A stretch of DNA of 63,847 bases, counting the filler, from Vermamoeba vermiformis (taxonomy: Eukaryota), in NCBI GenBank assembly GCA_045837725.1. It is 4 parts of 4 records of this genome, joined end to end, with 100 filler letters (N's around TTAATTAATTAA, not from the genome) between each part and the next. Parts side by side here need not be neighbours in the genome. Positions count along the whole stretch, not along the records: positions 28,456 to 55,348 come from JBEWZL010000042.1; 3 more parts are not named here. One strand, given 5' to 3'. Shown piece after piece: positions 1-63,847 of the stretch (positions within the stretch are counted from its first letter, which is position 1; each line of letters begins with the position of its first letter). The translations under genes were made by a program, and so were the position numbers. The notes under the pieces are model-generated. The model did no database searches. It saw only the letters and a program-made list of their open reading frames with translations, and was not told the origin of the DNA.

Positions 1-889
1 CCTATTACGTAATGCAACCTACGCTTGATCTCCTTTTCGACGCGGATTTCTTTTGTGTCTTCGTCGAGTCGAGCCTGAAGGAGCTCGATATTCTTTAAAA
101 TTATACACTCAGACTCTCTCCACGAGATAATATCACGCTCCGCTCTTTTGATGTTCTCGTGGAAAGTTCTAGTCCCGCTCGCATCCAAGATCTGTCGAGC
201 CAGTTGCTGAGGTTTGAGAAACGGCAACTGGACAACAGAATTTTGATAAACAATAAAGCTAGGGTCATCTACGTCTAGATTTATGTCGGATAAGAACCGT
301 TTTATATCTAACTCAAGCAAGTTAGTACCTTCCGAGGTGCGCGATCAACTTGCCTTTTTTTGTCTTTGTCTTGCCATTAAGCTGATGAAGTACCGCGGTG
401 CTCTTTTCGTCACTGTTTATCATATCTTATCAGTATCAAACGTATTATAAGCGTCCTTCCTTACCAAATAACTTTTGTTAAAAGCTGGTATTGTCGATCC
501 GGATAACCTGGGACTAGCTGACGCGAGTTATCAAAGGTAAGAATAACCTGCGATATAATTAGGCTATTTCTATTGAGAAATGAAATCCCCATGCTTACAT
601 AACACGTCCGAACGTTGTTTGAAGCCAGTACGTTCTTGAGGATCAAGTCTGACTCAGCTTGAACTCGAAGCTTTGAGACCGGACTGCATAAAGAGAAGGA
701 TATAGCATCGAGTAGGTTCGATTTGCCTTATAAAGAATGTTAAGAGAAATCACCAAGACTCGTGTAACGACATTCTTGCTTACCAAATCCGTTCGGGCCT
801 GTAATGCAGTTCATGCCTTGAGGAAGAAAAGTGACTTCTTGCTCGCGAAAGGACTTGAAGTTGGACACTTGAACTCGAGTTAACAGCAT
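1..889 (-). CDS. SMC-family ATPase, 5' part, multi-exon, runs off the window
   Basis: MLLTRVQVSNFKSF...NCITGPNGFGK|intron|SNLLDAISFSL (Walker A split by an intron); a later exon reads FLSDINLDVDDPSFIVYQNSVVQL..KPQQLARQILDASGT, typical of the SMC head domain. Confidence 0.8.
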
Positions 890-1427
890 TGTGGTGTTTG
901 TCAAAAGTAGCAGCTCAGAACTGTTTTTACCGCGACAAATTTTTAAATTTGAAGTACTGTTTGATTTGAAAGCAGGCAATGAGGTATGCATATATGCGCC
1001 ACTATATTACAGTAGTTATTCGCACCATTGCTCGAGGAGAACGGGAGTGGATTCAGCCCGCGCAAAATTGGTAATTTAAAAATAAATAATTCAAAATATA
1101 GTAGATGACATGGTATTTACCGAGCACATTGCTTGTGATAATTGTTTAGCTTTTTGCGAGATTTGATCGGAGATGCGTTTTGAAGCAGCCTAACAAACGC
1201 TGTTTAAGACGAAACGAACTATGCGCGCGTGCTTTTGTGATGTGTTGTCTTGAATGGCATCTCCAAGCTTAATAATCTAGCAAGCTATGTTTGTTTTGGG
1301 TATGAAGCCGAGATGGCGCCATCCAAGGAGAAGGTACGGGTGCAAAGCGACGAATAGCTGCGCCACGTCCGTACATACTAATTACATGTCTTGTGGTCAC
1401 GATAAGAACTCTAGCCGTGAAAGGGCA

Positions 1428-2561
1428 TGACCAAAAAAATCTTCTGCCGGCTGTAACTGTCATATTTTATCAACGAACGTTCGTAGGCAACAAATGGCAG
1501 GACAAAAGTGGGACAATTTTCAAATTACTAAGCTGGGCTTATATACCTTGGCTTTGTACGCCATCTACAGACCAATTATCGGAACGTACCACTATTTGAG
1601 CCACGACTGGACTGTCCCGCATTATGAACACGAGCATACACACGAAATGTGCCATTTTTTTACGTATCAACTCGTGGGCTTAATGTTCTGGGTGGTTGCG
1701 CTCATCTTGCTCATCGTTTCAAACAAGTAAGTGCTGCACCAAAAAAATTAACAATAATATTTCTCAATACGCCTTCTTACGCCCAACATTATGGAGTATT
1801 TATTTTGCATTTCTTACAATTGTGACGTAATTACGAAGCGAAATTGAAAAAAAGATTTTGTTTTACGCACACGTGGCAGCCGCAACGGCCTATCGCTTCG
1901 TGCAATATGTTTCTTGTTGCCAAAGTCTAATTTCGCTTTATTACACGAGTCTTTACCTAATCAAGAAACTAATGTTTCGTTAAGGCATGCTCTGAATCAG
2001 CAATGGGCGATCCGATTCTTGGGCTTGCCAACTATTGGTCTGTTTATTATGACAATGGTTGTTTTTGGATTTATGTACAAGCACTACTACACTCACGATG
2101 AAGTTAGCTACGAGGCGACTCTCAGGTAAGCTCACCAAATTTTCGGATCGAGTCAGATTCGCACGTGTCTCTTCGACTTCATGATTTCATTCCTCAATAA
2201 TAATGCCTATATATTATTAACACTGTCACCTACTATTAGTGTATCGAACGGAATCTTCATCCTGGTAATTGTGCTCTCTGAAATATCGTGGTTAACCAAC
2301 GCCCTTCCACAGGTAAAAAATTTGTACTTGCTAGATTTATTTGCAAAACAAATATACTAATTATAGTATTATTATTATTAGGGTGCTCGATACATTGTTA
2401 ATTGGTTGTGGCTCACCTTCGTGTTTGCTGCCTCGCATGCGTACTTCTTCTATCACGTGCGCGAGTGGATGGATGCGCTTTTGACCGCGGTACCTGCTGC
2501 TTTATTAGGTTATGGCTTATATAATTTGAGAGTTATCTCTAAGAACGCCAAGATCCAGTAA
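1428..2561 (+). CDS. uncharacterised multi-pass membrane protein, multi-exon (start uncertain)
   Basis: Hydrophobic exon ORFs 1494-1730 and 1914-2129 end in GTAAG donors; final exon ends ...KNAKIQ* at 2561. Confidence 0.5.
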
Positions 2562-3278
2562 AGGACTGGCTCTCTTGTCCAAGATCGGCTTGTAATTATA
2601 AAAAAATAAATATTATTATAATACCTTTGTTTAATTATTATTACGTACTGTTATATTGTGCGATCAATGATCATCTGTCACATCTGGCTCGGTATGATTG
2701 ACGTGAAACAAAACGGGAAAAAACGAAAAGTAAATTACAATTTATTAAAAATACATCTATTCTACAATAGCTACATAAAGGCGATAGAGGAAGAAAGCGA
2801 TCGTGAAAAATTGACCCAGATCTGCGGAAAACGAAAAACGTCAGTTAGAAATTAATTACCGTTGGAATTTGAAACAAAGTGAATAAATATACGCCCGATC
2901 GATAATATTGATATTACATGTTATAGATTAATATAGTAAGCTCGGGGAATTTGATTACTAAAAAATGGATCTGATCAAACCGATTTTTCATTACAATTTG
3001 TTTCAGAGCCTTGATCTAGATTGTCATATATGTTACTTACAGATAATAAGCTTTTCCCAAGTTTGCAACATGCCCAAACCGGTCACTAATTCATACTGCA
3101 TCTTCTTCAATTTGAAGTAGTTGGATACTTGTTGGATCATCATCTTGGCAGTCTGCTATTAATAGTATGTGTTGGTGATCTAATACGCCAAAGATAAGCT
3201 GGCTTGTTGCTCTTCGGGCGGTCAAAAGAAAGATAATTTTGCAACAAACAATTTTTTTCATTTAACAAACTGATCAAC

Positions 3279-6200
3279 ATGAGCAAAAAGTCAAAGGCAT
3301 CTAGCAGGTATGCAATATAGCACCCGAAAAGTTAATACAGCAGTTTCCCCTAGTCAAACGCAGATCGAGCAGTTTTCTGACTGATCTTATTTTAGTCAAG
3401 CCCAAGCGCTTGTCGGTGGTGGATTTGTCGGATTTGGTTCATTTGATCCAAGTTTATACACCGTAAGTCATTTTTATTGTCAGCCAGTTCTATTTAATTA
3501 TTTTTCTCAACTTTTATGGATCTGTTCTTGCACTATTCGCGAAAATTAAAATAATTTTATACATTAATATTTAACGTATTTTTAACACGTGCAATGCATA
3601 GTCTATCGCTCCTGAGGTCCAAGTAATTTTTAAAAAGCTATCGAAAAAAGACTCTGTCACCGTATTGAAAGCTATCGATGAATTGAAAGCTGTATTCGAA
3701 AAATTAGAAGAAAAAGACTATGAGCCAATAGTGAACAGGTATGAACACTTTAAATCTTGCAAGGATCTTAATTTTTATCGATCACGAAACTATTGATCTG
3801 TTGCAGTGCGTGCAATATTAATCTTAATATTTAGATGGGCTCGAGAATTCGATACACTCGTTGAAGCGAATGATTGGAAGGTCCGAGAGGCCGCGCTTAA
3901 ATTACACAAAGTTTTGGTCACCAAAATTGGAAGGTACTCAGCTATTCTTAATAACAATTTATATTAGACTAGTAATAATAATATTTTTATTAGAGCGTTG
4001 GCACCTCATTTGAAGGTTTATATTCCAAGTTGGTTACTGGCTCATTTTGATCCCGAAGCTGAAGTTAGAACTGCAGCAAAGGCATCGTTTTTGGTAAGAC
4101 TATTGGCTAATATATATATTACGATTATATATATTAATACTATTATTATCATTATTAGGTTGCTTTGCCTGAAAAGAAGCATGCGGAGGCATTAAACTTC
4201 TGCAAGAAAGAAATACTCGAATTTATCAAAGAAAAGCTCAATCAGACCCCTCAAACTCTATGTAAGAATACATTTAATGAATTTTATTATTATAGACCAG
4301 TATTAATATATTATTTAAATCGAATAGCTGGTGAAGGTAAAGCTACCGACGCGTCGAATGAAAAGTACGAAAGAGTTGTTTCTGCGGCTGTCATGGTGTT
4401 GGGCCATTTAATTGGTAAGATTTAGCCAAATATTGCATAGATTTCACTACTGATATTAACGATGGTCAATTCAAGGGTCATTGACACCTGAACAAAATGC
4501 CAAAGTTGAAGACTACGATGAAATTCTCGATGAAAAAATTTGGAAGTTTTTGACTGCGAAACAAAATCGAATTAGAAGCGCAGCTTATTCAGTCTTAAAG
4601 TCATTGTGCACGAATTATCCTGGTACGTTACTTTGACACGTGTCAACAAAAAAATAACTTGACACCTTCGTCCTCGTCACTTCTAATCTGCCTCAATAGC
4701 GTTTATTGAAAAGAATTCAAAAAAGATTACGCCCGTCGTGATGGGCTTGTTGGGCGAGAAAGAGTCCTCGACGCACATTCAAATGTGGGACTTGGTGTTG
4801 AACTACATGAAAGTTTTTCCGCAGAGCTGGGAGCACACTGATTACAACCAAGTCGTGTTCCCTAAGCTCTGGGCTTTGTTGTCTTCGGGCGCTTATGGAT
4901 CCGTTGACCAGACTTACCCGTTCATGCTGCCTTTCTTGTCGCTAATCCCAAAAACAACAAAAATATACTCGGTAAGTTTCATTCATGAAAAAAGTAATAG
5001 CCGTCGGCTTTAAAGTTTATTTACCAAATTTGGAAATTTAAGTGATATTATGATATTGATTCTGAGTTTATTTTTAGGATGAGAAGTCGTTCAAGGATTT
5101 CTTGGACAATTTTTTCAATAACATGTGGAAGGGATTCGTGAAGAGCGAAAACATCAAGAAACACAATGAAAGTGTTGCGTTGAGCGCGTACATGGAATGC
5201 CTTGTCTTTGCGGTTGTTCGTGCCGGAGATTTCGGTGCATCTTTGCAAAGTCATTTGATTTCAACCCACTTCTTGCCTATAATCACTGGCTACTTGAAAT
5301 ACGAGGTACCTCTAATACCACTAATAATAACTACCTTGCATAGCTAATGATAATTTATTGCAGAAAGTTTTGTTTGAGTCATTGCCTAAGGCTATGGCGA
5401 CCTTCGTTATCGACCTCAAGAGCAAGTTGAAAGAAAATCAAGAACCAGTCAAAGAGATTTGGATGTCGCTCGATGGCAAGTCCAAGTTCCATTTGCATCT
5501 CAGAGGCGAAGAGGCACTGAGCACGGATTTTACCGCTCAAAAGATCTTTGCCGACCACTTGGCTTCATTTTTGGTGAAATTTCCCACGACTTATGCCTCA
5601 GAGGACCCAGTAAGTCAACCTTTTTTCAAATGAAGCAACGGACGGACCTTAATTTCGTGTTTAGACCTTCTTGCAGCTGTTGCAAAAGATCTTCAACTCG
5701 TTCAGTGAAATGTACAAAGCCCAGTCCGTTCCTGAAATGGCGTTGCTGTCTCAACTTGGAAACACTTTTGGCGTCGAAACCTTGAGTTTGAAGCCTGGTA
5801 CGGCCTATCATAGTGTTAAATATCATAGTACTAATTCTGATTTAATAGCCACTGTGTTCTACACAGGAGACTTGTTGACGCATTTGAAGCAAACATTGGA
5901 CGAACTTGCAAACGTCGATCGATCGGCAGCGCAGTACGGCGACAAATCGCAGTTGGTTCTGAATGTCTTGGACATCTCGTCGTCAGTTTTCTTACGCTCA
6001 ATCTTTGCCGAAGACGAGCGCAAGTCTCAATGGGACTCGTTGTTGTCGCTCTTATGCAGCTTCTCCGACTTGTCTTTTGTTCACTACATCTTGCACAAGG
6101 TACATACAATCATTCATTATTCTTCGACAAAAAATTTCCTCCCCAACTTTTGGGAGGATATTTCCTTTTATAGAAATGCTAATGGTTTTTTTCTTAGGTT

Positions 6201-9200
6201 TGCCAGCACAGCGAGAAGCTTGACTGGAGCTCACCAGCATTGAATACTTTGGCTTTGGACGTCGCCAAGAACTCTTACAGATTCACTACGGATCCGATGA
6301 GCGTAGAGCTGTTGAACTTGCTGATGACCGGAAACGGCCAATCATTGATCTCGAGGGAGGTCCTCGGCGACTTGGTGCGATTCTTGAACAAAGAGCTACA
6401 AGACTACATCAGAAAGAACCAACAAAAGCCCGAGCTGAACAACAACAACAAGTTCTTGTCGAGTGTTTTGGACGTGTTGCAACACTTCATTGATGCCTCG
6501 ACTTTATCCGCATTGAACGAACTCAAGATCGAGTCGTTGGCCTTGATCTTCGAAGGCAGTTTATTGACCCCGAGCTACACTAGCGAAGAAGATCGTTTGG
6601 CTAAAGTTCCATCGACAGTCCAAGAGCACGTGTTCAATAAGAAGTGCAAAGCTATTTGGACCCAAGCGCACAAAGCGATTGAGACTTTGGTCCAAAACAA
6701 CAGCGTCAAGAGCAAGTTGATCGAACCTATCTGCGGCAAAATTAAATTACTGATCGTTGATGCTGATATCAAGTACGTACTAATGCATTACCAAATAAGG
6801 CAAGTTTCTAACGGGTTCTATTTTTAGTATTCATGATTTGGTCAAAGCAGTCAATCAATTAGTGCAAAGTTTGTCGCAAGATTACAGGCACTTCGTGTTA
6901 GAGAACGTAATTTTCACTGAAGCAAACATCGTCGGAATGCACTCCGATGTCGTTCATGAATTAGACCTTGACACTCTCGCATGGAACGTTAGTGCCGGAG
7001 AATTGACCCAAAAACAGACTCAAAATAAGAACGCTGTCAATCAGTACCGACGAATCATCTCGTTCACTATCGAGTTGATTTCCTTATTAGGAAGTGACGA
7101 GATTCTCAACACGTGGCCGACACTCATCTACGAGCTTTTACTTGCTTCAGTTCTCAGCAAAGGCGAAGTCAAGGCTCATCCGAACAACTTGCACGACCAT
7201 GAGTTCGATGCTGCCGAATGGCTCGTATTCGCTAAACAGTTGCAATCTTTTGTGGATAGCACGTTGTTGCCGTTCATGAACGGTCACGTGGATCTGATGA
7301 ACACTCTCGTGACAGTTGGTTACTTGCGATGTGCGCAATATGGTGCTATGAACGGTCAAGCCTTGTTCAATCTGTTGAATATTGCCAAGGCCCATGTCAA
7401 CGCCGATTCTGTCGTTCATGAACACTTGATTTCCAAATTAGGTAAGTACTGATAAGAAGATACTTTCAGCGTGTGAGTACTCATGACTTTTTTTAGACAA
7501 AACAAACTTGGCGTCATTTGAGGCCTCAGCTCCGCTCTTCGAAAAAATCTCTGCCGAGAACGCAGAAAAACTCCGTCAATTCGTCTTTGGCTTGCCTGTG
7601 AGCACTATCGAAGCTATCGGTACGAAGCAATTTATTACCAAATATAGTGAACTAATTTCTGAATTTCAGTGGCACAAGAGTCGTACGCATTGGCCATTAA
7701 GTCTTTGTTGAATAAGTCGCACAAAGAGGCTCTATTCAAGATCAAATCGGCTCTCGAAAAGTACTGCATCGCCGAACCTAAAAATAGTCACGTGGCTTTG
7801 AGTGCCATCAAGTTCTACGATCACGTGTTGATTGCATTGTTCCGCGATGAATTGACCGAGAATGATTGGAGGTTTATTACCAATCATACTTTGATGCAAG
7901 TGTCACGTGTAAGTTGTTTCTTGCTGTATACCAGGCTCTTTTACTGACTTTTCCTAATTAGGTTAAGGTCTCTGTGGCGCAAGACTGGTCATTAATCTTT
8001 GCAGCCGTCAATCTGATCTTCAATTTGCACATGAATTACGCGAACAAATCTGACGCTCTTTGGACGAGTTTCAGCAACAAGGCTATGGAGTCTTTGTTCA
8101 ACGAGCTTTGCACACGTAAGTCTACTAGGAAAATTACTTTAAACGCGACGCCTTTTCCGTGTCTTTGAGTCTAATATTTTTCCGTTCAGTGAAACAAGAG
8201 CACTACAACATTGGTCAATTCACTTTGTTGAAACAATTGACGACCGTTATGCGACTTGTCATTCATAATGACGTGTTCATGAACGCCAATAAGGTAAGGG
8301 ACATCTCATATTCATTTCGTTGTTCCATATTTCTGATAATTTTCTTCAGGCACCTTTGTACAAACTGCTTTCGTTCCCTCATGTTGGCGTTCAAGCCACG
8401 AGCTATGTCTTGTTGGAACGAGCCATTAAGTACGGCCCAAAACAAGAAGCCGTCAAGCCCGCTCAAACTACAAAGCCTGACGATGGTACGTTAATTAAGC
8501 GTAAATTTTATTATGCAACAACTAACGGTGACAAATTGGTTTAGATTTCTCTGACAATGTTGATGTCCGTGGTATTTTGCCCGATGAGCTCAATCAGATC
8601 ATTCAAGATTCAGACTTTTATCACGACCAATCTGTCGCTGAGATTGATCACGTGCAGGTACGGAGACACTTCACGATGACACGTGTCAAAAGAATTCACG
8701 TCCCTCTAACTTATCTTTAGGAGTTCCATATGCGCCTTGGCATGATGTTGTCATGGGCTGTGTTCTTTGAACTTTTCAAGTCAAAGCCAGCCAATGAGAA
8801 GTCAGATCTGGGCACTTACTTGCGACGACAAGGCGTGGCTCACGAGTACTTGAAGTTCTTGTTCGCGAATATGGACGCTAAGATTGGCTTGCCTGATGCA
8901 AAGGAGCTGTTGACACTATTGTTGGAAGATATTAACGAAGACTATCATACTTATGTCAGCAAGGTACAGATCTAGAACTTGACACTTTGACACTCCAGAT
9001 TATATCTTGTTCTGACATTATGGCATATAGATTGGATCGTTCTTGTATCGACAAACTATCGGAGTACTTCCGGCGCTGGTGCGCACGTGGTGGACTGACT
9101 TGAGTGATCGAAATCTCGTAGCCATGGTTGACAAGTACACGAGCACGTACATCACTCCTGAGCTGTTGAAGAGCGAATACGACCTCATTGGCGAGTTCAG

Positions 9201-9774
9201 TACGAAAGCCAGCAGTGATTATTTTGGTGTGAAAGCTAGTCGAATGACAAACGAAGTCACCGCGACCTACGAGAAAGATGAAGTTAAATTGAGCAGTACG
9301 TAACTTTTCCTAATTTAGTAATGCTAAAAATAGACACTAACCGTCACCTAGTCGTGCTTAAAATACCCGCCAATTATCCTATTCGAAGCATAACTGTGGA
9401 AATGGTTCGTCGGATCGGCATCCAAGACGCGTTGTGGCGCAAATGGTTGCTGTCCATGACGACACTTCTGATGACCCAAGATGGCACTATTCTCGATGCA
9501 GTATTGTTATGGAAGCAGTATTTGGATCAACACTTTGAGGGAGTCGAGTGTTGTCCGATCTGTTACTCGATCTTCCATGCCTCGAACAATTCATTGCCCA
9601 CGATGAAGTGCAAGACTTGCAGAAACAAATTCCATCCTGCATGCATGGTAAGTCATTATTAATAGCCTTAATCTTGTTCATTACTTGATAGCTAACATTT
9701 TTTTTTTCTAGTTCAAATGGTTCAACACTTCGCACAAAAACGAATGTCCTTTGTGTAAAACACCGTTTAATTAG
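3279..9774 (+). CDS. LTN1: E3 ubiquitin ligase listerin (ribosome quality control), multi-exon
   Basis: N-term [16 protein letters not shown] and [26 protein letters not shown]-like LKIPANYP...WRKWLL; C-terminal [20 protein letters not shown]...[29 protein letters not shown]. Confidence 0.93.
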
Positions 9775-9859
9775 TGCTCGCCAATGTATTAAACTATCAT
9801 TAGCAAAAGATGTATTTGTTTTATTTTTATTTCAAATATTATCATGATATTTGATAAGC

Positions 9860-12743
9860 TTAAACGCCATTAATGGGACGAGTCTCGTCCTCCACGTCCT
9901 CACATTCTTCTTCCCAAGGCGGCAATTCATCTTTGAATTCACTCGCCCACTTTTCAGGGCCCATAGCGAACTCCTCATCCGTCAATAAACATGAGTTCAG
10001 AACAGCCTCGACCTGATAGCGTTGTTAGTATATGATGATGATTATATATATGAACATGAGTACCTCAGCTTTGTTCATTTGCACGCCAATAACGACAATT
10101 TCTTGCGATCTGTCACCGTACTTTTTGTCCCAATTTTTTCTGACTTCTTTCAACTTGTCGACGGGCATTGGAGGCCAATCGCTCTTAGGAATAGTAGCGA
10201 GCCTATAATATGGTACTTAATAAAGTTACTAAACGAAGATTGAGACTTACCACGGATCAGATCCAACAGCCGAATAGATCGAGCCTGCACTGTGCCACAC
10301 GCCAATAGTATCGTTTCGTGTAGCCAACCAGAAGAAGCCTTTAGATCTCACCACGCTTTTCATGGCAGTTTCTTCCGGCTTGTCCATCAAGTTGAACAAA
10401 CGTTCTGGATGGAACGGCTTACGAGCTCGATAAACGAAACTGCTAATGCCGTACTCTTGTGTCTCGGGAATATGAGTGCCTCGAAGTTCTTTGAGCCATC
10501 CCGGTGCATTCTGAGCCTTCTCAAAGTTAAACAAACCTAATTTCCTAATTTAGTAATCACTGGGTGCGATTTGGTATGCAGTACACGAACCTGTATTTAC
10601 GATCTCTTTAATAGGAATCTTGCCGTATGTAGAGTGGATGATACGAGCTTCGGTATTTAGGCGCTTAATTGTCTCGGTAAGCATTTCGAGTTGTTCTTTA
10701 GAGATCAGATCGCATTTGTTAATGACGATAATATTAGCGAACTCGATCTGGTCCGTTAATAAATTGACGATAGTACGACCATCTTCGGGCGTACTCTCGA
10801 GCTGTCTGTCTTTAAGGAACTCTTGCGAATTGAAGTCTTTCCAGAAGTTGAAACCTAATTCGATTATATTTCTTAGAAATTGCTCTTATAAATTAATGAT
10901 AGGACTAATACGACTTACCGTCAACTACAGTGACCATAGTATCCAAGCGAGCGAAATCGGACAAGTTCATTCCAGCGAGCGGATCGGATTTGTCTTTCTG
11001 AGCGGAGTTTTCGGCAGCGTTCTTATCGAAGGTAAAGGTAAATGTTTCGGCTACAGGCAAGGGCTCGGAGATTCCAGAAGATTCGACGATTAAGTAATCG
11101 AATTTCTTTTCAGCAGCGAGTTTTCTGATCTCTTCGAGCAGATCTTCTCTAAGAGTGCAGCAGATGCACCCGTTAGACATCTCAACGAGCTTCTCTGATC
11201 TTCGGCTTAATTTAGCTTCACCTTGGACCAGCATGCTATCAATATTAACTTCGGACATATCGTTAATGATGAGAGCAATCTTCAAGCCTTCTCTATTATT
11301 CAGAATATTCTGAAGCAACGTAGTTTTACCAGCGCCCAAGAATCCTATACGAGTATGAATAAGAATTGAATTTTTGAAATCGAATCCGGATGCGCTTACC
11401 TGATAAAACTGTAACTGGCAACAAATCCTTATTAGTTTCAGTTACTTCGACTACTTCAAGCTTTTGGGTAACATCAGCGGGCTTAGTGTTACGCAAGGTG
11501 TCGGGAATAAGCTTCTCTGGCCATGCATCCGCTTCTGTTCCGAGGATGCCGAACTTAATGGCTTCTTCGACGTACTTGGCGGCTCTCTTTAGCAGTTTCT
11601 TATGCTCTGGCATTTTAAGCATGGTATAAGCGAACTCGTAGTTGCACCAGCCATAAGCGAAGTAGCGGATGCCCTTGAAGTCTTCGTCCTTCATTTCAAC
11701 TTCGCCAAGATCTTCTTCGTTGACTTGAATTTCCATCTTGTCGGGCTCTTCTTCAAAGGCAATCATCTTGTACGTCTTCTTATCGGAAGTTTCCTTGATG
11801 ATTTCCTTCTTGAGAGGTTTTTCTTCTCCTTCATCCGAATCCAGATCTTCATCGTTCGCAATGCCGATGTAGAGGGTGTGGATGGTCAAGATATCACCCT
11901 CTTCGTCTTCTTCAGCGGCTTCAGAGGTGTAGTAGACTAAGGGCGGGACCTTGGACAAGAGTCTGAATCTGCCTTCGTGGTATCCAACTGCCGATCGGTT
12001 AATAAATCATCGATTTTATGTCTAACAAGTACTTACGCTCATCTACAGCACGGAATGCAGCGCGTTTCTCGTTCTCTCCTTCTTCAGGCTCGACTTCAGG
12101 GAAGTACCAAACATTATCCGCATCTCCGACCAAGAGATACTCTACGTTGGTCCTTTCGCAAGTGCGGCGAAGAGGAATAATGCCATAAACTCTGTAAATT
12201 ATTGTTAGTGCCTGCAAGGTATTTTTAATTCATTTTCAGACTTTACCTTTTGGCATCGGATGCATTGTTGAAAGCAGGAGTCTCTAGCTCTACGGTATCG
12301 AACTCCTCGGCACCTTTCTTGACTCCATCAATGCTTTCAGCCTAAATAAGCGTTGTTAATCAGGTTTTTTGCAGCAAGATCCTGGTCGAATCTGCCAGGG
12401 CTCAAAAGTTGCAATTGACCAGGGCCTCTTAAAAAATCTGAGAACCGGCCATACGGGTATCTATAATTTTACGAGCATTGCTATCAAGGTTATAATCACT
12501 TACAGTCAGTTCCAAGACACCTTCTTCCGTAGATGTGACCATTCCAGCGATCTTCAAAACTCTTCCAGCAGCGACTTTAGCGGCCATTTTCTTATCATAG
12601 ACGAGACTAATAGAGCCTGTAAAATCGCATACAGTAGCAACACCGTACTCGATATCGTCAGGCAGATCCTTGATCACGTTAATAACTTTAACGTGCAGAT
12701 CTTCAACGACATCGCTCAAGCTCAAAGTATGAATAGCAGCCAT
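9860..12743 (-). CDS. COG0523/CobW (ZNG1/YciC-like) metallochaperone GTPase with N-terminal OB-fold-like and degenerate Nudix-like extension, multi-exon
   Basis: [33 protein letters not shown] (CxCC), [16 protein letters not shown]-terminal PFHPERL...[11 protein letters not shown]; upstream exons joined in frame through GTAAGT/GTAAAG donors. Confidence 0.85.
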
Positions 12744-13551
12744 GGTGTTAACTAGCAGTAGCTATGCGATAATGCGAGGAAGCGGTGCGAGGAAGAGAGT
12801 TTTGCATGGCGATTGTGAGTCCTATTTGTTTCAGCCAATCAATGTCGAGCAGCGTCGGAAATGTCTGAACTGACCAATCACTGCAATCCTTTCACGCGAG
12901 ATTTCGAAGGTCAACAGTCGCAAGGCATTTCGGCGCAGTAATGTAAGCTTACAAGCGAAGATCACTGGAATAGCAAGCCAATTGGCATTAATGATGCCAG
13001 TAAGTCTTCACTTTCAAGCCCCTTTGTGCTGCACGTAAGACTTGTTCGGCTTGTGTTCATATTTATCCGATTGTGCTATCTTTCGTTCATCTCCGAGGAT
13101 CCCGCTCTTTTTTTCAGTCTTTTAATTTAAATCGTTAATAATAAAATAATTTACGAGTAATTCGTGCATATTTTTAGTTGGTAAGTCAGAGTGTTTTGGC
13201 AAATCATTTGCTCGATCCAATTATTTAATTAATTAAAATTTACTAACCTGTTAATGTACAAATACACGCGTCTCAAATTTTACGTTAAAAATATCGCTAG
13301 TATGCAACGCAGAAGAGAGAGCCTAAATAAACCCTGTTGAAGCCTCATCTTGCACATCCACAATCTTTCGAGAGCCTCGTCTTATTAAATGACTGCCGTC
13401 ACTTCGTACACGTGCAATTGGATACGGTGCTATTATTGGTGGCGGTATTATCGATAAACATTTCTCCGTTCTGGAACGAACCTTCTGTTTTGTTCGCGAA
13501 GCTTTTTTATTACCATAAAAGTCGCGACAGACTCTCTGCGCATTATTTCGA

Positions 13552-14776
13552 ATGTTCAGAACACGAGCGCTACAACTGTTATTGTCTCGGTCAACTCCTG
13601 GTCTCAGCGCATCTCGAAGCAAATCTAAGCATTTAGTTAACTTATTCTCCGCACAAATTAGAAACATGGAAAGCGCACCTACAAAGCAAGTTATTAATAT
13701 TGATGTTGTGTCAGACAATATATGCCCTTGGTAAGCAGTTTAAAGCAACGCAAATTCAATTGAAAATAATTTTACTAATTATTTGAAAAATCAGGTGCTT
13801 CGTTGGCAAGCGTCGAATGGAACAAGCAATGAAAGAATATCCAGATATTGAATTTAGAGGTATTTATTGCGAATTAAATTAAAATAATCGTTTTTGAAGC
13901 AATTTTTACTGGATCACGATCAGATCTCACGTGACTAACTTTGCGATTAAGTTAATTGGCTTCCTTTCTTTTTAAACCCACCTGGCGCTGTTCCTGAAGA
14001 AGGCATGGATAAAATGGAACACTTGACGAAGAAATACGGCGAGCGGATCACGAAAGGAGGCGCTGTTCAATATCTGCAAGCACAAGGTACGCTTTTAAAT
14101 ATTAAATATGTGATATAAAACTATTACTACAAAAAACTAACATATTTATTATAATAGGACGTGAAGTTGGAATTAATTTCGCTTACGACCTTGTGGTTCC
14201 GACCTTGAATTCTCATCGATTAAACGATTACGCGAAAAAATATGGAAAATTAGATGAGGTATGCAATCGATAATACGAATTAATTTATTATACGCAACGT
14301 CGACATAATTTAACTGAATTTCCGTTTTAGGTCATCGAAGATGTGTTCCGTTCGTACTTTGAAAACAATAAGAACATCAATAATATCGACGTATTAGTTG
14401 AAATTGGAGAAAGACATGGCTTGCCTAACGTAAGTCTTCCAACAATACGAAATAAATCGGCACAAAGTCAGAACTGAGATCGCAACTAATTTCTTTACCT
14501 ATAGGTCCGCGAGTATTTAATGAGCGATAAAGACAAAGAAGAGATCGCTGAAGAGGCCGAGAAGTGGACGGGCATTGGTGGAGTGCTTTTCTTTGTCGGA
14601 TCCAAACCGGGCTCGAAGAAAAAGTAAGTTGATTGAACGTCTTAAAGTCACCTTGCGTCTCTTCCAATTTAACTCATCAATATTAATATATTTATATTAA
14701 TAGATTGGCACTATCTGGAGCACAACCGAAGGATGCGTTTGTCGATCTGTTTGAGACGCTGTTGGAACAGAAATAA
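13552..14776 (+). CDS. DsbA-family (FrnE-like) thioredoxin-fold oxidoreductase, possible mitochondrial presequence, multi-exon
   Basis: IDVVSDNICPW|CFVGKRR (CPWC split by an intron), WLPFFLNP, C-terminal LSGAQPKDAF; Arg/Ser-rich leader from 13552, alternative ATG at 13666. Confidence 0.85.
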
Positions 14777-15015
14777 CTTCGGTTCATGTACGTCGAATAT
14801 TCTGTTAATAAATATTATAATAGACCTCACGTTTGGTTCCTTCAACTCAACCAACGCTCAAGCTGTAAATTTGTACGCAACAACAGTTTTTCGGCGCTCG
14901 GCCTTAACTGAATAAATATTGAATTTTTCTGCAGAAACCACAGTACAAATTGTAGCAGAATTAACCTACTTTAACTGTCTATTTTATAGGAGAGTTGCTT
15001 ACAATAACAACAGCA

Positions 15016-15971
15016 TTAATATTTCTTCTTATCACCAGTCACTTCGTGGTGCTTGGAACCCTTGGAGAGCACCAAGCGTTCGAGAGCACCGAGACCACCG
15101 GCAACGACAGACCAGCCAATGAATCCAGGGAACATCATTGACGAGGGACCGACGAGAATACCAGCGCATAACACGAGGCCGACCCAAGCGAGATTTCCGT
15201 AATAGATCATCTTTTGGACGTCATCGTGCCAAGGCAACAGATTCACTATGCCAAAACCGACTTCGATAATACGCCAGAACGCAGAGTGATAGACGTTGAA
15301 AGGCAGGACAATAATGTAGAATAATCCTACGCCAGCCAGAGTCAAACCACGAGGGCTTTGGTCGAAGATCTTGCTCGGGAACGCATCCTCTCCTTTCTTA
15401 ATGTGGTTGTTCGTAACGTACTTCAATACGTCGAAGAAGCACATGATAGACAAGAACATGCTAATAGAGAGGTGGAGGGATTCAAAGTCGCCAAAGGCCA
15501 TGAGCAAAATGAGAAGGACGCCAAAAGCTAAGTTTGCTGTCTTAGTGTGAAGCTTAATCTGTTGATATAATTCGCGCGATCGAGGAGTCGTCATAACGTT
15601 GAGGAAGTTGGCGCCCATAAGAGGAAGCTAAGGAGAATATTTTAAAAACGGTTTTTTTGGAAGTGATCGACAAAAAATTTCAAAATTATTGAAAGTGATT
15701 AAAATAAACGGCAATATTATTTATAAATAATAATAATATCATAGGAGTATAAAACAAAAATATTCTGTTTTTAAGTTGCAAAATTAAAAACTTGAATTCT
15801 ATTCTTTGATCTTACCATCGGGAGGAGCAACAAACGGCCGTAAAAGGACGCATAACCAATGCTTTGCATTAAAGTCAACAACAAGCCAGCGCCCCAAGCA
15901 GCGTTGTAGATGTGGCCTTTTTGCTCACGCATAAACTGTTGAAACTTCGGATCCTTCAATTGGTTGAGCAT
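15016..15971 (-). CDS. uncharacterised multi-pass membrane protein, two exons
   Basis: ORFs 15771-15971 and 15016-15618 are hydrophobic and separated by an AT-rich intron. Confidence 0.6.
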
Positions 15972-16256
15972 GATTTTGTAACTATATTGTGCTCGTTTGT
16001 ATTAAGGAGGAGAATAGAATCACCGAAAACCAAATTTATCGAACTTGTTGCCTGGACACGTCACCTGTGAGTTTTCTGTCCAATTATTATAACTTCAGGA
16101 GTGACGTAAGCGTAAATATCAAGATCATTGATATTGGCTATTCTCTATTATATCCGAGCATAGTCTCTTCGCCAAAAATAAACGCAACGTTTTGAATAAA
16201 ATTATCTCCCGTGGAAGTAAATGATTTAAAACTTTATTTCAACGAGAATACCATAG

Positions 16257-18699
16257 ATGCTTAGGGCATTTGCGAAGGTATCATTGGTAGCAAAGCGATG
16301 CTCGACGATTTCATTGGGAAATCAAGCGGCATCCAAGACCATTCAACGGTCACTTTGTGCTACCGGTAGCAAGCCGGACGTTAATTTTGGTAAAAATAAG
16401 CCTGCATTAAAGGAAAATTATCAGCCAAAAATCAATCACGAAGCTTTGGTCAATAAAGCCAGCAGCGTAATTCTAGATTTGTACAAGACTCAACCGGACA
16501 TCAAGAAAAAAATCTTCCAAGAATATTTCTGGAACCCTACCGTACAGAGCACGGCAAATCAAGTTTATCCCGTTGCCAGGGCCTTCAAGTAATTATTTTT
16601 AAATTTATTTTCCCCATTTACAAAATTCCCGCGCATTTATTATACAATTAACACGCTCGTTATCCTATAGAAATTAATACATATATTTAGTTTATCGAAA
16701 ATGACCTACGTCGGTTTCGATTACGATTACACATTGGCCGATTATACCGATGAGTTGCAGAATCTCATCTACAACCTCGCTCGCGATTATTTAGTCAATG
16801 ATATGAGGTAAGAAATAATATATAGATTATTTAACTAGTATATTTTGAATTGTTTGTGGTTCGTGGATTAATATTTTGGATCCAGGTACCCCGCTGAACT
16901 GCTCCAAAAGAGTTACGACCCTGCATTCCCTATTAGAGGTCTATTCTACGATACCAAAAAAGGAAATTTGATTAAGATGGACTTTCTGAATAATATGCAA
17001 ATTGGTGCTGTTTACTTTGGTCGAAGACCGCTTCGTCAGACCGAAATTATTGACGCTTATGGTGGCACTCATGTAAGTATCATATTATATTTAGCAATTA
17101 ATACTATATTCAATGGTGATTAATACTTTGCTTCAGATTAATAGCACTTATTATGGAAACTTGCGTCCGATGATTGATCGATTCGCCTTGCCGGAGACTT
17201 GTGAGTATAATAATATTATAATACAATAGTATAACATATTAATATTATAGGTCTTATTTCGGATGTCATTGAATTTTTCGTTCAAAAGAAACTCAGATTC
17301 GATCCGAGTTACGTTTACAACGACATCACAAAAGCAGTCGGATTGATTCATAGTACTAAATTATTGCATAATGAAATTATGAAGAATTTGCCGTTATATT
17401 TGAAGAAAGATGACGCAGCTGGCATTGCTACATTTTTGACCCGTTTGAAAAAAGCCGGCAAAAAAGTACGTATTAAATCAATTATTATTTATTGGCGTTA
17501 ATTAACACGTATATACCGTATTATAGTTGTTCTTATTGACGAATAGCCCGTATAATTTCGTCGATTACGGCATGAGCTACATTTTGAACGGTCAAGAAAA
17601 TATTGGTGATTGGAAGCAACTATTTGACATCATTATCGTCAACGGAGATAAACCGAACTTTTTTATGTCTGATAGACCATTTAGGTAAGCAATAACTATT
17701 AATAGAGCGGCATGTACTGGATCCCAAACTGATCTTTATTTTTCGACAGAGCGTTTGATACTACTAACGGAGCTATTAAATGGGAGCAAGTTAATGAATT
17801 CACACCATCGAATGTATACGTAGAAGGGTGCTTGGCTGTAAGTAGATCCAAGTTTCGAATCGTTACAAAAATTTATCAAATTTATTTGGCAATTAAACGC
17901 AGTACAAAAAGCTCGTATAATCATAGATAAACTATATTAACTAATATTTGAATCCAGCAATTTAACCGCATTGTCAAGCCCAAAGGCGATTCTGTAGCGT
18001 ATTTTGGAGACCATTTATTCGGGTAAGCTTGAGTCTATGATAATTTGTCTTCTTAATATTAAATTATTATCTATTGAATTAGTGATGCGCGAGAGCCTAG
18101 TCGCAGCAGTGGATGGCGTACGGGAGTTATCATTCGCGAGTTAGAGCAAGAAATCGTTACTCAGAATAGCTTTGAATACATCGATCATTTGAGAAAATTA
18201 GTAACTGTAAGTATAATATAATATCTTGTAGCGATAATTGAAGCTGATCCGGTCTTGGAATTAGTTGGAAGATCTGCGACGAAAATTTGACCTTCTATCT
18301 GCGGATCCGGAAATGGACGTTATGAAGGATATGGAGCTTGAAGTACAAAGACATAGAAAGCGTAAGTAGTAACATTCAAATTTTTCGTTAATCACCAGAT
18401 CCATCCACAAAACTATTCGGATCGGAAAATTAAAAGTCTAACTCTGATTATTAGAGCTGAAAGACATGTTCAACAAGCACTTCGGTAGCGCGTTTAGGAC
18501 ATTTACTAACGCCACACTGTTCGCGTACTTGTTACAACGATACGCGGACGTCTACACATCCAAGCTCGAAAATTTCAATAATTACCCGCTCGACTACGAG
18601 TTCCATCCTCGACGATCCTTCTTGCCGCACGAATTGTCGCTAATGAAAGATATTTTCCAGGAATGGAGCGGCGAAGGTCAAGAAATTGAAGAATTCTAA
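16257..18699 (+). CDS. HAD-superfamily 5'-nucleotidase (cN-II/NT5DC family), multi-exon
   Basis: [11 protein letters not shown] (motif I), [39 protein letters not shown]...RYADVYTS. Confidence 0.9.
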
Positions 18700-18862
18700 A
18701 AGATCTGCTCTTTTCACAAAACTCTTGTAAATATAATATTCAAATCAATATTCATTAATTAAATGAGTACTATGCTATATTTGCTACCGAAAGAAACATG
18801 CCCATTTCAGTCGTGTGTCAAAAAATAGTTTTGAATTCCGGATCTTTTTTGTTTCGTTTAAA

Positions 18863-21317
18863 ATGGATTGGAGCACACTTGCCCTCGAACTTATTGAACG
18901 AATATTAGTATGGACAAAGTCTCCTGTTACAGTTGTAAACGTAGGCTTCTTGGTCTGTAAAAATTGGCGTGCCGTTAGTGAAGATCAGATTTTTTGGAAG
19001 GTCAGTTGATTTAATAGAGCCATTACCTGTTAAAAATATAATATTAATTTAAGTCAATTTATACTCTGGCAATAAGTAGCAACGCAACTTAAGAGTAAAA
19101 TATCAGAAAATTATTGCAATATTTTATGGCACGTGTAGTTGCAGATCTAATCCAAATATTAGGATCTGTATTATGCTACATCATCGCATAAGTATAAGCG
19201 TGATTACGAAGTTGACTGGAAGACAAAAGTGATGGATTTCGTTTTGATCCGGAAAAACATCAAGCAAAGCAGGCAAGTATCAGCTCAATAATAATTTAGT
19301 TATTAATCGTAAATTATAGATGTATCGTAAAGGCGATAGTTACGACAGACACCCCACGGGAGCCGGAGAATATTGACTATCGTAGCGCTGAAATTCGAAG
19401 CTTTGCCTTTTATAAGGACTATTTTCTGTGCGAATGGTCCAAGCGAGGCTATTCTACCTCTAGAACGTACTCGCATTGTTTTGATATGGTCACTGAGGAA
19501 TCGGTGGATGTAGGTCACATAGATCAGCTTAATTTAAAATTGTCAAATATTTAATTTTCTAACGTCTTATTAGGCTACCTGCGATACATTTATCAACAAA
19601 TACGTCGCTAAAACGGTAATTTTGAACGAAATTTCCTTCTAACGATAAATTAACCTTAATTTCATGTAGCCCTCTCTGCAGTACGGTGGACCTTCCTATT
19701 CAGAAGTCTCAGTAGCGAGAATTGAAGATGCGTTAAGAAAGCGTGATTTCTCAATTACAGACTCAAGCTCAATTACTTTTCAGATGCCCGCTGGCATTAC
19801 ACGACGATGCATTGAAAATTTTTGCATTGACTCCGATTTTGTTGGATTCGTGGAGAGCCAACGGCCAGAGTAAGTACCGTTTTATATATTATTTTTTTGT
19901 CGTTGATATCGAAAAATGCCAAACGATTATTTTTTGACGCGTGTCACTTGCTTCAGACAAGACAAGCAGTTGACACGTGTCAATTTGTCGAAGTTTCAAT
20001 TTCCCATTTTAATTGCTTGTAAGTAACTAATTTTTTAGTATTAATCCTTCGCAAGTGTTTGTCGTTGACGCTGAAACTGGCGTGGTAGTTTTTCAACAAG
20101 AATTTGCAGAAGAATACATCTCCGATCGATACTTCGCCATGTACGACAACTACTTGGCAATGTTGGGTGGAAGAAGATGCGAGAAATTGATCGTTGTGGA
20201 TATTTTGACAGGTGTCACTGTTGAAAAATTAATTAGTTCGGCGCATAAAGCACAAATTATGACTCGTGATGAGGTAGGCAGAAAAATTCATATCAATAAT
20301 GCAAAAACCGTTATATTGAGTATTAATAATCGTTTTCAACGACGAGAAATAATCTCGTTGTCCATGCAGATCCATCTCAGAAATTCAACTTAACCGAATA
20401 ATAATGTGCTTCTTAGATAGTCATCCGTCAAAATAATGAGCTTAGAATATGGAATTACAAACAGAATACTGAACGCGTGCTGCCCAACGGCGAGATGGTA
20501 CGTTAAAATTTTTAGGGTTAGGGTTTGGCTAATATCAAAAACATAGGAAAATCAGCCAATTAAAATGATTTACAACGACATGTGGCTTACATTTGAGAGT
20601 TATCAAAGTGCAATGATAATATCGTTCTATGATATGAACAATGGTTTGAAAGTTGGATCCGTCTCCGTTAGACACCTTTCTTCCCTCGGAATACTTTCCC
20701 AAGTAAGCCATTAAGAACCTCATATCTGTTAGATCAACAGAATAATACTAACGAAATTTCCAGCTAAGTGATGGTCGGCTTGCGGTTAGTACGAGAACTT
20801 GTTGTCACGTGATCAGTTTTTTGAACTCCGAAGTTGCGAGAAAAATCAAAGTTTTGTTGATGGACATTGACGGTTCTACCACCGTAAGTATGATTGAGAT
20901 ACAGAAATGATTTTAATTTAATGTTTGTTGCAGGAACATGAAATTATGGCGTACGAACTGGTCAACTTTTTTCTCCAAAAAGTTAATAACAAGATTAAAA
21001 GCTTAAACTCTTGTGTCATTCCGTCTCAATCGAGCTCAGAAAACGAACGACACGTAATGATTTATAGTCAACTAGTTTCAACGGGGCCTGTGAAAGTTTA
21101 TCCAGACGTTGAAGAAGATACCAGGCCTGAAAACAGCCATGCTACAAAGCTCCTATCACAAGCAATTAAGCCCATTCATATCAACACCCCTTATCAACCT
21201 TGGTTGTGTACAAATACAAAGATCGAATACATCTGTTGTCCAGATAATAAGGTTCGTGGTGAAGTTATGATTGTAAAAGAGCAAAAAATTGATGGTCGTT
21301 GGCAATTAGCGAGCTAG
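18863..21317 (+). CDS. F-box-like protein, multi-exon; paralog of 25093-27565
   Basis: N-term MDWSTLALELIERIL...VCKNWRAVSEDQIFWK is F-box-like; C-term ...EQKIDGRWQLAS*. Confidence 0.7.
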
Positions 21318-22004
21318 TTTTTAATAGAAATTTTTAACCGAGTACGACAATAAAGGAAATTGCTAGTCAACAGACCACCGGACAGGAGAGGGCCAGGAGG
21401 CCGCCCGACGGGCGGAGACGAAACCGAGACAACCAGAGAGCCAACGAGGGGGACGGCGGCCGGGCCAAGGCAAAAAGACGACGGGGCGCGGACAGGAGAA
21501 AGACTGACGGTTGTTGACGATCACTTTGGTGTTGTCTTCGAGCTCAATCTTGATCACGTCATTCACGAGATCACCGCCATTCGTAGTGTAGGCGGCAAGT
21601 TCGTACCAGCTTCCATTAAGTATCGCCCGAGAGTAGCCCCGCCCCCCGCCAGCCCGTCCGGCCCCCGTTCGCAGGTTGTTTACCTTCTGTTTGTGAGGTT
21701 TTTTTGGCTCTTGCGTGCCCTTTTGTGTTTGCCTTTGAGCCGTGTTGTTGTGTTAGTCTCGTTGTAGATTGGTAGCAGATTTGGGGCTTGTGGTTTTGTG
21801 GTGTTTTCTGGTCGATTGCAGCGCGAGTATTGGTCTAACTGTTTTGTTGTTGTGTTTGGTGTTTTTGTTGTTTGTTGTGATTTGAGAGTAGTGAGATGTC
21901 GATGAGGGTTTTTTTTGTTCAGTTTGTTTCTATTTTGTGTGGAGGGTGTGTGTTGTTGCGTGGTGTGTTTTGTGGTTGAGAGAGAGTGTTTGTGTTGACG
22001 CTTT

Positions 22005-22051
<47 letters not shown>

Positions 22052-22203
22052 CTCTTTTCTCGTTTTTTGTTTGTCTTTTTGTTTTTGCGTTTTTTTTGCA
22101 AATGAAAGTGAAAGTGTTCGCCAATCCCGCCAACATTTGCAAGATAGCTTGCGTTGAGAACTACGTTGGCTTGCAAACGGAATATACTTTATTTACATTA
22201 GTT

Positions 22204-22725
22204 TCAAGACCAGAATTTGTTGTCAGTCCAATGCTTGAACAAATCGTTATTAGGTTCCATCACCTTCAAATAATCCTTAGCACTGCCGTGGAACATATTT
22301 CCATCAGTCAATTCGTTGTTTTCGGTCTCGATCTGCTTCTTTTTCTGAAGTACAGGCTCCAGCACTTTCGGATCTTTCTTAGCAAGAGGCTCAGCTTCAG
22401 TTGCGCTGTGGTAAAGTTCTTTCCATTGATGAGACAACTGCATATACTTCCTCGATTGCCATTTATAGTAATAAGAATAAGTAGCGATGCCTGCCGTCGC
22501 CAAAAGTCCAGTAAATAGCGATGAAACTCCGTTAGTAGTACCAGTAGACCTCGCCATTAATGCATAAGCAGGTGTTATTGCTCCAACGAATACTCCAAAG
22601 CCCATCCAGCTCTTCGCCCAAGAAGCGTCGTCAGTGGATTTGTTTTGGTAACCGTAACTCTTCAACCAGCATTCTCGTCGAAGGGATGGTATGTTTACAA
22701 ACGAAAAAGTATTAGGTGTGGTCAT
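22204..22725 (-). CDS. two-TM membrane protein, tandem paralog A
   Basis: 173-aa single-exon ORF; LRRE..WMGFGVFVGAITPAY..YYKWQS aligns with the neighbouring ORF. Confidence 0.7.
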   Translation of the reverse strand: MTTPNTFSFVNIPSLRRECWLKSYGYQNKSTDDASWAKSWMGFGVFVGAITPAYALMARSTGTTNGVSSLFTGLLATAGIATYSYYYKWQSRKYMQLSHQWKELYHSATEAEPLAKKDPKVLEPVLQKKKQIETENNELTDGNMFHGSAKDYLKVMEPNNDLFKHWTDNKFWS

Positions 22726-22913
22726 GATGTTATGAATATTAATATGAATTCCAAAAAACTGACGTGTCTTTAAATCGCAACAAAATGAGTTTACTGATTG
22801 ACACGTGACTTGAGATATTTTGCGAATGAATTCAACCAGAAATCTAAATTTATTAGATACCTTTAATGCGTAAAAGTATGTTCTTGATTGCCATTTACAT
22901 GCTGAAACTCAGA

Positions 22914-23429
22914 TTATTTCTTTTTTTCGAACAGCGCGTCGTATTCGGGATAGTTCGCTGAGTAATGCGAGCCCCAAGATAAATCGTACTTCGAGAGCTC
23001 TCTATATTCTTTTTTCATCGCATTATGCTTTTCTACTAGTGCGTTGACTTGATCTGGGCTCACTGCTGATTTTTCGGCAACATCCGTTGAGTCTTTGAAA
23101 AGATCTTGCCATTTACGTGACGTTTCTAGCAGTTTGTTGGACTGCCAGCGATAATAGAGCGAAAATCCCATTATTCCAGCGGAAGCAGCAGCAGAACTGA
23201 AGAGATGACGATTTGGATTCGCGAAACCCCAACTCTTTATGCACAAATAATACGCAGGCGTTAGAGCAGCAATAAATACACCAAAATTCATCCAATTCTT
23301 TGCTGTAATTGATGCGTCTTGCGCTTTCGTTTCGAAAGCAAGCTGGCGAAGAAGACTTTCGCGTCGAACTCTCGTAAGATCGAAAATGAATTTTGGTCCT
23401 GAAGAACCAGCTTGATTGTGCGTGCTCAT
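22914..23429 (-). CDS. two-TM membrane protein, tandem paralog B
   Basis: 171-aa ORF; VRRE..WMNFGVFIAALTPAY..YYRWQS. Confidence 0.7.
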   Translation of the reverse strand: MSTHNQAGSSGPKFIFDLTRVRRESLLRQLAFETKAQDASITAKNWMNFGVFIAALTPAYYLCIKSWGFANPNRHLFSSAAASAGIMGFSLYYRWQSNKLLETSRKWQDLFKDSTDVAEKSAVSPDQVNALVEKHNAMKKEYRELSKYDLSWGSHYSANYPEYDALFEKKK

Positions 23430-23729
23430 TGTTGTGGAAGCTTGATTTTACGACGCAAAATTGAAGTCTTATTAATCAAAACCCGTGAACTCAGCCGAAC
23501 TTATCTATTTTTAGGACGTTTCAGGCCAATAACACGATCCAAGTTCTGTAGATCGAAGTCAAAGACAGGAAACGAGGTCTATTGCTAGATTAAGCTCGCT
23601 CGAGTAAAACGAGTATGATATTTGAGGTAAAAATACAATCTAATTTTAAATTTCGAGCAAATTCACTAAATTTATGAAGCGATCAATGTCCTTGGCAATT
23701 CATTTCTTCATTGCTTCAAACACCTAAAA

Positions 23730-24185
23730 ATGAACTTACCTCTCACTCTTAATAACATAATCGTGTTCAACGCGCTGTGGCTTGGCTTCTGGGCGATAGA
23801 GCTCGGTGGAGATCCCTTGAAGCTGCATGCCTGGGACTTTGGACGCGATAGAACCCCCATAGAGGCACAGGGATGGCATGCTGCCGCTGCATTTACTGTA
23901 GGACTATTTGTTCTCTGCATCTGGGCTATAAAATTGCCGATCGAATCCAAGAAAGGCTTTCTGCAGTGCTTAATCGCTCCTTACCTTGCAAGCTTCGTTT
24001 GGTTGCTCAATGCTAGACAAGTATTCTTCACTGTTGCTTGGAATGCTCAAGTACTTGCACTCAGTTTCGCTGCGATCCTAACTTTTGTCGGTGGATTTGT
24101 CTTGAAACCAGAACAAAACGTGCCGATGACAAAGACCGTCGTACCCGAGGCTACTATCGAGGCGAAAAGGGTTCATGCTGCTTAA
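23730..24185 (+). CDS. small multi-TM membrane protein
   Basis: 151-aa single-exon ORF with about 4 hydrophobic segments and a good Kozak-like AAAAATG start. Confidence 0.6.
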   Translation: MNLPLTLNNIIVFNALWLGFWAIELGGDPLKLHAWDFGRDRTPIEAQGWHAAAAFTVGLFVLCIWAIKLPIESKKGFLQCLIAPYLASFVWLLNARQVFFTVAWNAQVLALSFAAILTFVGGFVLKPEQNVPMTKTVVPEATIEAKRVHAA

Positions 24186-25092
24186 AGTACTTTGTCAGTG
24201 TTTGTAGTGTCAATAAAGCTAAGTACTTACTTTTGACCCAAGAAGATCTCGCATGAAAATATCTGTATAGATGCTCAAATGCTAGATAATTGCTCTGTCA
24301 TCCGGTTCTATTGTAATTTGATATCTATATGCACTCGCGAGAGGCTAATATTGTTCACGTTATTGGACTGCGAAGAATTTTCATGAGTAGGCTGGCTGGT
24401 ATAGTTATTATAATTACTATTGTATCCTTTTCCTCTACTATTACTATTAATCAAGCCATTGATAATCGAAAAAGCTCCAGATGCGGCAGTCGAAACTAAA
24501 GTACCCAAGTTTGATTTTGCTTTTGACAGCCAAACCAAATCATGACGAACTCCCAAGTACTTCGAAATCACGTCCCTTAACATGTAGAGCTCTGTCAAAA
24601 AAATTGGGGCCCCCCCCAAAAAATATTAATAATTAATATCCACGATATTATCGTACATGGTAATATTAATAACGTGCTAGCTGTACGTAGTTATTTATAA
24701 AAATTTCCTTTTTGAATATTTTAAAATTTGGATTTACCTTGTGTCGGTGGTGTTATTTACAATTTGACCACTATTCTACTCACTATAATTTGTACTATAA
24801 AATTTTGCCGATAATTTGTTGATGGTTGGCTTGGCAGCAAATACTGCTCTGTGCTTGCTCGAGATCTCTATCCGAATAATTGTGAAGCTGTTTTGAATAC
24901 GAAGATAGACCCTTAGACCTTCTTAATAGCTAACACTGCGGCAGGTCGCACGAGTTGTCGTAACACGTTGGAATTGTTAAAGGGAATAAGAATTTTGTAA
25001 CAACAATTTCTTTTGTTTTTTTTTTTGGGGTGTTTTTCATAACATTATTGTACAATAATAATACCATTATATTAATTACTTAATTTTGCCAA

Positions 25093-27565
25093 TTACACTA
25101 GTTGCCATCGACCGTCGATCTTTCGTTCTTTCACGATCACCACTGGACCACACACCTGTGTAACAGCCTGAGAGCGACACTCGATAGTCTGGCCATCGGT
25201 TCTCCAACCTTGATACGGTGTGTTGATCTGTGTGGGCTGAACTGCATTTTTGAATAGCTCCGTGGCTTTTGCATTGTTCGGTCTTTCGGAAGCCTGCGAA
25301 AAAACCATGACGTAGCGTTCATTTTCAGCGTGAGGTTGATAAGGAACAACGCGCGAGGTCATATCTCGCAAAAATCCTTTGGCAGGTTGGCGATAAAATT
25401 CAGGGAGTTTGCACGCCATGATTTCATGTTCCTATGTGAAACAAGGGCGACCGTTAGTAACCTCAAAAATTGCCAAATTTAGTTCATTGTTTGTTTCTTA
25501 CTGTTACGGTCCCTTCAATGTCCATCAACAAAACTTTGATATTTCGCGTCACTTCGGAGTTCAAAAAACTGATCACGTGACAACCAGCTCTCGTACTAAC
25601 CGCAAGTCGACCATCACTCAGCTGGAATTTCGTTTACTCGTTAATGCTAGTATTACGTAGTGCATAATATGCATTAATGCTTACCTCGGAGAGATATACA
25701 AAGCCCGAATAACTGCCTCGAAGAAATAAAGATCCAACTTGTGAGCCGTCATTCATATCGAAAAATGATATCAGCAGTTCCGATTGTTCGTTCTTTCCAG
25801 TCACCCACATGTCGTGGTAAATCATTTTCACCAGTTGAGTGCCCTATGCAAACCATGTAAGAATTATTCCAGATCCGTTAATGCTGACAGTACAACTTAC
25901 CGCTTGTCCAACCGGATATTCTTTCTCGGTATTGTTCTTATAATTCCATATGATAAACTTGTTTTCGCAGCGAAATGCGACCTGCATCGAATTAGAAATT
26001 GCGTGTAAAAAAAATTGACGTTAGATCTTACCTCGTCTTTTCTCATGAAACAAAACTCATAAGGAGCTTCAAATTGCTTTTTGATTTGGTTTTTTGTCAC
26101 GACATCCACTAACAAGAATTTATGCTTGCCAAGCGTATCCCAGGGTCGCACTGCAAAGTAATTGTCGTACAGCCCGAAGAACCGGTTGGTTCTATCATAG
26201 GGCATCTGAGTTTCAAATACGACTGATCCAGTTTCCGCATCGAGAATATATGCCTGAGAAGGTCTTGCGTTGCGCAAAAAAAATTAGTCTATGAGCACTC
26301 TTTCAAAAAAAATTGAAAATGTTGGTAGGCGGGAAAAATAGCTTGAAACGAGCTTTGTTTAAATTTGAATTTGATGCTATCTTTTCTTTAGTAACTACCC
26401 GACACCTACTTATTATATTTTAAATATCACTGAAATCTTTTGCGTCTCAACGTAGAATAAATCCGCAATAGTAGAGTACTTACCCTTGATATTCGCTTGA
26501 GAAAAACCCCAGGTACTTCGAATCCAAGCAATAATTGGTAATAGATCGTGTTGTATGGTCGCTACGAGGCAAGTTTAATTTCACTGCCCTCGTTAGAAGG
26601 AACAGCCTGCCCTCACGGATCTTTTTTTCGTCAATTTCGTGCACTCTCATGTCGGTGTAAGAGATGCCGCCGTAATACTCTGAAGGCTATAGTAGATATA
26701 ATGGTGAATTTTAGACGATTTTACTAACTTAATTAAAGGCAAACGTACGGATTTGGTAACGTATTTGTTAATGAGGGTCACTTCTCTCTCGTCCAGCTAA
26801 TAACATTAATTAGTATCAAAATATATCGTATATATATTATTTACCTCGATGTATTCTTCGGTAACCATATTGATGAAATGGGAATTTAACCTTTGAACGT
26901 CTCCGTAAGATCTGCAGAAAAATTAATCATATGCAGGTTGCCATACTATTAATAATAATACCCAAAATGCTCTATGGTCTGCCAAGTAACGAGATGAAAG
27001 TCTTTGTACACAGCAGTGTTGTCGACAGTCAGATCAACCCTGTTAGTCTTAGGCTCGCCTGTGCTGATGGTTTTAACTACGCATCTAAGCAATAAAATAA
27101 TTAAATAATTAATAATTACGGGAAAATATCGCATACTTACCTTCCTTGAGCGACGTTATTGCGGATCAAAACTCCATCCATGACTTTCTTCCTCCAATCG
27201 ACTTCATCTTGATATTTCAAACCGACGGACGATATAATATAATACAACTCCTATAATTAATTTCTTTAGTTCACAGGGTAAGTACTGACGAAAATTAAAT
27301 TTGAAATGCTTTAAATACTAAAATTAGTAATCGCGTTAGGCGACTCTAATATGCTATCTTTTGTTGCATATTAATCATAAATCATAAATCAAATTTAATT
27401 ACGTAATTATGCATTTAGCTCATTACGCACCTTCCACACGATCTGATCGTCGCCAATCGCCTTCCAATTTTTGCAAGCATAGCTGGCATTAATGATCGTT
27501 CTTGGTGAGCCAGTAAATAATAATATACGCTCAATAATTTCAACGGCTACTGTGCTCCAGTCCAT
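25093..27565 (-). CDS. F-box-like protein, multi-exon; paralog of 18863-21317
   Basis: Minus strand begins MDWSTVAVEIIERILYFTGSPRTIINASYACKNWKAIGDDQIVWK and ends ...ERKIDGRWQLV*; exon structure similar to the paralog. Confidence 0.7.
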
Positions 27566-27683
27566 AATTTAAATTTTGCAACAGACCACCGCAACCGCTC
27601 TACTTCTAAGGAAAATTCACTTTTAGCTCATAGTTTAATTGCGTTGAAGGGCTACACTCATCAAATACAACCTAGTGTTCTAA

Positions 27684-28355
27684 TTAGATTAGCTCTTTAA
27701 GGAGTAAAAATCCTAGGCATGCAACCCAAACGAGCGATGCCGAATGCAACGAAGCCTCTGATGTAACAGTGACAGGAGATTCAACCGGAACATTGCTGTT
27801 CGAAGTGCTAGATGTAGGTACGGGCACGACTATAGCAGGTGTGTTGCTCGCCGTTGGTGCTGCAGACAATTCTGGAAACTCGAATAGATCGATTATGCCC
27901 CACTGCCCAGCTTGAATATCAACGCCGCCTGCAAAGAATGCAAATTTTCCGGCAGAAGTAGCAGTCAATTGGGTTCGCCCACTAGCCAAGTTTGCGTAAG
28001 TCCAGAGTTTTGTAGTCGTATCCAAGATGTCCACGTCATCAACGATCAGGTTATTTAGAGAGGATCCTCCGCCAAAAATTGCATATGGTCCAACTGAAGT
28101 CGCCGCTAAGTAAGCTTTGGGTTGGCTTAAAGAATTAACACTCCACGTCAGAGTTTTGGCATCAAATATATCAACTGTGTCACTGTATACTTGTGGAGTC
28201 AGCGATACAAGACCACCACCAAAGAATGCATAATCCCCAGTCGAAGTTGCTGCCAGATCAGATCTTGCTTGACTAAGTGATGCCGTGGACCACTGGAGTG
28301 TTTCAGAATCGAATATTGAAACGAGATCGCTCTTGGTTGTAGTTCCGTTAAGTTC
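27684..28355 (-). CDS. kelch-like repeat surface protein with Ser/Thr/Pro stalk and hydrophobic (GPI-like) tail; 5' end lost in the gap
   Basis: Repeats LSQARSDLAATSTGDYAFFGGG...VDIFDAKTLTWS and LASGRTQLTATSAGKFAFFAGG; C-term SASLVWVACLGFLLL. Confidence 0.7.
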   Translation of the reverse strand, partial: ELNGTTTKSDLVSIFDSETLQWSTASLSQARSDLAATSTGDYAFFGGGLVSLTPQVYSDTVDIFDAKTLTWSVNSLSQPKAYLAATSVGPYAIFGGGSSLNNLIVDDVDILDTTTKLWTYANLASGRTQLTATSAGKFAFFAGGVDIQAGQWGIIDLFEFPELSAAPTASNTPAIVVPVPTSSTSNSNVPVESPVTVTSEASLHSASLVWVACLGFLLLKELI

Positions 28356-28455
28356 NNNNNNNNNNNNNNNNNNNNNNNNNNNNNNNNNNNNNNNNNNNNT
28401 TAATTAATTAANNNNNNNNNNNNNNNNNNNNNNNNNNNNNNNNNNNNNNNNNNNN
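28356..28455. other. artificial contig spacer (N run with TTAATTAATTAA linker)
   Basis: 100 nt of N containing the six-frame-stop linker at 28400-28411. Confidence 0.97.
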
Positions 28456-30490
28456 AGCTTCACCTCTTGTTTTTTCCGTAGTATATATAGCTTAGTCCTA
28501 TAGTCAAAACCTTGTAGCTGAAGCTTTCAGACTCATGACTGCGCGTTGACCAGTACACAACAAAAGGGCACAAAAATATTGAATTATCAATACAATAGTA
28601 CCACTAATATTATAAGTAAGGTATCTAAAGCTTCAAGGGATTGATAGAGAAGAACGCGATACCACTAGTAAAAATAAATGTGCGTTGGAACTGTGTTGGC
28701 CACCCCAACGTTGCGGTAAAAAGTTTTTAACGCGATCCAACACGAAAACGTTGGCAACGCGGATTCAACACAAAATGTTGACGACGGTTCTACTACTTGT
28801 CATTAAAAAACATTTTACAAAAACAATATAAATGGTAAGTGCAATTTTATTTCTTACTGTTGCGATGGAGTTGGTGTGCACTTTAGCTACGAGATGGGCT
28901 TGCTTTGAACCATTCAATGGTTCGTGAACTTGGCTTGTTGCTGGTGCCCTCTTGTCCGTTCGCCGCAACCACGTCACTTATGCTGGGTGAGTTAGTTGCC
29001 TTTTTCTCTCTCTTCGTCACGACACAGGTGCAGATGGCGTAAGTCCGGACGTCAGATGACGAAGTCACTATTCCGCAATCAGCGATCTTTTGCTATGCAC
29101 ATAAATTTAAATTATTAGTAATTACATTCTAATACATTATGCGTGATCTGCTATGCTTACCTGATTCTTGTCAATTCATCCAGATTTAGTTATTTCTTCA
29201 AAATTAATTATTGAATCAAATATTGCTCTGGCGATTTTCTTTGAATCTGCGAGCCACGTAAAAATTACTTAAATGGTTTTTAAATCAATATCAAATACCT
29301 CTTCCTTAAATCTCAGGTGCTGCGGACTAATCATTCTTGCGGCCCGTGTATATTGCTCTATAACAATATGTTACGTGCACGAGCATTTAAATTAATAGTG
29401 CACTTGGTGTTGAGGAGAATGGAAGAATGAGTAAAATAAAATCTAGATTTAAATTATTTTGCGCGGGCGATCGGAAAATCTACAGAGCAGCACTTGCTTC
29501 GTTTTTTAAGCTTTTTAATTAGTTATTTCGCGTTGTAACAAGACTATAGCATCTCATTGCCCTAAGATTGCAAGGATCCAGCTGGACTTTTCGAAAATCT
29601 GTCTTCCACGAGCGCTTGACTTGACACAAGTAGACTGGCGTATTGGGTTAAATGATAGTAAAATCCCCTTGCTGCAGTATCTGTACCTCCAATCAATGAG
29701 CTTGAAATTTCGAACTGGTCGTTGATCGCAACATCTATTGCCGAGCGCTGGTAAATGACGTTTGAAGCCTCGATGACCAGTGCATATGTGTTAAATTTAC
29801 TTAGAGTATGCTTACTATTTTCTTTTTTCTCTAAGCGAGCAAAAAAAATGCGCAACCATGACTTGATCAGCAAAAATAAATTACTCATTTAATTATAGCA
29901 TATTATCGCCGCTGATTCTGTTATATACGAATCTTGCAAGTAATTTATCGGCAATCGCTGAGCACATCGGAGTTTCTGTAATGGAGAATTAGGGTCAAAA
30001 TTTTGTTGATCGATTCATTCAGAAAAACGCTTTCTTTTAGCTGTTATTAACTATCCATAGGTTAGTACTTATTAAAAAGCGTCTAAGTTTGAAAGTAGCG
30101 AAGATTACGGGATCTACCTTTGGCGCTTGCACATCCCAAGATCCCCGACGGATCTGGATCGTGCCAACCAAGGAGAGCAACACTGCATTAATAAATTGAT
30201 GTGATTGTATTCGAAGGGCCAAAAAAAGGTCGTTCAACACAAAGCAACGCAAAAAAAGGTGGCCAACGCGGGTCCAACCTAGACTTTTTTTTACCTGTGA
30301 CCATAACCATGATCTTGAATTTAAATGACTGGATTCAATCCCTAATAATTTTTAAATAATTTTTAATGCGATAATCAGTAATAATAATACATTTTACGGA
30401 AGAATTGAGATACAGCCACGAGACTAATTGTTATTAATTTTTTTAATCAATTTTTACTATTTTACATTACACGAGCCTATCATAGTACTA

Positions 30491-30742
30491 TTAAGCCTTA
30501 TTATCATTCATATCATGTGCAGCTGTCTCTCTATCACATCGCTTCTCAAGTTGAATTGTAAACCAGTCAATTCCTTCTTGCAGACCCGTGCCGACTGTCG
30601 CACTACTCGCTTGAAGGTGCCACAGACGATTGGTCATAGAGCGAAGCTCTAATTTATCTATTATTTCATCTTCCGTCATTGCGTTGGGCAGATCCACTTT
30701 GTTCGCAAAGACCAAGAGCGGCACTGTCTCATCTGGCCCTGC
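30491..30742 (-). pseudogene. 3' part of an ARF/ARL-family small GTPase gene interrupted by the viral element (5' part at 55305-55348)
   Basis: [33 protein letters not shown]...[20 protein letters not shown] carries the ARF G4 NKxD and G5 motifs; the right flank reads TESAEELKKELSYAG in the same frame. Confidence 0.88.
30738..30742 (+). repeat. target-site duplication, left copy (CCTGC)
   Basis: CCTGC immediately precedes TGAAAA at 30743 and recurs at 55305-55309 right after TTTTCA. Confidence 0.93.
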
Positions 30743-30921
30743 TGAAAACGGCTTAGCCCTAGAACGATATCGGCCAGAATAACGAGGTATAATACTACTG
30801 AAATGCGGGTATCCGCACTGCTCGTATATACGAGCGATTTCATATAGGGAAAAACCGCCGCCATAACCTGCTAATTTTTCGTATGGATTGGTCATGGTAT
30901 TATTCGCCTCAGCCGTTTTCA
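30743..30921 (+). repeat. left terminal direct repeat (179 bp, TG...CA)
   Basis: TGAAAACGGCTTAG...CTCAGCCGTTTTCA; 11-bp perfect (13/14) terminal inverted repeat; identical to 55126-55304. Confidence 0.97.
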
Positions 30922-30964
30922 CTTACACACTTTCTTTAATACAGTTTTTCACTGCCATGTTATA

Positions 30965-32203
30965 ATGTCCACTAACCAACGAATATACAATAGGGCCCAG
31001 CTCGCACTGGCCAAGAACTTCATACAAGGCCACCGAGACCTGCGACTACTGGCGGCCCTCCCCGTGTCCTCTCGCTATGCATTCGCTCACAAGTATGCAA
31101 ATACAATAGTGAGACCCGATGGTAAATTGGCAGAGGTAATAGACGGTAAGGCCTACGAGATTGTACCACGAGAAGATGTTGACGATGTCATCAAGGAACT
31201 TTATGCCTCGACTCAGTTCGGCCGAGACAAGCTCTATGAGACTTACATCAAGCCAAGACTATTGGGAGTATCGCGACAAGATGTGGCCCGTGTCATTTCA
31301 GCCGAATACACACAGCAAGTTCATCGAGTTGTCCCAAAGAAGTACTCGCATGTGGCCAGCATAAGAGCGACACGACCACTGGAACGCTGGATGGAGGATG
31401 TGACGATGCTCCGAGAATCAGACAGGCAAAAGATCTTCATCATCAGTATGGTTGACTGCTTTTCGAAGTACGCGTGGGCCAAGCTAGTGACCAAAGCAAA
31501 GACAGCGAGACATGGTGCAGGCTTGCGAGGCGTGACATCCCAAGACATTGCCAATTTCCTTCGTGGTATCGTTCGTCAGGACTTTAAGCCCTCAGTCCTG
31601 CATACAGACAATGGTAACGAGAACACAGGCGCCCCAGTCAACGATGTCTGTCGTGAGTTTGGCATCAAGAGAGCGTATGGGTCGGTGTATCAAAGCAGGA
31701 GTCAAGGACAAGTTGAAAGATTTCAAAGAACGATCAAGTCAATGATCTTCAAGAAGTTCACATTCACCGACAATGAAACCTTCAACAATCAAGAACTCCA
31801 GCGTCTCGTGCGAAACTACAACGAGAGCTGGCATGCCACTACTGGACGCATCCCAATTGAAATTATGAAGTTCTCGAATGAAGACCGCAACCCTCGAGGA
31901 GTCACCAAGGCTGCTGACAAGATCATCGAACAAGCGGACAAATACAAACAAAAATTCGCCATGACAGCCAAGGCGATTCCAAGAGAAGCCAAGGTCAGAC
32001 TCGCGTTGAGTGTGCTTAACCCGAAGTTACTGAAGCAAGAGAGGAAGGGGTATCTTCAACAATGGTCCGATACAATCTACACCGTCAAGGTCAGGACGAA
32101 AGGAAAGAACTCATTGGTCTATTATCTAGTCGAAGACGAGAATGGTCGTCCATTGAATAAACGACTTTACCGCAACCAACTTCAACCAATCGTCACGAAC
32201 TAA
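30965..32203 (+). CDS. retroviral-like (rve/DDE) integrase, Polinton type
   Basis: WMEDVT...MVDCFSKYAWA...VLHTDNGNE...QGQVERFQRTIK (D-D-E); C-term KGYLQQWSDTIYTV...YLVEDENGRPLNKRLYRNQLQ resembles Polinton integrases; no intact HHCC. Confidence 0.92.
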   Translation: MSTNQRIYNRAQLALAKNFIQGHRDLRLLAALPVSSRYAFAHKYANTIVRPDGKLAEVIDGKAYEIVPREDVDDVIKELYASTQFGRDKLYETYIKPRLLGVSRQDVARVISAEYTQQVHRVVPKKYSHVASIRATRPLERWMEDVTMLRESDRQKIFIISMVDCFSKYAWAKLVTKAKTARHGAGLRGVTSQDIANFLRGIVRQDFKPSVLHTDNGNENTGAPVNDVCREFGIKRAYGSVYQSRSQGQVERFQRTIKSMIFKKFTFTDNETFNNQELQRLVRNYNESWHATTGRIPIEIMKFSNEDRNPRGVTKAADKIIEQADKYKQKFAMTAKAIPREAKVRLALSVLNPKLLKQERKGYLQQWSDTIYTVKVRTKGKNSLVYYLVEDENGRPLNKRLYRNQLQPIVTN

Positions 32204-32231
32204 ATTTGCAGGTGGTATAGTGTATCGCGAG

Positions 32232-32471
32232 ATGGACAAGAAACCGAGACGAGTTACGAAGAGAGTCCCTAAGCCGAAGAGCAAGGCAAAAAATAGTGCT
32301 CTCGTGCCCATCAACAAAAGGGCCAAAGAATTGATGCGCGCTGACCCATCTCTCCCAAGACTAACCGCTGTTAGTCGAGCCGCAGAAGAGATTCGCGAGG
32401 CCAGAGACAAGGGAAATCAACCTGTTGTTGTCTCTGTGGTCAAAAAAGAGAAAGCTTCGAAGAAGCGTTAA
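32232..32471 (+). CDS. small basic protein (possible DNA-binding/core protein)
   Basis: Lys/Arg-rich ORF of about 79 aa after the integrase, preceded by TATAG. Confidence 0.55.
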   Translation: MDKKPRRVTKRVPKPKSKAKNSALVPINKRAKELMRADPSLPRLTAVSRAAEEIREARDKGNQPVVVSVVKKEKASKKR

Positions 32472-32529
32472 CATAGTCCTGTGCGAATTTTTTTTTATAT
32501 TTATACAGATCATCACCAAAATCAACAAG

Positions 32530-32892
32530 ATGAGCAAGCCCCGACGACTCCCTTTGGGAACTAAAGCCGCCGCTGCGGACGTGAAAGCTTTCGCGCCTAC
32601 CTTTCTAGACAATGGTTTCCAAGCCTACGTTGAAGCTTTCCTTCAAGATGCCATCGAGGACCCCAAGAAAGCCCTGAAGACTAAAAACGAAAACATTGCA
32701 CTGGCCAAAGCAGCCGCCAAGAAGATTTATAATGATGTAGTCGATGCTCTCACTTGGACTGCCGACGCTGACAAGATGGCCGAAGTCGCAGCAGAGATTG
32801 CCAAGTGGGCCCAAGCTGAAATGTTGAAGGTTGTCTCACAAGGCCATCCCACATCTGTTCCGAACAAGATCGAATACAAAGCTCCATTGTAA
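32530..32892 (+). CDS. hypothetical viral protein
   Basis: ATG at 32530 preceded by T-run/TATA motif; 120 aa, Ala/Lys-rich helical. Confidence 0.65.
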   Translation: MSKPRRLPLGTKAAAADVKAFAPTFLDNGFQAYVEAFLQDAIEDPKKALKTKNENIALAKAAAKKIYNDVVDALTWTADADKMAEVAAEIAKWAQAEMLKVVSQGHPTSVPNKIEYKAPL

Positions 32893-32936
32893 GCCAAGAA
32901 CTCATTTCTATTTTTGATAAGAGATTTATAGGCACT

Positions 32937-33557
32937 ATGTCACGTAAGCACAAAAAATACGGTCAATTTGAGTTCTCCGCTTGGACTCCCCGAGACATAC
33001 CTTGGGTTCGACAAGTAATGATCGCTGGTGGTTTGAATCGGCATAGTGATGAAAAGAGTCCGTTAGATAGTCCCACAGTCGCTCGAGGTATTGCAAAGGA
33101 TGCACTGGCCAGTCCAGCGAAGTTCACTTCATCAGACGTGGGCAACTTTGTTACGGAGGCTTATCGTGAAGGAGCGACGAAGGCCTTGGTTGAGGGTGAA
33201 AAAGAGAAGGAGCAGCTGAAGAAAGTTCACGAAGAAGAGAAGAAGGAGGTCAAGGCGAAAACGGTCGAGTCCTCCAAAGGTGTGACACTAACAAATTTGC
33301 AGGTTACGGATGGTTCTTTCTCTGTTGACGAACCGCTCCGTGGTAATGAGGCCGTACTGAAGAATCTTGGCGTTCTTGATGCTTCGTACATCCTCAAGTT
33401 TCCTGCTCACAACAAGAAGAGCGAAAAGAAATTGACTGTAAAGGAGTTCAAAGAGTACGCCACCTCAACGCAAAATCAGTTCCTTGGCCGACTCGAATCA
33501 GGCGAGATTACAATCCTCAAGGGAGACAAGAAGGTAGGCAGTATCAAGCGCAAGTGA
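32937..33557 (+). CDS. hypothetical viral protein
   Basis: 206-aa ORF with element-type upstream motif. Confidence 0.7.
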   Translation: MSRKHKKYGQFEFSAWTPRDIPWVRQVMIAGGLNRHSDEKSPLDSPTVARGIAKDALASPAKFTSSDVGNFVTEAYREGATKALVEGEKEKEQLKKVHEEEKKEVKAKTVESSKGVTLTNLQVTDGSFSVDEPLRGNEAVLKNLGVLDASYILKFPAHNKKSEKKLTVKEFKEYATSTQNQFLGRLESGEITILKGDKKVGSIKRK

Positions 33558-33601
33558 GATTGGCACCTATTTTTTTCTCTAACTTATACCAGACATCAAA
33601 T

Positions 33602-34351
33602 ATGCAAGGTCTTGATCCTGCTGTGAAAAGCATCGTCTCACAAGTGACGTCCCAGAACACGTCCAACAACAATGATCTCCTCGAAGGTTTGGACATCGAA
33701 GGTGAAGGACAACCGAATGACGTTCCATCACTAGCCGATGGTAGCGATGATGGCTACGACTACCAAGAACCCCCAAGGGAGTACACAGCCAGCGAAAACA
33801 AAGAAAGGAAAAATCTAATCGCCATCCTTTCGGCCTATCAGACAACGAGATCACGATCAAATGGTGGTCTCCTTCGTCACCTTCGTGATTCGACTCGCTC
33901 TGTCTTGATGAACGCTGCCATCGAACAAATGAGCCTTGAGGAACTCCGTGCATTACGCCGACAAATCCGCACGGACTTGAAGAGTTCTGGAGGTTCCGCT
34001 GTGATGTACGAGCGTCTCTACAATGAAGGCATCGTGAAAGCAGAGGAGGTAGCGGTCATGAGAGGCCACAATGCGAAAGGCTTCGCTCAACGAGCCTCGA
34101 CACTGAATCCTGAGATTGCTGATTGCTTCGACGAGTTCATGGCGGAACATCCAGGCGGTCAGATCGATCTGCCAATATGGCTCAAATTCCCATTGGTTGT
34201 TGCTTCAGCTTATGCAACGACTGTCGCATTGAACAACATGGCTGCAACGAAGCAAGCCCAAACTCAACAACAATCTTCTGCGGATATTGTCGGCAATCCT
34301 TCTCAAAAAGTGCAAGACATCGCAAGAGATATTGCAGTATTGCCAAAGTAA
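33602..34351 (+). CDS. hypothetical viral protein
   Basis: 249 aa from MQGLDPAV; acidic N-terminus, helical core, hydrophobic segment near the C-terminus. Confidence 0.7.
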   Translation: MQGLDPAVKSIVSQVTSQNTSNNNDLLEGLDIEGEGQPNDVPSLADGSDDGYDYQEPPREYTASENKERKNLIAILSAYQTTRSRSNGGLLRHLRDSTRSVLMNAAIEQMSLEELRALRRQIRTDLKSSGGSAVMYERLYNEGIVKAEEVAVMRGHNAKGFAQRASTLNPEIADCFDEFMAEHPGGQIDLPIWLKFPLVVASAYATTVALNNMAATKQAQTQQQSSADIVGNPSQKVQDIARDIAVLPK

Positions 34352-34402
34352 GGAGTTGCAATCTTTTTTTCTTTATTATACTAGCAATTGCAACTCAACA
34401 AT

Positions 34403-34870
34403 ATGCAGCAAGAACCTATCACGACATATCCCGCTGAGAAACCCTCAGCAACCATGGGACAACGTCTCATGAAAGCCGCCGTAACCGCGGGCGTGACCTA
34501 CGTTGGATTGAGCCTTCTCGGCATGGCCTCAAGTGACACCAACTCGATCTTGGGACTCAGTGCTCCCGACGCAGTGCTCGTTGCTGGCACCATGGGCGTC
34601 GGTCAATATTTCGCAGAACCTATCAAAGGCATGGTTCAGTCATACTTGCCTGAATCTGTCGTGACTTCACCTTGGTATGATACTTTGGCTCACCCTATCA
34701 GTGCTGTCGCAACTGGTTCGATTCTCTACAACATGCTCAACAGCGACGATCGTTCCATTGGCTTGAACGAAGGAGGTCTCGCTCTCATGGGCCTGGGTCT
34801 TGCCGCGAACTATGTTTCCACCCCTATCGACAACTATCTCGATCCCTCCACCAATGGTCTCTTGATCTAA
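34403..34870 (+). CDS. hypothetical Gly/Ala-rich membrane protein
   Basis: Several hydrophobic segments. Confidence 0.65.
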   Translation: MQQEPITTYPAEKPSATMGQRLMKAAVTAGVTYVGLSLLGMASSDTNSILGLSAPDAVLVAGTMGVGQYFAEPIKGMVQSYLPESVVTSPWYDTLAHPISAVATGSILYNMLNSDDRSIGLNEGGLALMGLGLAANYVSTPIDNYLDPSTNGLLI

Positions 34871-34895
34871 AAAATATGGTCCGTTTTCTAGCCAT

Positions 34896-35087
34896 TCATT
34901 TTTTTGTTCTCGCTTTCACTTCTGGGTATCCTGCTGGAGAATTTGCAGCGATGTAGTTGTCATGAAAGGTCAATGCTTCTTGGAGGTCTTTCGATCTTCC
35001 GACGATGTATGGCCTCTTTCTACGAAGAACGACTGCGTAATAATGGCCGTCGTACCAACTCACTCCTTTTGGCTGTGGACTTTCCAT
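34896..35087 (-). CDS. stand-alone AP2-like DNA-binding domain protein
   Basis: PKGVSWYDGHYYAVV...PYIVGRSKDLQEALTFHD resembles the AP2 consensus (KGVSW...W.A.I....YLG.F....EAA.AYD). Confidence 0.6.
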   Translation of the reverse strand: MESPQPKGVSWYDGHYYAVVLRRKRPYIVGRSKDLQEALTFHDNYIAANSPAGYPEVKARTKK

Positions 35088-35123
35088 CTTTGCCCTATAT
35101 CGTTGTCAAAAAAAATAACTCTC

Positions 35124-35573
35124 TTACTCTTGGCTTAATATTGCCTCAAACTCTCTCAAGAGAGCTTCTCGCACTTCTTTGGCTGGGTGACTGATATTGA
35201 TCAACGCTCGTAGATTCGTTGCCTCTTCTGGCGTGAGCTTGCGGACCTTCGGTGGCATCGGTTGGACCTCGACTCTTGTTCGTGGAGGGAGTTTGGCCTT
35301 TCTTTCGAACTGTGGTGGCTCCACTGGACTCGCTCGATATTGTGCCGCCAGCGCTTGCAGATTTGCCTCGTTCTCGTTCAAGAACCTTTTCACTACCATG
35401 TCACTGCACCCTAGCGTGGTACTTATCTTTTTGAGTGGGACGTTTTGGTACCACGAGAAAGCAGCATACCTCGCCTGTTCTTGCGTGAATTCATACTTAA
35501 CGCGGCCTTTGGAAAGATTAGCGATTCGCTGCGCAGCTGTTGCCTTCTTTCGTTGCTCAACTACTTCGTCCAT
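35124..35573 (-). CDS. helix-turn-helix protein (paralog of 37703-38107)
   Basis: WYQNVPLKKISTTLGCSDMVVKRFL is HTH-like; shared LAAxY...PPxF linker. Confidence 0.6.
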   Translation of the reverse strand: MDEVVEQRKKATAAQRIANLSKGRVKYEFTQEQARYAAFSWYQNVPLKKISTTLGCSDMVVKRFLNENEANLQALAAQYRASPVEPPQFERKAKLPPRTRVEVQPMPPKVRKLTPEEATNLRALINISHPAKEVREALLREFEAILSQE

Positions 35574-35631
35574 GTTCGTTTGTTTTGTTCTATACATTGT
35601 TTAATAAAAAAATAAAATACGACACTCTTTG

Positions 35632-36189
35632 TTACACTTTGTATCTGATTCTCACCTTCTCTGCCAATTCGGCTTTGCCTTTCCTGATGAGGCTGTATAT
35701 CGTGAACTGTGCCACATTCGCAGGCAAGGCCGGATGATGCAAGAAAGTATTGTAGTGCTCGCCTGGCACACTACGAAAGAACTCGTCGTACTTTGGATAC
35801 TTCATGACTATTTCCAACACGTCAAACTTTTCGCTAAATATCGAGAACAATATGAATTCTTCGTTATAGAACTCACCCAACGAGTGTTCGAGTATTTGAT
35901 CGTCGTCTGGCATTTGTGACACCGCCAAGCCGTTTAATTTTTCGTAGTATGGCTGGCCTCGGAATGCTTTCAGTGTTTCTACCACTCTTTCTCTTTTCGG
36001 TGCTTTCGCCAGAATTCTGAGAATGATATCGCATTGGTCGTATCCTTCTCGCAATTCATCTTGCAGGTTAAATCCGTCATCTAACATGGACTTTACTCTT
36101 TCAACATCTGTCAGTGACAGTGCCGTCATGAACGCCATCTTTTTGTTGTGCGTCAGGTACGGTGCTATGTACCGCGCTATTGACTCCAT
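35632..36189 (-). CDS. hypothetical viral protein
   Basis: 185-aa ORF with element-type upstream motif. Confidence 0.65.
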   Translation of the reverse strand: MESIARYIAPYLTHNKKMAFMTALSLTDVERVKSMLDDGFNLQDELREGYDQCDIILRILAKAPKRERVVETLKAFRGQPYYEKLNGLAVSQMPDDDQILEHSLGEFYNEEFILFSIFSEKFDVLEIVMKYPKYDEFFRSVPGEHYNTFLHHPALPANVAQFTIYSLIRKGKAELAEKVRIRYKV

Positions 36190-36227
36190 TGCTATATATT
36201 GTTACACAAAAAAATAAAATACGACGC

Positions 36228-36566
36228 TTACGTACTAAGATTCTTCACACCCCAACGCTTGGCGTAGTGCATTTGACACACCTTTTCCCCTGGCAGTATC
36301 AGTCTTCTACACTGGGTCTCACCATCCGCGACACATGGGAACTTGTCCGGAATGTGCGCTGGACAAAACTCGTAGCCTTTCGCTGCAGCTGCCATGCACG
36401 GCTTGCCCATCTGCGTTGAGCCTTTGCAGAATACTAGTCGCGTCCCTGTTCGCTCGCACTCAGTCTTATTCGGTATGTGCGCTGGACAATATTCATACCC
36501 TGTCGCTGCTGCTCCCATACACGGCTTATTTAGACGTGTTGTGCCCTTACATATCCTTCTCTCCAT
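36228..36566 (-). CDS. Cys/His repeat (C-x-C-x-CxxH) zinc-finger protein
   Basis: CKGTTRLNKPCMGAAATGYEYCPAH / CKGSTQMGKPCMAAAAKGYEFCPAH / CVADGETQCRRLILPGEKVCQMH. Confidence 0.7.
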   Translation of the reverse strand: MERRICKGTTRLNKPCMGAAATGYEYCPAHIPNKTECERTGTRLVFCKGSTQMGKPCMAAAAKGYEFCPAHIPDKFPCVADGETQCRRLILPGEKVCQMHYAKRWGVKNLST

Positions 36567-36626
36567 CTCTTTCTCTTTTCCTATACTTATCAAAAAATAA
36601 GCAGGTGATTGGTATTTTTTGTCGTG

Positions 36627-37370
36627 CTACATGCGTGTGAGAAAGCACTCCTTCTTCGTTACATGTACGTCGATGTCCGCTTTGTGCACGACCGCATGAC
36701 AGAAGTTACACACCACCTTGTTGCCCATTTGTAGCTTGATTGCATGTTCGGCAGGTATTGGTCTCTGGAGGCGTGGTCGCGTTGGCTTGTAGATGTTGGT
36801 GCAGAAATTAGGCATATTTGGGATGAATTTCATTCGCCAGGGACGCACCTCATAAAGTTTTTCAATTGCTTCGGGACTTTCAGGGACTTCATAGTAACTT
36901 TTGATTGGTAGTTTCTTCCCTGTTCTTTTTTGCATTGCGAGGTGATTCGCTCTGAACTCGGCTTGACGGGCACTGTACTTCTCCATGCAGTATTGTTGGT
37001 ATTTCTCGGCTTCTTCAACTAATTTAGGTTGGCGATATCGGGCTGTCTCAATTTCAATCGGATTGTATGGTTCCAACAATTCCAAATCATAATCCCTGAA
37101 CGCTGATATTCTCTCCCAGTCTCGCATCCTCGAGCGAGTGTCCCAATATCTGCGAAGGTTCTCGCAAAACTTTTCACTCGTGAACACTCGCAGTGTATCG
37201 ACGCTTGCTTCACGTGCGTATTGGTACAGCCACTCACAGATACAATCCGCTTCCTCTTCGACTATCAAATCCTTTGTGTCTTGGATTATCTTGCTCAGTC
37301 TTCCCATTTGAGCTAGGAATTCCTTGTCGAACCTGAAGTACGGTTCAATCCAAACTTTCGCTGCCGTCAT
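36627..37370 (-). CDS. hypothetical protein with C-terminal C2HC zinc finger
   Basis: 247 aa, ends CNFCHAVVHKADIDVHVTKKEC. Confidence 0.65.
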   Translation of the reverse strand: MTAAKVWIEPYFRFDKEFLAQMGRLSKIIQDTKDLIVEEEADCICEWLYQYAREASVDTLRVFTSEKFCENLRRYWDTRSRMRDWERISAFRDYDLELLEPYNPIEIETARYRQPKLVEEAEKYQQYCMEKYSARQAEFRANHLAMQKRTGKKLPIKSYYEVPESPEAIEKLYEVRPWRMKFIPNMPNFCTNIYKPTRPRLQRPIPAEHAIKLQMGNKVVCNFCHAVVHKADIDVHVTKKECFLTRM

Positions 37371-37447
37371 TTCTAATAATTCAATTCCGTTCCACTATAC
37401 TACTGTATATAAAATAATAAATATTACTCTTTAACGCATGTTTGAGC

Positions 37448-37627
37448 TTACTGTTGATTCCAGTGAGCCGTTGCCGTGCTTCTGAACATTTCTGTTCTGT
37501 CTGCGTGGGCTGCCATTGCTTTGTCCATTATCGGGTCTATGTATTGTTGCGGTATTACTCCCACGTATCCCATCGTAAATCTTACGGCCTCCTTCGTTAT
37601 TTCCATCATCATTCGCTCTTCTTCCAT
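37448..37627 (-). CDS. small hypothetical protein (59 aa, below the ORF-track cutoff)
   Basis: MEEERMMMEITKEAVRF...HWNQQ*, preceded by the T-run/TATAG motif. Confidence 0.45.
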   Translation of the reverse strand: MEEERMMMEITKEAVRFTMGYVGVIPQQYIDPIMDKAMAAHADRTEMFRSTATAHWNQQ

Positions 37628-37702
37628 TCTTGTTTCGTGTTCGTCTATATACTACGTATACAAAAAAATAATTATGACTTTTTAACGCACTACATTGCAC
37701 TT

Positions 37703-38107
37703 TCAATTACCTCCAGTGGAGATCAAGCCCATTTCTTCGATATGCCTCTTGAGGCGACCGACGCCTATATGAAGGGATCTCGCTATTTTTACCTGAGAAA
37801 CTCGTCCTTGCCACATCGAGACTATCTTGTCGCGCATTGCCGGTGTGAGTTCTGGTGTCGCAGTCATATCTTCTGGGAATGTTGGTGGTGGTTGTGTCGC
37901 ATCATAATTAGCAGCTAGTTGGTCTATTTGTCCTTCGATTCTCTTCAAGTGGTCTTGCACGAAGTTCCTGCTCTTTTTTATCATCTTTCCGATCGCGTAC
38001 GGGGTCTTGCCATTCTTCGATAGATACGCGATGTATCCCAGATGTTGGTCATTTAGCTGCTTGTAGGGACGGCCCCTTCTATTTATCGTCGCATCTGTTC
38101 GTTCCAT
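37703..38107 (-). CDS. double helix-turn-helix protein
   Basis: RRGRPYKQLND...KTPYAIGKMIKKSRNFV and LTPAMRDKIVSMWQGRVSQVKIARSLHIGVGRL. Confidence 0.7.
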   Translation of the reverse strand: MERTDATINRRGRPYKQLNDQHLGYIAYLSKNGKTPYAIGKMIKKSRNFVQDHLKRIEGQIDQLAANYDATQPPPTFPEDMTATPELTPAMRDKIVSMWQGRVSQVKIARSLHIGVGRLKRHIEEMGLISTGGN

Positions 38108-38228
38108 TTGGGTTTTGCAACTGCGTTAAAGGGTTATAAAAAATTTATTATATACTTGTATACACAAAAAGTTGAAATTGTTCTAACGCACTTACTATCA
38201 AAACGAACTTGTTTAACACGCTTTTATA

Positions 38229-40829
38229 ATGGCCTCAGAAAACAATCTTGGTTCCGTCGCGAAGAAATTAGCAGTTATGGGTATTGTCTGTCTTCCGCTC
38301 TCTAGACATGACAAGCACGGCCACGGAAAAGCCCCAATGCCTGAGAAGTGGCAAAACTTCACCGTCCAAAAGGCTATTGAATTCGATTGGTCCAAGGCCA
38401 CGAACATCGGTATCTTGACTGGTCCTTCTTCGGGAATTGTCTGCCTTGATATTGATGTCGAAGATAGTGGATTCGAACTGTTCGCTGAGTACGAGAGGAA
38501 ATTCGGCAAGCTTGTTGGTCGGTACCCTCGACAAAACACTGGTCGAAAAGGTTTGCACATCTTCGGCAAGAATGACCCGCGTTTCAAAAGTAGGTCGAAG
38601 ATCATCATTGATGGTGTTGAGCATGGCTTGGACATGAAGGCCAAGGGAGGCCAAGCCGTCATCGAGCCTAGCGTTAACTGTGTTTCCGGTGGTAAGTACG
38701 AGTGGGTCGAAGGCCATTCCTTGTTCGACTACTACAAGGATGAATCCAAGCCATTGCACGAACAAATCGATGCCTTCCCTGAAAGCTTGATTGAATTCAT
38801 GGTCACTCGCAAGTACAAGCGCGGCCCCGACGGAAATTTGATTCCCACTGCAGAAGCTAAGCGCACAAGAGCGAAGAAAAATCCGCAATTTCCTGGTGAA
38901 CCTGCTACGGAAAAGGTTAGCGCTTCCATCGTCGTTCCTTCTTTCTCTGGTGAGACACGTACCGTCGACCTCCAAAAAGAAAAGAAACTTATCAACCTTA
39001 GACCGCCTACTATCGAGCAAATCGAAATGATTCTTCGGTACTTGAGCACAGAGCGGTTGATGAACTACGATGAGTACATCTCTATCATCGGAAGTTTGTT
39101 CCATGCTACCGAGCACGATGAATCGTTGAACCTGAAAACCCGTGAGTTGGTCAAGGACTGGATTCGCGTTCACTACGTTGGTGAGTACGATCCTCACTGG
39201 CATGACGACAAATGGAATTCCTTGGTTCGCGAGAATGCTGGGTCTGAGAACGCACACTTCGGTTCACTGATTGAGAAGGCTCGCATCGACTCCCCAGGAT
39301 TCGACGATGAGTTTGAGGTCAATCGCAAAGTCATTTGGGGCGCTTACACTGACGAGGAGTTGATCGAGCTTGGTATCAAACCCAAGAGACCTGCGATTAT
39401 GAAGTACCTGACATGTAATCAGTTCGACCATGCGGATGCCTTCGTCGAGTTCAACAAGAGTGATGTCGTGGTGAAGGACAAGAACGAGTGCTACATTTGG
39501 GACGATGCCAAAAAGCTCTGGAAGCAGGGTGATCACATCTCATTGATTGACAAAATTGGCAGGTACTTGTTGAAAATGATCGCTGAATGCGAAGCTGCTA
39601 ACGATAAGTGGAAATTCGGTGTCCCCGAGGCTCAGTTTAGCCTGATCGAAGGAAAAGTTCAGATGGTTTGTTGGGCGGGCAATGTATCAAGGGTTGTCAT
39701 CGCGCGCATGAGACCTCTCGCTGAAGACATCAAGTTCGATAACGGCGGCGGCAACGAACACTTCCTCCCAATCAAGGGTGGTAGAGTCGTCGACCTTCGC
39801 ACTGGCGAGGTTCGTGAGCGTAGAAAGACAGACTACTTCACCATCGAATGCCCTGTCGAAATCGAAACGGACAAGGACCGAAACGCTATCGCGAAGAAGT
39901 TCGTGTTAGACATTTGCCGTGGTGACGAGGAGCTTATGTCTTACTTACAGAAATGCTTGGGCTACATGCTTACTGGTGACACGAGTGCACAGTCCTACTT
40001 CATTATGCATGGTCGCGGTGCTAACGGCAAGTCAGCCCTATTCGACTGTATGCAAGCGGTCTTGGGTGGGTTCTACACGCAAGTAAGCAAGACACTGATG
40101 CTCTCGTTGAAAGACAGTGCAGGTCGCGCCACACCCGAGCTCATGACTCTCGAGGGCAAGCGATGTGCCATCTACACGGAACTCAACGTCAGTGACACTA
40201 TCTGCGATGGTATGGTCAAGAAGCTTACCGGCGAGAAATCAACTGTCGGTCGCAAACTGTACGGCGAAGAGCGAGAACTGCCCTTGTTCGCCAAGCTCTC
40301 ATTCTTGACTAACCACAAGCCCAAGGTCAAGATGGACTTTGCCATGAAGCGCCGCACCAAGTTCATCCCATACAAAGGCCACTTCGCCAGCCGTGACGAT
40401 CCTGAGTTCGTACCGGGCGTTAGTTACGAAAAGAACGTTCCGTTGGTCAACAGTATGCTTACCGAGAATCTCAGCGCGTTCGCAACTTGGCTGGTCGAGG
40501 GAGCACAACGCTATTACGCTGAGGGCATTGACAAGCTGCCTGCGATCGTTGCCGAGGAATTGGCAAGTTACGTGGAGGAGTGTAACGAGTACGACACTCT
40601 CCAACAGTTCCTCGATGAGTCTGGCCGTGTCACGAGACTCCCGACCGACGAAGTTCAGGCCACGAAGCTACTGGCCGAGTACACACTCTGGTGTAATGGC
40701 CAACACCTCAAGCCAATGAAATCAAATGAGTTCTACGGCAAGCTCACCGAAAAAGGCTACACGAAGCGAAAGAGTCACGGTGTCATGGTGTACACCGGCC
40801 TTGGCCTGAAGTCGCGCGACGACCTGTAA
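38229..40829 (+). CDS. bifunctional primase-polymerase (Prim-Pol) fused to D5-like superfamily 3 helicase
   Basis: GKAP...NIGILTG..GIVCLDID...TGRKGLHIF (Prim-Pol); PriCT-like NYDEYISIIGSL; VVDLRTGEVR (D5_N); Walker A HGRGANGKS; KKLTGE...RKLY; TNHKP...MKRR. Confidence 0.92.
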   Translation: MASENNLGSVAKKLAVMGIVCLPLSRHDKHGHGKAPMPEKWQNFTVQKAIEFDWSKATNIGILTGPSSGIVCLDIDVEDSGFELFAEYERKFGKLVGRYPRQNTGRKGLHIFGKNDPRFKSRSKIIIDGVEHGLDMKAKGGQAVIEPSVNCVSGGKYEWVEGHSLFDYYKDESKPLHEQIDAFPESLIEFMVTRKYKRGPDGNLIPTAEAKRTRAKKNPQFPGEPATEKVSASIVVPSFSGETRTVDLQKEKKLINLRPPTIEQIEMILRYLSTERLMNYDEYISIIGSLFHATEHDESLNLKTRELVKDWIRVHYVGEYDPHWHDDKWNSLVRENAGSENAHFGSLIEKARIDSPGFDDEFEVNRKVIWGAYTDEELIELGIKPKRPAIMKYLTCNQFDHADAFVEFNKSDVVVKDKNECYIWDDAKKLWKQGDHISLIDKIGRYLLKMIAECEAANDKWKFGVPEAQFSLIEGKVQMVCWAGNVSRVVIARMRPLAEDIKFDNGGGNEHFLPIKGGRVVDLRTGEVRERRKTDYFTIECPVEIETDKDRNAIAKKFVLDICRGDEELMSYLQKCLGYMLTGDTSAQSYFIMHGRGANGKSALFDCMQAVLGGFYTQVSKTLMLSLKDSAGRATPELMTLEGKRCAIYTELNVSDTICDGMVKKLTGEKSTVGRKLYGEERELPLFAKLSFLTNHKPKVKMDFAMKRRTKFIPYKGHFASRDDPEFVPGVSYEKNVPLVNSMLTENLSAFATWLVEGAQRYYAEGIDKLPAIVAEELASYVEECNEYDTLQQFLDESGRVTRLPTDEVQATKLLAEYTLWCNGQHLKPMKSNEFYGKLTEKGYTKRKSHGVMVYTGLGLKSRDDL

Positions 40830-40854
40830 ATAAATATTATTATTTTTTGTTTTG

Positions 40855-41165
40855 CCTAGGGCTTGCTTATTTTTATCTAGTGGGGAGGGCTTGGGGAGCC
40901 CCTAATTATTACGATTTATGCGAGGGTACCGATAAAAATATCTAGCGGGGGAGGCCGGGGAGACGGGGGAGGCATTGCAAACAGTATTTCCGTATACGCC
41001 CGTACACGTGCGTGGTGGCGCGTGGAATGAGCAGTGTGATGATTGATTTTCTGATATATACTTTTGACTAGGTCTCCCCCCCTCCCCGGCCTCCCCCGCT
41101 AGATAAAAATAAGTGAAGCCTAGATATACAAGGGCCTCCCCAAGCCTCCCCCGCCCTCCCCCGTT
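40855..41165. repeat. GC-rich nested inverted-repeat/iteron region, candidate replication origin
   Basis: Five GGGGAG on + followed by six CTCCCC; perfect 24-bp inverted repeat 40939-40962/41082-41105. Confidence 0.6.
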
Positions 41166-41529
41166 AAAAATATCAGTAAAATTACCTGAGACGAGATTGG
41201 ACCGAGATGACGACAAACCAACGACGAATAACATACAATCACCTGCGCATTCCTCGTGCGGACGGTAATAAATAATATGGGACGTGTGTGGTGCCTAGTA
41301 AGGGGCCGCGTTAACAAAATAAAAAAATAAGAAGTGCGCTTCTGAAAATCAGAAGTGAGCTGCTGAAAAAATCAGAAGCTAGCTGCTAGAAGCTAGTTTC
41401 TAGCCAATAGCGGATAGTCGCTGGGAGATTTCGGTTCGCAGACAAAAAAGTTTGGAAATAGTAGTCGGTTAGTTTCATAGTAGGAGGTCCGCTCAGCACC
41501 ACGTTTTTGTTTGTATTTTTTTGCGAGTA

Positions 41530-42078
41530 ATGGCAGCGCACCCGAATCACAGATATGCAGAGTCCCAATATATTAATGACGAGCTCGGGTGTCGCGCAAG
41601 AGTGCGAGGAGCATGGTGTGGAAAGAACCCAGTCCACCCAACAAGTCAATATTGCAAATCGCACAATAAGAATAGGTCGATAATACTGCCCAAAGAAGTG
41701 TACGACCACCTTGCAAGACGGAATGCATTACCGTTCGAAGAGCTCCAGAGACCACAAAGAGCTATCGAACGAGAGGAGTCAAGGATAGAAGAAATATCAG
41801 ACGAAGATAGCGAAGAAGCACCGAGCGGAATGATGTCGCCGAAAGAAAAGAGACTAATGCTCAACAAAGAGGAGCTAATGAAAAGAGTGCAACGGCTTCA
41901 AGAAGAGATAACGAAGGAAAGGAAGCTAAGACGAGCAGAAGCAGTTGTAAAAGAATTGAAACCTTCGTTCTGGGAAGGAGTACGAGACAAACTCGAGTTC
42001 CCATCATTCCTAATGATACTGAAGACAGTGGTAGTGCTCGCCTTGATGTACATGATCAAGATATTGATATTCTATTAG
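41530..42078 (+). CDS. protein with one C-x-C-x-CxxH motif, coiled coil and C-terminal TM
   Basis: CRARVRGAWCGKNPVHPTSQYCKSH; hydrophobic tail. Confidence 0.6.
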   Translation: MAAHPNHRYAESQYINDELGCRARVRGAWCGKNPVHPTSQYCKSHNKNRSIILPKEVYDHLARRNALPFEELQRPQRAIEREESRIEEISDEDSEEAPSGMMSPKEKRLMLNKEELMKRVQRLQEEITKERKLRRAEAVVKELKPSFWEGVRDKLEFPSFLMILKTVVVLALMYMIKILIFY

Positions 42079-42296
42079 ACTCGCAAATACAAAAAGAACG
42101 CCGCGAGACCATTCTCGGTTCGGAGAGTGGTAGGCACCGGTCTGGGGAGACTGGAGCCCGTCAGTGCGACTCGCTCGGAGTTAATCTGATGTACGCGGTG
42201 GAAATCAAAACAAACAAAAACAACCAAAACTAAAAAGAAATAAACCTGAGTTGGGGTGCGGGGTTGGAGTAGGCGGCGAGCCAAGCGGGTGAGAGT

Positions 42297-42584
42297 TCAG
42301 AAGTCCTCAAAGTCAAGGTCGAGCAAGGCTTGAAGTTCGTCCCGGGGAACGATGCCGTGAGCAAGGTAGTCGTGTCCGAATAAATCTCGAAGCAAACTGT
42401 CGCTGACGACACCGGAGTCAATATCAGAAATCAAGTCAACAACTTGCTGACGGGAAAGAAAGGTTTCGGACTCGCCAACAACGCAACAAAGAGCAGAGAA
42501 GTCGAAATCCTCGTCGTCAACTTCAGGTAGGAAGAAAGAGAAGGTGTTATGAGGAGCGGTGAGAGTACTGTTGGGTTTAGGCAT
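42297..42584 (-). CDS. small acidic hypothetical protein
   Basis: 95 aa; shares a duplicated upstream motif with the next gene. Confidence 0.55.
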   Translation of the reverse strand: MPKPNSTLTAPHNTFSFFLPEVDDEDFDFSALCCVVGESETFLSRQQVVDLISDIDSGVVSDSLLRDLFGHDYLAHGIVPRDELQALLDLDFEDF

Positions 42585-42634
42585 TTGCTCGTGTATAAAA
42601 GGCCAAAACGAAAAAATAGCCGTTCATAAATCGC

Positions 42635-43246
42635 TCAATCGCGCGAGGGTAGCTTGACGCCAATGATCTCATCGTAGAGCTTATTGCAATTGACCTCCAA
42701 TGAGTCTTTGTTGGTGATGAATTCGGTGAGCTTGGACGTGATGTCCTCGCCAAGGGACTCAATCACATCCCTGCTCATTGCGGCAATAGTGTTAGCGAGA
42801 ATACCAGTAGCGAGAAGACCGGCGGAAGTGTTGCGTGCTTTGATGAGTTGGACGAGGTACTGACGAAGGAACTTAAGATAGTCATTGAAAGGAAGGACGA
42901 TTTGGAAAGAAGGAATGATCATGGACATAGCTAAGACTTCGTGCTCAGTAGGAGCATCGGGTTTGTTAAGCGAGGAAACAACTTGGTTTATCTTACGGTA
43001 TTCGTCAGGGTGCATACGTTCAGGGAACCGCAGGTAACATTCAACACCTACAAAGCTAGTCATAGCATGTGGCACATGACGGGCAAGCTCTGCGACTCTT
43101 ACCAAGTCGTTGTATGTCCTCGACTGCTGGTATAATTGCCAGGCGGCTTTGAACTGGTCAAATTTCGAAAGGTCGCCAGTAAACATCTGCGTCAATCCTG
43201 AGGATTGCGCGAAATCCTTCGCCTTTTGAATGTGTGCGTCCATCAC
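42635..43246 (-). CDS. helical hypothetical protein (probable paralog of 44392-44973)
   Basis: FKAAWQLYQQS / VECYLRFPE / PTEHEVLAM align with the paralog. Confidence 0.65.
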   Translation of the reverse strand: MMDAHIQKAKDFAQSSGLTQMFTGDLSKFDQFKAAWQLYQQSRTYNDLVRVAELARHVPHAMTSFVGVECYLRFPERMHPDEYRKINQVVSSLNKPDAPTEHEVLAMSMIIPSFQIVLPFNDYLKFLRQYLVQLIKARNTSAGLLATGILANTIAAMSRDVIESLGEDITSKLTEFITNKDSLEVNCNKLYDEIIGVKLPSRD

Positions 43247-43633
43247 TGAAGTCTATACAAAGGCCCAAACGAAAATATAGCCGTTCATAAATTGTGTGTC
43301 TTTTCATGCCACAATCGCCTGGACAAAAAGAAGGCCAAGGTCAGGTAAATGCCGTTCATGGCCGAGAAGGGCCGAAGTCCTTTAATAAAGGATAATCGGC
43401 CTATGATCGTGAGTCCTGGGCAAAATGAGGGCCGCACAAGTGATGGCAATCAGGACAATGACTAACTGCACGCACCACGAGTTGTATGGGCCTTTCGTTG
43501 AGAGTAAAGTCGGTTTGATTCTTTCGAGTAACCTTCGGTCGAGTGGCACGCAACCACTGTCGTGTGTCTTCAATCCAATCACTCATCTGCTGATTTGTGT
43601 CCAATATTTTGTGTCAGTATATATACAGTAAAG

Positions 43634-44329
43634 ATGGAATACACACCGAGTGAAAGAGCGCTAGAGCTGCTCAGAAAGATTGGGGAAGCAATGGGATTAA
43701 AAGATGCCTCTCCGTTCCTTGATGCGTTGAAACAAATCGCGAATAACGCACGCCCTGGCGTAGCGCTTACTGAAGAGGTAGCAATCGAAATTCTTGAGGG
43801 TATCTTGGCACAAACGACGACACCTGAATTGAGACGCGTCGCGGAGTACAGGGAAAAGCAAAAAAAAGACCCTTTGCACGCACTTAAATCGAAGCCACCA
43901 ATAGTTGGTTACTTTTGCAAGATGTACGAAGAATTCGAACGCGATGAACGTGTGCCAATACCACCGTCGATTAACTACAGGAAGCACAAAGGATACGTAT
44001 GCATGAACGTTGGCGTGTCACCGGACGAGAGATTTATGAAAAAATATTTGAAGACACCAGCACATCATCCAGTCTACAGCTACGTACTACTATGGAAGCA
44101 ATTGGCAGATGTAATTGGTTGTCGCGATTTATGGTCTCCTCTTAGAAATGCCTACAAGGACTTGGTTAGCTGCGATTGTGGTCGTGTATGCATGACTGGG
44201 ACATGTATCAGATGTCGCACACTGTTGACACCGACAGATCTGATGATTATCGCTGGATTCCGCCAACCGAGATTTCTATTTAGCATTGAGGACCGTAGCT
44301 TTCTTTCCAGAGAGGAAGAGCAAAAATAA
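43634..44329 (+). CDS. hypothetical protein with C-terminal CxC..CxxC motif
   Basis: 231 aa from MEYTPSE; CDCGRVCMTGTCIRC. Confidence 0.65.
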   Translation: MEYTPSERALELLRKIGEAMGLKDASPFLDALKQIANNARPGVALTEEVAIEILEGILAQTTTPELRRVAEYREKQKKDPLHALKSKPPIVGYFCKMYEEFERDERVPIPPSINYRKHKGYVCMNVGVSPDERFMKKYLKTPAHHPVYSYVLLWKQLADVIGCRDLWSPLRNAYKDLVSCDCGRVCMTGTCIRCRTLLTPTDLMIIAGFRQPRFLFSIEDRSFLSREEEQK

Positions 44330-44391
44330 AGGGTCGCTTATTTTTTAGTCGGACGTTATGTCTATTGATTTTTTACCACTGTGTATACAAG

Positions 44392-44973
44392 ATGGAAAAG
44401 TTACGCGAAGAAGCTCCGGAACTAAACCTGCTGTTACCAGAAGCCTTCAAAATGAGCGAGTTCAAGAAGGACTACGCAGAGTATAAAATGTCAATGAATG
44501 TTGAAAAGTTCCAGGCATTGGCAGCAAAATACCAGTTAGGCACAACACCAGTGCATGTAATGATGATCCTACTCATCGAAGCGAACATTCGATATCCAGA
44601 CATAGTTGATGAGAAGACAAAAGAAAGCTACGAAATTTCAACCAGATGGTTGAAAGAGGAAAGTCTGACAGAACAAGACTTCGCTTGTATGCTAATGACG
44701 TACGGAGCAATTTGGTCGGTAACGCACGATGTACAAACGTTGAAGAGTGCAGTAATCAAATGCGCCAAAGCAATGGAAACGGCATTGGACAAGCGTGTGA
44801 AGAATGCGATAATGACGATATTGGCCGGAATTTCTGAGTTGATAAAAGCCGCTAAATTAGAGGCTCACTTCTCAAGTGATACCTTGGACGAACTGCGAAA
44901 AGTAGCCCAGACAATGTACCATGAGAGAGGAGAGGAGGTGAGCGATGCTTTGATGGAGTACATGAGCCAATAA
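44392..44973 (+). CDS. helical hypothetical protein (probable paralog of 42635-43246)
   Basis: FKKDYAEYKMS / IEANIRYPD / LTEQDFACM. Confidence 0.65.
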   Translation: MEKLREEAPELNLLLPEAFKMSEFKKDYAEYKMSMNVEKFQALAAKYQLGTTPVHVMMILLIEANIRYPDIVDEKTKESYEISTRWLKEESLTEQDFACMLMTYGAIWSVTHDVQTLKSAVIKCAKAMETALDKRVKNAIMTILAGISELIKAAKLEAHFSSDTLDELRKVAQTMYHERGEEVSDALMEYMSQ

Positions 44974-44988
44974 AAAACAAAGGGTCAC

Positions 44989-45816
44989 TTATTTTTTCGT
45001 CAGTCTTCGCCTTGGTCTTGGTCTCACTGTCGATGTCCCTCTTGGCATTGGTGTCACGGGCTCTTCGTATTGCTCGATACCGTACACATCACCATCCTGC
45101 TGATTCTCGTAGGCATTCTCGTTCGATAGATTGAAATTGAGCTTGACGTGGGGATTGGGCAGTGGAGCCTTGAAACGCTTGAACTTCTTGTCGAGCGTGT
45201 TCTCAGCCTTCTGAAGCCAACACAGTGCGTTGTAGTCTTGACATGAATTTAACAGGAAGCGGTGCCATTTTTTCTCGTCATCAAAGAAGCCCGAACCAAT
45301 GGTCTCATAAAGGGCTTTGCTAGACTTCTGCTTGGTGCAACCCAATACGAAGATATGACTGGCGCACTCTCTGATAGTTGGTGTAATTTTGTAGATGTAC
45401 TGAGTGACGATAAAAACACTAAGGAACCAGTGGCGGTAAGTGGTGGCGAGTTTGTCGAAGATTGGCTTGTGGAAACCAGCGGCGCCAATACAATCATCGA
45501 GGACCAGAGCGACATGCGGGGCACGTGTAATTTGACGAGACTCCATCATCTTGCGCAGCTTGGCTTGCATGGCAAGGATTCTCATCAGTTTTTTCTCGTT
45601 GTAAGTGCCCATGCGAAACTCACGAGGCAACCAGTCATACTCACCGTTGACTTCAGCGGTAGGACTGAAGAGATAGATGAAGTCGATCATGCCGGCATTG
45701 TACATGGCTTGCAGGAGATAAGTCGTTAAGACCGTTTTGCCTGAGCCAGGAGAGGCACTAAGCAGAATAAGATTTTCGCGGTTCAACCACGATAGTGCTC
45801 CGTTAGTGTGCTGCAT
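44989..45816 (-). CDS. A32-like (FtsK-HerA) genome packaging ATPase
   Basis: Walker A SASPGSGKT, IYLFSPT, Walker B VALVLDDC, arginine-finger region TYRHWFLSVFIVTQY..ITPTIR. Confidence 0.9.
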   Translation of the reverse strand: MQHTNGALSWLNRENLILLSASPGSGKTVLTTYLLQAMYNAGMIDFIYLFSPTAEVNGEYDWLPREFRMGTYNEKKLMRILAMQAKLRKMMESRQITRAPHVALVLDDCIGAAGFHKPIFDKLATTYRHWFLSVFIVTQYIYKITPTIRECASHIFVLGCTKQKSSKALYETIGSGFFDDEKKWHRFLLNSCQDYNALCWLQKAENTLDKKFKRFKAPLPNPHVKLNFNLSNENAYENQQDGDVYGIEQYEEPVTPMPRGTSTVRPRPRRRLTKK

Positions 45817-45848
45817 AATTTTGCGTATACTATAGAGAGAAGATAATA

Positions 45849-46247
45849 ATGCCAAGCGACGCTAGCTATTATAACTACTGTTGGATCGTGAAGACGCGAA
45901 AGCCATTCAGCAAAGAAGAGGCGGTCAAGGGTGCCATTGCAGTGAACAACGCAATCACCCAACATGCAGATTCTTGGTGTCAGTTCAAGGTTCCAAGGAC
46001 GGAGCAAAATGTCAGGCGTTGCGAATGGGAATCGGCGGTTGGCAAGGACATTAGTGACGAACTAGTGTTCTTGATATATTTGAGGACGTGTTGCAAGCCA
46101 GGTCAAACAACTCAACCGCAACGACATGAGGTGAAGAAAGTAATGCAAGAATTATTCCCAGGTTCTTATATATCACCAGCTGAGAGACTAGCAGCGAAAA
46201 AATACGATATTAAGTGGGTAGCAGACAAAGCGAAGATAACCATATGA
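45849..46247 (+). CDS. hypothetical viral protein
   Basis: 132 aa; stop overlaps the next ATG (ATGA). Confidence 0.6.
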   Translation: MPSDASYYNYCWIVKTRKPFSKEEAVKGAIAVNNAITQHADSWCQFKVPRTEQNVRRCEWESAVGKDISDELVFLIYLRTCCKPGQTTQPQRHEVKKVMQELFPGSYISPAERLAAKKYDIKWVADKAKITI

Positions 46248-46735
46248 GTCGAGCAACTGAAACAGACTGGATTCGTGTCGACCCATCACTGGACCCAGGT
46301 AGAGCGAATGTAAAGTCGAACACGAAAGTGCGTGACACAATAATCTATGTGACATTCTCGATCAACACGCCAGTGAAACGAGACAGTCCGTACGCCATTG
46401 AGCTTACCAAAAAACTGTACCAAGCCACTGCGAATTTGGGACAGATGTTCGAAGATTACGATGATAGTGTGGTTCAATTCACTGAAGGATCTCAATCGGA
46501 TGTTGTCTCATTCGTGCCTCAAGGAACTGTTGAATATGGCTTCAATAACAACTACATCCATCTACATGCTGTCTTCCACTGGAAGCATAGAGCGAACATG
46601 AAAATAAAAATCGATGGGATTCGAAAGGTACTCAACGAGGCAAATCCAGATGGGAACAATCATCTTGATGTTCGCTTCGTCAAACCGAGCAGTCTTGATT
46701 GGTACTTGCAAAAGACGCTCAATGGACCGCAGTAA
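46244..46735 (+). CDS. single-domain HUH (rolling-circle Rep-like) endonuclease
   Basis: Motif I VTFSINT, motif II VEYG...IHLHAVF, motif III WYLQK (YxxK) in the correct order within 163 aa. Confidence 0.75.
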   Translation: MSRATETDWIRVDPSLDPGRANVKSNTKVRDTIIYVTFSINTPVKRDSPYAIELTKKLYQATANLGQMFEDYDDSVVQFTEGSQSDVVSFVPQGTVEYGFNNNYIHLHAVFHWKHRANMKIKIDGIRKVLNEANPDGNNHLDVRFVKPSSLDWYLQKTLNGPQ

Positions 46736-46773
46736 GGCCTGTCTCTTTTTTTCTAAGGGCCTATAGTATAGTC

Positions 46774-47478
46774 ATGACGACAGCAACTTGGTTGAAATCG
46801 AGCTTGTTGAGCGATGAAGATCTCGCTCAAATCACTAAGCGACCAACGAAAAAGATTGATGGACCAACGCCAACACCAGCTCCAACTGAACAAAAGAAAG
46901 AGATCGAGACTCCTGCTCCAATTCAAGTGAAAGAAGAAAAAGTCTCAGCGCCGACTCGCGGGAAAAAGGATAGTGGCAATGTTCCAGTTCTCAAGAGCGA
47001 ACAACTGCCACCGATAACGACGATTCAAACACCAGTGATAAGCAGAACGCAGCAAATGCCTGAAGAGTTCGAAGACATTGACGATGATGTGCCATCCTTT
47101 GGCAACCTCCAACAACAGACAACACCATCACCTGCAAATTTCCGTCAACCCTCTACCCAGGCAATTAAACAACGAATCCCTCGACCACCGTCACCCACTC
47201 CCCCAGTACCTCGCCGAAGTATTCAAAGAGTTCCAATGAGAACTTCACCAAGACCTCAATTGAGAGCGCAACCTCGTCCAAGACCGCTTGAAGTGTACGA
47301 AGAAGAGGAGTACGATGAAGTTGAGGAAGAAGAGAAAGGAGGCTTCTTGTCAATGATCGATAGCAAAATGATGATAGTTGGAGGCATAGCTATCGGAGTT
47401 GGATTACTGAACTTCTTCTCGAGTGGGAATAAGCAAGGAGAGGATGCAAATGTCCAATATGGCCGAGTCTTCAAGTAA
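46774..47478 (+). CDS. Pro-rich disordered protein with C-terminal TM anchor
   Basis: Pro/Arg-rich, acidic tract, MMIVGGIAIGVGLLNFF. Confidence 0.7.
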   Translation: MTTATWLKSSLLSDEDLAQITKRPTKKIDGPTPTPAPTEQKKEIETPAPIQVKEEKVSAPTRGKKDSGNVPVLKSEQLPPITTIQTPVISRTQQMPEEFEDIDDDVPSFGNLQQQTTPSPANFRQPSTQAIKQRIPRPPSPTPPVPRRSIQRVPMRTSPRPQLRAQPRPRPLEVYEEEEYDEVEEEEKGGFLSMIDSKMMIVGGIAIGVGLLNFFSSGNKQGEDANVQYGRVFK

Positions 47479-47514
47479 AGCGCATAACTTTTTTTCATTC
47501 TTATAGCCACCAAG

Positions 47515-47820
47515 ATGTCCACCATATCAACAGACACGCACAAGATAAAAAAATTCTCGAGGTCACGAGGCGACATCAAGTACTCTCTCACTTGCCACGA
47601 AGTAGAGGCAGAGCAAGGTAACGCACGAAAGGTTAGTAGATATGTTGATCTCTGTGTAGATTCCATTATTAAGATCGAAGGTTTGAACAGTGACCAATTC
47701 CGATGTCTAGAAGACTTAGTTCGTTCAGCTAGGGAATATTTCCTAGCGCCTACGAAGCACTTCGCTGCAGGCGATGACTTTGGCATGCTCTCGGCCAGTA
47801 GCTTGACCCTTGAGGATTAA
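47515..47820 (+). CDS. hypothetical viral protein
   Basis: 101 aa with element-type upstream motif. Confidence 0.55.
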   Translation: MSTISTDTHKIKKFSRSRGDIKYSLTCHEVEAEQGNARKVSRYVDLCVDSIIKIEGLNSDQFRCLEDLVRSAREYFLAPTKHFAAGDDFGMLSASSLTLED

Positions 47821-47882
47821 AGACCCAAACCGTTTTTTGACGAGTCATATACAGGTGACTGCCAAACGGAGCCCGCTACCAG

Positions 47883-48296
47883 ATGATCATCGAAGCCTTG
47901 ATCGCAATAACGATCGTGCTACTTGCCAACATCACCATCCAACTCCTGCGAATTCAAAATGCTCTTCGAGACTTGTCGACGAAGCAATATGAGAAAACAC
48001 AGTCAAAGCCTACTGAGAACGATCAACAAGCCATCGATGCTCGGTTTGCCAAGCAACTTCAACAAAATTTTACAGACCGTGTCAGGTCGTATGCAGCAGC
48101 AAGACTGCCGTGGTACAAACGCCCAGTCCTCAATGTTCTCACTTTCAAAATGATCAAGATAAAATATCTAGAGGCTAAGCAGAGTGGCAATGACTTGCGA
48201 CAAATGCTCATAGGTATTGGAATGCAAGACTCTGCTCAATTTGCGAAGGACATAGCCCAGTACGAGGGGGTGTTGCAGAGATTGTTGGAGTTGTGA
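47883..48296 (+). CDS. hypothetical protein with N-terminal TM segment
   Basis: MIIEALIAITIVLLANITIQLL. Confidence 0.6.
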   Translation: MIIEALIAITIVLLANITIQLLRIQNALRDLSTKQYEKTQSKPTENDQQAIDARFAKQLQQNFTDRVRSYAAARLPWYKRPVLNVLTFKMIKIKYLEAKQSGNDLRQMLIGIGMQDSAQFAKDIAQYEGVLQRLLEL

Positions 48297-48343
48297 AAAC
48301 TTTTTTATTTTGGAATTATAGCACATTCTTGACAAACGCAAAA

Positions 48344-49627
48344 ATGGCCACCTCGAAGACTCACTTCATGGAGAATTGGAAGCAAAGCGCTTCTGTTCTT
48401 CCAGCCCCCGGCGAGAATTTCTCGAATTGGGCTGACTTGGCTTATACCCATGTGAAGGGCGCCGATGGTATGACTCGCTTAATGCCGGAAAATGCAATGC
48501 ACGAGCGCATCACCAACTCTGCAATGTACACCTACTTTCCTGCCAATTCTGGTGGATCGGGAGCCGTAGGCAATAATACCTTCGTCTTCAACATCCCACA
48601 AGGTTCAGTGATCGACTGTGAAGATGTCCTTCTCTACGCCACCGTTACCGAAACGGGAGGTACCAATAACATTGTCTATGCACCGATGGATTTGTGGCTT
48701 CAACGTGTTAACATCGCTTTCAATGGTGGATCGCAGGACATGATGCAATTTCAATTCGCGAATGTTTACTTGCACAACTGGATGAGCCGATACAACGAAG
48801 GTTGGCAAAAATATTCAGCATTGAACAACGCTTCATCAACCTCTCCCATTACTACACCGGCCACTTTGGCTGCTGGTGCTTCCGCTAACTGGGCAATCAG
48901 CATCCCTTCCTTGCTCAGTCAAGCCTCGATCTTCTTCAAGGACCTGAAAGGAGACATAGTGATCACAGTGCAAACATTGCCTTTGGCTAACATCACAGTA
49001 AGTGGAACTGGTGTTGGTGCACTTAGCAATGTGCAGCTCGTTCTCAAACAAAAGGATGCCCTTGATTCTGAGCTAAACCGCAAGTATCGCTTGATGCAAG
49101 AGTATCCCTTGTACGCCAGATATACTGACGGGCTGTACCAAAGTTTCCTCGGTTCCACATTGACTGCCTCAAGCACTCAGTCATTCCAACTTTCCGGTGT
49201 TAACGGCCTTGTACCATGGCTTATCTACACCATTCGCCCTAGCTCACTCGTAGGTGCGAATCTGTACACCTTCTCTTCGCTCGGCCCCAACGGCACCGTC
49301 GATGTAAAATCGGGTGCAGGCTACACGATCTTGGGTAGTGGTAATGTTCCCGAGTTCATCCTCAAGCTGAAGTCCGCTGATGATTGGCCCTCTGGTTTCT
49401 TCTCTACAACCAACGTTGGCTTGATCAACTTCTGCGCTGAACCCTCGAAAACTTGGAAGACTGGAGAACTCACTGGTGGATACTGCTTCGATAATAACCA
49501 CTTCCTTGTTCTCACACCTGGCGCTACCTTCTCATCTGGCACCTACTCGCTAGAAATCTATGGTGTCCGCTCGCAATTGATGAGACTCGACAAAAACGGA
49601 ATTGCAACAAAGTTGGGAGCCATCTAA
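48344..49627 (+). CDS. putative double-jelly-roll major capsid protein
   Basis: 427 aa, beta-strand-rich (FVFNIPQGSVIDCEDVLLYAT, WAISIPSLL..IFFKDLKGDIVITV); immediately upstream of the penton-like gene in an element with an A32 ATPase; fold inferred, not shown. Confidence 0.72.
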   Translation: MATSKTHFMENWKQSASVLPAPGENFSNWADLAYTHVKGADGMTRLMPENAMHERITNSAMYTYFPANSGGSGAVGNNTFVFNIPQGSVIDCEDVLLYATVTETGGTNNIVYAPMDLWLQRVNIAFNGGSQDMMQFQFANVYLHNWMSRYNEGWQKYSALNNASSTSPITTPATLAAGASANWAISIPSLLSQASIFFKDLKGDIVITVQTLPLANITVSGTGVGALSNVQLVLKQKDALDSELNRKYRLMQEYPLYARYTDGLYQSFLGSTLTASSTQSFQLSGVNGLVPWLIYTIRPSSLVGANLYTFSSLGPNGTVDVKSGAGYTILGSGNVPEFILKLKSADDWPSGFFSTTNVGLINFCAEPSKTWKTGELTGGYCFDNNHFLVLTPGATFSSGTYSLEIYGVRSQLMRLDKNGIATKLGAI

Positions 49628-49707
49628 AGTCTTCAAAAAAAGACCACTTCACTGATCGAACCCATATTTTTTGTCGTCAATTATAGGCAGCCCGCTAGCA
49701 TTCAACG

Positions 49708-50481
49708 ATGTGTGACCGTAAGTCAAAGCCACCAACATACAAAACGCAACTCGTCCTATCCACTGCGGATTCAGGTGTCATCAAAAACAATAGTGACACG
49801 TCCGACGTCACTTGGCAATTGCAACGCGCTGTTCAAAATGTATTTTGCATTGAACTCGCACAAGTTTTCTTCCCAGCAGGAGCAGTGCCGAATGTATCTA
49901 GCCATTTCCAGAACAATGTGTTTCAGTTCCAAGTAGGGGCGACGACCTACACCTGTACAATCCCAACAGGAAGCTACTCGACGGCAACTTTGGCCACGGC
50001 ACTCAACAATGCAATGACACAGTTGATAAACAATAACTGGAACGTCATTTTCGATCAGACAACATTCCTGCTGACAATCACTGGAACCGCTGCGTTCAGT
50101 TTGAAGTTCAACAGCTACCCGTACACCGCGAAGTTATTGGGCTTCTCAGCAACGACGACAAGTTCGGCGACAAGCGTCACAGGGTCACAGCAGTACAACC
50201 TCATTCTACCTTTCCACTATTACATCACGATGGACAATGTGCCAAGTGACATAATCATCGGGTCGCAGAATGCTCCGGCCCCGACCTTTGTCATTCCAGT
50301 CGTTGGCGATTCAGGTGACTTTGCGTTGTACAACAGAAATTCGCAGTATGACCAAGACGTGGAGTTGAAAGCGAAGACCCGCTTTACATCATTCAACGTG
50401 AGAATAACGGACAAGTTCGGTGTCGTTCCGTTGAATAACATGGATTGGTCGATGACATTGTTACTCGAAAGTGAAATCTAA
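49708..50481 (+). CDS. putative single-jelly-roll minor capsid (penton) protein
   Basis: QLVLSTAD...QNVFCIELAQVFFP...IPTGSYS...LLGFS...FVIPV...VRITDKFG.VPLNNMDWSMTL matches the pattern of PLV/NCLDV penton proteins. Confidence 0.78.
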   Translation: MCDRKSKPPTYKTQLVLSTADSGVIKNNSDTSDVTWQLQRAVQNVFCIELAQVFFPAGAVPNVSSHFQNNVFQFQVGATTYTCTIPTGSYSTATLATALNNAMTQLINNNWNVIFDQTTFLLTITGTAAFSLKFNSYPYTAKLLGFSATTTSSATSVTGSQQYNLILPFHYYITMDNVPSDIIIGSQNAPAPTFVIPVVGDSGDFALYNRNSQYDQDVELKAKTRFTSFNVRITDKFGVVPLNNMDWSMTLLLESEI

Positions 50482-50515
50482 GCACCATTGCTAATTTTTT
50501 AGTGGTATTATAGCC

Positions 50516-50842
50516 ATGACGACAGCAGTCGAACAAAGATTCCGTGAAGAGATTAGGGTGCTCGTTCAATCGAGCCCGTTCTTGCCAGAGCTCACTCAAC
50601 TGAGACGAGAGTTGCTCGTAGATAAGCAGTATGTGATGGTAGTCAACGGAAATGTAATCAATAAACAACTTTCAGACAGATTGGCCTTGGACTTACTGAC
50701 AGAATTCAGTTGCATCAGTCTCGACAAGGACGACGATGAAATTCTCTACATTCGCATGAGGAATGCCGAAACAAGACAAACACTGATGTTCAAGTTCATT
50801 CCATCGAGGGAGGGCCAACCAGCAATCTTAGAGAAAGTATAA
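50516..50842 (+). CDS. hypothetical viral protein
   Basis: 108 aa with element-type upstream motif. Confidence 0.6.
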   Translation: MTTAVEQRFREEIRVLVQSSPFLPELTQLRRELLVDKQYVMVVNGNVINKQLSDRLALDLLTEFSCISLDKDDDEILYIRMRNAETRQTLMFKFIPSREGQPAILEKV

Positions 50843-50879
50843 GGATTTTTATTTTTTTTATTGTATAGACTCTTTCGCA

Positions 50880-53507
50880 ATGGATAAGGCACAAGTCCGT
50901 AGAAAGAACGCTTTGAACTCGAATGCCTTGGGCAACGGGTCAACTACCCAAATTACCTACAACATTACTCCGGGCAGTGGATTGCCCATCTCGTACAGTG
51001 GTCCAACAGCCACTTCGCCTGCAATTCAACTCAACGTGACTGGTGACACAAACAACCGTTGGGTTTTGAATGTATCAGGCACGCAGACCTTCAGTGACGG
51101 TACCGGAACTGCAGCGAACACCGTTATTTTGGCGTACAAAGGGAGTGGTTCAGAGCTCCAAGTGCAGGACTCCACTGGTGCGGTTCTTGGCACTATCAAT
51201 GCAGGAAAGTTCATTTCCTTAGCGCAAACAGCAACGAACACTCGGGTCTTCGAAGTCGCGTTGTCCACCGATTCATTCCGTCGCTTGTTCGCAACTGCTG
51301 GCGGAAAGCTCGGAGTAGGCACAGGCACGTCCAGTTCTGTTCAAGTCCTTGGCATCAACTCGACTTCTGGCTACATGACCCTTGCTAATACCGAATCGGC
51401 CGAAACAGGAGGTGATTTTCGATCGGACAACCTCACTGGTAATGTGCAGGTAAGTACACCGTTGATTGTGACATCGGCTGGAGATCTGACCATTACGCCA
51501 GCTGGTAGCAATGTGAAGTTGAGTGGAAAAAATTTGAATAACTTCGCGACGGCAACGGCCACCACCAGTCTTGTCACACCACTGCTTACCTCTGCATCTG
51601 GCGACCTCAATATCAGCAGTGCGGGTACCAACGTCAACCTGAGCGGAAAGACACTCAAAAATGTCCCTGTCATCGATGCAAGTGTCGCGGGCTCTCTGCA
51701 AATCTCAGGTGGCTTCGTGAACATGCTGTTGAATGATATTCGCGCTGCAAACAGCATCACGGCCAACTCACTGACGTCCCCCTTGATCAACACAACGAGT
51801 GGCAATCTTGTTCTCAATCCTACTGGAAGTGCCGTTGACTTCAGTGGTAAGCAAATCATCAATGCAATCTTACCATCGAGCGGGCTTACATTCCCTATCA
51901 GTTACACGTCACCCAATGGAACGAATAAATTTCTGTTCGTCAATCAAACTGGGGATAGTTACGAGCGATGGGCTGTCGACGCAAGTGGCATGCAGACCTT
52001 TGGCCCAGGCAGTGCCTCGATAGCAAACGATGTTTGGTTTTACCGTACTAATGTTGGTGAACTTCTCATCAGTGGTCAACCTCCATCGAACGGCGTGAAA
52101 AATGGAGCTTTGGCCGTGAACACCATTCGAGGTGTAGATGGCTTGAGCTTCAATGTTGCTGGCGACATATTGCTCAACCCGAGCGGTGTGGTCAATGTCA
52201 ACGGAAAGACCCTACAGAATGGTGTATTGACTTATGCCAACAACACCGTAGTCAGCACGTTCATATCGTCACGCATAGTTGGAGATACATACGACCGAGT
52301 TCAAATCGACAACCAAGGCTTCATCTACTTCGGTGGTGGTACAGCAACCCCAGACATCTCCTTCTCGCGTCAGGATGCGAACACACTCAGAGTCAATGGT
52401 GGGTTAGGTTTCTCGCGAGGTAATTTGCGTTTCGACACGGCGTATTCGAACAACATCACCAGCAACACGTTCAATTACGTGAATGTTTGCGCCTCTGGTT
52501 CAACAAATGGCACTGGTACGAACAACACATCGATATCCACCACCGGTGCTGATTTCAGTTTGGGCACCAATCGAAGTACCGCAATTAGCAGTGGTTCGAT
52601 CTCTTTCGGTGCTGGTAATTCATGTGCTTCGGTCGGAAGTGCCGCCACTTCATTCGGTTCTGGCAGTAACAATGTCTCGATAGCTAATACGGCCTGTACC
52701 ATGGGATCCACACAATACAGCACCATCATGAGTTCGACGAACGGCACCATCACGGCAACATCAGGCTGTAATATGATACTTGGTTCTGGTAACGGCAACA
52801 CTTCGATTACTGGCACGGCAGGAGGAACATTATTGTGGGGCTCGTACATCTCAACCAACAATGCAAATGTCTTCGGTGTGTCAGACTCAAGTTCTACAGC
52901 CGTTTCTGTCGGGACCTCAAAGACATTTTACGGTCGCATGAGCGGGGGGTACTATCTCGCTACTAACGCAGCAGCGAGCACTGGAATGCAGTTAAGTGGT
53001 GGTTCATCATCGTGGGGTGCGATTAGTGACGCTCGATTGAAGCGCATTCACGATGAAGTTCGTGTCTTGGACAAGGTTGAGAAACTTCGAGTTGTTCGCT
53101 ACAACTACAAGTCTGATGAGGAACATGAGGAGCCACGTCTTGGTATGATCGCGCAAGATGTCAACACTCTCTATGCTGATTTGGGAGTGCGTCGCAACTA
53201 CTCGCTCAACCACCCAGAGAGCAAAGAGGGTGATCCAATCCAAACGGTCTCCGGCGATGAGATTGCTTACTTGTCACTGGCCGCAATCAAAGAGCTCAAG
53301 GTGGAGGTCGAGAGTCTTCGCAGTGAGAATGCAAACCTTCGACACGCCAGCGATCAATTGCACAACGAAATCGATCGTTTGACTGTCGCGCATTCGTCGC
53401 TTGAATCGAAGTACGATGCGCTTGCAGACGAGACTCGAAAGCTCAGAGACGGCCTCGCTAAAGTGATGAATGTCCTCAGAAGTGCAAAGCCAACAGACAA
53501 AAAATAA
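50880..53507 (+). CDS. fibre/spike protein with C-terminal peptidase S74 intramolecular chaperone and coiled coil
   Basis: Gly/Ser/Thr/Asn-rich repeats; SDARLK...LDKVEKLRVVRYNYK...LGMIAQDV...LAAIKELK. Confidence 0.82.
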   Translation: MDKAQVRRKNALNSNALGNGSTTQITYNITPGSGLPISYSGPTATSPAIQLNVTGDTNNRWVLNVSGTQTFSDGTGTAANTVILAYKGSGSELQVQDSTGAVLGTINAGKFISLAQTATNTRVFEVALSTDSFRRLFATAGGKLGVGTGTSSSVQVLGINSTSGYMTLANTESAETGGDFRSDNLTGNVQVSTPLIVTSAGDLTITPAGSNVKLSGKNLNNFATATATTSLVTPLLTSASGDLNISSAGTNVNLSGKTLKNVPVIDASVAGSLQISGGFVNMLLNDIRAANSITANSLTSPLINTTSGNLVLNPTGSAVDFSGKQIINAILPSSGLTFPISYTSPNGTNKFLFVNQTGDSYERWAVDASGMQTFGPGSASIANDVWFYRTNVGELLISGQPPSNGVKNGALAVNTIRGVDGLSFNVAGDILLNPSGVVNVNGKTLQNGVLTYANNTVVSTFISSRIVGDTYDRVQIDNQGFIYFGGGTATPDISFSRQDANTLRVNGGLGFSRGNLRFDTAYSNNITSNTFNYVNVCASGSTNGTGTNNTSISTTGADFSLGTNRSTAISSGSISFGAGNSCASVGSAATSFGSGSNNVSIANTACTMGSTQYSTIMSSTNGTITATSGCNMILGSGNGNTSITGTAGGTLLWGSYISTNNANVFGVSDSSSTAVSVGTSKTFYGRMSGGYYLATNAAASTGMQLSGGSSSWGAISDARLKRIHDEVRVLDKVEKLRVVRYNYKSDEEHEEPRLGMIAQDVNTLYADLGVRRNYSLNHPESKEGDPIQTVSGDEIAYLSLAAIKELKVEVESLRSENANLRHASDQLHNEIDRLTVAHSSLESKYDALADETRKLRDGLAKVMNVLRSAKPTDKK

Positions 53508-53525
53508 AGCCCTTGCACTTCTTTT

Positions 53526-53720
53526 TTATTTTTCCTCATTGCCGCACCCACAGCCACCATCAGGCTCGTGCGTGGCAATTACATACGCCCCAGTGATGCC
53601 CAATGAAGCCTTCAGTGCTACATCACTGCTCACACCGACTAAGTGAAGTAAGCCGTAAATTGGCAGGAGGGTGAGTATACTTTTGACGGCACTCTTTTTC
53701 AGACCGTCCTCGAAACACAT
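53526..53720 (-). CDS. small hydrophobic protein
   Basis: 64 aa, two hydrophobic stretches. Confidence 0.45.
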   Translation of the reverse strand: MCFEDGLKKSAVKSILTLLPIYGLLHLVGVSSDVALKASLGITGAYVIATHEPDGGCGCGNEEK

Positions 53721-53785
53721 ACTTGCTTATTTCGTCTCTATAGAAGGTGTGGAAACTTTTTTGGTTTCTCCTTATACATCTTACA

Positions 53786-54226
53786 ATGTCAGATAACAAG
53801 AAAGAGACAGGGGCGATTGTACTCGGAGGTGTTACTGCTCTTGGTGTTACTGGTTTGTTAGCCGCCTTTGACCTTCCACCGACGCTCGCGGCACTAGCAG
53901 GACTGTCAGCAGGTGGTGCAGCTTATTATGTCCAGCGACCAGTCCCAGAGGAACAGCAAGAACCAATTGTGACTGAGCAACCATGGTATTGTACCGGCCT
54001 TTTATCATACGCCAATCCGAATTGCGATTCTGGAATACCTTTCAAGTGTCGATGGGGTCCACTCAGTTACCTTGCAGATTGCCCAGGTCTACCAGGAAAG
54101 AAGGCAGTTGACAATCTTACGAGCTTGCCTGGGTTCCTACTCAACAATTTGGACAAGATCGTGATTGGGGTCGCAGCGGTCGGCGCGCTTCAAATCATCG
54201 CCACTGGACGTCAGGCTTTTGGATAA
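53786..54226 (+). CDS. membrane protein with Cys-containing loop
   Basis: TM segments at both ends; short internal repeat GLLSYANPNC / GPLSYLADC. Confidence 0.6.
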   Translation: MSDNKKETGAIVLGGVTALGVTGLLAAFDLPPTLAALAGLSAGGAAYYVQRPVPEEQQEPIVTEQPWYCTGLLSYANPNCDSGIPFKCRWGPLSYLADCPGLPGKKAVDNLTSLPGFLLNNLDKIVIGVAAVGALQIIATGRQAFG

Positions 54227-54252
54227 AAAAAAGAGAAGGGGTCTTTATTTTT

Positions 54253-54591
54253 TTACAATCTGTCCGCAAGCATGAGTCCAGCGAAAACTCCCAGTGCAGT
54301 GAAGCCTGAAGAAATATAGGGTTTGATTGACGGATAGCTGTTCGCAATGGGCCAATACAAGTTTCGTCCACCGATCAATTGAACGGCAGCCACCGAGCCA
54401 GCGACAAGCATTGATGTTTGCAATGAACCCGTCGCCGCAATTGTGGTAGCTCCAGTGAGAGTTGCTGAACTTAGTGCCGCTGGGAGAGATTGGTTAATGT
54501 CACTGACGGCCGCATACAAGGGTGGCCACAAATAAGCACCTCCGTAGTGGTCTACTAGAGTCGCGGCTCCTGTTATCGCGAGTGTATTCAT
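54253..54591 (-). CDS. small Gly/Ala-rich membrane protein
   Basis: 112 aa hydrophobic; resembles 54634-54999. Confidence 0.6.
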   Translation of the reverse strand: MNTLAITGAATLVDHYGGAYLWPPLYAAVSDINQSLPAALSSATLTGATTIAATGSLQTSMLVAGSVAAVQLIGGRNLYWPIANSYPSIKPYISSGFTALGVFAGLMLADRL

Positions 54592-54633
54592 TCTGTCGAG
54601 TATAACAGAAAAAAATAAAAAGATTTTACTTTC

Positions 54634-54999
54634 TTACTCCATGAGGTATGTGTATGCGGCACTACCGATCAATGCACCGATGCCAGTCATGAGCGAACCT
54701 TCACTACCGATAAGGAACTCGTTGGTGGTCCCAGCGACGGCAGAACGGTATAAGGGACGAAGTACTGCTTGGCTCGCACCTGCGCCTACAGCAGCCGAAA
54801 TGATGGTTCCTTTGTCGATGTCGCTCATGAGGTACATGGCCCCGAGACCAGCGAGGCCACCCATGAGCACTGCGTTCAGGACAGGACCGACCGTGTTACC
54901 GTTGGTTCTCGCTAAGGTGGGATAAGTGTAGGGAGATAGAACTTGGTCGCCAATGAGAGCGAGAGCTCCGATTGAGGCTGGGATTGCAATGTCTTCCAT
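54634..54999 (-). CDS. small Gly/Ala-rich membrane protein
   Basis: 121 aa hydrophobic. Confidence 0.6.
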   Translation of the reverse strand: MEDIAIPASIGALALIGDQVLSPYTYPTLARTNGNTVGPVLNAVLMGGLAGLGAMYLMSDIDKGTIISAAVGAGASQAVLRPLYRSAVAGTTNEFLIGSEGSLMTGIGALIGSAAYTYLME

Positions 55000-55125
55000 C
55001 GTTTGTTATTTGTCGGTGGGTCTATAAATATAAAAAATAAATACTCACACTCCTTTGCTTATTCCTGGTCGCGAGGGTTTGGGTGTACCTAGGGTTTGTA
55101 TACCTATATGTAAGATGTGCGTACT

Positions 55126-55304
55126 TGAAAACGGCTTAGCCCTAGAACGATATCGGCCAGAATAACGAGGTATAATACTACTGAAATGCGGGTATCCGCA
55201 CTGCTCGTATATACGAGCGATTTCATATAGGGAAAAACCGCCGCCATAACCTGCTAATTTTTCGTATGGATTGGTCATGGTATTATTCGCCTCAGCCGTT
55301 TTCA
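55126..55304 (+). repeat. right terminal direct repeat (179 bp, TG...CA)
   Basis: Base-for-base identical to 30743-30921 by eye. Confidence 0.97.
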
Positions 55305-55309
55305 CCTGC
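55305..55309 (+). repeat. target-site duplication, right copy (CCTGC)
   Basis: Matches 30738-30742. Confidence 0.93.
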
Positions 55310-55348
55310 GTACGAAAGTTCTTTCTTCAGCTCTTCAGCGCTCTCAGT

Positions 55349-55448
55349 NNNNNNNNNNNNNNNNNNNNNNNNNNNNNNNNNNNNNNNNNNNNTTAATTAA
55401 TTAANNNNNNNNNNNNNNNNNNNNNNNNNNNNNNNNNNNNNNNNNNNN
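55349..55448. other. artificial contig spacer
   Basis: N run with TTAATTAATTAA. Confidence 0.97.
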
Positions 55449-58129
55449 TGTCACAGGGGAAAAACTCCATGAGAAAATTAATAAAGTAAAAATTATTCGT
55501 AGCCCCCTCGTGCCATTTTTATTTCAATACTCTATATAGATATTACTATAATAAACTAATATTGGACTATATTTAATTTTTGTTTATTTAATTTTACAGG
55601 TCAGAATGGGAATCGTATCTGCCGAAAAAAAATCTCCACGATAACTTTTGCTCATTAACACAGCAAAAGCAATCAGTATTATATTGATTATTGCATGTAT
55701 ACTTAGTATTAAGTATAATGTGTCGCTTACTTGCTATTGATGTGGGTGTTGGTCAGATCCTAACCAGATTGAGTACGGAACAATGTGCCGGCTTATGATT
55801 TTGCTAATAAAAAATGATGTAGGAAATATCATGTGTGGCTCATTATTGTTCGAATGATCATGAAATGAACTGGAGCAAAAATCAGGGCCGTTCGCGCGCG
55901 TAATAAAGTTGATAATTCAAACCAAAATTCCGGTTTCGTTGTTTCTAATCCTATCAAATACAATTCGTTTGATGACCACAAGTCTTCATCAACATTTATA
56001 TAATATTTAAATGCATATTTATTGTTAGATATCAATTTATGCAATGCAGATGCACGAGACAACAATATTCAAATTAAAATAAATTGGCCACGAATAAAAT
56101 ATTAGGCCAGCAGCTCTACCACACTTTGACGAGCTGTACGTGTTCGAGGTTGCAGATTTTCTCCGGAACAGGCCAGCGACCAGTAGTAAGATGCTGATCG
56201 CTTCGTACCCGTAGTGGTAGGCGCTGGCAATACTGGAGTGGTAATTTTTGTTGGCTCACTGACAGTGATTGTACTAACACGAGGCTTCTTTGTAGGTTGT
56301 TTGTTGGGAAGGTCAGCTGCGGCTGCTTTTCGTTTTTGAGTGCGCTTCTTCTTTGTTGGAGCTGGCTCTTGAAATTCCTTCAGCTGCTTTGGTGCCATAT
56401 TGTAAGCATCTTCTTTAATCTTCTCCTTGATCTCATTAATGATTTTGGTAAATGCAGAGCCTTCACGAATGAAAAATGGCTCGATGCGATCTACTTGAAC
56501 TTGAACAAGTTGTCCTGAATGGTCTCCTGAAACGAAGGTTGCCGTGTACTGATTTTCGCTGAAGGCTTGAACAATCACTGAAGGTATTTTCTTCATTTCT
56601 TTTGAAAAATTAGATCGGTGGCCAAGATCAACTAACACCAAGTCTCCCAATTCATAGACACGGACATTGTTGTTTTTCTCATGCCGTTTAATCTCTCGAC
56701 CTGCTTTTTCTTCTGCACAAGCAACAGCCTCTCGGAGAACTCGTTTGGCATAGTCGATGCGCTTTTGAACTTCGGCATCACCTGCAGCAGTAAGTTAAAC
56801 AATGTCAACCAATGACTCATACTTACCATTAGCATCCATTTTCAGGTACCTAGTCCCTCTGAATACTTCTTGTGGAGTTCGCCCGATTGTAGAGTGGAAC
56901 GTCGCGTTGTACTTTTCGCAAGCAGTGATAGCAGCAGCTGACCACTCAGCTCCGAGTTTGCCCCCTATTAGCTTCCTCAAAATGCCCTTGTAGGATGCAT
57001 TGAGTCGCTCGATTTGACCATTTGTTTGTGGATGCTTAGGGCGTGAGTGACGAGCTTCGATGTCAAGAAGGCGTAAGTACTCTTTGACGATGTCAGCAAT
57101 GAATTCCTTTCCGTTGTCGCACTGTAGGATAGTAGGATAGCCATTTGACGAGAATATTTCATACAGGGCTAGAGCGACTGGTGCAGCGTGCTTTGTTTTG
57201 AAAGTTTTGGTCCACGCAAACTTGGTACAGCAGTCAACAACAGTCAAGATGTAGCGATCTCCAGTTGTTGGGTCACTATGATCCATCTCAGTGAAGTCAA
57301 TCTCTACCCGCTCAAGTGGTTCTCGAGCAATGATAGGACGAAGAGGTGGCTTGGGAATGTTGCGTCGAGTCTTTATCTGCTGACACCTCTCACATGTGCG
57401 ACAGTACTCTTCAGCATCCCCATACATTCCATTCCACCACCACTCTCCAGAGAGAGCATAGACAGTGGCATCACGGCCTTCAAAAGTTAGTAACGGTCAC
57501 TTCCTTTTTTGGATCTTACCAAGATGAGTCCCAAGTTCTCCTTCACCATGGTATGCACCAATCAGTTCTTCTTTTGTCTGGTAATCAAATTTGCCTTCTA
57601 CAAACACTTGGCGTAGCCCTGTGTCTGTATCCACGTTACAATAAATTTGTACCCGATCAAATCTGGATTTATTTACCATTTGGTGAGCGAGGCGGCTTTG
57701 TTTTTGTGAACTTAATTTGCTTATACAGAATACCATTGATTAGTTTATACTTTTTAGAGGCATCCTTCAAGTAGCGACGTGCATGACGATTCTTTTGCCC
57801 GCGCAACGAATCTGGCCAGATCACATGAGTAGCAAGGTTCAGGGCTACTTGAATGATTGCAACAAGTCCCACCCAGGTATCAATGTCCATTTGTGTTAGT
57901 GTGTTGATAAAAATATCAAAACTGGCGGTAAAAATTTCAGTGCGCGATTTTTTTTGGATCAACCCCAACGGCAACTTTACTAATAAGCAATTAAATGACC
58001 TCTGTTTATCATCAAATATTTCTTTATTGTACATACATTGTATGACATAAATACTAACTGTCACTTTGCCCGTAGGACATGGCCAGATCAAGTTTATTAA
58101 TTTTATCGTGGAGTTTTTCCCCTGTGACA
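55449..58129 (-). mobile_element. Ginger/TDD-type DNA transposon with 37-bp TIRs
   Basis: TGTCACAGGGGAAAAACTCCATGAGAAAATTAATAAA (55449-55485) vs the inverted copy at 58093-58129 (35/37 identical); internal rve integrase gene; TSD not testable because the left end abuts the gap. Confidence 0.85.
56102..57890 (-). CDS. intron-containing Gypsy-integrase-like (Ginger) transposase
   Basis: AYH...THL|GRDAT...CRTCERC (HHCC); VEIDFTEM, LTVVDCCTKFAW, LQCDNGKEF, PQTNGQIERLN (DDE); three GT-AG introns inferred; basic C-terminal tail. Confidence 0.85.
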
Positions 58130-58144
58130 GTATCTCCCATCGTA

Positions 58145-61100
58145 CCTTACTTCCCTTCAAAACATCTGGTTACCTTACTAAACAAAGTCGCCGATATGTC
58201 GGCTGAAATTAACCGGGCACGGATCCAAAAAAGCTATTGCTTCATTTAACTTTACTTGGTCAAACACTTAAATTTTAAAATCAAAGACCGAAAATCAAAA
58301 GTAAAGCCAGTACAAGACCGCTTGAAAGTGTCCATGACGTTCTGCTACTCACTGAGTCAGACGGGCCTCTGGGAACTTCGAGATTGATTGGCTGACCACG
58401 CACTTCCACACCAGTAGGACGTGTCGAGATCTCTTTAATATCAATGTCGTCGAGTCCCTCGGTAATCTCTCCTTTCGTGCCTTCTTCGTTTTGCTTTAAA
58501 TCTCGGAACAGATCACTATGAAGGCAAATTTAGCTCAGAGAAGGTCTAATTGAACTTACATTATGACTTGAATGGCACTTCTTTCCGTTGAGTCTAAAAA
58601 TCATGAAAGTAAGTCACTGCGACCGGAACAAAAGAGTCTTACTTGTAGGACTATTGATCGTGATGATCAAATTGTAAGTCGGCGGTTGAGTGGTTGAGTT
58701 GACAAGCACTGTCACATTGATGCGCGACGGATCGATGTTGTACCTGATCGTGAAGATTAGCTATATTTAACACTCTTTCTTCACCTACATATCAGCGATG
58801 TTTTCGATGATAGTTTGAACGTTATCATTGGTCAAGTTGGCAGGTGTCGTGAGTACAATTACAATTTCAGGTGCTGCAAGAACAGTTAATTGACATATTT
58901 TTGATTTATTGTTCTATTACCTTTAGGACACTTAAGGCGAGTGGGATCGGTCAGATCTACTGTCAAATTAAACGAACCAAGTATCCACGAAAATGACGTG
59001 ACTGCAGAAGTGATGTTTGTGGCGTAAGGTGACACGGGATACGCCAAGCTTCGGCCTACCGAGAATACTGTTGGTCTCGCGGTCTGTAAGAATAAGATTA
59101 GCGGTCAATAATTGTTTTTGACACCTAACGTGTCAAAAGTGTCAAAAAAACTATAGGTTTGAACTTACACCAAAGTTAGAAGGAATGAACGAGTTGTATT
59201 TGCCATGTTCGATTACTTGTGTTGTACCATCGAGGTTGTCGTAGCTAAGATGCAACTTCATGACACCATTGTCCAGCACATCCAAGCAGTCAAGTATAGG
59301 AACTACACGCGGAACTCTGCTGGTATCGACCGGTATCACTTCACACGACGCACTCACAGGTGATGTTGGTTTGTATCCATCAGCACACTTGCATTTGTCA
59401 CTGCAGAACGATCCACTGTCACATTGTTCTGCACCTGTCACTATGCTGTCACCGCATACTACCCGAACATTTTTGTTAGTGATGAGGCATTGCATTTATT
59501 CAGCACCTATACGTACCATCAATGCATTTTCCGTTGACAGGCTTTGTTCCGAGCATGCATTTGCATTTACTGTCACAACCGTATGTCCCTTCACAATGTT
59601 CCAAGCCAGTGATGATTCCGTTGCCACAGACTAAAAACGGTTAGGTAATTTTGAATATGATAGCGTCATTCTTACTATCTACACATAGTCCGAGATAGCT
59701 CGGATTTGTGCCAGCAGCGCAAGTGCAATTGCTCAAACACGACTGACTGCCATCACATTGTTCACTTCCTGACGCATATTGATCACCACAGACTCAATTA
59801 AACATCGTGTTAATACTATTGAGCATATGTGTAAATGGCACTTACAACTTTCGTTTACGAACATGAACTGGTCCCATGAGAGTGGCTCCTCAACGACTTG
59901 ACACGAACCTGTGACACTTGGCGGAGACTCGCAAAGCAAGGTGTGATAAATTGTGAGTAAGGCCTGCACATTGCCTTGTTCGGTAACACCAAAGGCAGCG
60001 TTGAGGTTGCCTACTGTCGGTACCTCCAAAAAGAAGCTACTCGATTGGTAAATGAAATGAACGCCAGAAGAACGCGTGCCAGAGCCAAAGCTGAGAGGTA
60101 CATAGTCACCGTTCAAAGTTCTAACTGACATTTTGCCAGTCGTGTCCATGTAAAACACTTCGTCAAAAGCTTTCACGGTGAATGAAGTCACAGCTGTAGG
60201 TCCACAAGAAACGATATCACACCCTGAAGTACTGTTCCACGGAGCTATTGGCGTACGGTAAACTCTCACGTTGAAGTTGGAACCGCAAGAGGTGTGTTGC
60301 CATTGGCCCAAAAGCTGAGGTGGGTCAAAGATGTTTGAAGGCTCGCCAGGTAAGTACACTAAGAGCTTGCCCGGGACTCGGAGCATTGGCGGTTGAGCTC
60401 ACCTAAGCCTTTGACGATCCAGAACACTGTGTTGAGCTGAGCGTCAATGAGACTGCCTTGCACCAGGTCACGTGATATTGTTCCTCGTCCTAAAACATGT
60501 CAACTTGGAGCCGTTCTGTGTTACTTCCGCGCGACGTACCTTCACTGAAAGGAAAGAAAGCGATCAAATTCCGATGGTTAATGACGGACGTCAAGTTCAT
60601 ATTATTGTCCACCGAAGAAATCACTGATTCAATTTCTTGCGCTGTTCGTACCGTGTTCCAAATGCGGAAGTTGTCGACAATTCCATTCATTGTTACAGGT
60701 CCTTGTGGCAGAGACGGAGCGTATGGACATTCCCCGATTAGCACAGGGTACTGTAGGCCTGTTGGGAGATTCAGAGTTGTTACGCTATTGATCGCTAAAG
60801 TTCCGTTCACGAACGCTGTGACTAGCGCGTTGGTGCGGTTGATGTTTTGAACCACGACCGAGACAGTATACCAATTGTTGAATTGGACTATTGGCAGCTC
60901 TGAAGTAGCAAGAACGAAGTTTGGAATGTATGGTGAGCCAACGCGTACAACTAAATATTCGTTGTCGATCTGGATGGCGAAGTAGTTTGCCGTGCTTGAG
61001 TTACCCATTGACAGAATGCAACCAGATCCTGCCCGTGAATAGACTTGGATTTCTATCGTATGCGTTGATGTATTCAATGTAATAGGATTAAGGGTAATAG

Positions 61101-61179
61101 TACCAACGGCATTGGTAGCATAGGAGTAAAGATCCAGAGCAAAATCATTGGTAGGAGTTTCCAATTGCGTCATGGCCAT
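58145..61179 (-). CDS. large extracellular-type protein with LamG/concanavalin-like domain and Cys-rich repeats, multi-exon, incomplete
   Basis: WYTVSVV...AFVNGTL...MNGIVDNFRIWNTVRTAQEI (LamG-like); CGDSIVTGAEQCDSGSFCSDKCKC repeat; ends not resolved. Confidence 0.65.
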
Positions 61180-61821
61180 ATCTAGACAGTCTGCGTGGAG
61201 TATATGCTAGGAGGCAACATATGTAAGCAAAAATAATGCGCTGAGTGTCGTCATCTGAATTCGGACAGTTAAAAATTTGTCAAGTTGAACCAGAAATTAT
61301 TAACTTGAAAAAAGAGCATTGCAAATACTGTATTGTGCTTATCAGCGATATTGGGTATATTTTGCTGATTTTTCTAGCGCTGCGTTATAGCACATACCGC
61401 AGATCGAGATTATTTTCTGCTTAAGTATTTGCTTACCATTAATTAGTACTCCCAGTTGTGTATCATCGAGGCAATTTGACATTGCGACATCTTTTAACGT
61501 CAACCCTTAAAAAGGCTAGCATGTTCCCGAACGCTGGTACCATCGCACCCCAAAAGCTGTCAAGGCTGACACCAAAGCTAAATTTGTCTTTTCTATATTT
61601 TTTTCTTGGTTTTTTGTGGTTTTTGGTTGAGCTCAAATAATAATACTCAAGGAGGAGTTTTTCGGTCTGAAAATGACATCGAAAACAAAAAAGAAAAAGT
61701 CGTATTTATCTTGCTTTATGAATTGACGTATCGCGAGTCCGTTTTTTACAATTAAAAAGGCACCAACGACCAACAAAGTAACCACTACGTTCCTTCCGCT
61801 AACGGCGGTTATGACAGCAAC

Positions 61822-61921
61822 NNNNNNNNNNNNNNNNNNNNNNNNNNNNNNNNNNNNNNNNNNNNTTAATTAATTAANNNNNNNNNNNNNNNNNNNNNNN
61901 NNNNNNNNNNNNNNNNNNNNN
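61822..61921. other. artificial contig spacer
   Basis: N run with TTAATTAATTAA. Confidence 0.97.
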
Positions 61922-61985
61922 CCCTAACCCTAACCCTAACCCTCTCGTCTCTGTAACCCTAACTTTGCTTGAAACCCTAACTTGA
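61922..61985 (+). repeat. telomere-like (CCCTAA)n at contig start
   Basis: CCCTAACCCTAACCCTAACCCT plus two nearby ACCCTAAC copies. Confidence 0.55.
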
Positions 61986-63847
61986 TTTTCTGCCTTACTA
62001 GGACAGCTACAGAGGCAAGACTAGTACCATTTTGAAGGCCTTTCAAAGTTCTATCCAACCACACACCTAACTCTGAGATTGCTGAAACAAACCATACTCG
62101 CAACTTTACCAAGCCACAGACCTTGGAGCAGACTCAGATTCAGGGCTCAGATTGAGCTAACTTTAACATGGATCTGTTATTCTACTGATATTAACTATGA
62201 TTTGCTGATTAAACACCTAGTCCAAGGTCAACTCCCAACTTTGACTCTTGAATCTGGGCACTGACTCAGACCAGGGGATTGGATCAAGCTGGCTTCAACT
62301 CAAATCTGTTATTTTCTTTGTATTCACTATGATTCATTGATGAAACATTGACTCTGAGGTCTAATCCCAACTTTAGAGCTTGAGACTCATAGTTTAGGGT
62401 TGCCTATGATCAACTTGATATTTCGGCTTGAATCTATCAGATACACTGTTTTTATCATGTTTTGATATGTTTCTGATTGATTTGGAGATGTTCTTAATCC
62501 AATATCAAAGTTACTGCATAGCTAATCAGGGACTCAAATCTCACCATGTTAATCAACCATCGGAACAGGACAATACTATTATGATAAATATACATAAAAA
62601 TAGTAACACAAGGATATGAAAGAGAGACGTTAATCCAGTATCATGGCTCTGACATCTGGATGCCAGCAGGACAGGTCAAAGTCTGGAAACATGCAATCGT
62701 TACAGATATGGCATGGATCAATAACAATCAATATGAATACACTATGGATCAATTATGAACTGATTCTGACATGTAGAAGTTGATAGAACTGTTGATAACT
62801 TTTCGCTTCAGCACTTTTGTATATTCAAAATGAAATGCACATATATTCCAGCAATTTGCATATTCAATGTAAAATGTATAGGCATTATTTTATTTTACAT
62901 ATGCAAACGTAATTAAATATGCATTTTTTATTGTGTATATTGGTTTTGAAATATATATAAACTATTTGGTTTTATCCTTTGTTAGCTTTGAGTGCATTGA
63001 CAAAACAGGAGCATCATGAAGTTGAGCAGCAGAACAAACCAATAATGAATTCCTTCAAGCTATTTGCTTTATTATGACTTGTGCCAACAGACCCGTTGCA
63101 TATGATCTCAATGTCAAGAGTGGGCACACTTTATCAAGTTGTTTTTTTTAAGATAGCGACTGACCCACTGTTTGAATACCCCTCTTGTTAAAAGCAAGCA
63201 ACCACAAGGAGGCATTAAACAACCTTTAAAATGAATATATAATGTTGTTGAATGTATATTCATTTTTTGACCAACCAATGTAAGTGTATGCAGAAGTTAT
63301 GTGTAAAGTTGACACAGCATTCATTTAAGTATGTTGTCGTCTGATTATTACAATTGCCTATACTGACGTCAAACATTCATAACAGGAAACAATTTAACTA
63401 TTCAAAATTATTTTTTGTATATTCATTTTTAACTCAATCCTGTCCCAATCAACCTTCCAGGCTCCCAACAGGTCGAATTTGACCTTGTGCATGTGTTTAC
63501 AACTATAACCCCCCCCACTGCAATCAAAAAAGAGAAATTCTTTCCAAAAAGTTGGTAAAATTTGTCCTTTCCATAAAAGGATATCGCAGGGAAAAAAAAT
63601 CGCACGACCGGAGAAATAATTCTCCGAAGTAGGAGATCTGATACCAAGTTTCCCCTTTTTGATCCAAAAACGGGTCAGACAGGTGCAGGAGAACCGTAAA
63701 TCCATCGGTTTTGATGCTGTGGTCGTGCAATCTTGCTTGTTGATAAAGTCCATTCGTTAATGAATATTCAAAATAGTTAATGCATATTCATTTTTGTTTT
63801 TCCTAAATCTATTGTTGGGTAAACACCAGAACAAGTAACAAACCTCA

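Follow-up and report, generated by a model that had tools for sequence, protein, structure and literature searches.

A probable polinton-like provirus with direct, LTR-like terminal repeats in an Arf-family GTPase gene of Vermamoeba vermiformis

Retroviral integrases are common to retroelements and to the DNA viruses of the Polinton, polinton-like virus (PLV) and virophage groups, and the two groups are told apart by their ends, which are long terminal repeats (LTRs) made by reverse transcription in the former and long inverted repeats in the latter. Polintons and Ginger elements both carry terminal inverted repeats; Polintons encode a protein-primed PolB and leave 6-bp duplications, and Ginger elements are small and have no capsid genes. 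Polintons/Mavericks and Ginger cut-and-paste transposons are described, in the part of the source available to us, as DNA elements that use a retroviral-like integrase (PMC2836005).

Endogenous PLVs with an rve integrase are known from cryptophytes (PMC12220804) and from other protists (PMC10120064), according to the accessible portions of both reports. Inverted repeats are given for about 47% of the high-quality endogenous PLV loci in the available text of PMC10120064, and are used as a filter in that of PMC12220804. As far as these texts describe the procedure, both studies delimited elements by an inverted-repeat scan, so that a direct-repeat architecture would go unrecognised. Mavirus and the endogenous elements of Cafeteria have an rve integrase, no site specificity, 3-6 bp duplications and insertions that vary by strain, and the mid-GC mavirus-type elements carry a primase/helicase and a tyrosine recombinase in place of PolB (both from the available part of PMC8547959). 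Moreover, two integrated PLVs of Tyrannomonas regina, PLV-56 and PLV-78, have been reported with terminal direct repeats (median 266 bp). These carry a primase-helicase fusion replicase, a non-canonical rve-type integrase and a tyrosine recombinase, and their integration is attributed, in the accessible section of PMC12747079, to the tyrosine recombinase acting via a circular intermediate, typically without a duplication. A PLV or virophage combining direct repeats with an rve-type duplication was not found in our literature search, and per-element supplementary tables may hold cases.

In this study, we report the analysis of a stretch of DNA of 63,847 nucleotides (the window), which consists of contigs of the V. 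vermiformis assembly joined by N/TTAATTAATTAA linkers at 28356-28455, 55349-55448 and 61822-61921. The contig at 28456-55348, which stops 44 bp past the right-hand repeat described below, carries an inserted element bounded by two direct repeats. We consider it probable that these repeats are the ends of an intact and recent provirus, a polinton-like dsDNA virus which was inserted into a eukaryotic chromosome by its own integrase. Sequencing run X1, cited below, comes from a sample that may be the source of the assembly and is not independent of it. The ends of the element and their surroundings are as follows.

30738..30742, no strand: left target-site duplication CCTGC (direct reading; a single pentamer in the empty version of the site in X1 and X5)
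30743..55304, plus strand: whole inserted element, 24,562 bp, marked by a GC shift and by dense, long, intron-free ORFs
30743..30921, plus strand: left 179-bp terminal direct repeat, TG...CA (direct reading, repeat search and blastn; X1 word depth 579.7)
30743..30756, no strand: outer arm of the inverted repeat, with its partner at 30908-30921 (14 nt, 93%)
30820..30835, no strand, and again at 55203-55218: perfect 16-bp palindrome with a TATATA centre, within the repeat
55126..55304, plus strand: right 179-bp terminal direct repeat (direct reading, repeat search and blastn)
55126-55139 and 55291-55304, no strand: inverted-repeat pair of the right copy, equal to that of the left copy
55305..55309, no strand: right target-site duplication CCTGC (direct reading; X1 loose end at 30922)
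55349..55448, no strand: artificial contig linker, N44-TTAATTAATTAA-N44, a contig end and not biology

The two repeat copies are identical at 179 of 179 positions, as a sequence-only reading of this DNA had stated, both by direct reading and in a repeat search. The repeat search returned a match one base longer (30743-30922 and 55126-55305, 100%); the extra base, the 180th, is common to both (C) and forms part of the right-hand CCTGC, and the repeat unit is therefore 179 bp, with a start-to-start spacing of 24,383 between the copies. The same reading had described TG and CA termini, an inverted repeat at the ends of the unit, and a pentamer duplicated around the pair, and each of these was recovered. 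Both copies start with TG and end with CA on direct reading; the 14-nt arms are complementary at 13 positions, the outermost 11 bp being perfect, and are presumed to be the integrase-binding ends. CCTGC stands at the outer ends only, the inner borders reading CTTAC 3' of the left copy and GTACT 5' of the right copy. An 11-bp inverted repeat placed exactly at both unit ends has a chance expectation per placement of about 1 in 4 million, and agreement of the flanks over 5 bp one of 1 in 1024; the 179-bp exact repeat, the end-placed inverted repeat and the flank match are jointly far beyond chance.

Low-stringency blastn over the 64-kb window yielded no copies of the 179-mer beyond these two. Direct reading of the inner borders, where CTTACACAC comes after the left repeat and GATGTGCGTACT comes before the right repeat, also bore out the earlier observation that no tRNA primer-binding site and no polypurine tract lie beside the repeats. 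Searches of the window for tRNA genes and for Rfam families gave no matches. An 86-aa ORF on the minus strand, which begins inside the repeat at the right end, was not counted as a gene, having neither a family match nor an upstream promoter motif.

The element splits, in frame, an exon of a eukaryotic Arf-family GTPase gene, whose pentamer on the coding strand is GCAGG.

30491..30742, minus strand: 3' part of the split host exon, encoding the Arf GTPase C-terminus (Arf, 3.3e-14, profile positions 115-171 of 174)
55305..55348, minus strand: 5' continuation of the host exon, with an open frame that matches the 3' part when counted from the duplicated pentamer

A search for longer proteins with the Arf fragment gave no matches. 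The host is an ORF-poor and probably intron-rich eukaryote. In two RNA runs with the same species label, X6 and X8, which derive from samples different from the source, the host flank was covered by 0 reads, and the only matches were 11 and 8 poly-T reads of partial fit, respectively, near 32488; these counts carry no information on expression or splicing.

The element differs from its surroundings in composition. In 1-kb steps its GC content is 43-52% vs 33-48% outside, its own 2.3-kb left flank having 37-40%, and ORFs are dense within it while the flank is ORF-poor. Additionally, a T-run...TATA motif was found upstream of 11 of 26 element ORFs, vs 101 of 5000 random 60-mers. The genes that could be assigned are listed below.

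30965..32203, plus strand: rve DD35E integrase, 412 aa, its start 43 bp inward of the left repeat (Pfam and profile matches)
38229..40829, plus strand: replication protein of 866 aa with PrimPol, D5_N and superfamily-3 helicase (Prim-Pol 3.6e-16, DUF5906)
44989..45855, minus strand: A32-type (FtsK/HerA) packaging ATPase, 288 aa (Pox_A32 33.6 bits, cut-off 22.8)
48293..49627, plus strand: probable double-jelly-roll major capsid protein, 444 aa as listed (ESM-Atlas features)
49708..50481, plus strand: probable penton or minor capsid protein, 257 aa (feature score 0.98 to viral clusters)
50880..53507, plus strand: fibre of 875 aa with a C-terminal intramolecular chaperone (Peptidase_S74) and a coiled coil (Pfam and PHROG)
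54253..54591, minus strand: small membrane-like ORF near the right end, whose homologue adjoins the integrase in metagenome relatives

The integrase matched the rve family with 42.4 bits (Pfam cut-off 32.6), and its family profile matched the PFV, HTLV, HIV and Ty3 integrases in PDB with E values down to 2.5e-22. In an alignment of 26 sequences the residues D145 and D215 of the triad are invariant and E251 is nearly so, with DD35E spacing; by these matches and residues the protein is a genuine retroviral-type DDE enzyme. Its C-terminus is SH3-like. The HHCC zinc finger is absent, no zinc-finger family being found in any of the 26 clade members and no cysteine in the N-terminal 130 residues. 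A total of 3916 homologues were found at E <= 0.001; the best 150 of them are 225-889 aa long, mostly 300-600, so that none of those 150 is of Gag-Pol size. The 26-sequence profile detected 24 loci in IMG/VR at 21-34% identity, and the two of these records that were examined are both classed as having 'direct terminal repeats'. One IMG/VR record, G001, was considered as a parallel and dropped, its repeat being a 41-bp overlap without TG...CA logic.

The replication protein gave a full-length match to phrog_1156 (2e-85). The capsid candidate, which probably begins at the ATG near 48344, had ESM-Atlas feature scores of 0.98-0.96 to viral clusters in which Capsid_N or Capsid_NCLDV is found on 12-18% of members; its identification as a double-jelly-roll major capsid protein is probable, and draws on language-model features only. 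The same ORF gave no Pfam or PHROG match, its alignment gave a chance match (E = 1) in a PDB search, and its AF2 model (pLDDT 40.9) was too poor for use. The penton candidate adjoins it downstream and resembles a cluster with DUF5901 on 13% of its members; it had no Pfam or PHROG match. The lineage is almost unsampled: among 5.8 billion clusters one sequence homologue of the capsid candidate was detectable, and the closest integrases occur as singletons on contigs of 1.5-3 kb. Single-protein searches of IMG/VR with the capsid candidate, the integrase and the helicase gave no matches.

The 29 ORFs of the element were scanned for other enzymes. Reverse transcriptase, RNase H, gag and tyrosine recombinase were all absent from these ORFs by Pfam, and PolB was likewise absent among them. 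Its packaging ATPase, its length of 24.6 kb, its PrimPol/D5 helicase and its lack of PolB are as in PLVs, and it lacks the long terminal inverted repeats that are usual, not universal, in that group. The absence of PolB, the direct orientation of the repeats and the 5-bp duplication set it outside the Polintons/Mavericks. A PLV or virophage of the tyrosine-recombinase kind is also a poor fit, there being no Phage_integrase-type match among the 29 ORFs, and the uninterrupted site in X1 and X5 having no 179-bp segment.

The X1 contigs bear directly on the copy number of the repeat. Word depth was 579.7 in the repeat contig, 263-293 in the interior and 307 in the flank. The depth of the repeat is double that of interior and flank, which argues for two copies and not for an abundant MITE; these are the depths of a single-copy provirus with two repeats and no excess of free viral DNA. 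An abundant, independent MITE, which the sequence-only reading had named as what could overturn it, is therefore very improbable, and no duplication flanks either copy by itself. It is also very improbable that two independent MITE copies flank the viral DNA by chance, or mobilised it as a composite. Each unit is indeed of MITE size with terminal inverted repeats, and run X5, an aquifer metagenome, contains a related, LTR-like copy of the repeat with another flank and no detectable interior. However, CCTGC is common to the outer ends only, exactly two copies are indicated by the X1 depth with no others in the 64-kb window, and a direct-oriented composite would still need the same integrase, the only one nearby being the element's own, 43 bp away. 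Run X9 (DNA, 2017, same label) contained next to none of the words.

Both outer junctions are present in X1 contigs, one with the repeat and the right flank and one with the left flank up to the repeat. The window concatenates contigs, and the element's contig ends just past the repeat, as would be the case if, for example, a circular viral contig had been wrongly attached to a host contig. Such a pure assembly artefact is highly unlikely, since the X1 contigs were built separately and a mis-join would not produce a duplicated pentamer together with the in-frame split of one exon. The worry that the repeat itself might be an artefact was accordingly not borne out in this probable source sample.

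A different question is whether the interior lies between the repeats in the chromosome. The de Bruijn contigs of X1 do not extend beyond the borders of the repeat, and the order flank-repeat-interior-repeat-flank is therefore taken from the assembly alone, and among the X1 loose ends listed none represents the junction of the right end of the interior with the repeat. A solo repeat left with its duplication as an old scar in the host gene, together with a separate circular episome carrying one copy, could have been mis-joined through the shared repeat; the X1 contig graph, with one double-depth repeat node and the flank and interior on each side, fits both layouts equally, and it agrees with this arrangement that the contig breaks off 44 bp after the right-hand copy. 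So does the gene order in relatives. Two metagenome contigs, 98.7% identical to each other, carry an integrase 42-43% identical to that of the element, and in both a homologue of the ORF at 54253-54591 stands 54 bp from the integrase in divergent orientation, i.e. in the order expected of joined ends, which counts in favour of the provirus as well. There is no 179-bp-like segment between those two genes, and the position of the ends is thus not conserved. Against a solo repeat and an episome, the depth of the episome (263-293) would have to match that of one host haplotype (307) by coincidence, the assembler took the integrated path through both repeats, and two events are needed in place of one. 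We regard this arrangement as unlikely, and even if it were correct the integrase-type insertion with its duplication would stay real.

An empty site was also found. In X1, a second version of the gene crosses the site uninterrupted, with a single pentamer, without a 179-bp copy and at equal depth (360.7 vs 349.8), from which it follows that an empty site exists; this version seemingly is one base short just before the pentamer and may therefore be a paralogue or pseudogene, not an allele. A low-depth relative in X5 also crosses the site, with a single pentamer and no 179-bp copy. These sequences weigh against re-entry, in which a one-copy circular virus recombined, by a homologous or an unrecognised site-specific route, with a solo repeat remaining at the site from an earlier insertion by the integrase. 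The product of such an event would be indistinguishable from the observed structure, the copy in X5, which lies in other flanking DNA and lacks a detectable interior, suggests that isolated copies may occur, and published PLVs with direct repeats have been ascribed to tyrosine recombinases in the accessible part of PMC12747079. Besides the uninterrupted sites, the lack of a tyrosine recombinase in the 29 ORFs scanned and an X1 repeat depth that shows no additional identical copies make re-entry improbable, more so than the solo repeat with an episome. A single, direct insertion of the provirus is preferred. The earlier proposal that the encoded DDE integrase inserted the element recently is well supported by the rve enzyme, the identical repeats, the core ORFs, all of which are open, and the presence of the empty version in the same sample; the last three of these are the grounds for calling the insertion recent.

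The steps of such an insertion are suggested by the anatomy of the ends and the known chemistry of the enzyme family. The DDE integrase of the element would recognise the short inverted sequences (5'-TG...CA-3') that mark the outer borders and join both CA-3' ends to the target, 5 bp apart, within the Arf exon, and gap repair would then yield the CCTGC duplication. The repeats being direct and identical, each holds both end sequences, and each unit consequently has inverted ends in the manner of a retroviral LTR. In the absence of a reverse transcriptase from the element, the repeats cannot stem from template switching during reverse transcription and the 179-bp duplication must arise at the DNA level. 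Two routes may be envisaged. The packaged linear genome might have a 179-bp terminal redundancy, as in T7-like phages, whose direct terminal repeats of about 150-250 bp are made from concatemers by staggered nicks and fill-in synthesis. Alternatively, opposite-strand nicks at the borders of one 179-bp segment, in a circular or concatemeric form, could give 179-nt staggered ends that are filled in. Both routes would give the same product, and the form of the substrate is inferred. T7-like phages are bacterial and do not insert by a DDE integrase, so that the parallel is limited to how a DNA virus duplicates its ends.

A bolder reading of the second route is that a DNA virus makes LTRs without reverse transcription, its integrase nicking the borders of one 179-bp segment whose staggered ends are then joined to the target and filled in. 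We put this forward as doubtful though worth stating; if it were true, each integration would create two LTRs and each recombinational excision would restore one. If the two copies underwent homologous recombination, a 24,383-bp circle would form and one solo repeat would stay behind. With weaker grounds, splicing could remove the provirus, or a solo repeat, from the Arf mRNA and restore the frame, which would make it a virus-derived 'introner', given that the TG...CA termini within a G...G pentamer provide GT...AG borders and a CAGCAG acceptor preceded by a T-rich tract.

That an intact DNA virus can have LTR-like direct repeats with TG...CA termini and a 5-bp target duplication would mean that reverse transcription is no prerequisite for the integrated LTR architecture. 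The element also offers a defined case in which to study how DNA viruses come to duplicate their ends. With one element and short-read contigs behind it, this architecture is at present a lead and not an established class. As surveys bound PLVs by inverted repeats, judging from the available text of PMC10120064 and PMC12220804, such elements are probably under-counted or unbounded.

Compared with known systems, the element resembles LTR retrotransposons and retroviruses (Ty3/gypsy; PFV, HIV) in its direct repeats with short inverted TG...CA ends, in a duplication within the range of 4-6 bp, in a DD35E integrase that matches those of PFV and Ty3 by profile, and in the solo repeats expected by recombination. 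Unlike them, it lacks reverse transcriptase, RNase H, gag and protease, its repeats are not accompanied by a primer-binding site or a polypurine tract, its integrase has no HHCC finger, and its 24-kb interior carries DNA-virus genes. Like mavirus, it appears from its sequence to be a small, capsid-encoding dsDNA virus that integrates with an rve integrase; the long terminal inverted repeats, cysteine protease and protein-primed PolB of the mavirus type, as given in the parts of the literature at hand, were not found in it. From PLV-56 and PLV-78, compared by their partial published description and not by sequence, it differs in having no tyrosine recombinase, a 5-bp duplication and TG...CA inverted ends. 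With the rve-integrase PLVs, as described in the accessible portions of PMC12220804 and PMC10120064, it shares a size within 14-40 kb, an A32 ATPase, a probable capsid module, a fibre, a GC shift relative to the host, a helicase-primase in place of protein-primed PolB, an rve integrase and a short target-site duplication. Those PLVs have terminal inverted repeats of hundreds of bp and duplications that are mostly 6 bp, whereas in the element described here the long repeats run in the same direction, the inverted portion is limited to 11-14 bp, and the target duplication measures 5 bp.

Direct reading and a repeat search found the same 179 bp, at 100% identity, at 30743-30921 and at 55126-55304, with starts 24,383 bp apart; a 180th base also matches, namely the C that opens the right-hand CCTGC. 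Both copies of the unit start with TGAAAACGGCT and end with AGCCGTTTTCA, and the repeat search gave inverted arms of 14 nt with 93% complementarity. Because the long repeats are direct and identical, each carrying a left-end and a right-end recognition sequence, each unit is itself bounded by an inverted repeat, as holds for a retroviral LTR as well. The pentamer CCTGC lies at 30738-30742 and 55305-55309, immediately outside the element (30743-55304), and direct reading of the inner repeat borders revealed no shared bases. The sequence-only reading had described identical 179-bp direct repeats with inverted TG...CA ends and CCTGC at the outer borders only; re-reading and the repeat search confirmed this arrangement, which is far beyond chance. 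No third copy of the 179-mer was found in the window by permissive blastn. N44-TTAATTAATTAA-N44 linkers at 28356-28455, 55349-55448 and 61822-61921 join the contigs of the window (at least four), so distances and neighbourhoods across these points are meaningless. The contig carrying the element (28456-55348) ends 44 bp past the right repeat.

The insertion lies in a host gene. Left of the element, the minus strand codes for the C-terminal end of an Arf-family GTPase (Pfam Arf, E 3.3e-14, covering profile positions 115-171 of 174), so the host is a eukaryote. The 44 bp to the right contain no stop codon in the corresponding frame. As the pentamer has one and the same codon phase on both sides, a single uninterrupted exon results once the element and one pentamer are taken out. 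The pentamer and the element ends together form, on the minus strand, an upstream border CAG/GTGAAA and a downstream border TTTTCAGCAG/G (30738-30745, 55302-55309; the slash marks the border). Such GT...AG borders with a tandem acceptor could allow the insertion, or a solo repeat, to be spliced out with the Arf frame restored exactly or with one additional codon. An ATG in the left repeat opens a minus-strand frame (30896 to 30491) that leaves the unit and fuses in frame with the Arf C-terminus (143-aa ORF), and one in the right repeat opens an 86-aa ORF (55279 to 55045, minus strand). Neither frame has a family match or a promoter motif, and they are probably not genes; the left repeat could nevertheless drive or initiate a chimeric transcript with the Arf C-terminus.

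Parts of the stretch were present in five sequencing runs. An aquifer metagenome accounts for one of these; the other four derive from a single sample, possibly the source of the assembly. Positions 28456-48455 were compared with one run of this sample (X1), the aquifer run (X5) and two RNA runs, which yielded no usable reads. X1 word depths were 307 (flank contig), 579.7 (repeat contig of 180 nt) and 263-293 (interior contigs). The roughly doubled repeat depth indicates two repeats per single-copy provirus and no abundant family, and the interior depth relative to the flank indicates no excess of free viral DNA. The right outer junction is also present outside the assembly: one X1 contig exits the repeat at 30922 and continues into the right flank. 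The two objections that the sequence-only reading had raised against itself gained no support. An abundant independent MITE, or two independent MITEs flanking viral DNA, is very improbable, given that neither copy has its own duplication and that the repeat depth is exactly double. Equally improbable is a pure assembly artefact, since the junction recurs in the separate per-run contigs and a single exon is split in frame. A host gene holding a solo repeat, accompanied by a separate one-repeat episome, would give the same X1 contig graph as an integrated provirus; this arrangement is unlikely, as interior and flank depths are equal and the path chosen by the assembler is the integrated one.

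Uninterrupted sites were also found. At 30594-30713, X1 holds two flank versions, the reference (depth 349.8) and one with four substitutions (360.7). One X1 contig diverges from the reference at 30733 into right-flank-like sequence with a few substitutions and a single pentamer (CCTAC for CCTGC); this version is seemingly one base shorter than expected. X1 thus holds the uninterrupted site, as the other haplotype or a close paralogue. In X5 (depth 2-4), host-flank pieces were present, again with the uninterrupted site, and no piece of the interior was found in the 17.5 kb of it compared. Recombination of a circle back into an older solo repeat is somewhat less likely still than the episome, as the uninterrupted sites carry no repeat and no tyrosine recombinase was found among the element ORFs scanned. 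A 217-nt X5 contig matches 30743-30908 from the first base of the repeat, with four differences and unrelated sequence before it; the 179-bp unit is therefore a discrete entity with an identical left boundary in a second sample, present there as a solo copy or as a terminus of a divergent relative. In another X1 contig, 255 unrelated letters precede a match that begins only at the 13th base of the repeat (30755); this contig could be a chimera or a copy of the repeat that has diverged.

The 24.2-kb interior is densely filled with long ORFs on both strands and has a GC content of 43-52%, against 33-48% outside (1-kb steps) and 37-40% across the adjoining 2.3 kb on the left. This left flank is ORF-poor, and in 30 kb of host contigs only three ORFs reach 200 aa or more. 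The main genes are listed below.

Principal genes of the element
30965-32203, plus strand: rve (retroviral-type) integrase (Pfam)
38229-40829, plus strand: Prim-Pol, D5_N and DUF5906 helicase (Pfam; phrog_1156 full-length, E 2e-85)
44989-45855, minus strand: Pox_A32 packaging ATPase (Pfam)
48293-49627, plus strand: probable major capsid protein, 444 aa (ESM-Atlas feature search)
49708-50481, plus strand: probable penton, 257 aa (ESM-Atlas feature search)
50880-53507, plus strand: fibre with Peptidase_S74 chaperone (Pfam and PHROGs)

Neither the 444-aa nor the 257-aa ORF had a profile match in Pfam or PHROGs. In the ESM-Atlas feature search they scored 0.96-0.98 among purely viral clusters, and Capsid_N or Capsid_NCLDV occurs on 12-18% of members in the viral clusters matched by the 444-aa ORF. 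They are probable, rather than proven, major and minor capsid proteins. The AF2 model of the 444-aa candidate was unusable (pLDDT 40.9), a PDB sequence search with it gave no match, and its one detectable homologue is 26% identical. Like the nearest integrases, this homologue is a singleton; the contigs concerned measure 1.5-7 kb. No reverse transcriptase, tyrosine recombinase or protein-primed polymerase was detected in a scan of 29 element ORFs. The interior is an intact polinton-like virus (PLV) genome from a very sparsely sampled lineage.

Within the element, an 87-nt direct repeat (75% identity; 36342-36428 and 36465-36551, 123 bp apart) overlaps short ORFs on both strands. A 40-nt inverted repeat (78% complementarity; 40856-40895 and 41084-41123) lies directly 3' of the gene for the primase-helicase, where the GC content of the element is highest, and might be an origin or terminator.

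Many element ORFs are preceded, 10-40 nt upstream, by a run of at least five T followed within 25 nt by TATA[G/C/A]. This motif occurs within 60 nt upstream of 11 of 26 ORFs, versus 101 of 5000 random element 60-mers (2%), and has about 28 sites in 30743-55304.

Examples of T-run...TATA sites
32488, 34364, 49667, 50495, 50846: listed without strand
35612, 36214, 54621, 55037: minus strand

The motif suggests one promoter type common to the element genes and may reflect one transcription machinery, possibly a helper virus's own. Several sites suggest true start codons 3' of the listed ORF starts, e.g. near 48344 for the capsid candidate.

Of 3916 homologues of the integrase at E <= 0.001, the best 150 are 225-889 aa long, mostly 300-600, which is the size of stand-alone DNA-element integrases, unlike Gag-Pol polyproteins. 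An alignment of 26 sequences has D145 and D215 in every member and E251 in almost every one, at DD35E spacing; rve was found in all 26, a chromodomain in five and an HHCC finger in none. The integrase profile matches PFV integrase (E 2.5e-22), followed by those of HTLV, HIV and Ty3. Retroviral and Ty3 integrases join CA-3' ends to staggered target phosphates, leaving 4-6 bp duplications.

The outer borders show inverted TG...CA ends and a 5-bp duplication, the pentamer being single in uninterrupted copies, and the intact DD35E integrase gene starts 43 bp inside the left end. Recent insertion by an integrase, as claimed by the sequence-only reading, is well supported, here of a complete PLV-like virus into the Arf gene. 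Taken jointly, the two-repeat layout and insertion by the element's own integrase are likely. The integrase would join the TG...CA outer ends to the Arf target, producing the 5-bp duplication. Two equivalent proposals would account for the doubled 179 bp without reverse transcription. In the first, the packaged genome would be linear with 179-bp terminal redundancy, cut from concatemers; T7-like phages generate terminally redundant linear genomes in this way. In the second, the integrase would nick after CA on opposite strands at both borders of a single unit carried by a circle or concatemer, which would leave each 3' end with the 179 nt; the single-stranded stretches would be filled in after strand transfer. 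Working through the strand polarity of the second route gave flank-unit-interior-unit-flank with a 5-bp duplication exactly. The linear redundant substrate, the circle and the solo scar are predictions.

Two metagenome contigs (L030 and L031), 98.7% identical to each other, encode integrases 42-43% identical to that of the element. In both, a homologue of the right-end ORF 54253-54591 adjoins the integrase divergently at 54 bp, which lends support to a joined-end replicative form. No 179-bp-like segment lies between the two genes, so the end position is not conserved among relatives. A 23-nt inverted repeat with TATAAAT/TTTAATA (L031:1574-1647 and the matching part of L030) spans the 54-bp gap, overlaps both start codons and looks like a symmetric divergent promoter.

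Elsewhere in the window, on the contig following that of the element, a second rve core (56795-57427, minus strand, with 56102-56650, minus strand; Pfam rve 7e-13) is 27% identical to the element integrase. A CxxC motif precedes the core and the following ORF opens with a GDLVLV-type SH3-like stretch; this is probably a remnant of a different retroelement or DNA transposon. The first contig holds inverted repeats of 134 nt (87% complementarity; 20755-20888 and 25497-25630, 4.6 kb apart) with a second, weaker pair nested close within them (20932-20978 and 25387-25433); the arrangement may be a transposon bounded by terminal inverted repeats. On the third contig, an ORF with a Laminin_G_3 (concanavalin-like lectin) domain (60490-61179, minus strand) adjoins cysteine-rich ORFs and probably represents a host surface-protein exon.

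In the main texts of the reports consulted, PLVs, mavirus-like elements and Polintons have long terminal inverted repeats and 3-6 bp duplications (PMC12220804, PMC8547959, PMC4642659, PMC10120064, preprint 10.64898/2026.07.28.741278), and direct terminal repeats on one metagenomic PLV contig were interpreted as a circular genome (PMC4642659). The LTR-like architecture on a PLV-like virus is a variant, represented by one element known from short-read contigs. The combination of direct repeats with a DDE-type duplication was not found described in the full texts searched, in which the only integrated PLVs found with terminal direct repeats were two from Tyrannomonas regina, where such repeats are called rarely reported (PMC12747079). 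That account ties them to a circular intermediate on which a tyrosine recombinase acts, typically without making a duplication. As described there, these PLVs share the primase-helicase with the present element and have a non-canonical rve integrase; compared by description rather than sequence, they may be relatives of it. In contrast to the T. regina PLVs as so described, the present element has no detectable tyrosine recombinase and carries the full signature of DDE integration.

Follow-up and report, generated by a model that had tools for sequence, protein, structure and literature searches.

A putative stand-alone HUH endonuclease with mriyavirus-type relatives in an integrase-bearing provirus of Vermamoeba vermiformis

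On the evidence of its sequence, the open reading frame at positions 46244..46735 (+) very probably encodes an HUH endonuclease of the Rep class with a single tyrosine, which is short, stand-alone and devoid of a helicase domain. The enzyme is probably active. Its gene resides on a 24.6-kb provirus (30743-55304) integrated in an Arf-family gene of the host, Vermamoeba vermiformis. We favor, with moderate confidence, the explanation that a mriyavirus-type HUH enzyme serves synthesis of the rolling-circle type in this polymerase-less provirus, and initiation of rolling-circle replication appears to be its likeliest role. Below, the window denotes the whole stretch of 63,847 nucleotides that was analyzed.

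Translation of 46244-46735 gave a protein of 163 aa without an internal stop, and the three motifs that the first-pass annotation had read in the canonical order of Rep proteins were all recovered. Motif I (VTFSINT, residues 36-42) is encoded at 46349..46369 (+) and includes T37 and N41. The segment VEYG...IHLHAVF comprises residues 96-111, with HLH (residues 106-108) at 46559-46567; the stretch 46532..46576 (+) covers E97 and motif II (IHLHAVF with H106 and H108), as judged by alignment and model. E97, located nine residues before the HUH, is a candidate third metal ligand and may thus contribute to metal binding. Motif III (WYLQK, residues 153-157) is encoded at 46700..46714 (+) and contains the candidate catalytic tyrosine Y154 with K157 alongside. 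The annotated overlap of the start codon with the preceding stop codon was also found: in the sequence ATGA (46244-46247), the ATG occupies 46244-46246 and the TGA of the upstream ORF 46245-46247. This ORF (45849..46247, +; 132 aa) is without a Pfam match. Within the window, one out of 356 ORFs (stop-to-stop, at least 60 aa), namely the HUH ORF, disclosed the arrangement motif I...HUH...YxxK with matching spacing. In 200 residue shuffles of all these ORFs, the strict pattern yielded 0 matches per set and a loose pattern 0.015. A coincidence of motifs was ruled out by the fact that the residues are conserved across relatives.

By these searches, relatives of the HUH ORF appear to be rare. Among 1.84e9 representatives, phmmer detected nine matches at E<=1e-3, six of which were full-length (24-30% identity, best E 1.7e-7). 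The relatives have lengths of 156-293 aa and lack a helicase domain, and a length-unrestricted phmmer search of the 1.84e9 representatives revealed no credible fusion of an HUH domain to an SF3 helicase. A word-based homologue search gave no match with the protein itself and three proteins only with the family profile. IMG/VR scans using the protein, one family alignment, two further protein queries and the ATPase of the element remained without a match, and one further family alignment matched a single IMG/VR locus. Metagenome scans with the protein and one further protein query gave no match. For the ATPase, the capsid candidate and the HUH ORF of the element, neither the IMG/VR nor the metagenome collection yielded a close relative.

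Beyond M1, the sole residues invariant in 9/9 complete relatives were T37, N41, E97, H106, H108, H115, Y154 and K157. The histidines and the tyrosine had been set as the point at which the annotation could fail, if they varied in homologs. H106 and H108, together with T37, N41, E97 and H115, were unchanged in 15/15 aligned sequences, and Y154 was kept wherever an aligned sequence extends to its column. The residues correspond to the features of the Rep class: T37/N41 represent the pattern uuTuxuN on the first strand (motif I), H106-L-H108 a His-hydrophobic-His on a modelled beta strand (motif II), and Y154/K157 the Yx2-3K on a helix C-terminal to the HUH (motif III). The relaxase (Mob) class was rejected since Y154, the only conserved tyrosine, lies C-terminal to the HUH, whereas the relaxase tyrosine lies N-terminal to it. 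An IS200/IS605 Y1 transposase was rejected as well, because the protein had no Pfam match (E<=10) and Y1_Tnp was absent from the nine families matched by seven family members.

Reps of CRESS-DNA viruses carry the motif I/HUH/YxxK signature with an acidic residue nine positions before the first histidine. The protein resembles such geminivirus-type Reps in its motif I, HUH and YxxK, and several of them were among the listed matches in BFVD. However, in CRESS Reps the HUH domain and an SF3 helicase form one protein, which replicates ssDNA circles of 2-6 kb, whereas here the nuclease stands alone and the SF3 helicase lies 5.4 kb upstream in a fusion with a primase. A CRESS-type Rep was therefore rejected for this 163-aa protein, which contains no SF3 helicase domain of its own.

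A relationship to mriyaviruses emerged from profile comparisons. According to the available text of Yutin et al. (2024, mBio, PMC11253617), all mriyaviruses encode a stand-alone HUH endonuclease, which gave 96.7% in HHpred to SIRV1 Rep. Our family profile was aligned by hhalign to a family of mriyavirus-type ORFs, "mriyavirus-type" being assigned by the contig gene set as described in the available text of that paper, with a probability of 98.0 and E 1.9e-13; the alignment extends over 128 columns and spans motifs I to III. A profile built without the mriyavirus-type sequences matched one ORF in each of eight IMG/VR loci (E 6e-16 to 3e-11 among 2115 ORFs), the next match having an E of 3.3. 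Besides VLTF3 and A32, one of the matched contigs encodes an NCLDV-type capsid protein and a YqaJ/PDDEXK nuclease; the ids of the matched contigs do not occur in the main text of PMC11253617. Y154 and K157 were kept in 4/4 mriyavirus-type ORFs extending to the C-terminus. These alignments argue for significant homology of the HUH ORF to stand-alone HUH ORFs that are mriyavirus-type by contig gene set.

Like the mriyavirus enzyme described in PMC11253617, the protein is stand-alone and possesses motifs I, II and Yx2-3K. The setting described there is likewise that of a small NCLDV-related dsDNA genome with a primase/SF3 helicase, an A32 ATPase and no DNA polymerase. On the other hand, the HUH ORF (163 aa) lacks an N-terminal extension compared to the 215-250 aa of the mriyavirus-type ORFs, to which it is 15-18% identical. 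The ATPase of the element is 27-29% identical to ATPases of mriyavirus-like contigs, and no other protein of the element resembles their ORFs. Moreover, the element is integrated and has an rve integrase, while the available text of PMC11253617 contains 0 mentions of an integrase. Mriyaviricetes are characterized there by VLTF3, a PDDEXK/YqaJ nuclease, Mriya_48/50/51 and genomes of 35-45 kb without an integrase. Membership of the element in this class was rejected on account of its 24.6 kb, the presence of rve and the lack of a Pfam match to VLTF3 or YqaJ/PDDEXK in the 26 element ORFs scanned.

As far as described in the available text of a preprint (bioRxiv 10.64898/2026.06.19.733378), the groups "Zoravirus" (VC102) and VC218 comprise mriyavirus-like genomes of 20-30 kb with an NCLDV/mriyavirus-related capsid module. 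An rve integrase was reported there in 57-62% of the genomes and HUH in about half (VC102) or 28% (VC218) of them, and complete elements are flanked by direct or inverted repeats. The element fits VC102/VC218 by this description only, with its 24.6 kb, rve, HUH and direct repeats. Thus, by the available texts, a stand-alone HUH enzyme together with a primase-helicase and without PolB has been in print since 2024 (PMC11253617), and HUH in rve-bearing relatives of 20-30 kb has already been reported in the preprint of June 2026 (bioRxiv 10.64898/2026.06.19.733378).

The evidence on the fold of the protein is weaker. AlphaFold models with a pLDDT of 79.7 and 81.1 exhibited the topology beta-alpha-beta-beta-beta-beta-alpha-beta-alpha, in which motif I is on strand 1 (30-40), the HUH on the strand 105-115, adjoined by the strand 87-98 with E97 at its end, and the tyrosine on the last helix (148-159). 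Of the 50 matches listed in BFVD, 13 were named Rep, replicase or parvovirus NS, a count with a high base rate since Rep proteins are very common in this database. A rudivirus replication protein was among these 13, and it and an SIRV3 protein were listed at TM 0.43-0.45. By contrast, the first 50 ranks of the two PDB Foldseek searches contained neither 2x3g nor any other solved HUH structure. The top matches were MoaC, DapE, PII/CutA and ribosomal proteins, generic alpha/beta sandwiches with E>=1e-4 and TM<=0.43. In the structure check proposed in the first-pass annotation, the topology and the matches to viral Rep models were in favor of an HUH fold and the first 50 PDB ranks were not. Sequence and profile searches of the PDB gave no match even at E<=10.

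Curated families gave a similar picture. The HUH-ORF protein itself had neither a Pfam (E<=10) nor a PHROG match. A sub-threshold match to PF23343 (Rep ORF2/G2P) recurred in five out of eight family members with 12-20.1 bits (best E 7.8e-4); none reached the gathering threshold of 27.8 bits, 20.1 being the best. It always covered the stretch from the HUH to YxxK (profile positions 33-98), and PF23343 was the sole named family in the Atlas feature matches (13/30). The resemblance to PF23343, as judged by sequence, probably holds at the superfamily level only. An alignment of seven rudivirus Reps anchored on PDB 2x3g gave a weak hhalign match (probability 2.9, P 0.015), in which motifs I and II were in register over 77 columns. 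Rudivirus Rep was located by help of SIRV2 ORF119c, which matches 2x3g at 9.7e-72; in the SIRV1 record AJ414696 no ORF is called 119, and Rep was not picked out there by family profile or regular expression.

These data bear on the possibility that the ORF encodes a small conserved viral protein of generic ferredoxin-like alpha/beta fold which is no nuclease but, for instance, binds DNA or belongs to the virion. The alpha/beta sandwiches without an HUH enzyme at PDB ranks 1-50, the lack of a curated family above threshold and the placement of the gene among structural genes would agree with it. We consider it quite unlikely, however, because at 15-30% identity the invariant residues are the HUH metal-binding and Tyr/Lys positions in the right order and lie on the expected secondary-structure elements of the model. 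Furthermore, the sub-threshold Pfam and the Atlas signals agree on one Rep family, and the ORF is significantly homologous to its mriyavirus-type counterpart.

We also determined the boundaries of the element. It is flanked by two direct, LTR-like terminal repeats of 179 bp (30743..30921 and 55126..55304, both +), which are 100% identical, begin with TG, terminate with CA and have 11-nt inverted ends; only these two copies of the repeat exist in the window. A target-site duplication of 5 bp (CCTGC) adjoins them at 30738..30742 and 55305-55309. The insertion cuts the gene of an Arf-family GTPase, the C-terminal part of which is located at 30494..30742 (-; PF00025, E 9.4e-15, profile positions 115-171 of 174). 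When the empty site is read through, a single open frame of this host gene is restored. An rve integrase of the retroviral DDE type is encoded next to the left repeat (30965..32203, +; PF00665, E 9.1e-11).

The ends also bear on a transposase-type HUH enzyme (IS200/IS605 Y1, IS91, or Helitron/Replitron-like) that would move the whole element or part of it as ssDNA, independently of the rve integrase. HUH Reps have been recruited as transposases repeatedly, and the element is integrated. Yet the TG...CA ends and the 5-bp duplication are hallmarks of DDE/rve enzymes that HUH transposition does not produce, Y1_Tnp gave no Pfam match, and the window contains one HUH copy and two repeat copies. This explanation is extremely unlikely.

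Pfam matches bore out the context given in the first-pass annotation, i.e., an rve integrase, a Prim-Pol/SF3 helicase and no PolB, for which no family matched in the 26 element ORFs scanned. The fusion of a Prim-Pol (AEP) primase with a D5-type SF3 helicase is located at 38229..40829 (+; PF09250, 3.6e-16; PF19263, 1.4e-7; D5_N, 1.1e-3). Its helicase part matches ASFV C962R (7.1e-6), and its primase domain retains catalytic-looking DxD, H and D residues. It is presumably the unwinding partner of the HUH enzyme. An A32-type DNA-packaging ATPase (44989..45855, -; PF04665, 3.6e-8) showed no match to phages by tblastn. Downstream of the HUH gene, a candidate double-jelly-roll major capsid protein is encoded at 48344..49627 (+). 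It rests on Atlas feature matches (score 0.98 to clusters carrying Capsid_N/Capsid_NCLDV), had no Pfam, PDB or word-search match and is regarded as a lead. A fibre-like protein (50880..53507, +) possesses a C-terminal Peptidase_S74 intramolecular chaperone domain (PF13884, 3e-11); this gene and the primase-helicase are the only element ORFs above 450 aa. The HUH gene shares a block on the + strand with the capsid and fibre genes, away from the primase-helicase.

Integration, capsid, rve integrase, A32 ATPase and a short target duplication are common to the element and to Polintons/Mavericks and classical polinton-like viruses (PLVs). With 24.6 kb, the element is also of PLV size. Unlike Polintons/Mavericks, the element has no protein-primed PolB but an HUH nuclease. 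Membership in Polintons/Mavericks was rejected, since rve is present but a PolB match is missing in the 26 element ORFs scanned and the termini are direct repeats rather than long inverted ones.

A candidate origin of replication was found in a non-coding region at 40856..41161. It harbors GGGGAGG iterons in an inverted arrangement, three on the + and five on the - strand, which account for 8/10 GGGGAGG sites of the window. Folded as ssDNA, it had a z of -8.47, and 0/100 shuffles were as stable. Its function as an origin is suggested by these features. For mriyavirus HUH enzymes, replication initiation of the rolling-circle type has been inferred in print, as stated in the available text of PMC11253617. 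In the element, a divalent metal would be held by E97, H106 and H108, and Y154 would cut one strand at the viral origin and remain covalently attached to the 5' end. The free 3'-OH would then prime strand-displacement synthesis of the rolling-circle type by a host polymerase, the viral SF3 helicase unwinding the DNA meanwhile. Multimers would be cut to unit length with a terminal redundancy of 179 bp and packaged by the A32 ATPase, and the TG...CA ends of the redundancy would be the substrate of the rve integrase. Two candidate nick sites may be considered: the iteron-rich inverted-repeat region 40856-41161 and a palindrome in the terminal repeats. The latter, a perfect 16-nt palindrome, is situated at 30820-30835 in the left copy, and the 179-bp repeat folds better than 199/200 shuffles (z -3.24).

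The second site touches on another role of an active HUH nuclease, i.e., processing of ends at the 179-bp repeats, bulk replication being started by the primase-helicase. The nuclease could rescue a copy from the provirus by starting at one repeat and stopping at the other, resolve concatemer junctions, or regenerate the redundancy before packaging. Identical direct repeats with a palindrome and a stable fold would suit this role, as would the position of the HUH gene beside the capsid and fibre genes rather than the primase-helicase. With AEP residues that look intact, replication may proceed mainly by priming. Rudivirus Rep (SIRV1 ORF119, PDB 2x3g; 119 aa) is likewise a small stand-alone HUH protein with a single tyrosine from a dsDNA virus, and it works at the termini of a linear genome. 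Its motif I (F-x-T-I-x-T-N) is followed, in the same order as here, by the HUH and by a Y-x-x-K-like motif near the C-terminus; it differs in host domain (archaea) and genome type, and the profile link is weak. In the available text of PMC11253617, it is named as the closest solved relative. However, there is no defined nick-site motif, and the palindrome may have its use in transcription or for the integrase. The iterons at 40856-41161, which are the strongest candidate for an origin, are far from the repeats, and the homologous enzymes have been interpreted in print as replication initiators. We therefore regard end processing as rather unlikely and retain rolling-circle initiation as the preferred role.

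Sequence reads were inspected for replicative forms. In one short-read DNA run, neither a circle nor a concatemer of the element was detected, the unitig graph being compatible with a two-repeat provirus and with a solo repeat plus circle alike. Unitig depth of the element was 263-293 and that of the flank junctions 327-334; since the former is not above the latter, there was no sign of episomal amplification. A stand-alone HUH gene in an integrase-bearing capsid element is supported, as first annotated, and the step to rolling-circle replication of an excised circle by a host polymerase is reasonable but still presumptive. From three RNA runs of other samples with the same species label, 18, 22 and 6 reads mapped to the stretch, each of them only in part and with overhanging A/T runs. 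Positions 44710-50694 had no coverage at all, and no transcript was observed; as these samples may or may not carry the element, the reads say nothing on expression.

The HUH enzyme and the LTR-like repeats may also be read jointly as a counterpart of the retroviral LTR cycle that involves DNA only, though we judge this unlikely. A nick would be set within the repeat, on or close to its palindrome (30820-30835), and synthesis would proceed from repeat to repeat. The nuclease would close the displaced strand to a one-repeat circle, leaving the provirus unexcised, and rolling-circle multimers would give rise to linear genomes whose duplicated TG...CA repeat ends are inserted by the rve integrase. 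If true, a capsid-forming DNA virus would pair Rep-mediated replicative rescue with integration in the style of retroviruses.

Irrespective of this joint reading, the element provides an endogenous, precisely bounded case for the recent claim of replication by an HUH enzyme, instead of a polymerase of their own, in small relatives of giant viruses. The claim is testable because the insertion site, the target duplication and the identical repeats are defined in a sequenced host. The HUH protein is small enough to be expressed, two candidate substrates are offered by the iteron region and by the palindrome of the repeat, and one defined locus is available for circles, concatemers and solo repeats. 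The termini are of interest as well. PLVs have long terminal inverted repeats, as stated in the available text of PMC12220804, whereas the element ends in direct repeats of 179 bp with inverted tips of 11 nt only. A retroviral-type integrase can thus act on a capsid virus with LTR-like direct ends instead of the inverted repeats usual for PLVs.

The open frame at 46244-46735 (plus strand) encodes P0001, a product of 163 residues in which VTFSINT (residues 36-42), VEYG...IHLHAVF (residues 96-111, including H106-L-H108) and WYLQK (residues 153-157) follow each other in the order of Rep motifs, as the first-pass annotation had proposed. Translation bore this out, and so did a regular expression for motif I, HUH and YxxK with comparable spacing, which matched only this one of the 356 stop-to-stop ORFs in the window. 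When the residues of all 356 ORFs were shuffled 200 times, the strict pattern gave 0 matches per set and the loose pattern 0.015. The proposed overlap with the preceding gene was also seen, the ATG at 46244 overlapping the TGA of an upstream ORF of 132 aa (45849-46247). A 22-nt repeat (46764-46785 and 50506-50527; 91% identical) lies over the start codons of two further ORFs, one located directly after the HUH gene and the other before the fibre gene, both starting with MTTA.

For P0001 no Pfam, PHROG or PDB sequence match was obtained even at E<=1​0, a word-indexed homologue search found nothing, and IMG/VR and the metagenome collection contained no close relative. When 1.84 billion cluster representatives were searched exhaustively with phmmer, nine proteins were recovered at E<=1e-3 (best 1.7e-7). 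Six of them (156-293 aa, 24-30% identity to P0001) aligned over nearly the whole length, while the other three, matching in short stretches and several pieces, were left out as probably spurious. A profile search added one more relative (P0011), a cluster look-up another (P0013) and a locus scan a third (P0012, the IMG/VR ORF L001:2347-2994). Besides the start Met, the alignment of nine sequences revealed T37, N41, E97, H106, H108, H115, Y154 and K157 as invariant. T37, N41, E97, H106, H108 and H115 remained so among 15 sequences, where Y154 was absent only from ORFs truncated by a locus end. Motif I, an acidic residue, the HUH motif and Yx2K are all required in an HUH Rep, and what each of them does is established for this superfamily (as cited: Chandler et al. 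2013); E97 is situated nine positions before the first His of HUH. Since the invariant positions are those needed by an HUH Rep, the conservation of His and Tyr in homologues, a check set by the first-pass annotation, did not refute the HUH reading. One relative, P0003, occurs on 7 contigs of up to 417,855 nt; thus, some members of the family reside in very large contigs, which belong either to a host genome or to a giant virus.

The only Pfam family that recurred was PF23343 (Rep ORF2/G2P), found in five of eight relatives and always placing the stretch from HUH to YxxK on profile positions 33-98, with every match under the curated cut-off (best 20.1 versus 27.8 bits). In a protein-language-model atlas (scores 0.95), 17 of 30 matches were unnamed, mostly viral clusters, and the other 13 were clusters with PF23343 in 14% of their members. 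Two AlphaFold models, based on 8 and 15 aligned sequences, reached mean pLDDT values of 79.7 and 81.1 and pTM values of 0.71 and 0.72, respectively. Both contain a strand at 30-40 (motif I), a helix at 49-70, strands at 77-81 and 87-98 (E97 at the end), 105-115 (HUH and H115) and 118-121, a helix at 123-131, a strand at 139-146 and a helix at 148-159 (Y154 and K157). The predicted arrangement is that of the Rep class, with the Tyr on a helix after the HUH motif. The best match in a BFVD fold search was an unnamed piece of 793 residues (E 6.6e-6, TMq 0.55); among the 50 matches listed, 13 were named as Rep, replicase, replication or parvovirus NS proteins, 27 were unnamed and 10 were other things. 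TM values of 0.43-0.45 were obtained there for a rudivirus replication protein and for a protein of SIRV3. Two PDB searches each disclosed no HUH enzyme among the matches listed (ranks 1-50), which were MoaC, DapE-type dimerisation domains, PII/CutA and ribosomal proteins (E>=1e-4, TM<=0.43). A profile comparison with a seven-member rudivirus Rep alignment anchored on 2x3g was weak (probability 2.9, P 0.015), but over its 77 columns motif I was aligned with motif I and motif II with motif II. Fold similarity thus gives no decision either way. The case for an HUH enzyme is built on the conserved residues and on the relationship by descent to the mriyavirus-type ORF described below. On these grounds P0001 is very probably a Rep-class HUH nuclease.

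The IMG/VR contig behind locus L001 carries a VLTF3 gene, which as bait yielded 34 IMG/VR loci. An HMM of the window's HUH family alone (A2), built without any IMG/VR sequence, matched one ORF in each of eight of these loci with E values of 6e-16 to 3e-11 (2115 ORFs), the next match being noise (E 3.3). Comparison of A2 with a profile of six of these ORFs (A6) gave a probability of 98.0 and an E value of 1.9e-13 over 128 columns, reaching from motif I to motif III. The ORF is located at 571-1296 (minus strand) of locus L015 and has equivalents in L001/L005, L004, L014, L016, L026, L036 and L011. On contigs where VLTF3, A32, YqaJ and a capsid gene of NCLDV type occur, its length is 215-250 aa, its distance from VLTF3 is about 9 kb, and it has no Pfam match at all. 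Genes for VLTF3, an A32 ATPase, a YqaJ/PDDEXK nuclease, a major capsid protein of NCLDV type and a lipase are found together on the L015 contig and correspond to the set described for mriyaviruses, all of which are stated to encode a stand-alone HUH endonuclease (PMC11253617). Judged by gene content and motif pattern, A6 probably represents this mriyavirus enzyme.

The window consists of four contigs with N...TTAATTAATTAA...N linkers between them (28356-28455, 55349-55448 and 61822-61921); adjacency across the linkers is meaningless. Within contig 28456-55348, a block of 47.2% G+C (left flank, 38.4%) is bounded by direct terminal repeats of 179 bp (30743-30921 and 55126-55304), which are 100% identical, start with TG, end with CA and have 11-nt inverted tips. 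Both are flanked by a 5-bp target duplication, CCTGC (repeat plus duplication, 30738-30921 and 55126-55309); a 4-bp duplication, CTGC, with a 180-bp repeat is a possible alternative reading. On its minus strand, the left flank codes for the C-terminal portion of a GTPase of the Arf family (PF00025, 9.4e-15), whose coding sequence is interrupted and whose frame stays open across the reconstructed empty site; so the element inserted into a eukaryotic gene. The neighboring contigs of the window contain no continuation of the Arf gene. The insertion bears a retroviral-type integrase signature. The element encodes an rve integrase (30965-32203), a Prim-Pol/D5 SF3 helicase (38229-40829) and a probable double-jelly-roll capsid protein (48344-49627; an atlas lead only), and its 26 scanned ORFs matched no PolB family. 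An A32 ATPase (44989-45855, minus strand) and a fibre bearing a chaperone domain of the S74 type are also present in the block. Two pairs of conserved AT-rich intergenic motifs of 34-37 nt (35590-35626/36192-36228, 86% identical; 42598-42631/43259-43292, 94% identical) adjoin minus-strand genes and may be shared viral promoter or terminator elements. A Cys-rich minus-strand ORF of 121 aa with weak zf-C3Hc3H/WRC-like matches contains an 87-nt internal duplication (36342-36428 and 36465-36551; 75% identical).

The combination of a stand-alone HUH endonuclease with a primase-helicase, without DNA polymerase, was already described for mriyaviruses in 2024 (PMC11253617). HUH genes in relatives of 20-30 kb appear in a preprint of June 2026, which reports rve integrases in 57-62% of the genomes of these groups and complete elements with direct or inverted repeats (10.64898/2026.06.19.733378). 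Polinton-like elements with an rve integrase do not usually end in direct repeats. For PLVs, inverted repeats and duplications of 5-6 bp have been described (PMC12220804); the ends studied here are direct and LTR-like. A description of such LTR-like ends (TG...CA with a 5-bp duplication) was not found in the available parts of the literature on these elements, and this feature is new. New as well are the precisely delimited endogenous copy within an Arf gene and the very divergent, short nuclease subfamily, of which public data contain few relatives. The finding itself holds up as real.

As to its role, the balance tips slightly towards P0001 as an initiator: the nuclease would start rolling-circle-type replication, with synthesis by the host polymerase and the viral SF3 helicase alongside. 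This prediction is consistent with the absence of a polymerase, with the terminal redundancy and with the way homologues are interpreted in the literature. Terminal redundancy is a product of concatemer maturation. A candidate origin is the non-coding region 40856-41161 (about 300 bp) downstream of the primase-helicase gene, which harbors eight of the window's ten GGGGAGG sites in inverted arrangement, three on one strand followed by five on the other, and whose cruciform-type fold is very stable, much more so than those of shuffles (z -8.47). Each terminal repeat contains a perfect 16-nt palindrome (30820-30835 and 55203-55218) beside a small GC hairpin; the palindrome may be a site for the nuclease or the integrase, or belong to a promoter. 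In the main rival explanation, the primase would start replication and the HUH nuclease would process ends or bring about rescue at the repeats. It is favored by the primase domain (38229-38900), which is apparently intact, with D-I-D (74-76), H110 and D135 at the positions expected for AEP catalytic motifs; therefore, primase and nuclease may both be active. This combination was called unusual in the work on mriyaviruses, in which the primase is reported to be mostly inactivated (PMC11253617).

DNA run X1, possibly the source of the assembly, was viewed over 35400-55348 of the window. Unitigs of the element had depths of 263-293, the 180-nt unitig of the repeat had a depth of 580, and those of the two host-repeat junctions reached 327-334; such depths are not equal to copy numbers. 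The element is not over-represented relative to its flanks, so this sample gave no sign of an amplifying episome. In the unitig graph the repeat is a single node that can be entered and left by two paths each, so that a two-repeat provirus looks the same as a solo host repeat plus a one-repeat circle; the window's contig follows the provirus path. The slightly higher flank depth could stem from some alleles with only a solo repeat or from composition bias. An Illumina-adapter chimera at 40198 breaks the X1 unitig.
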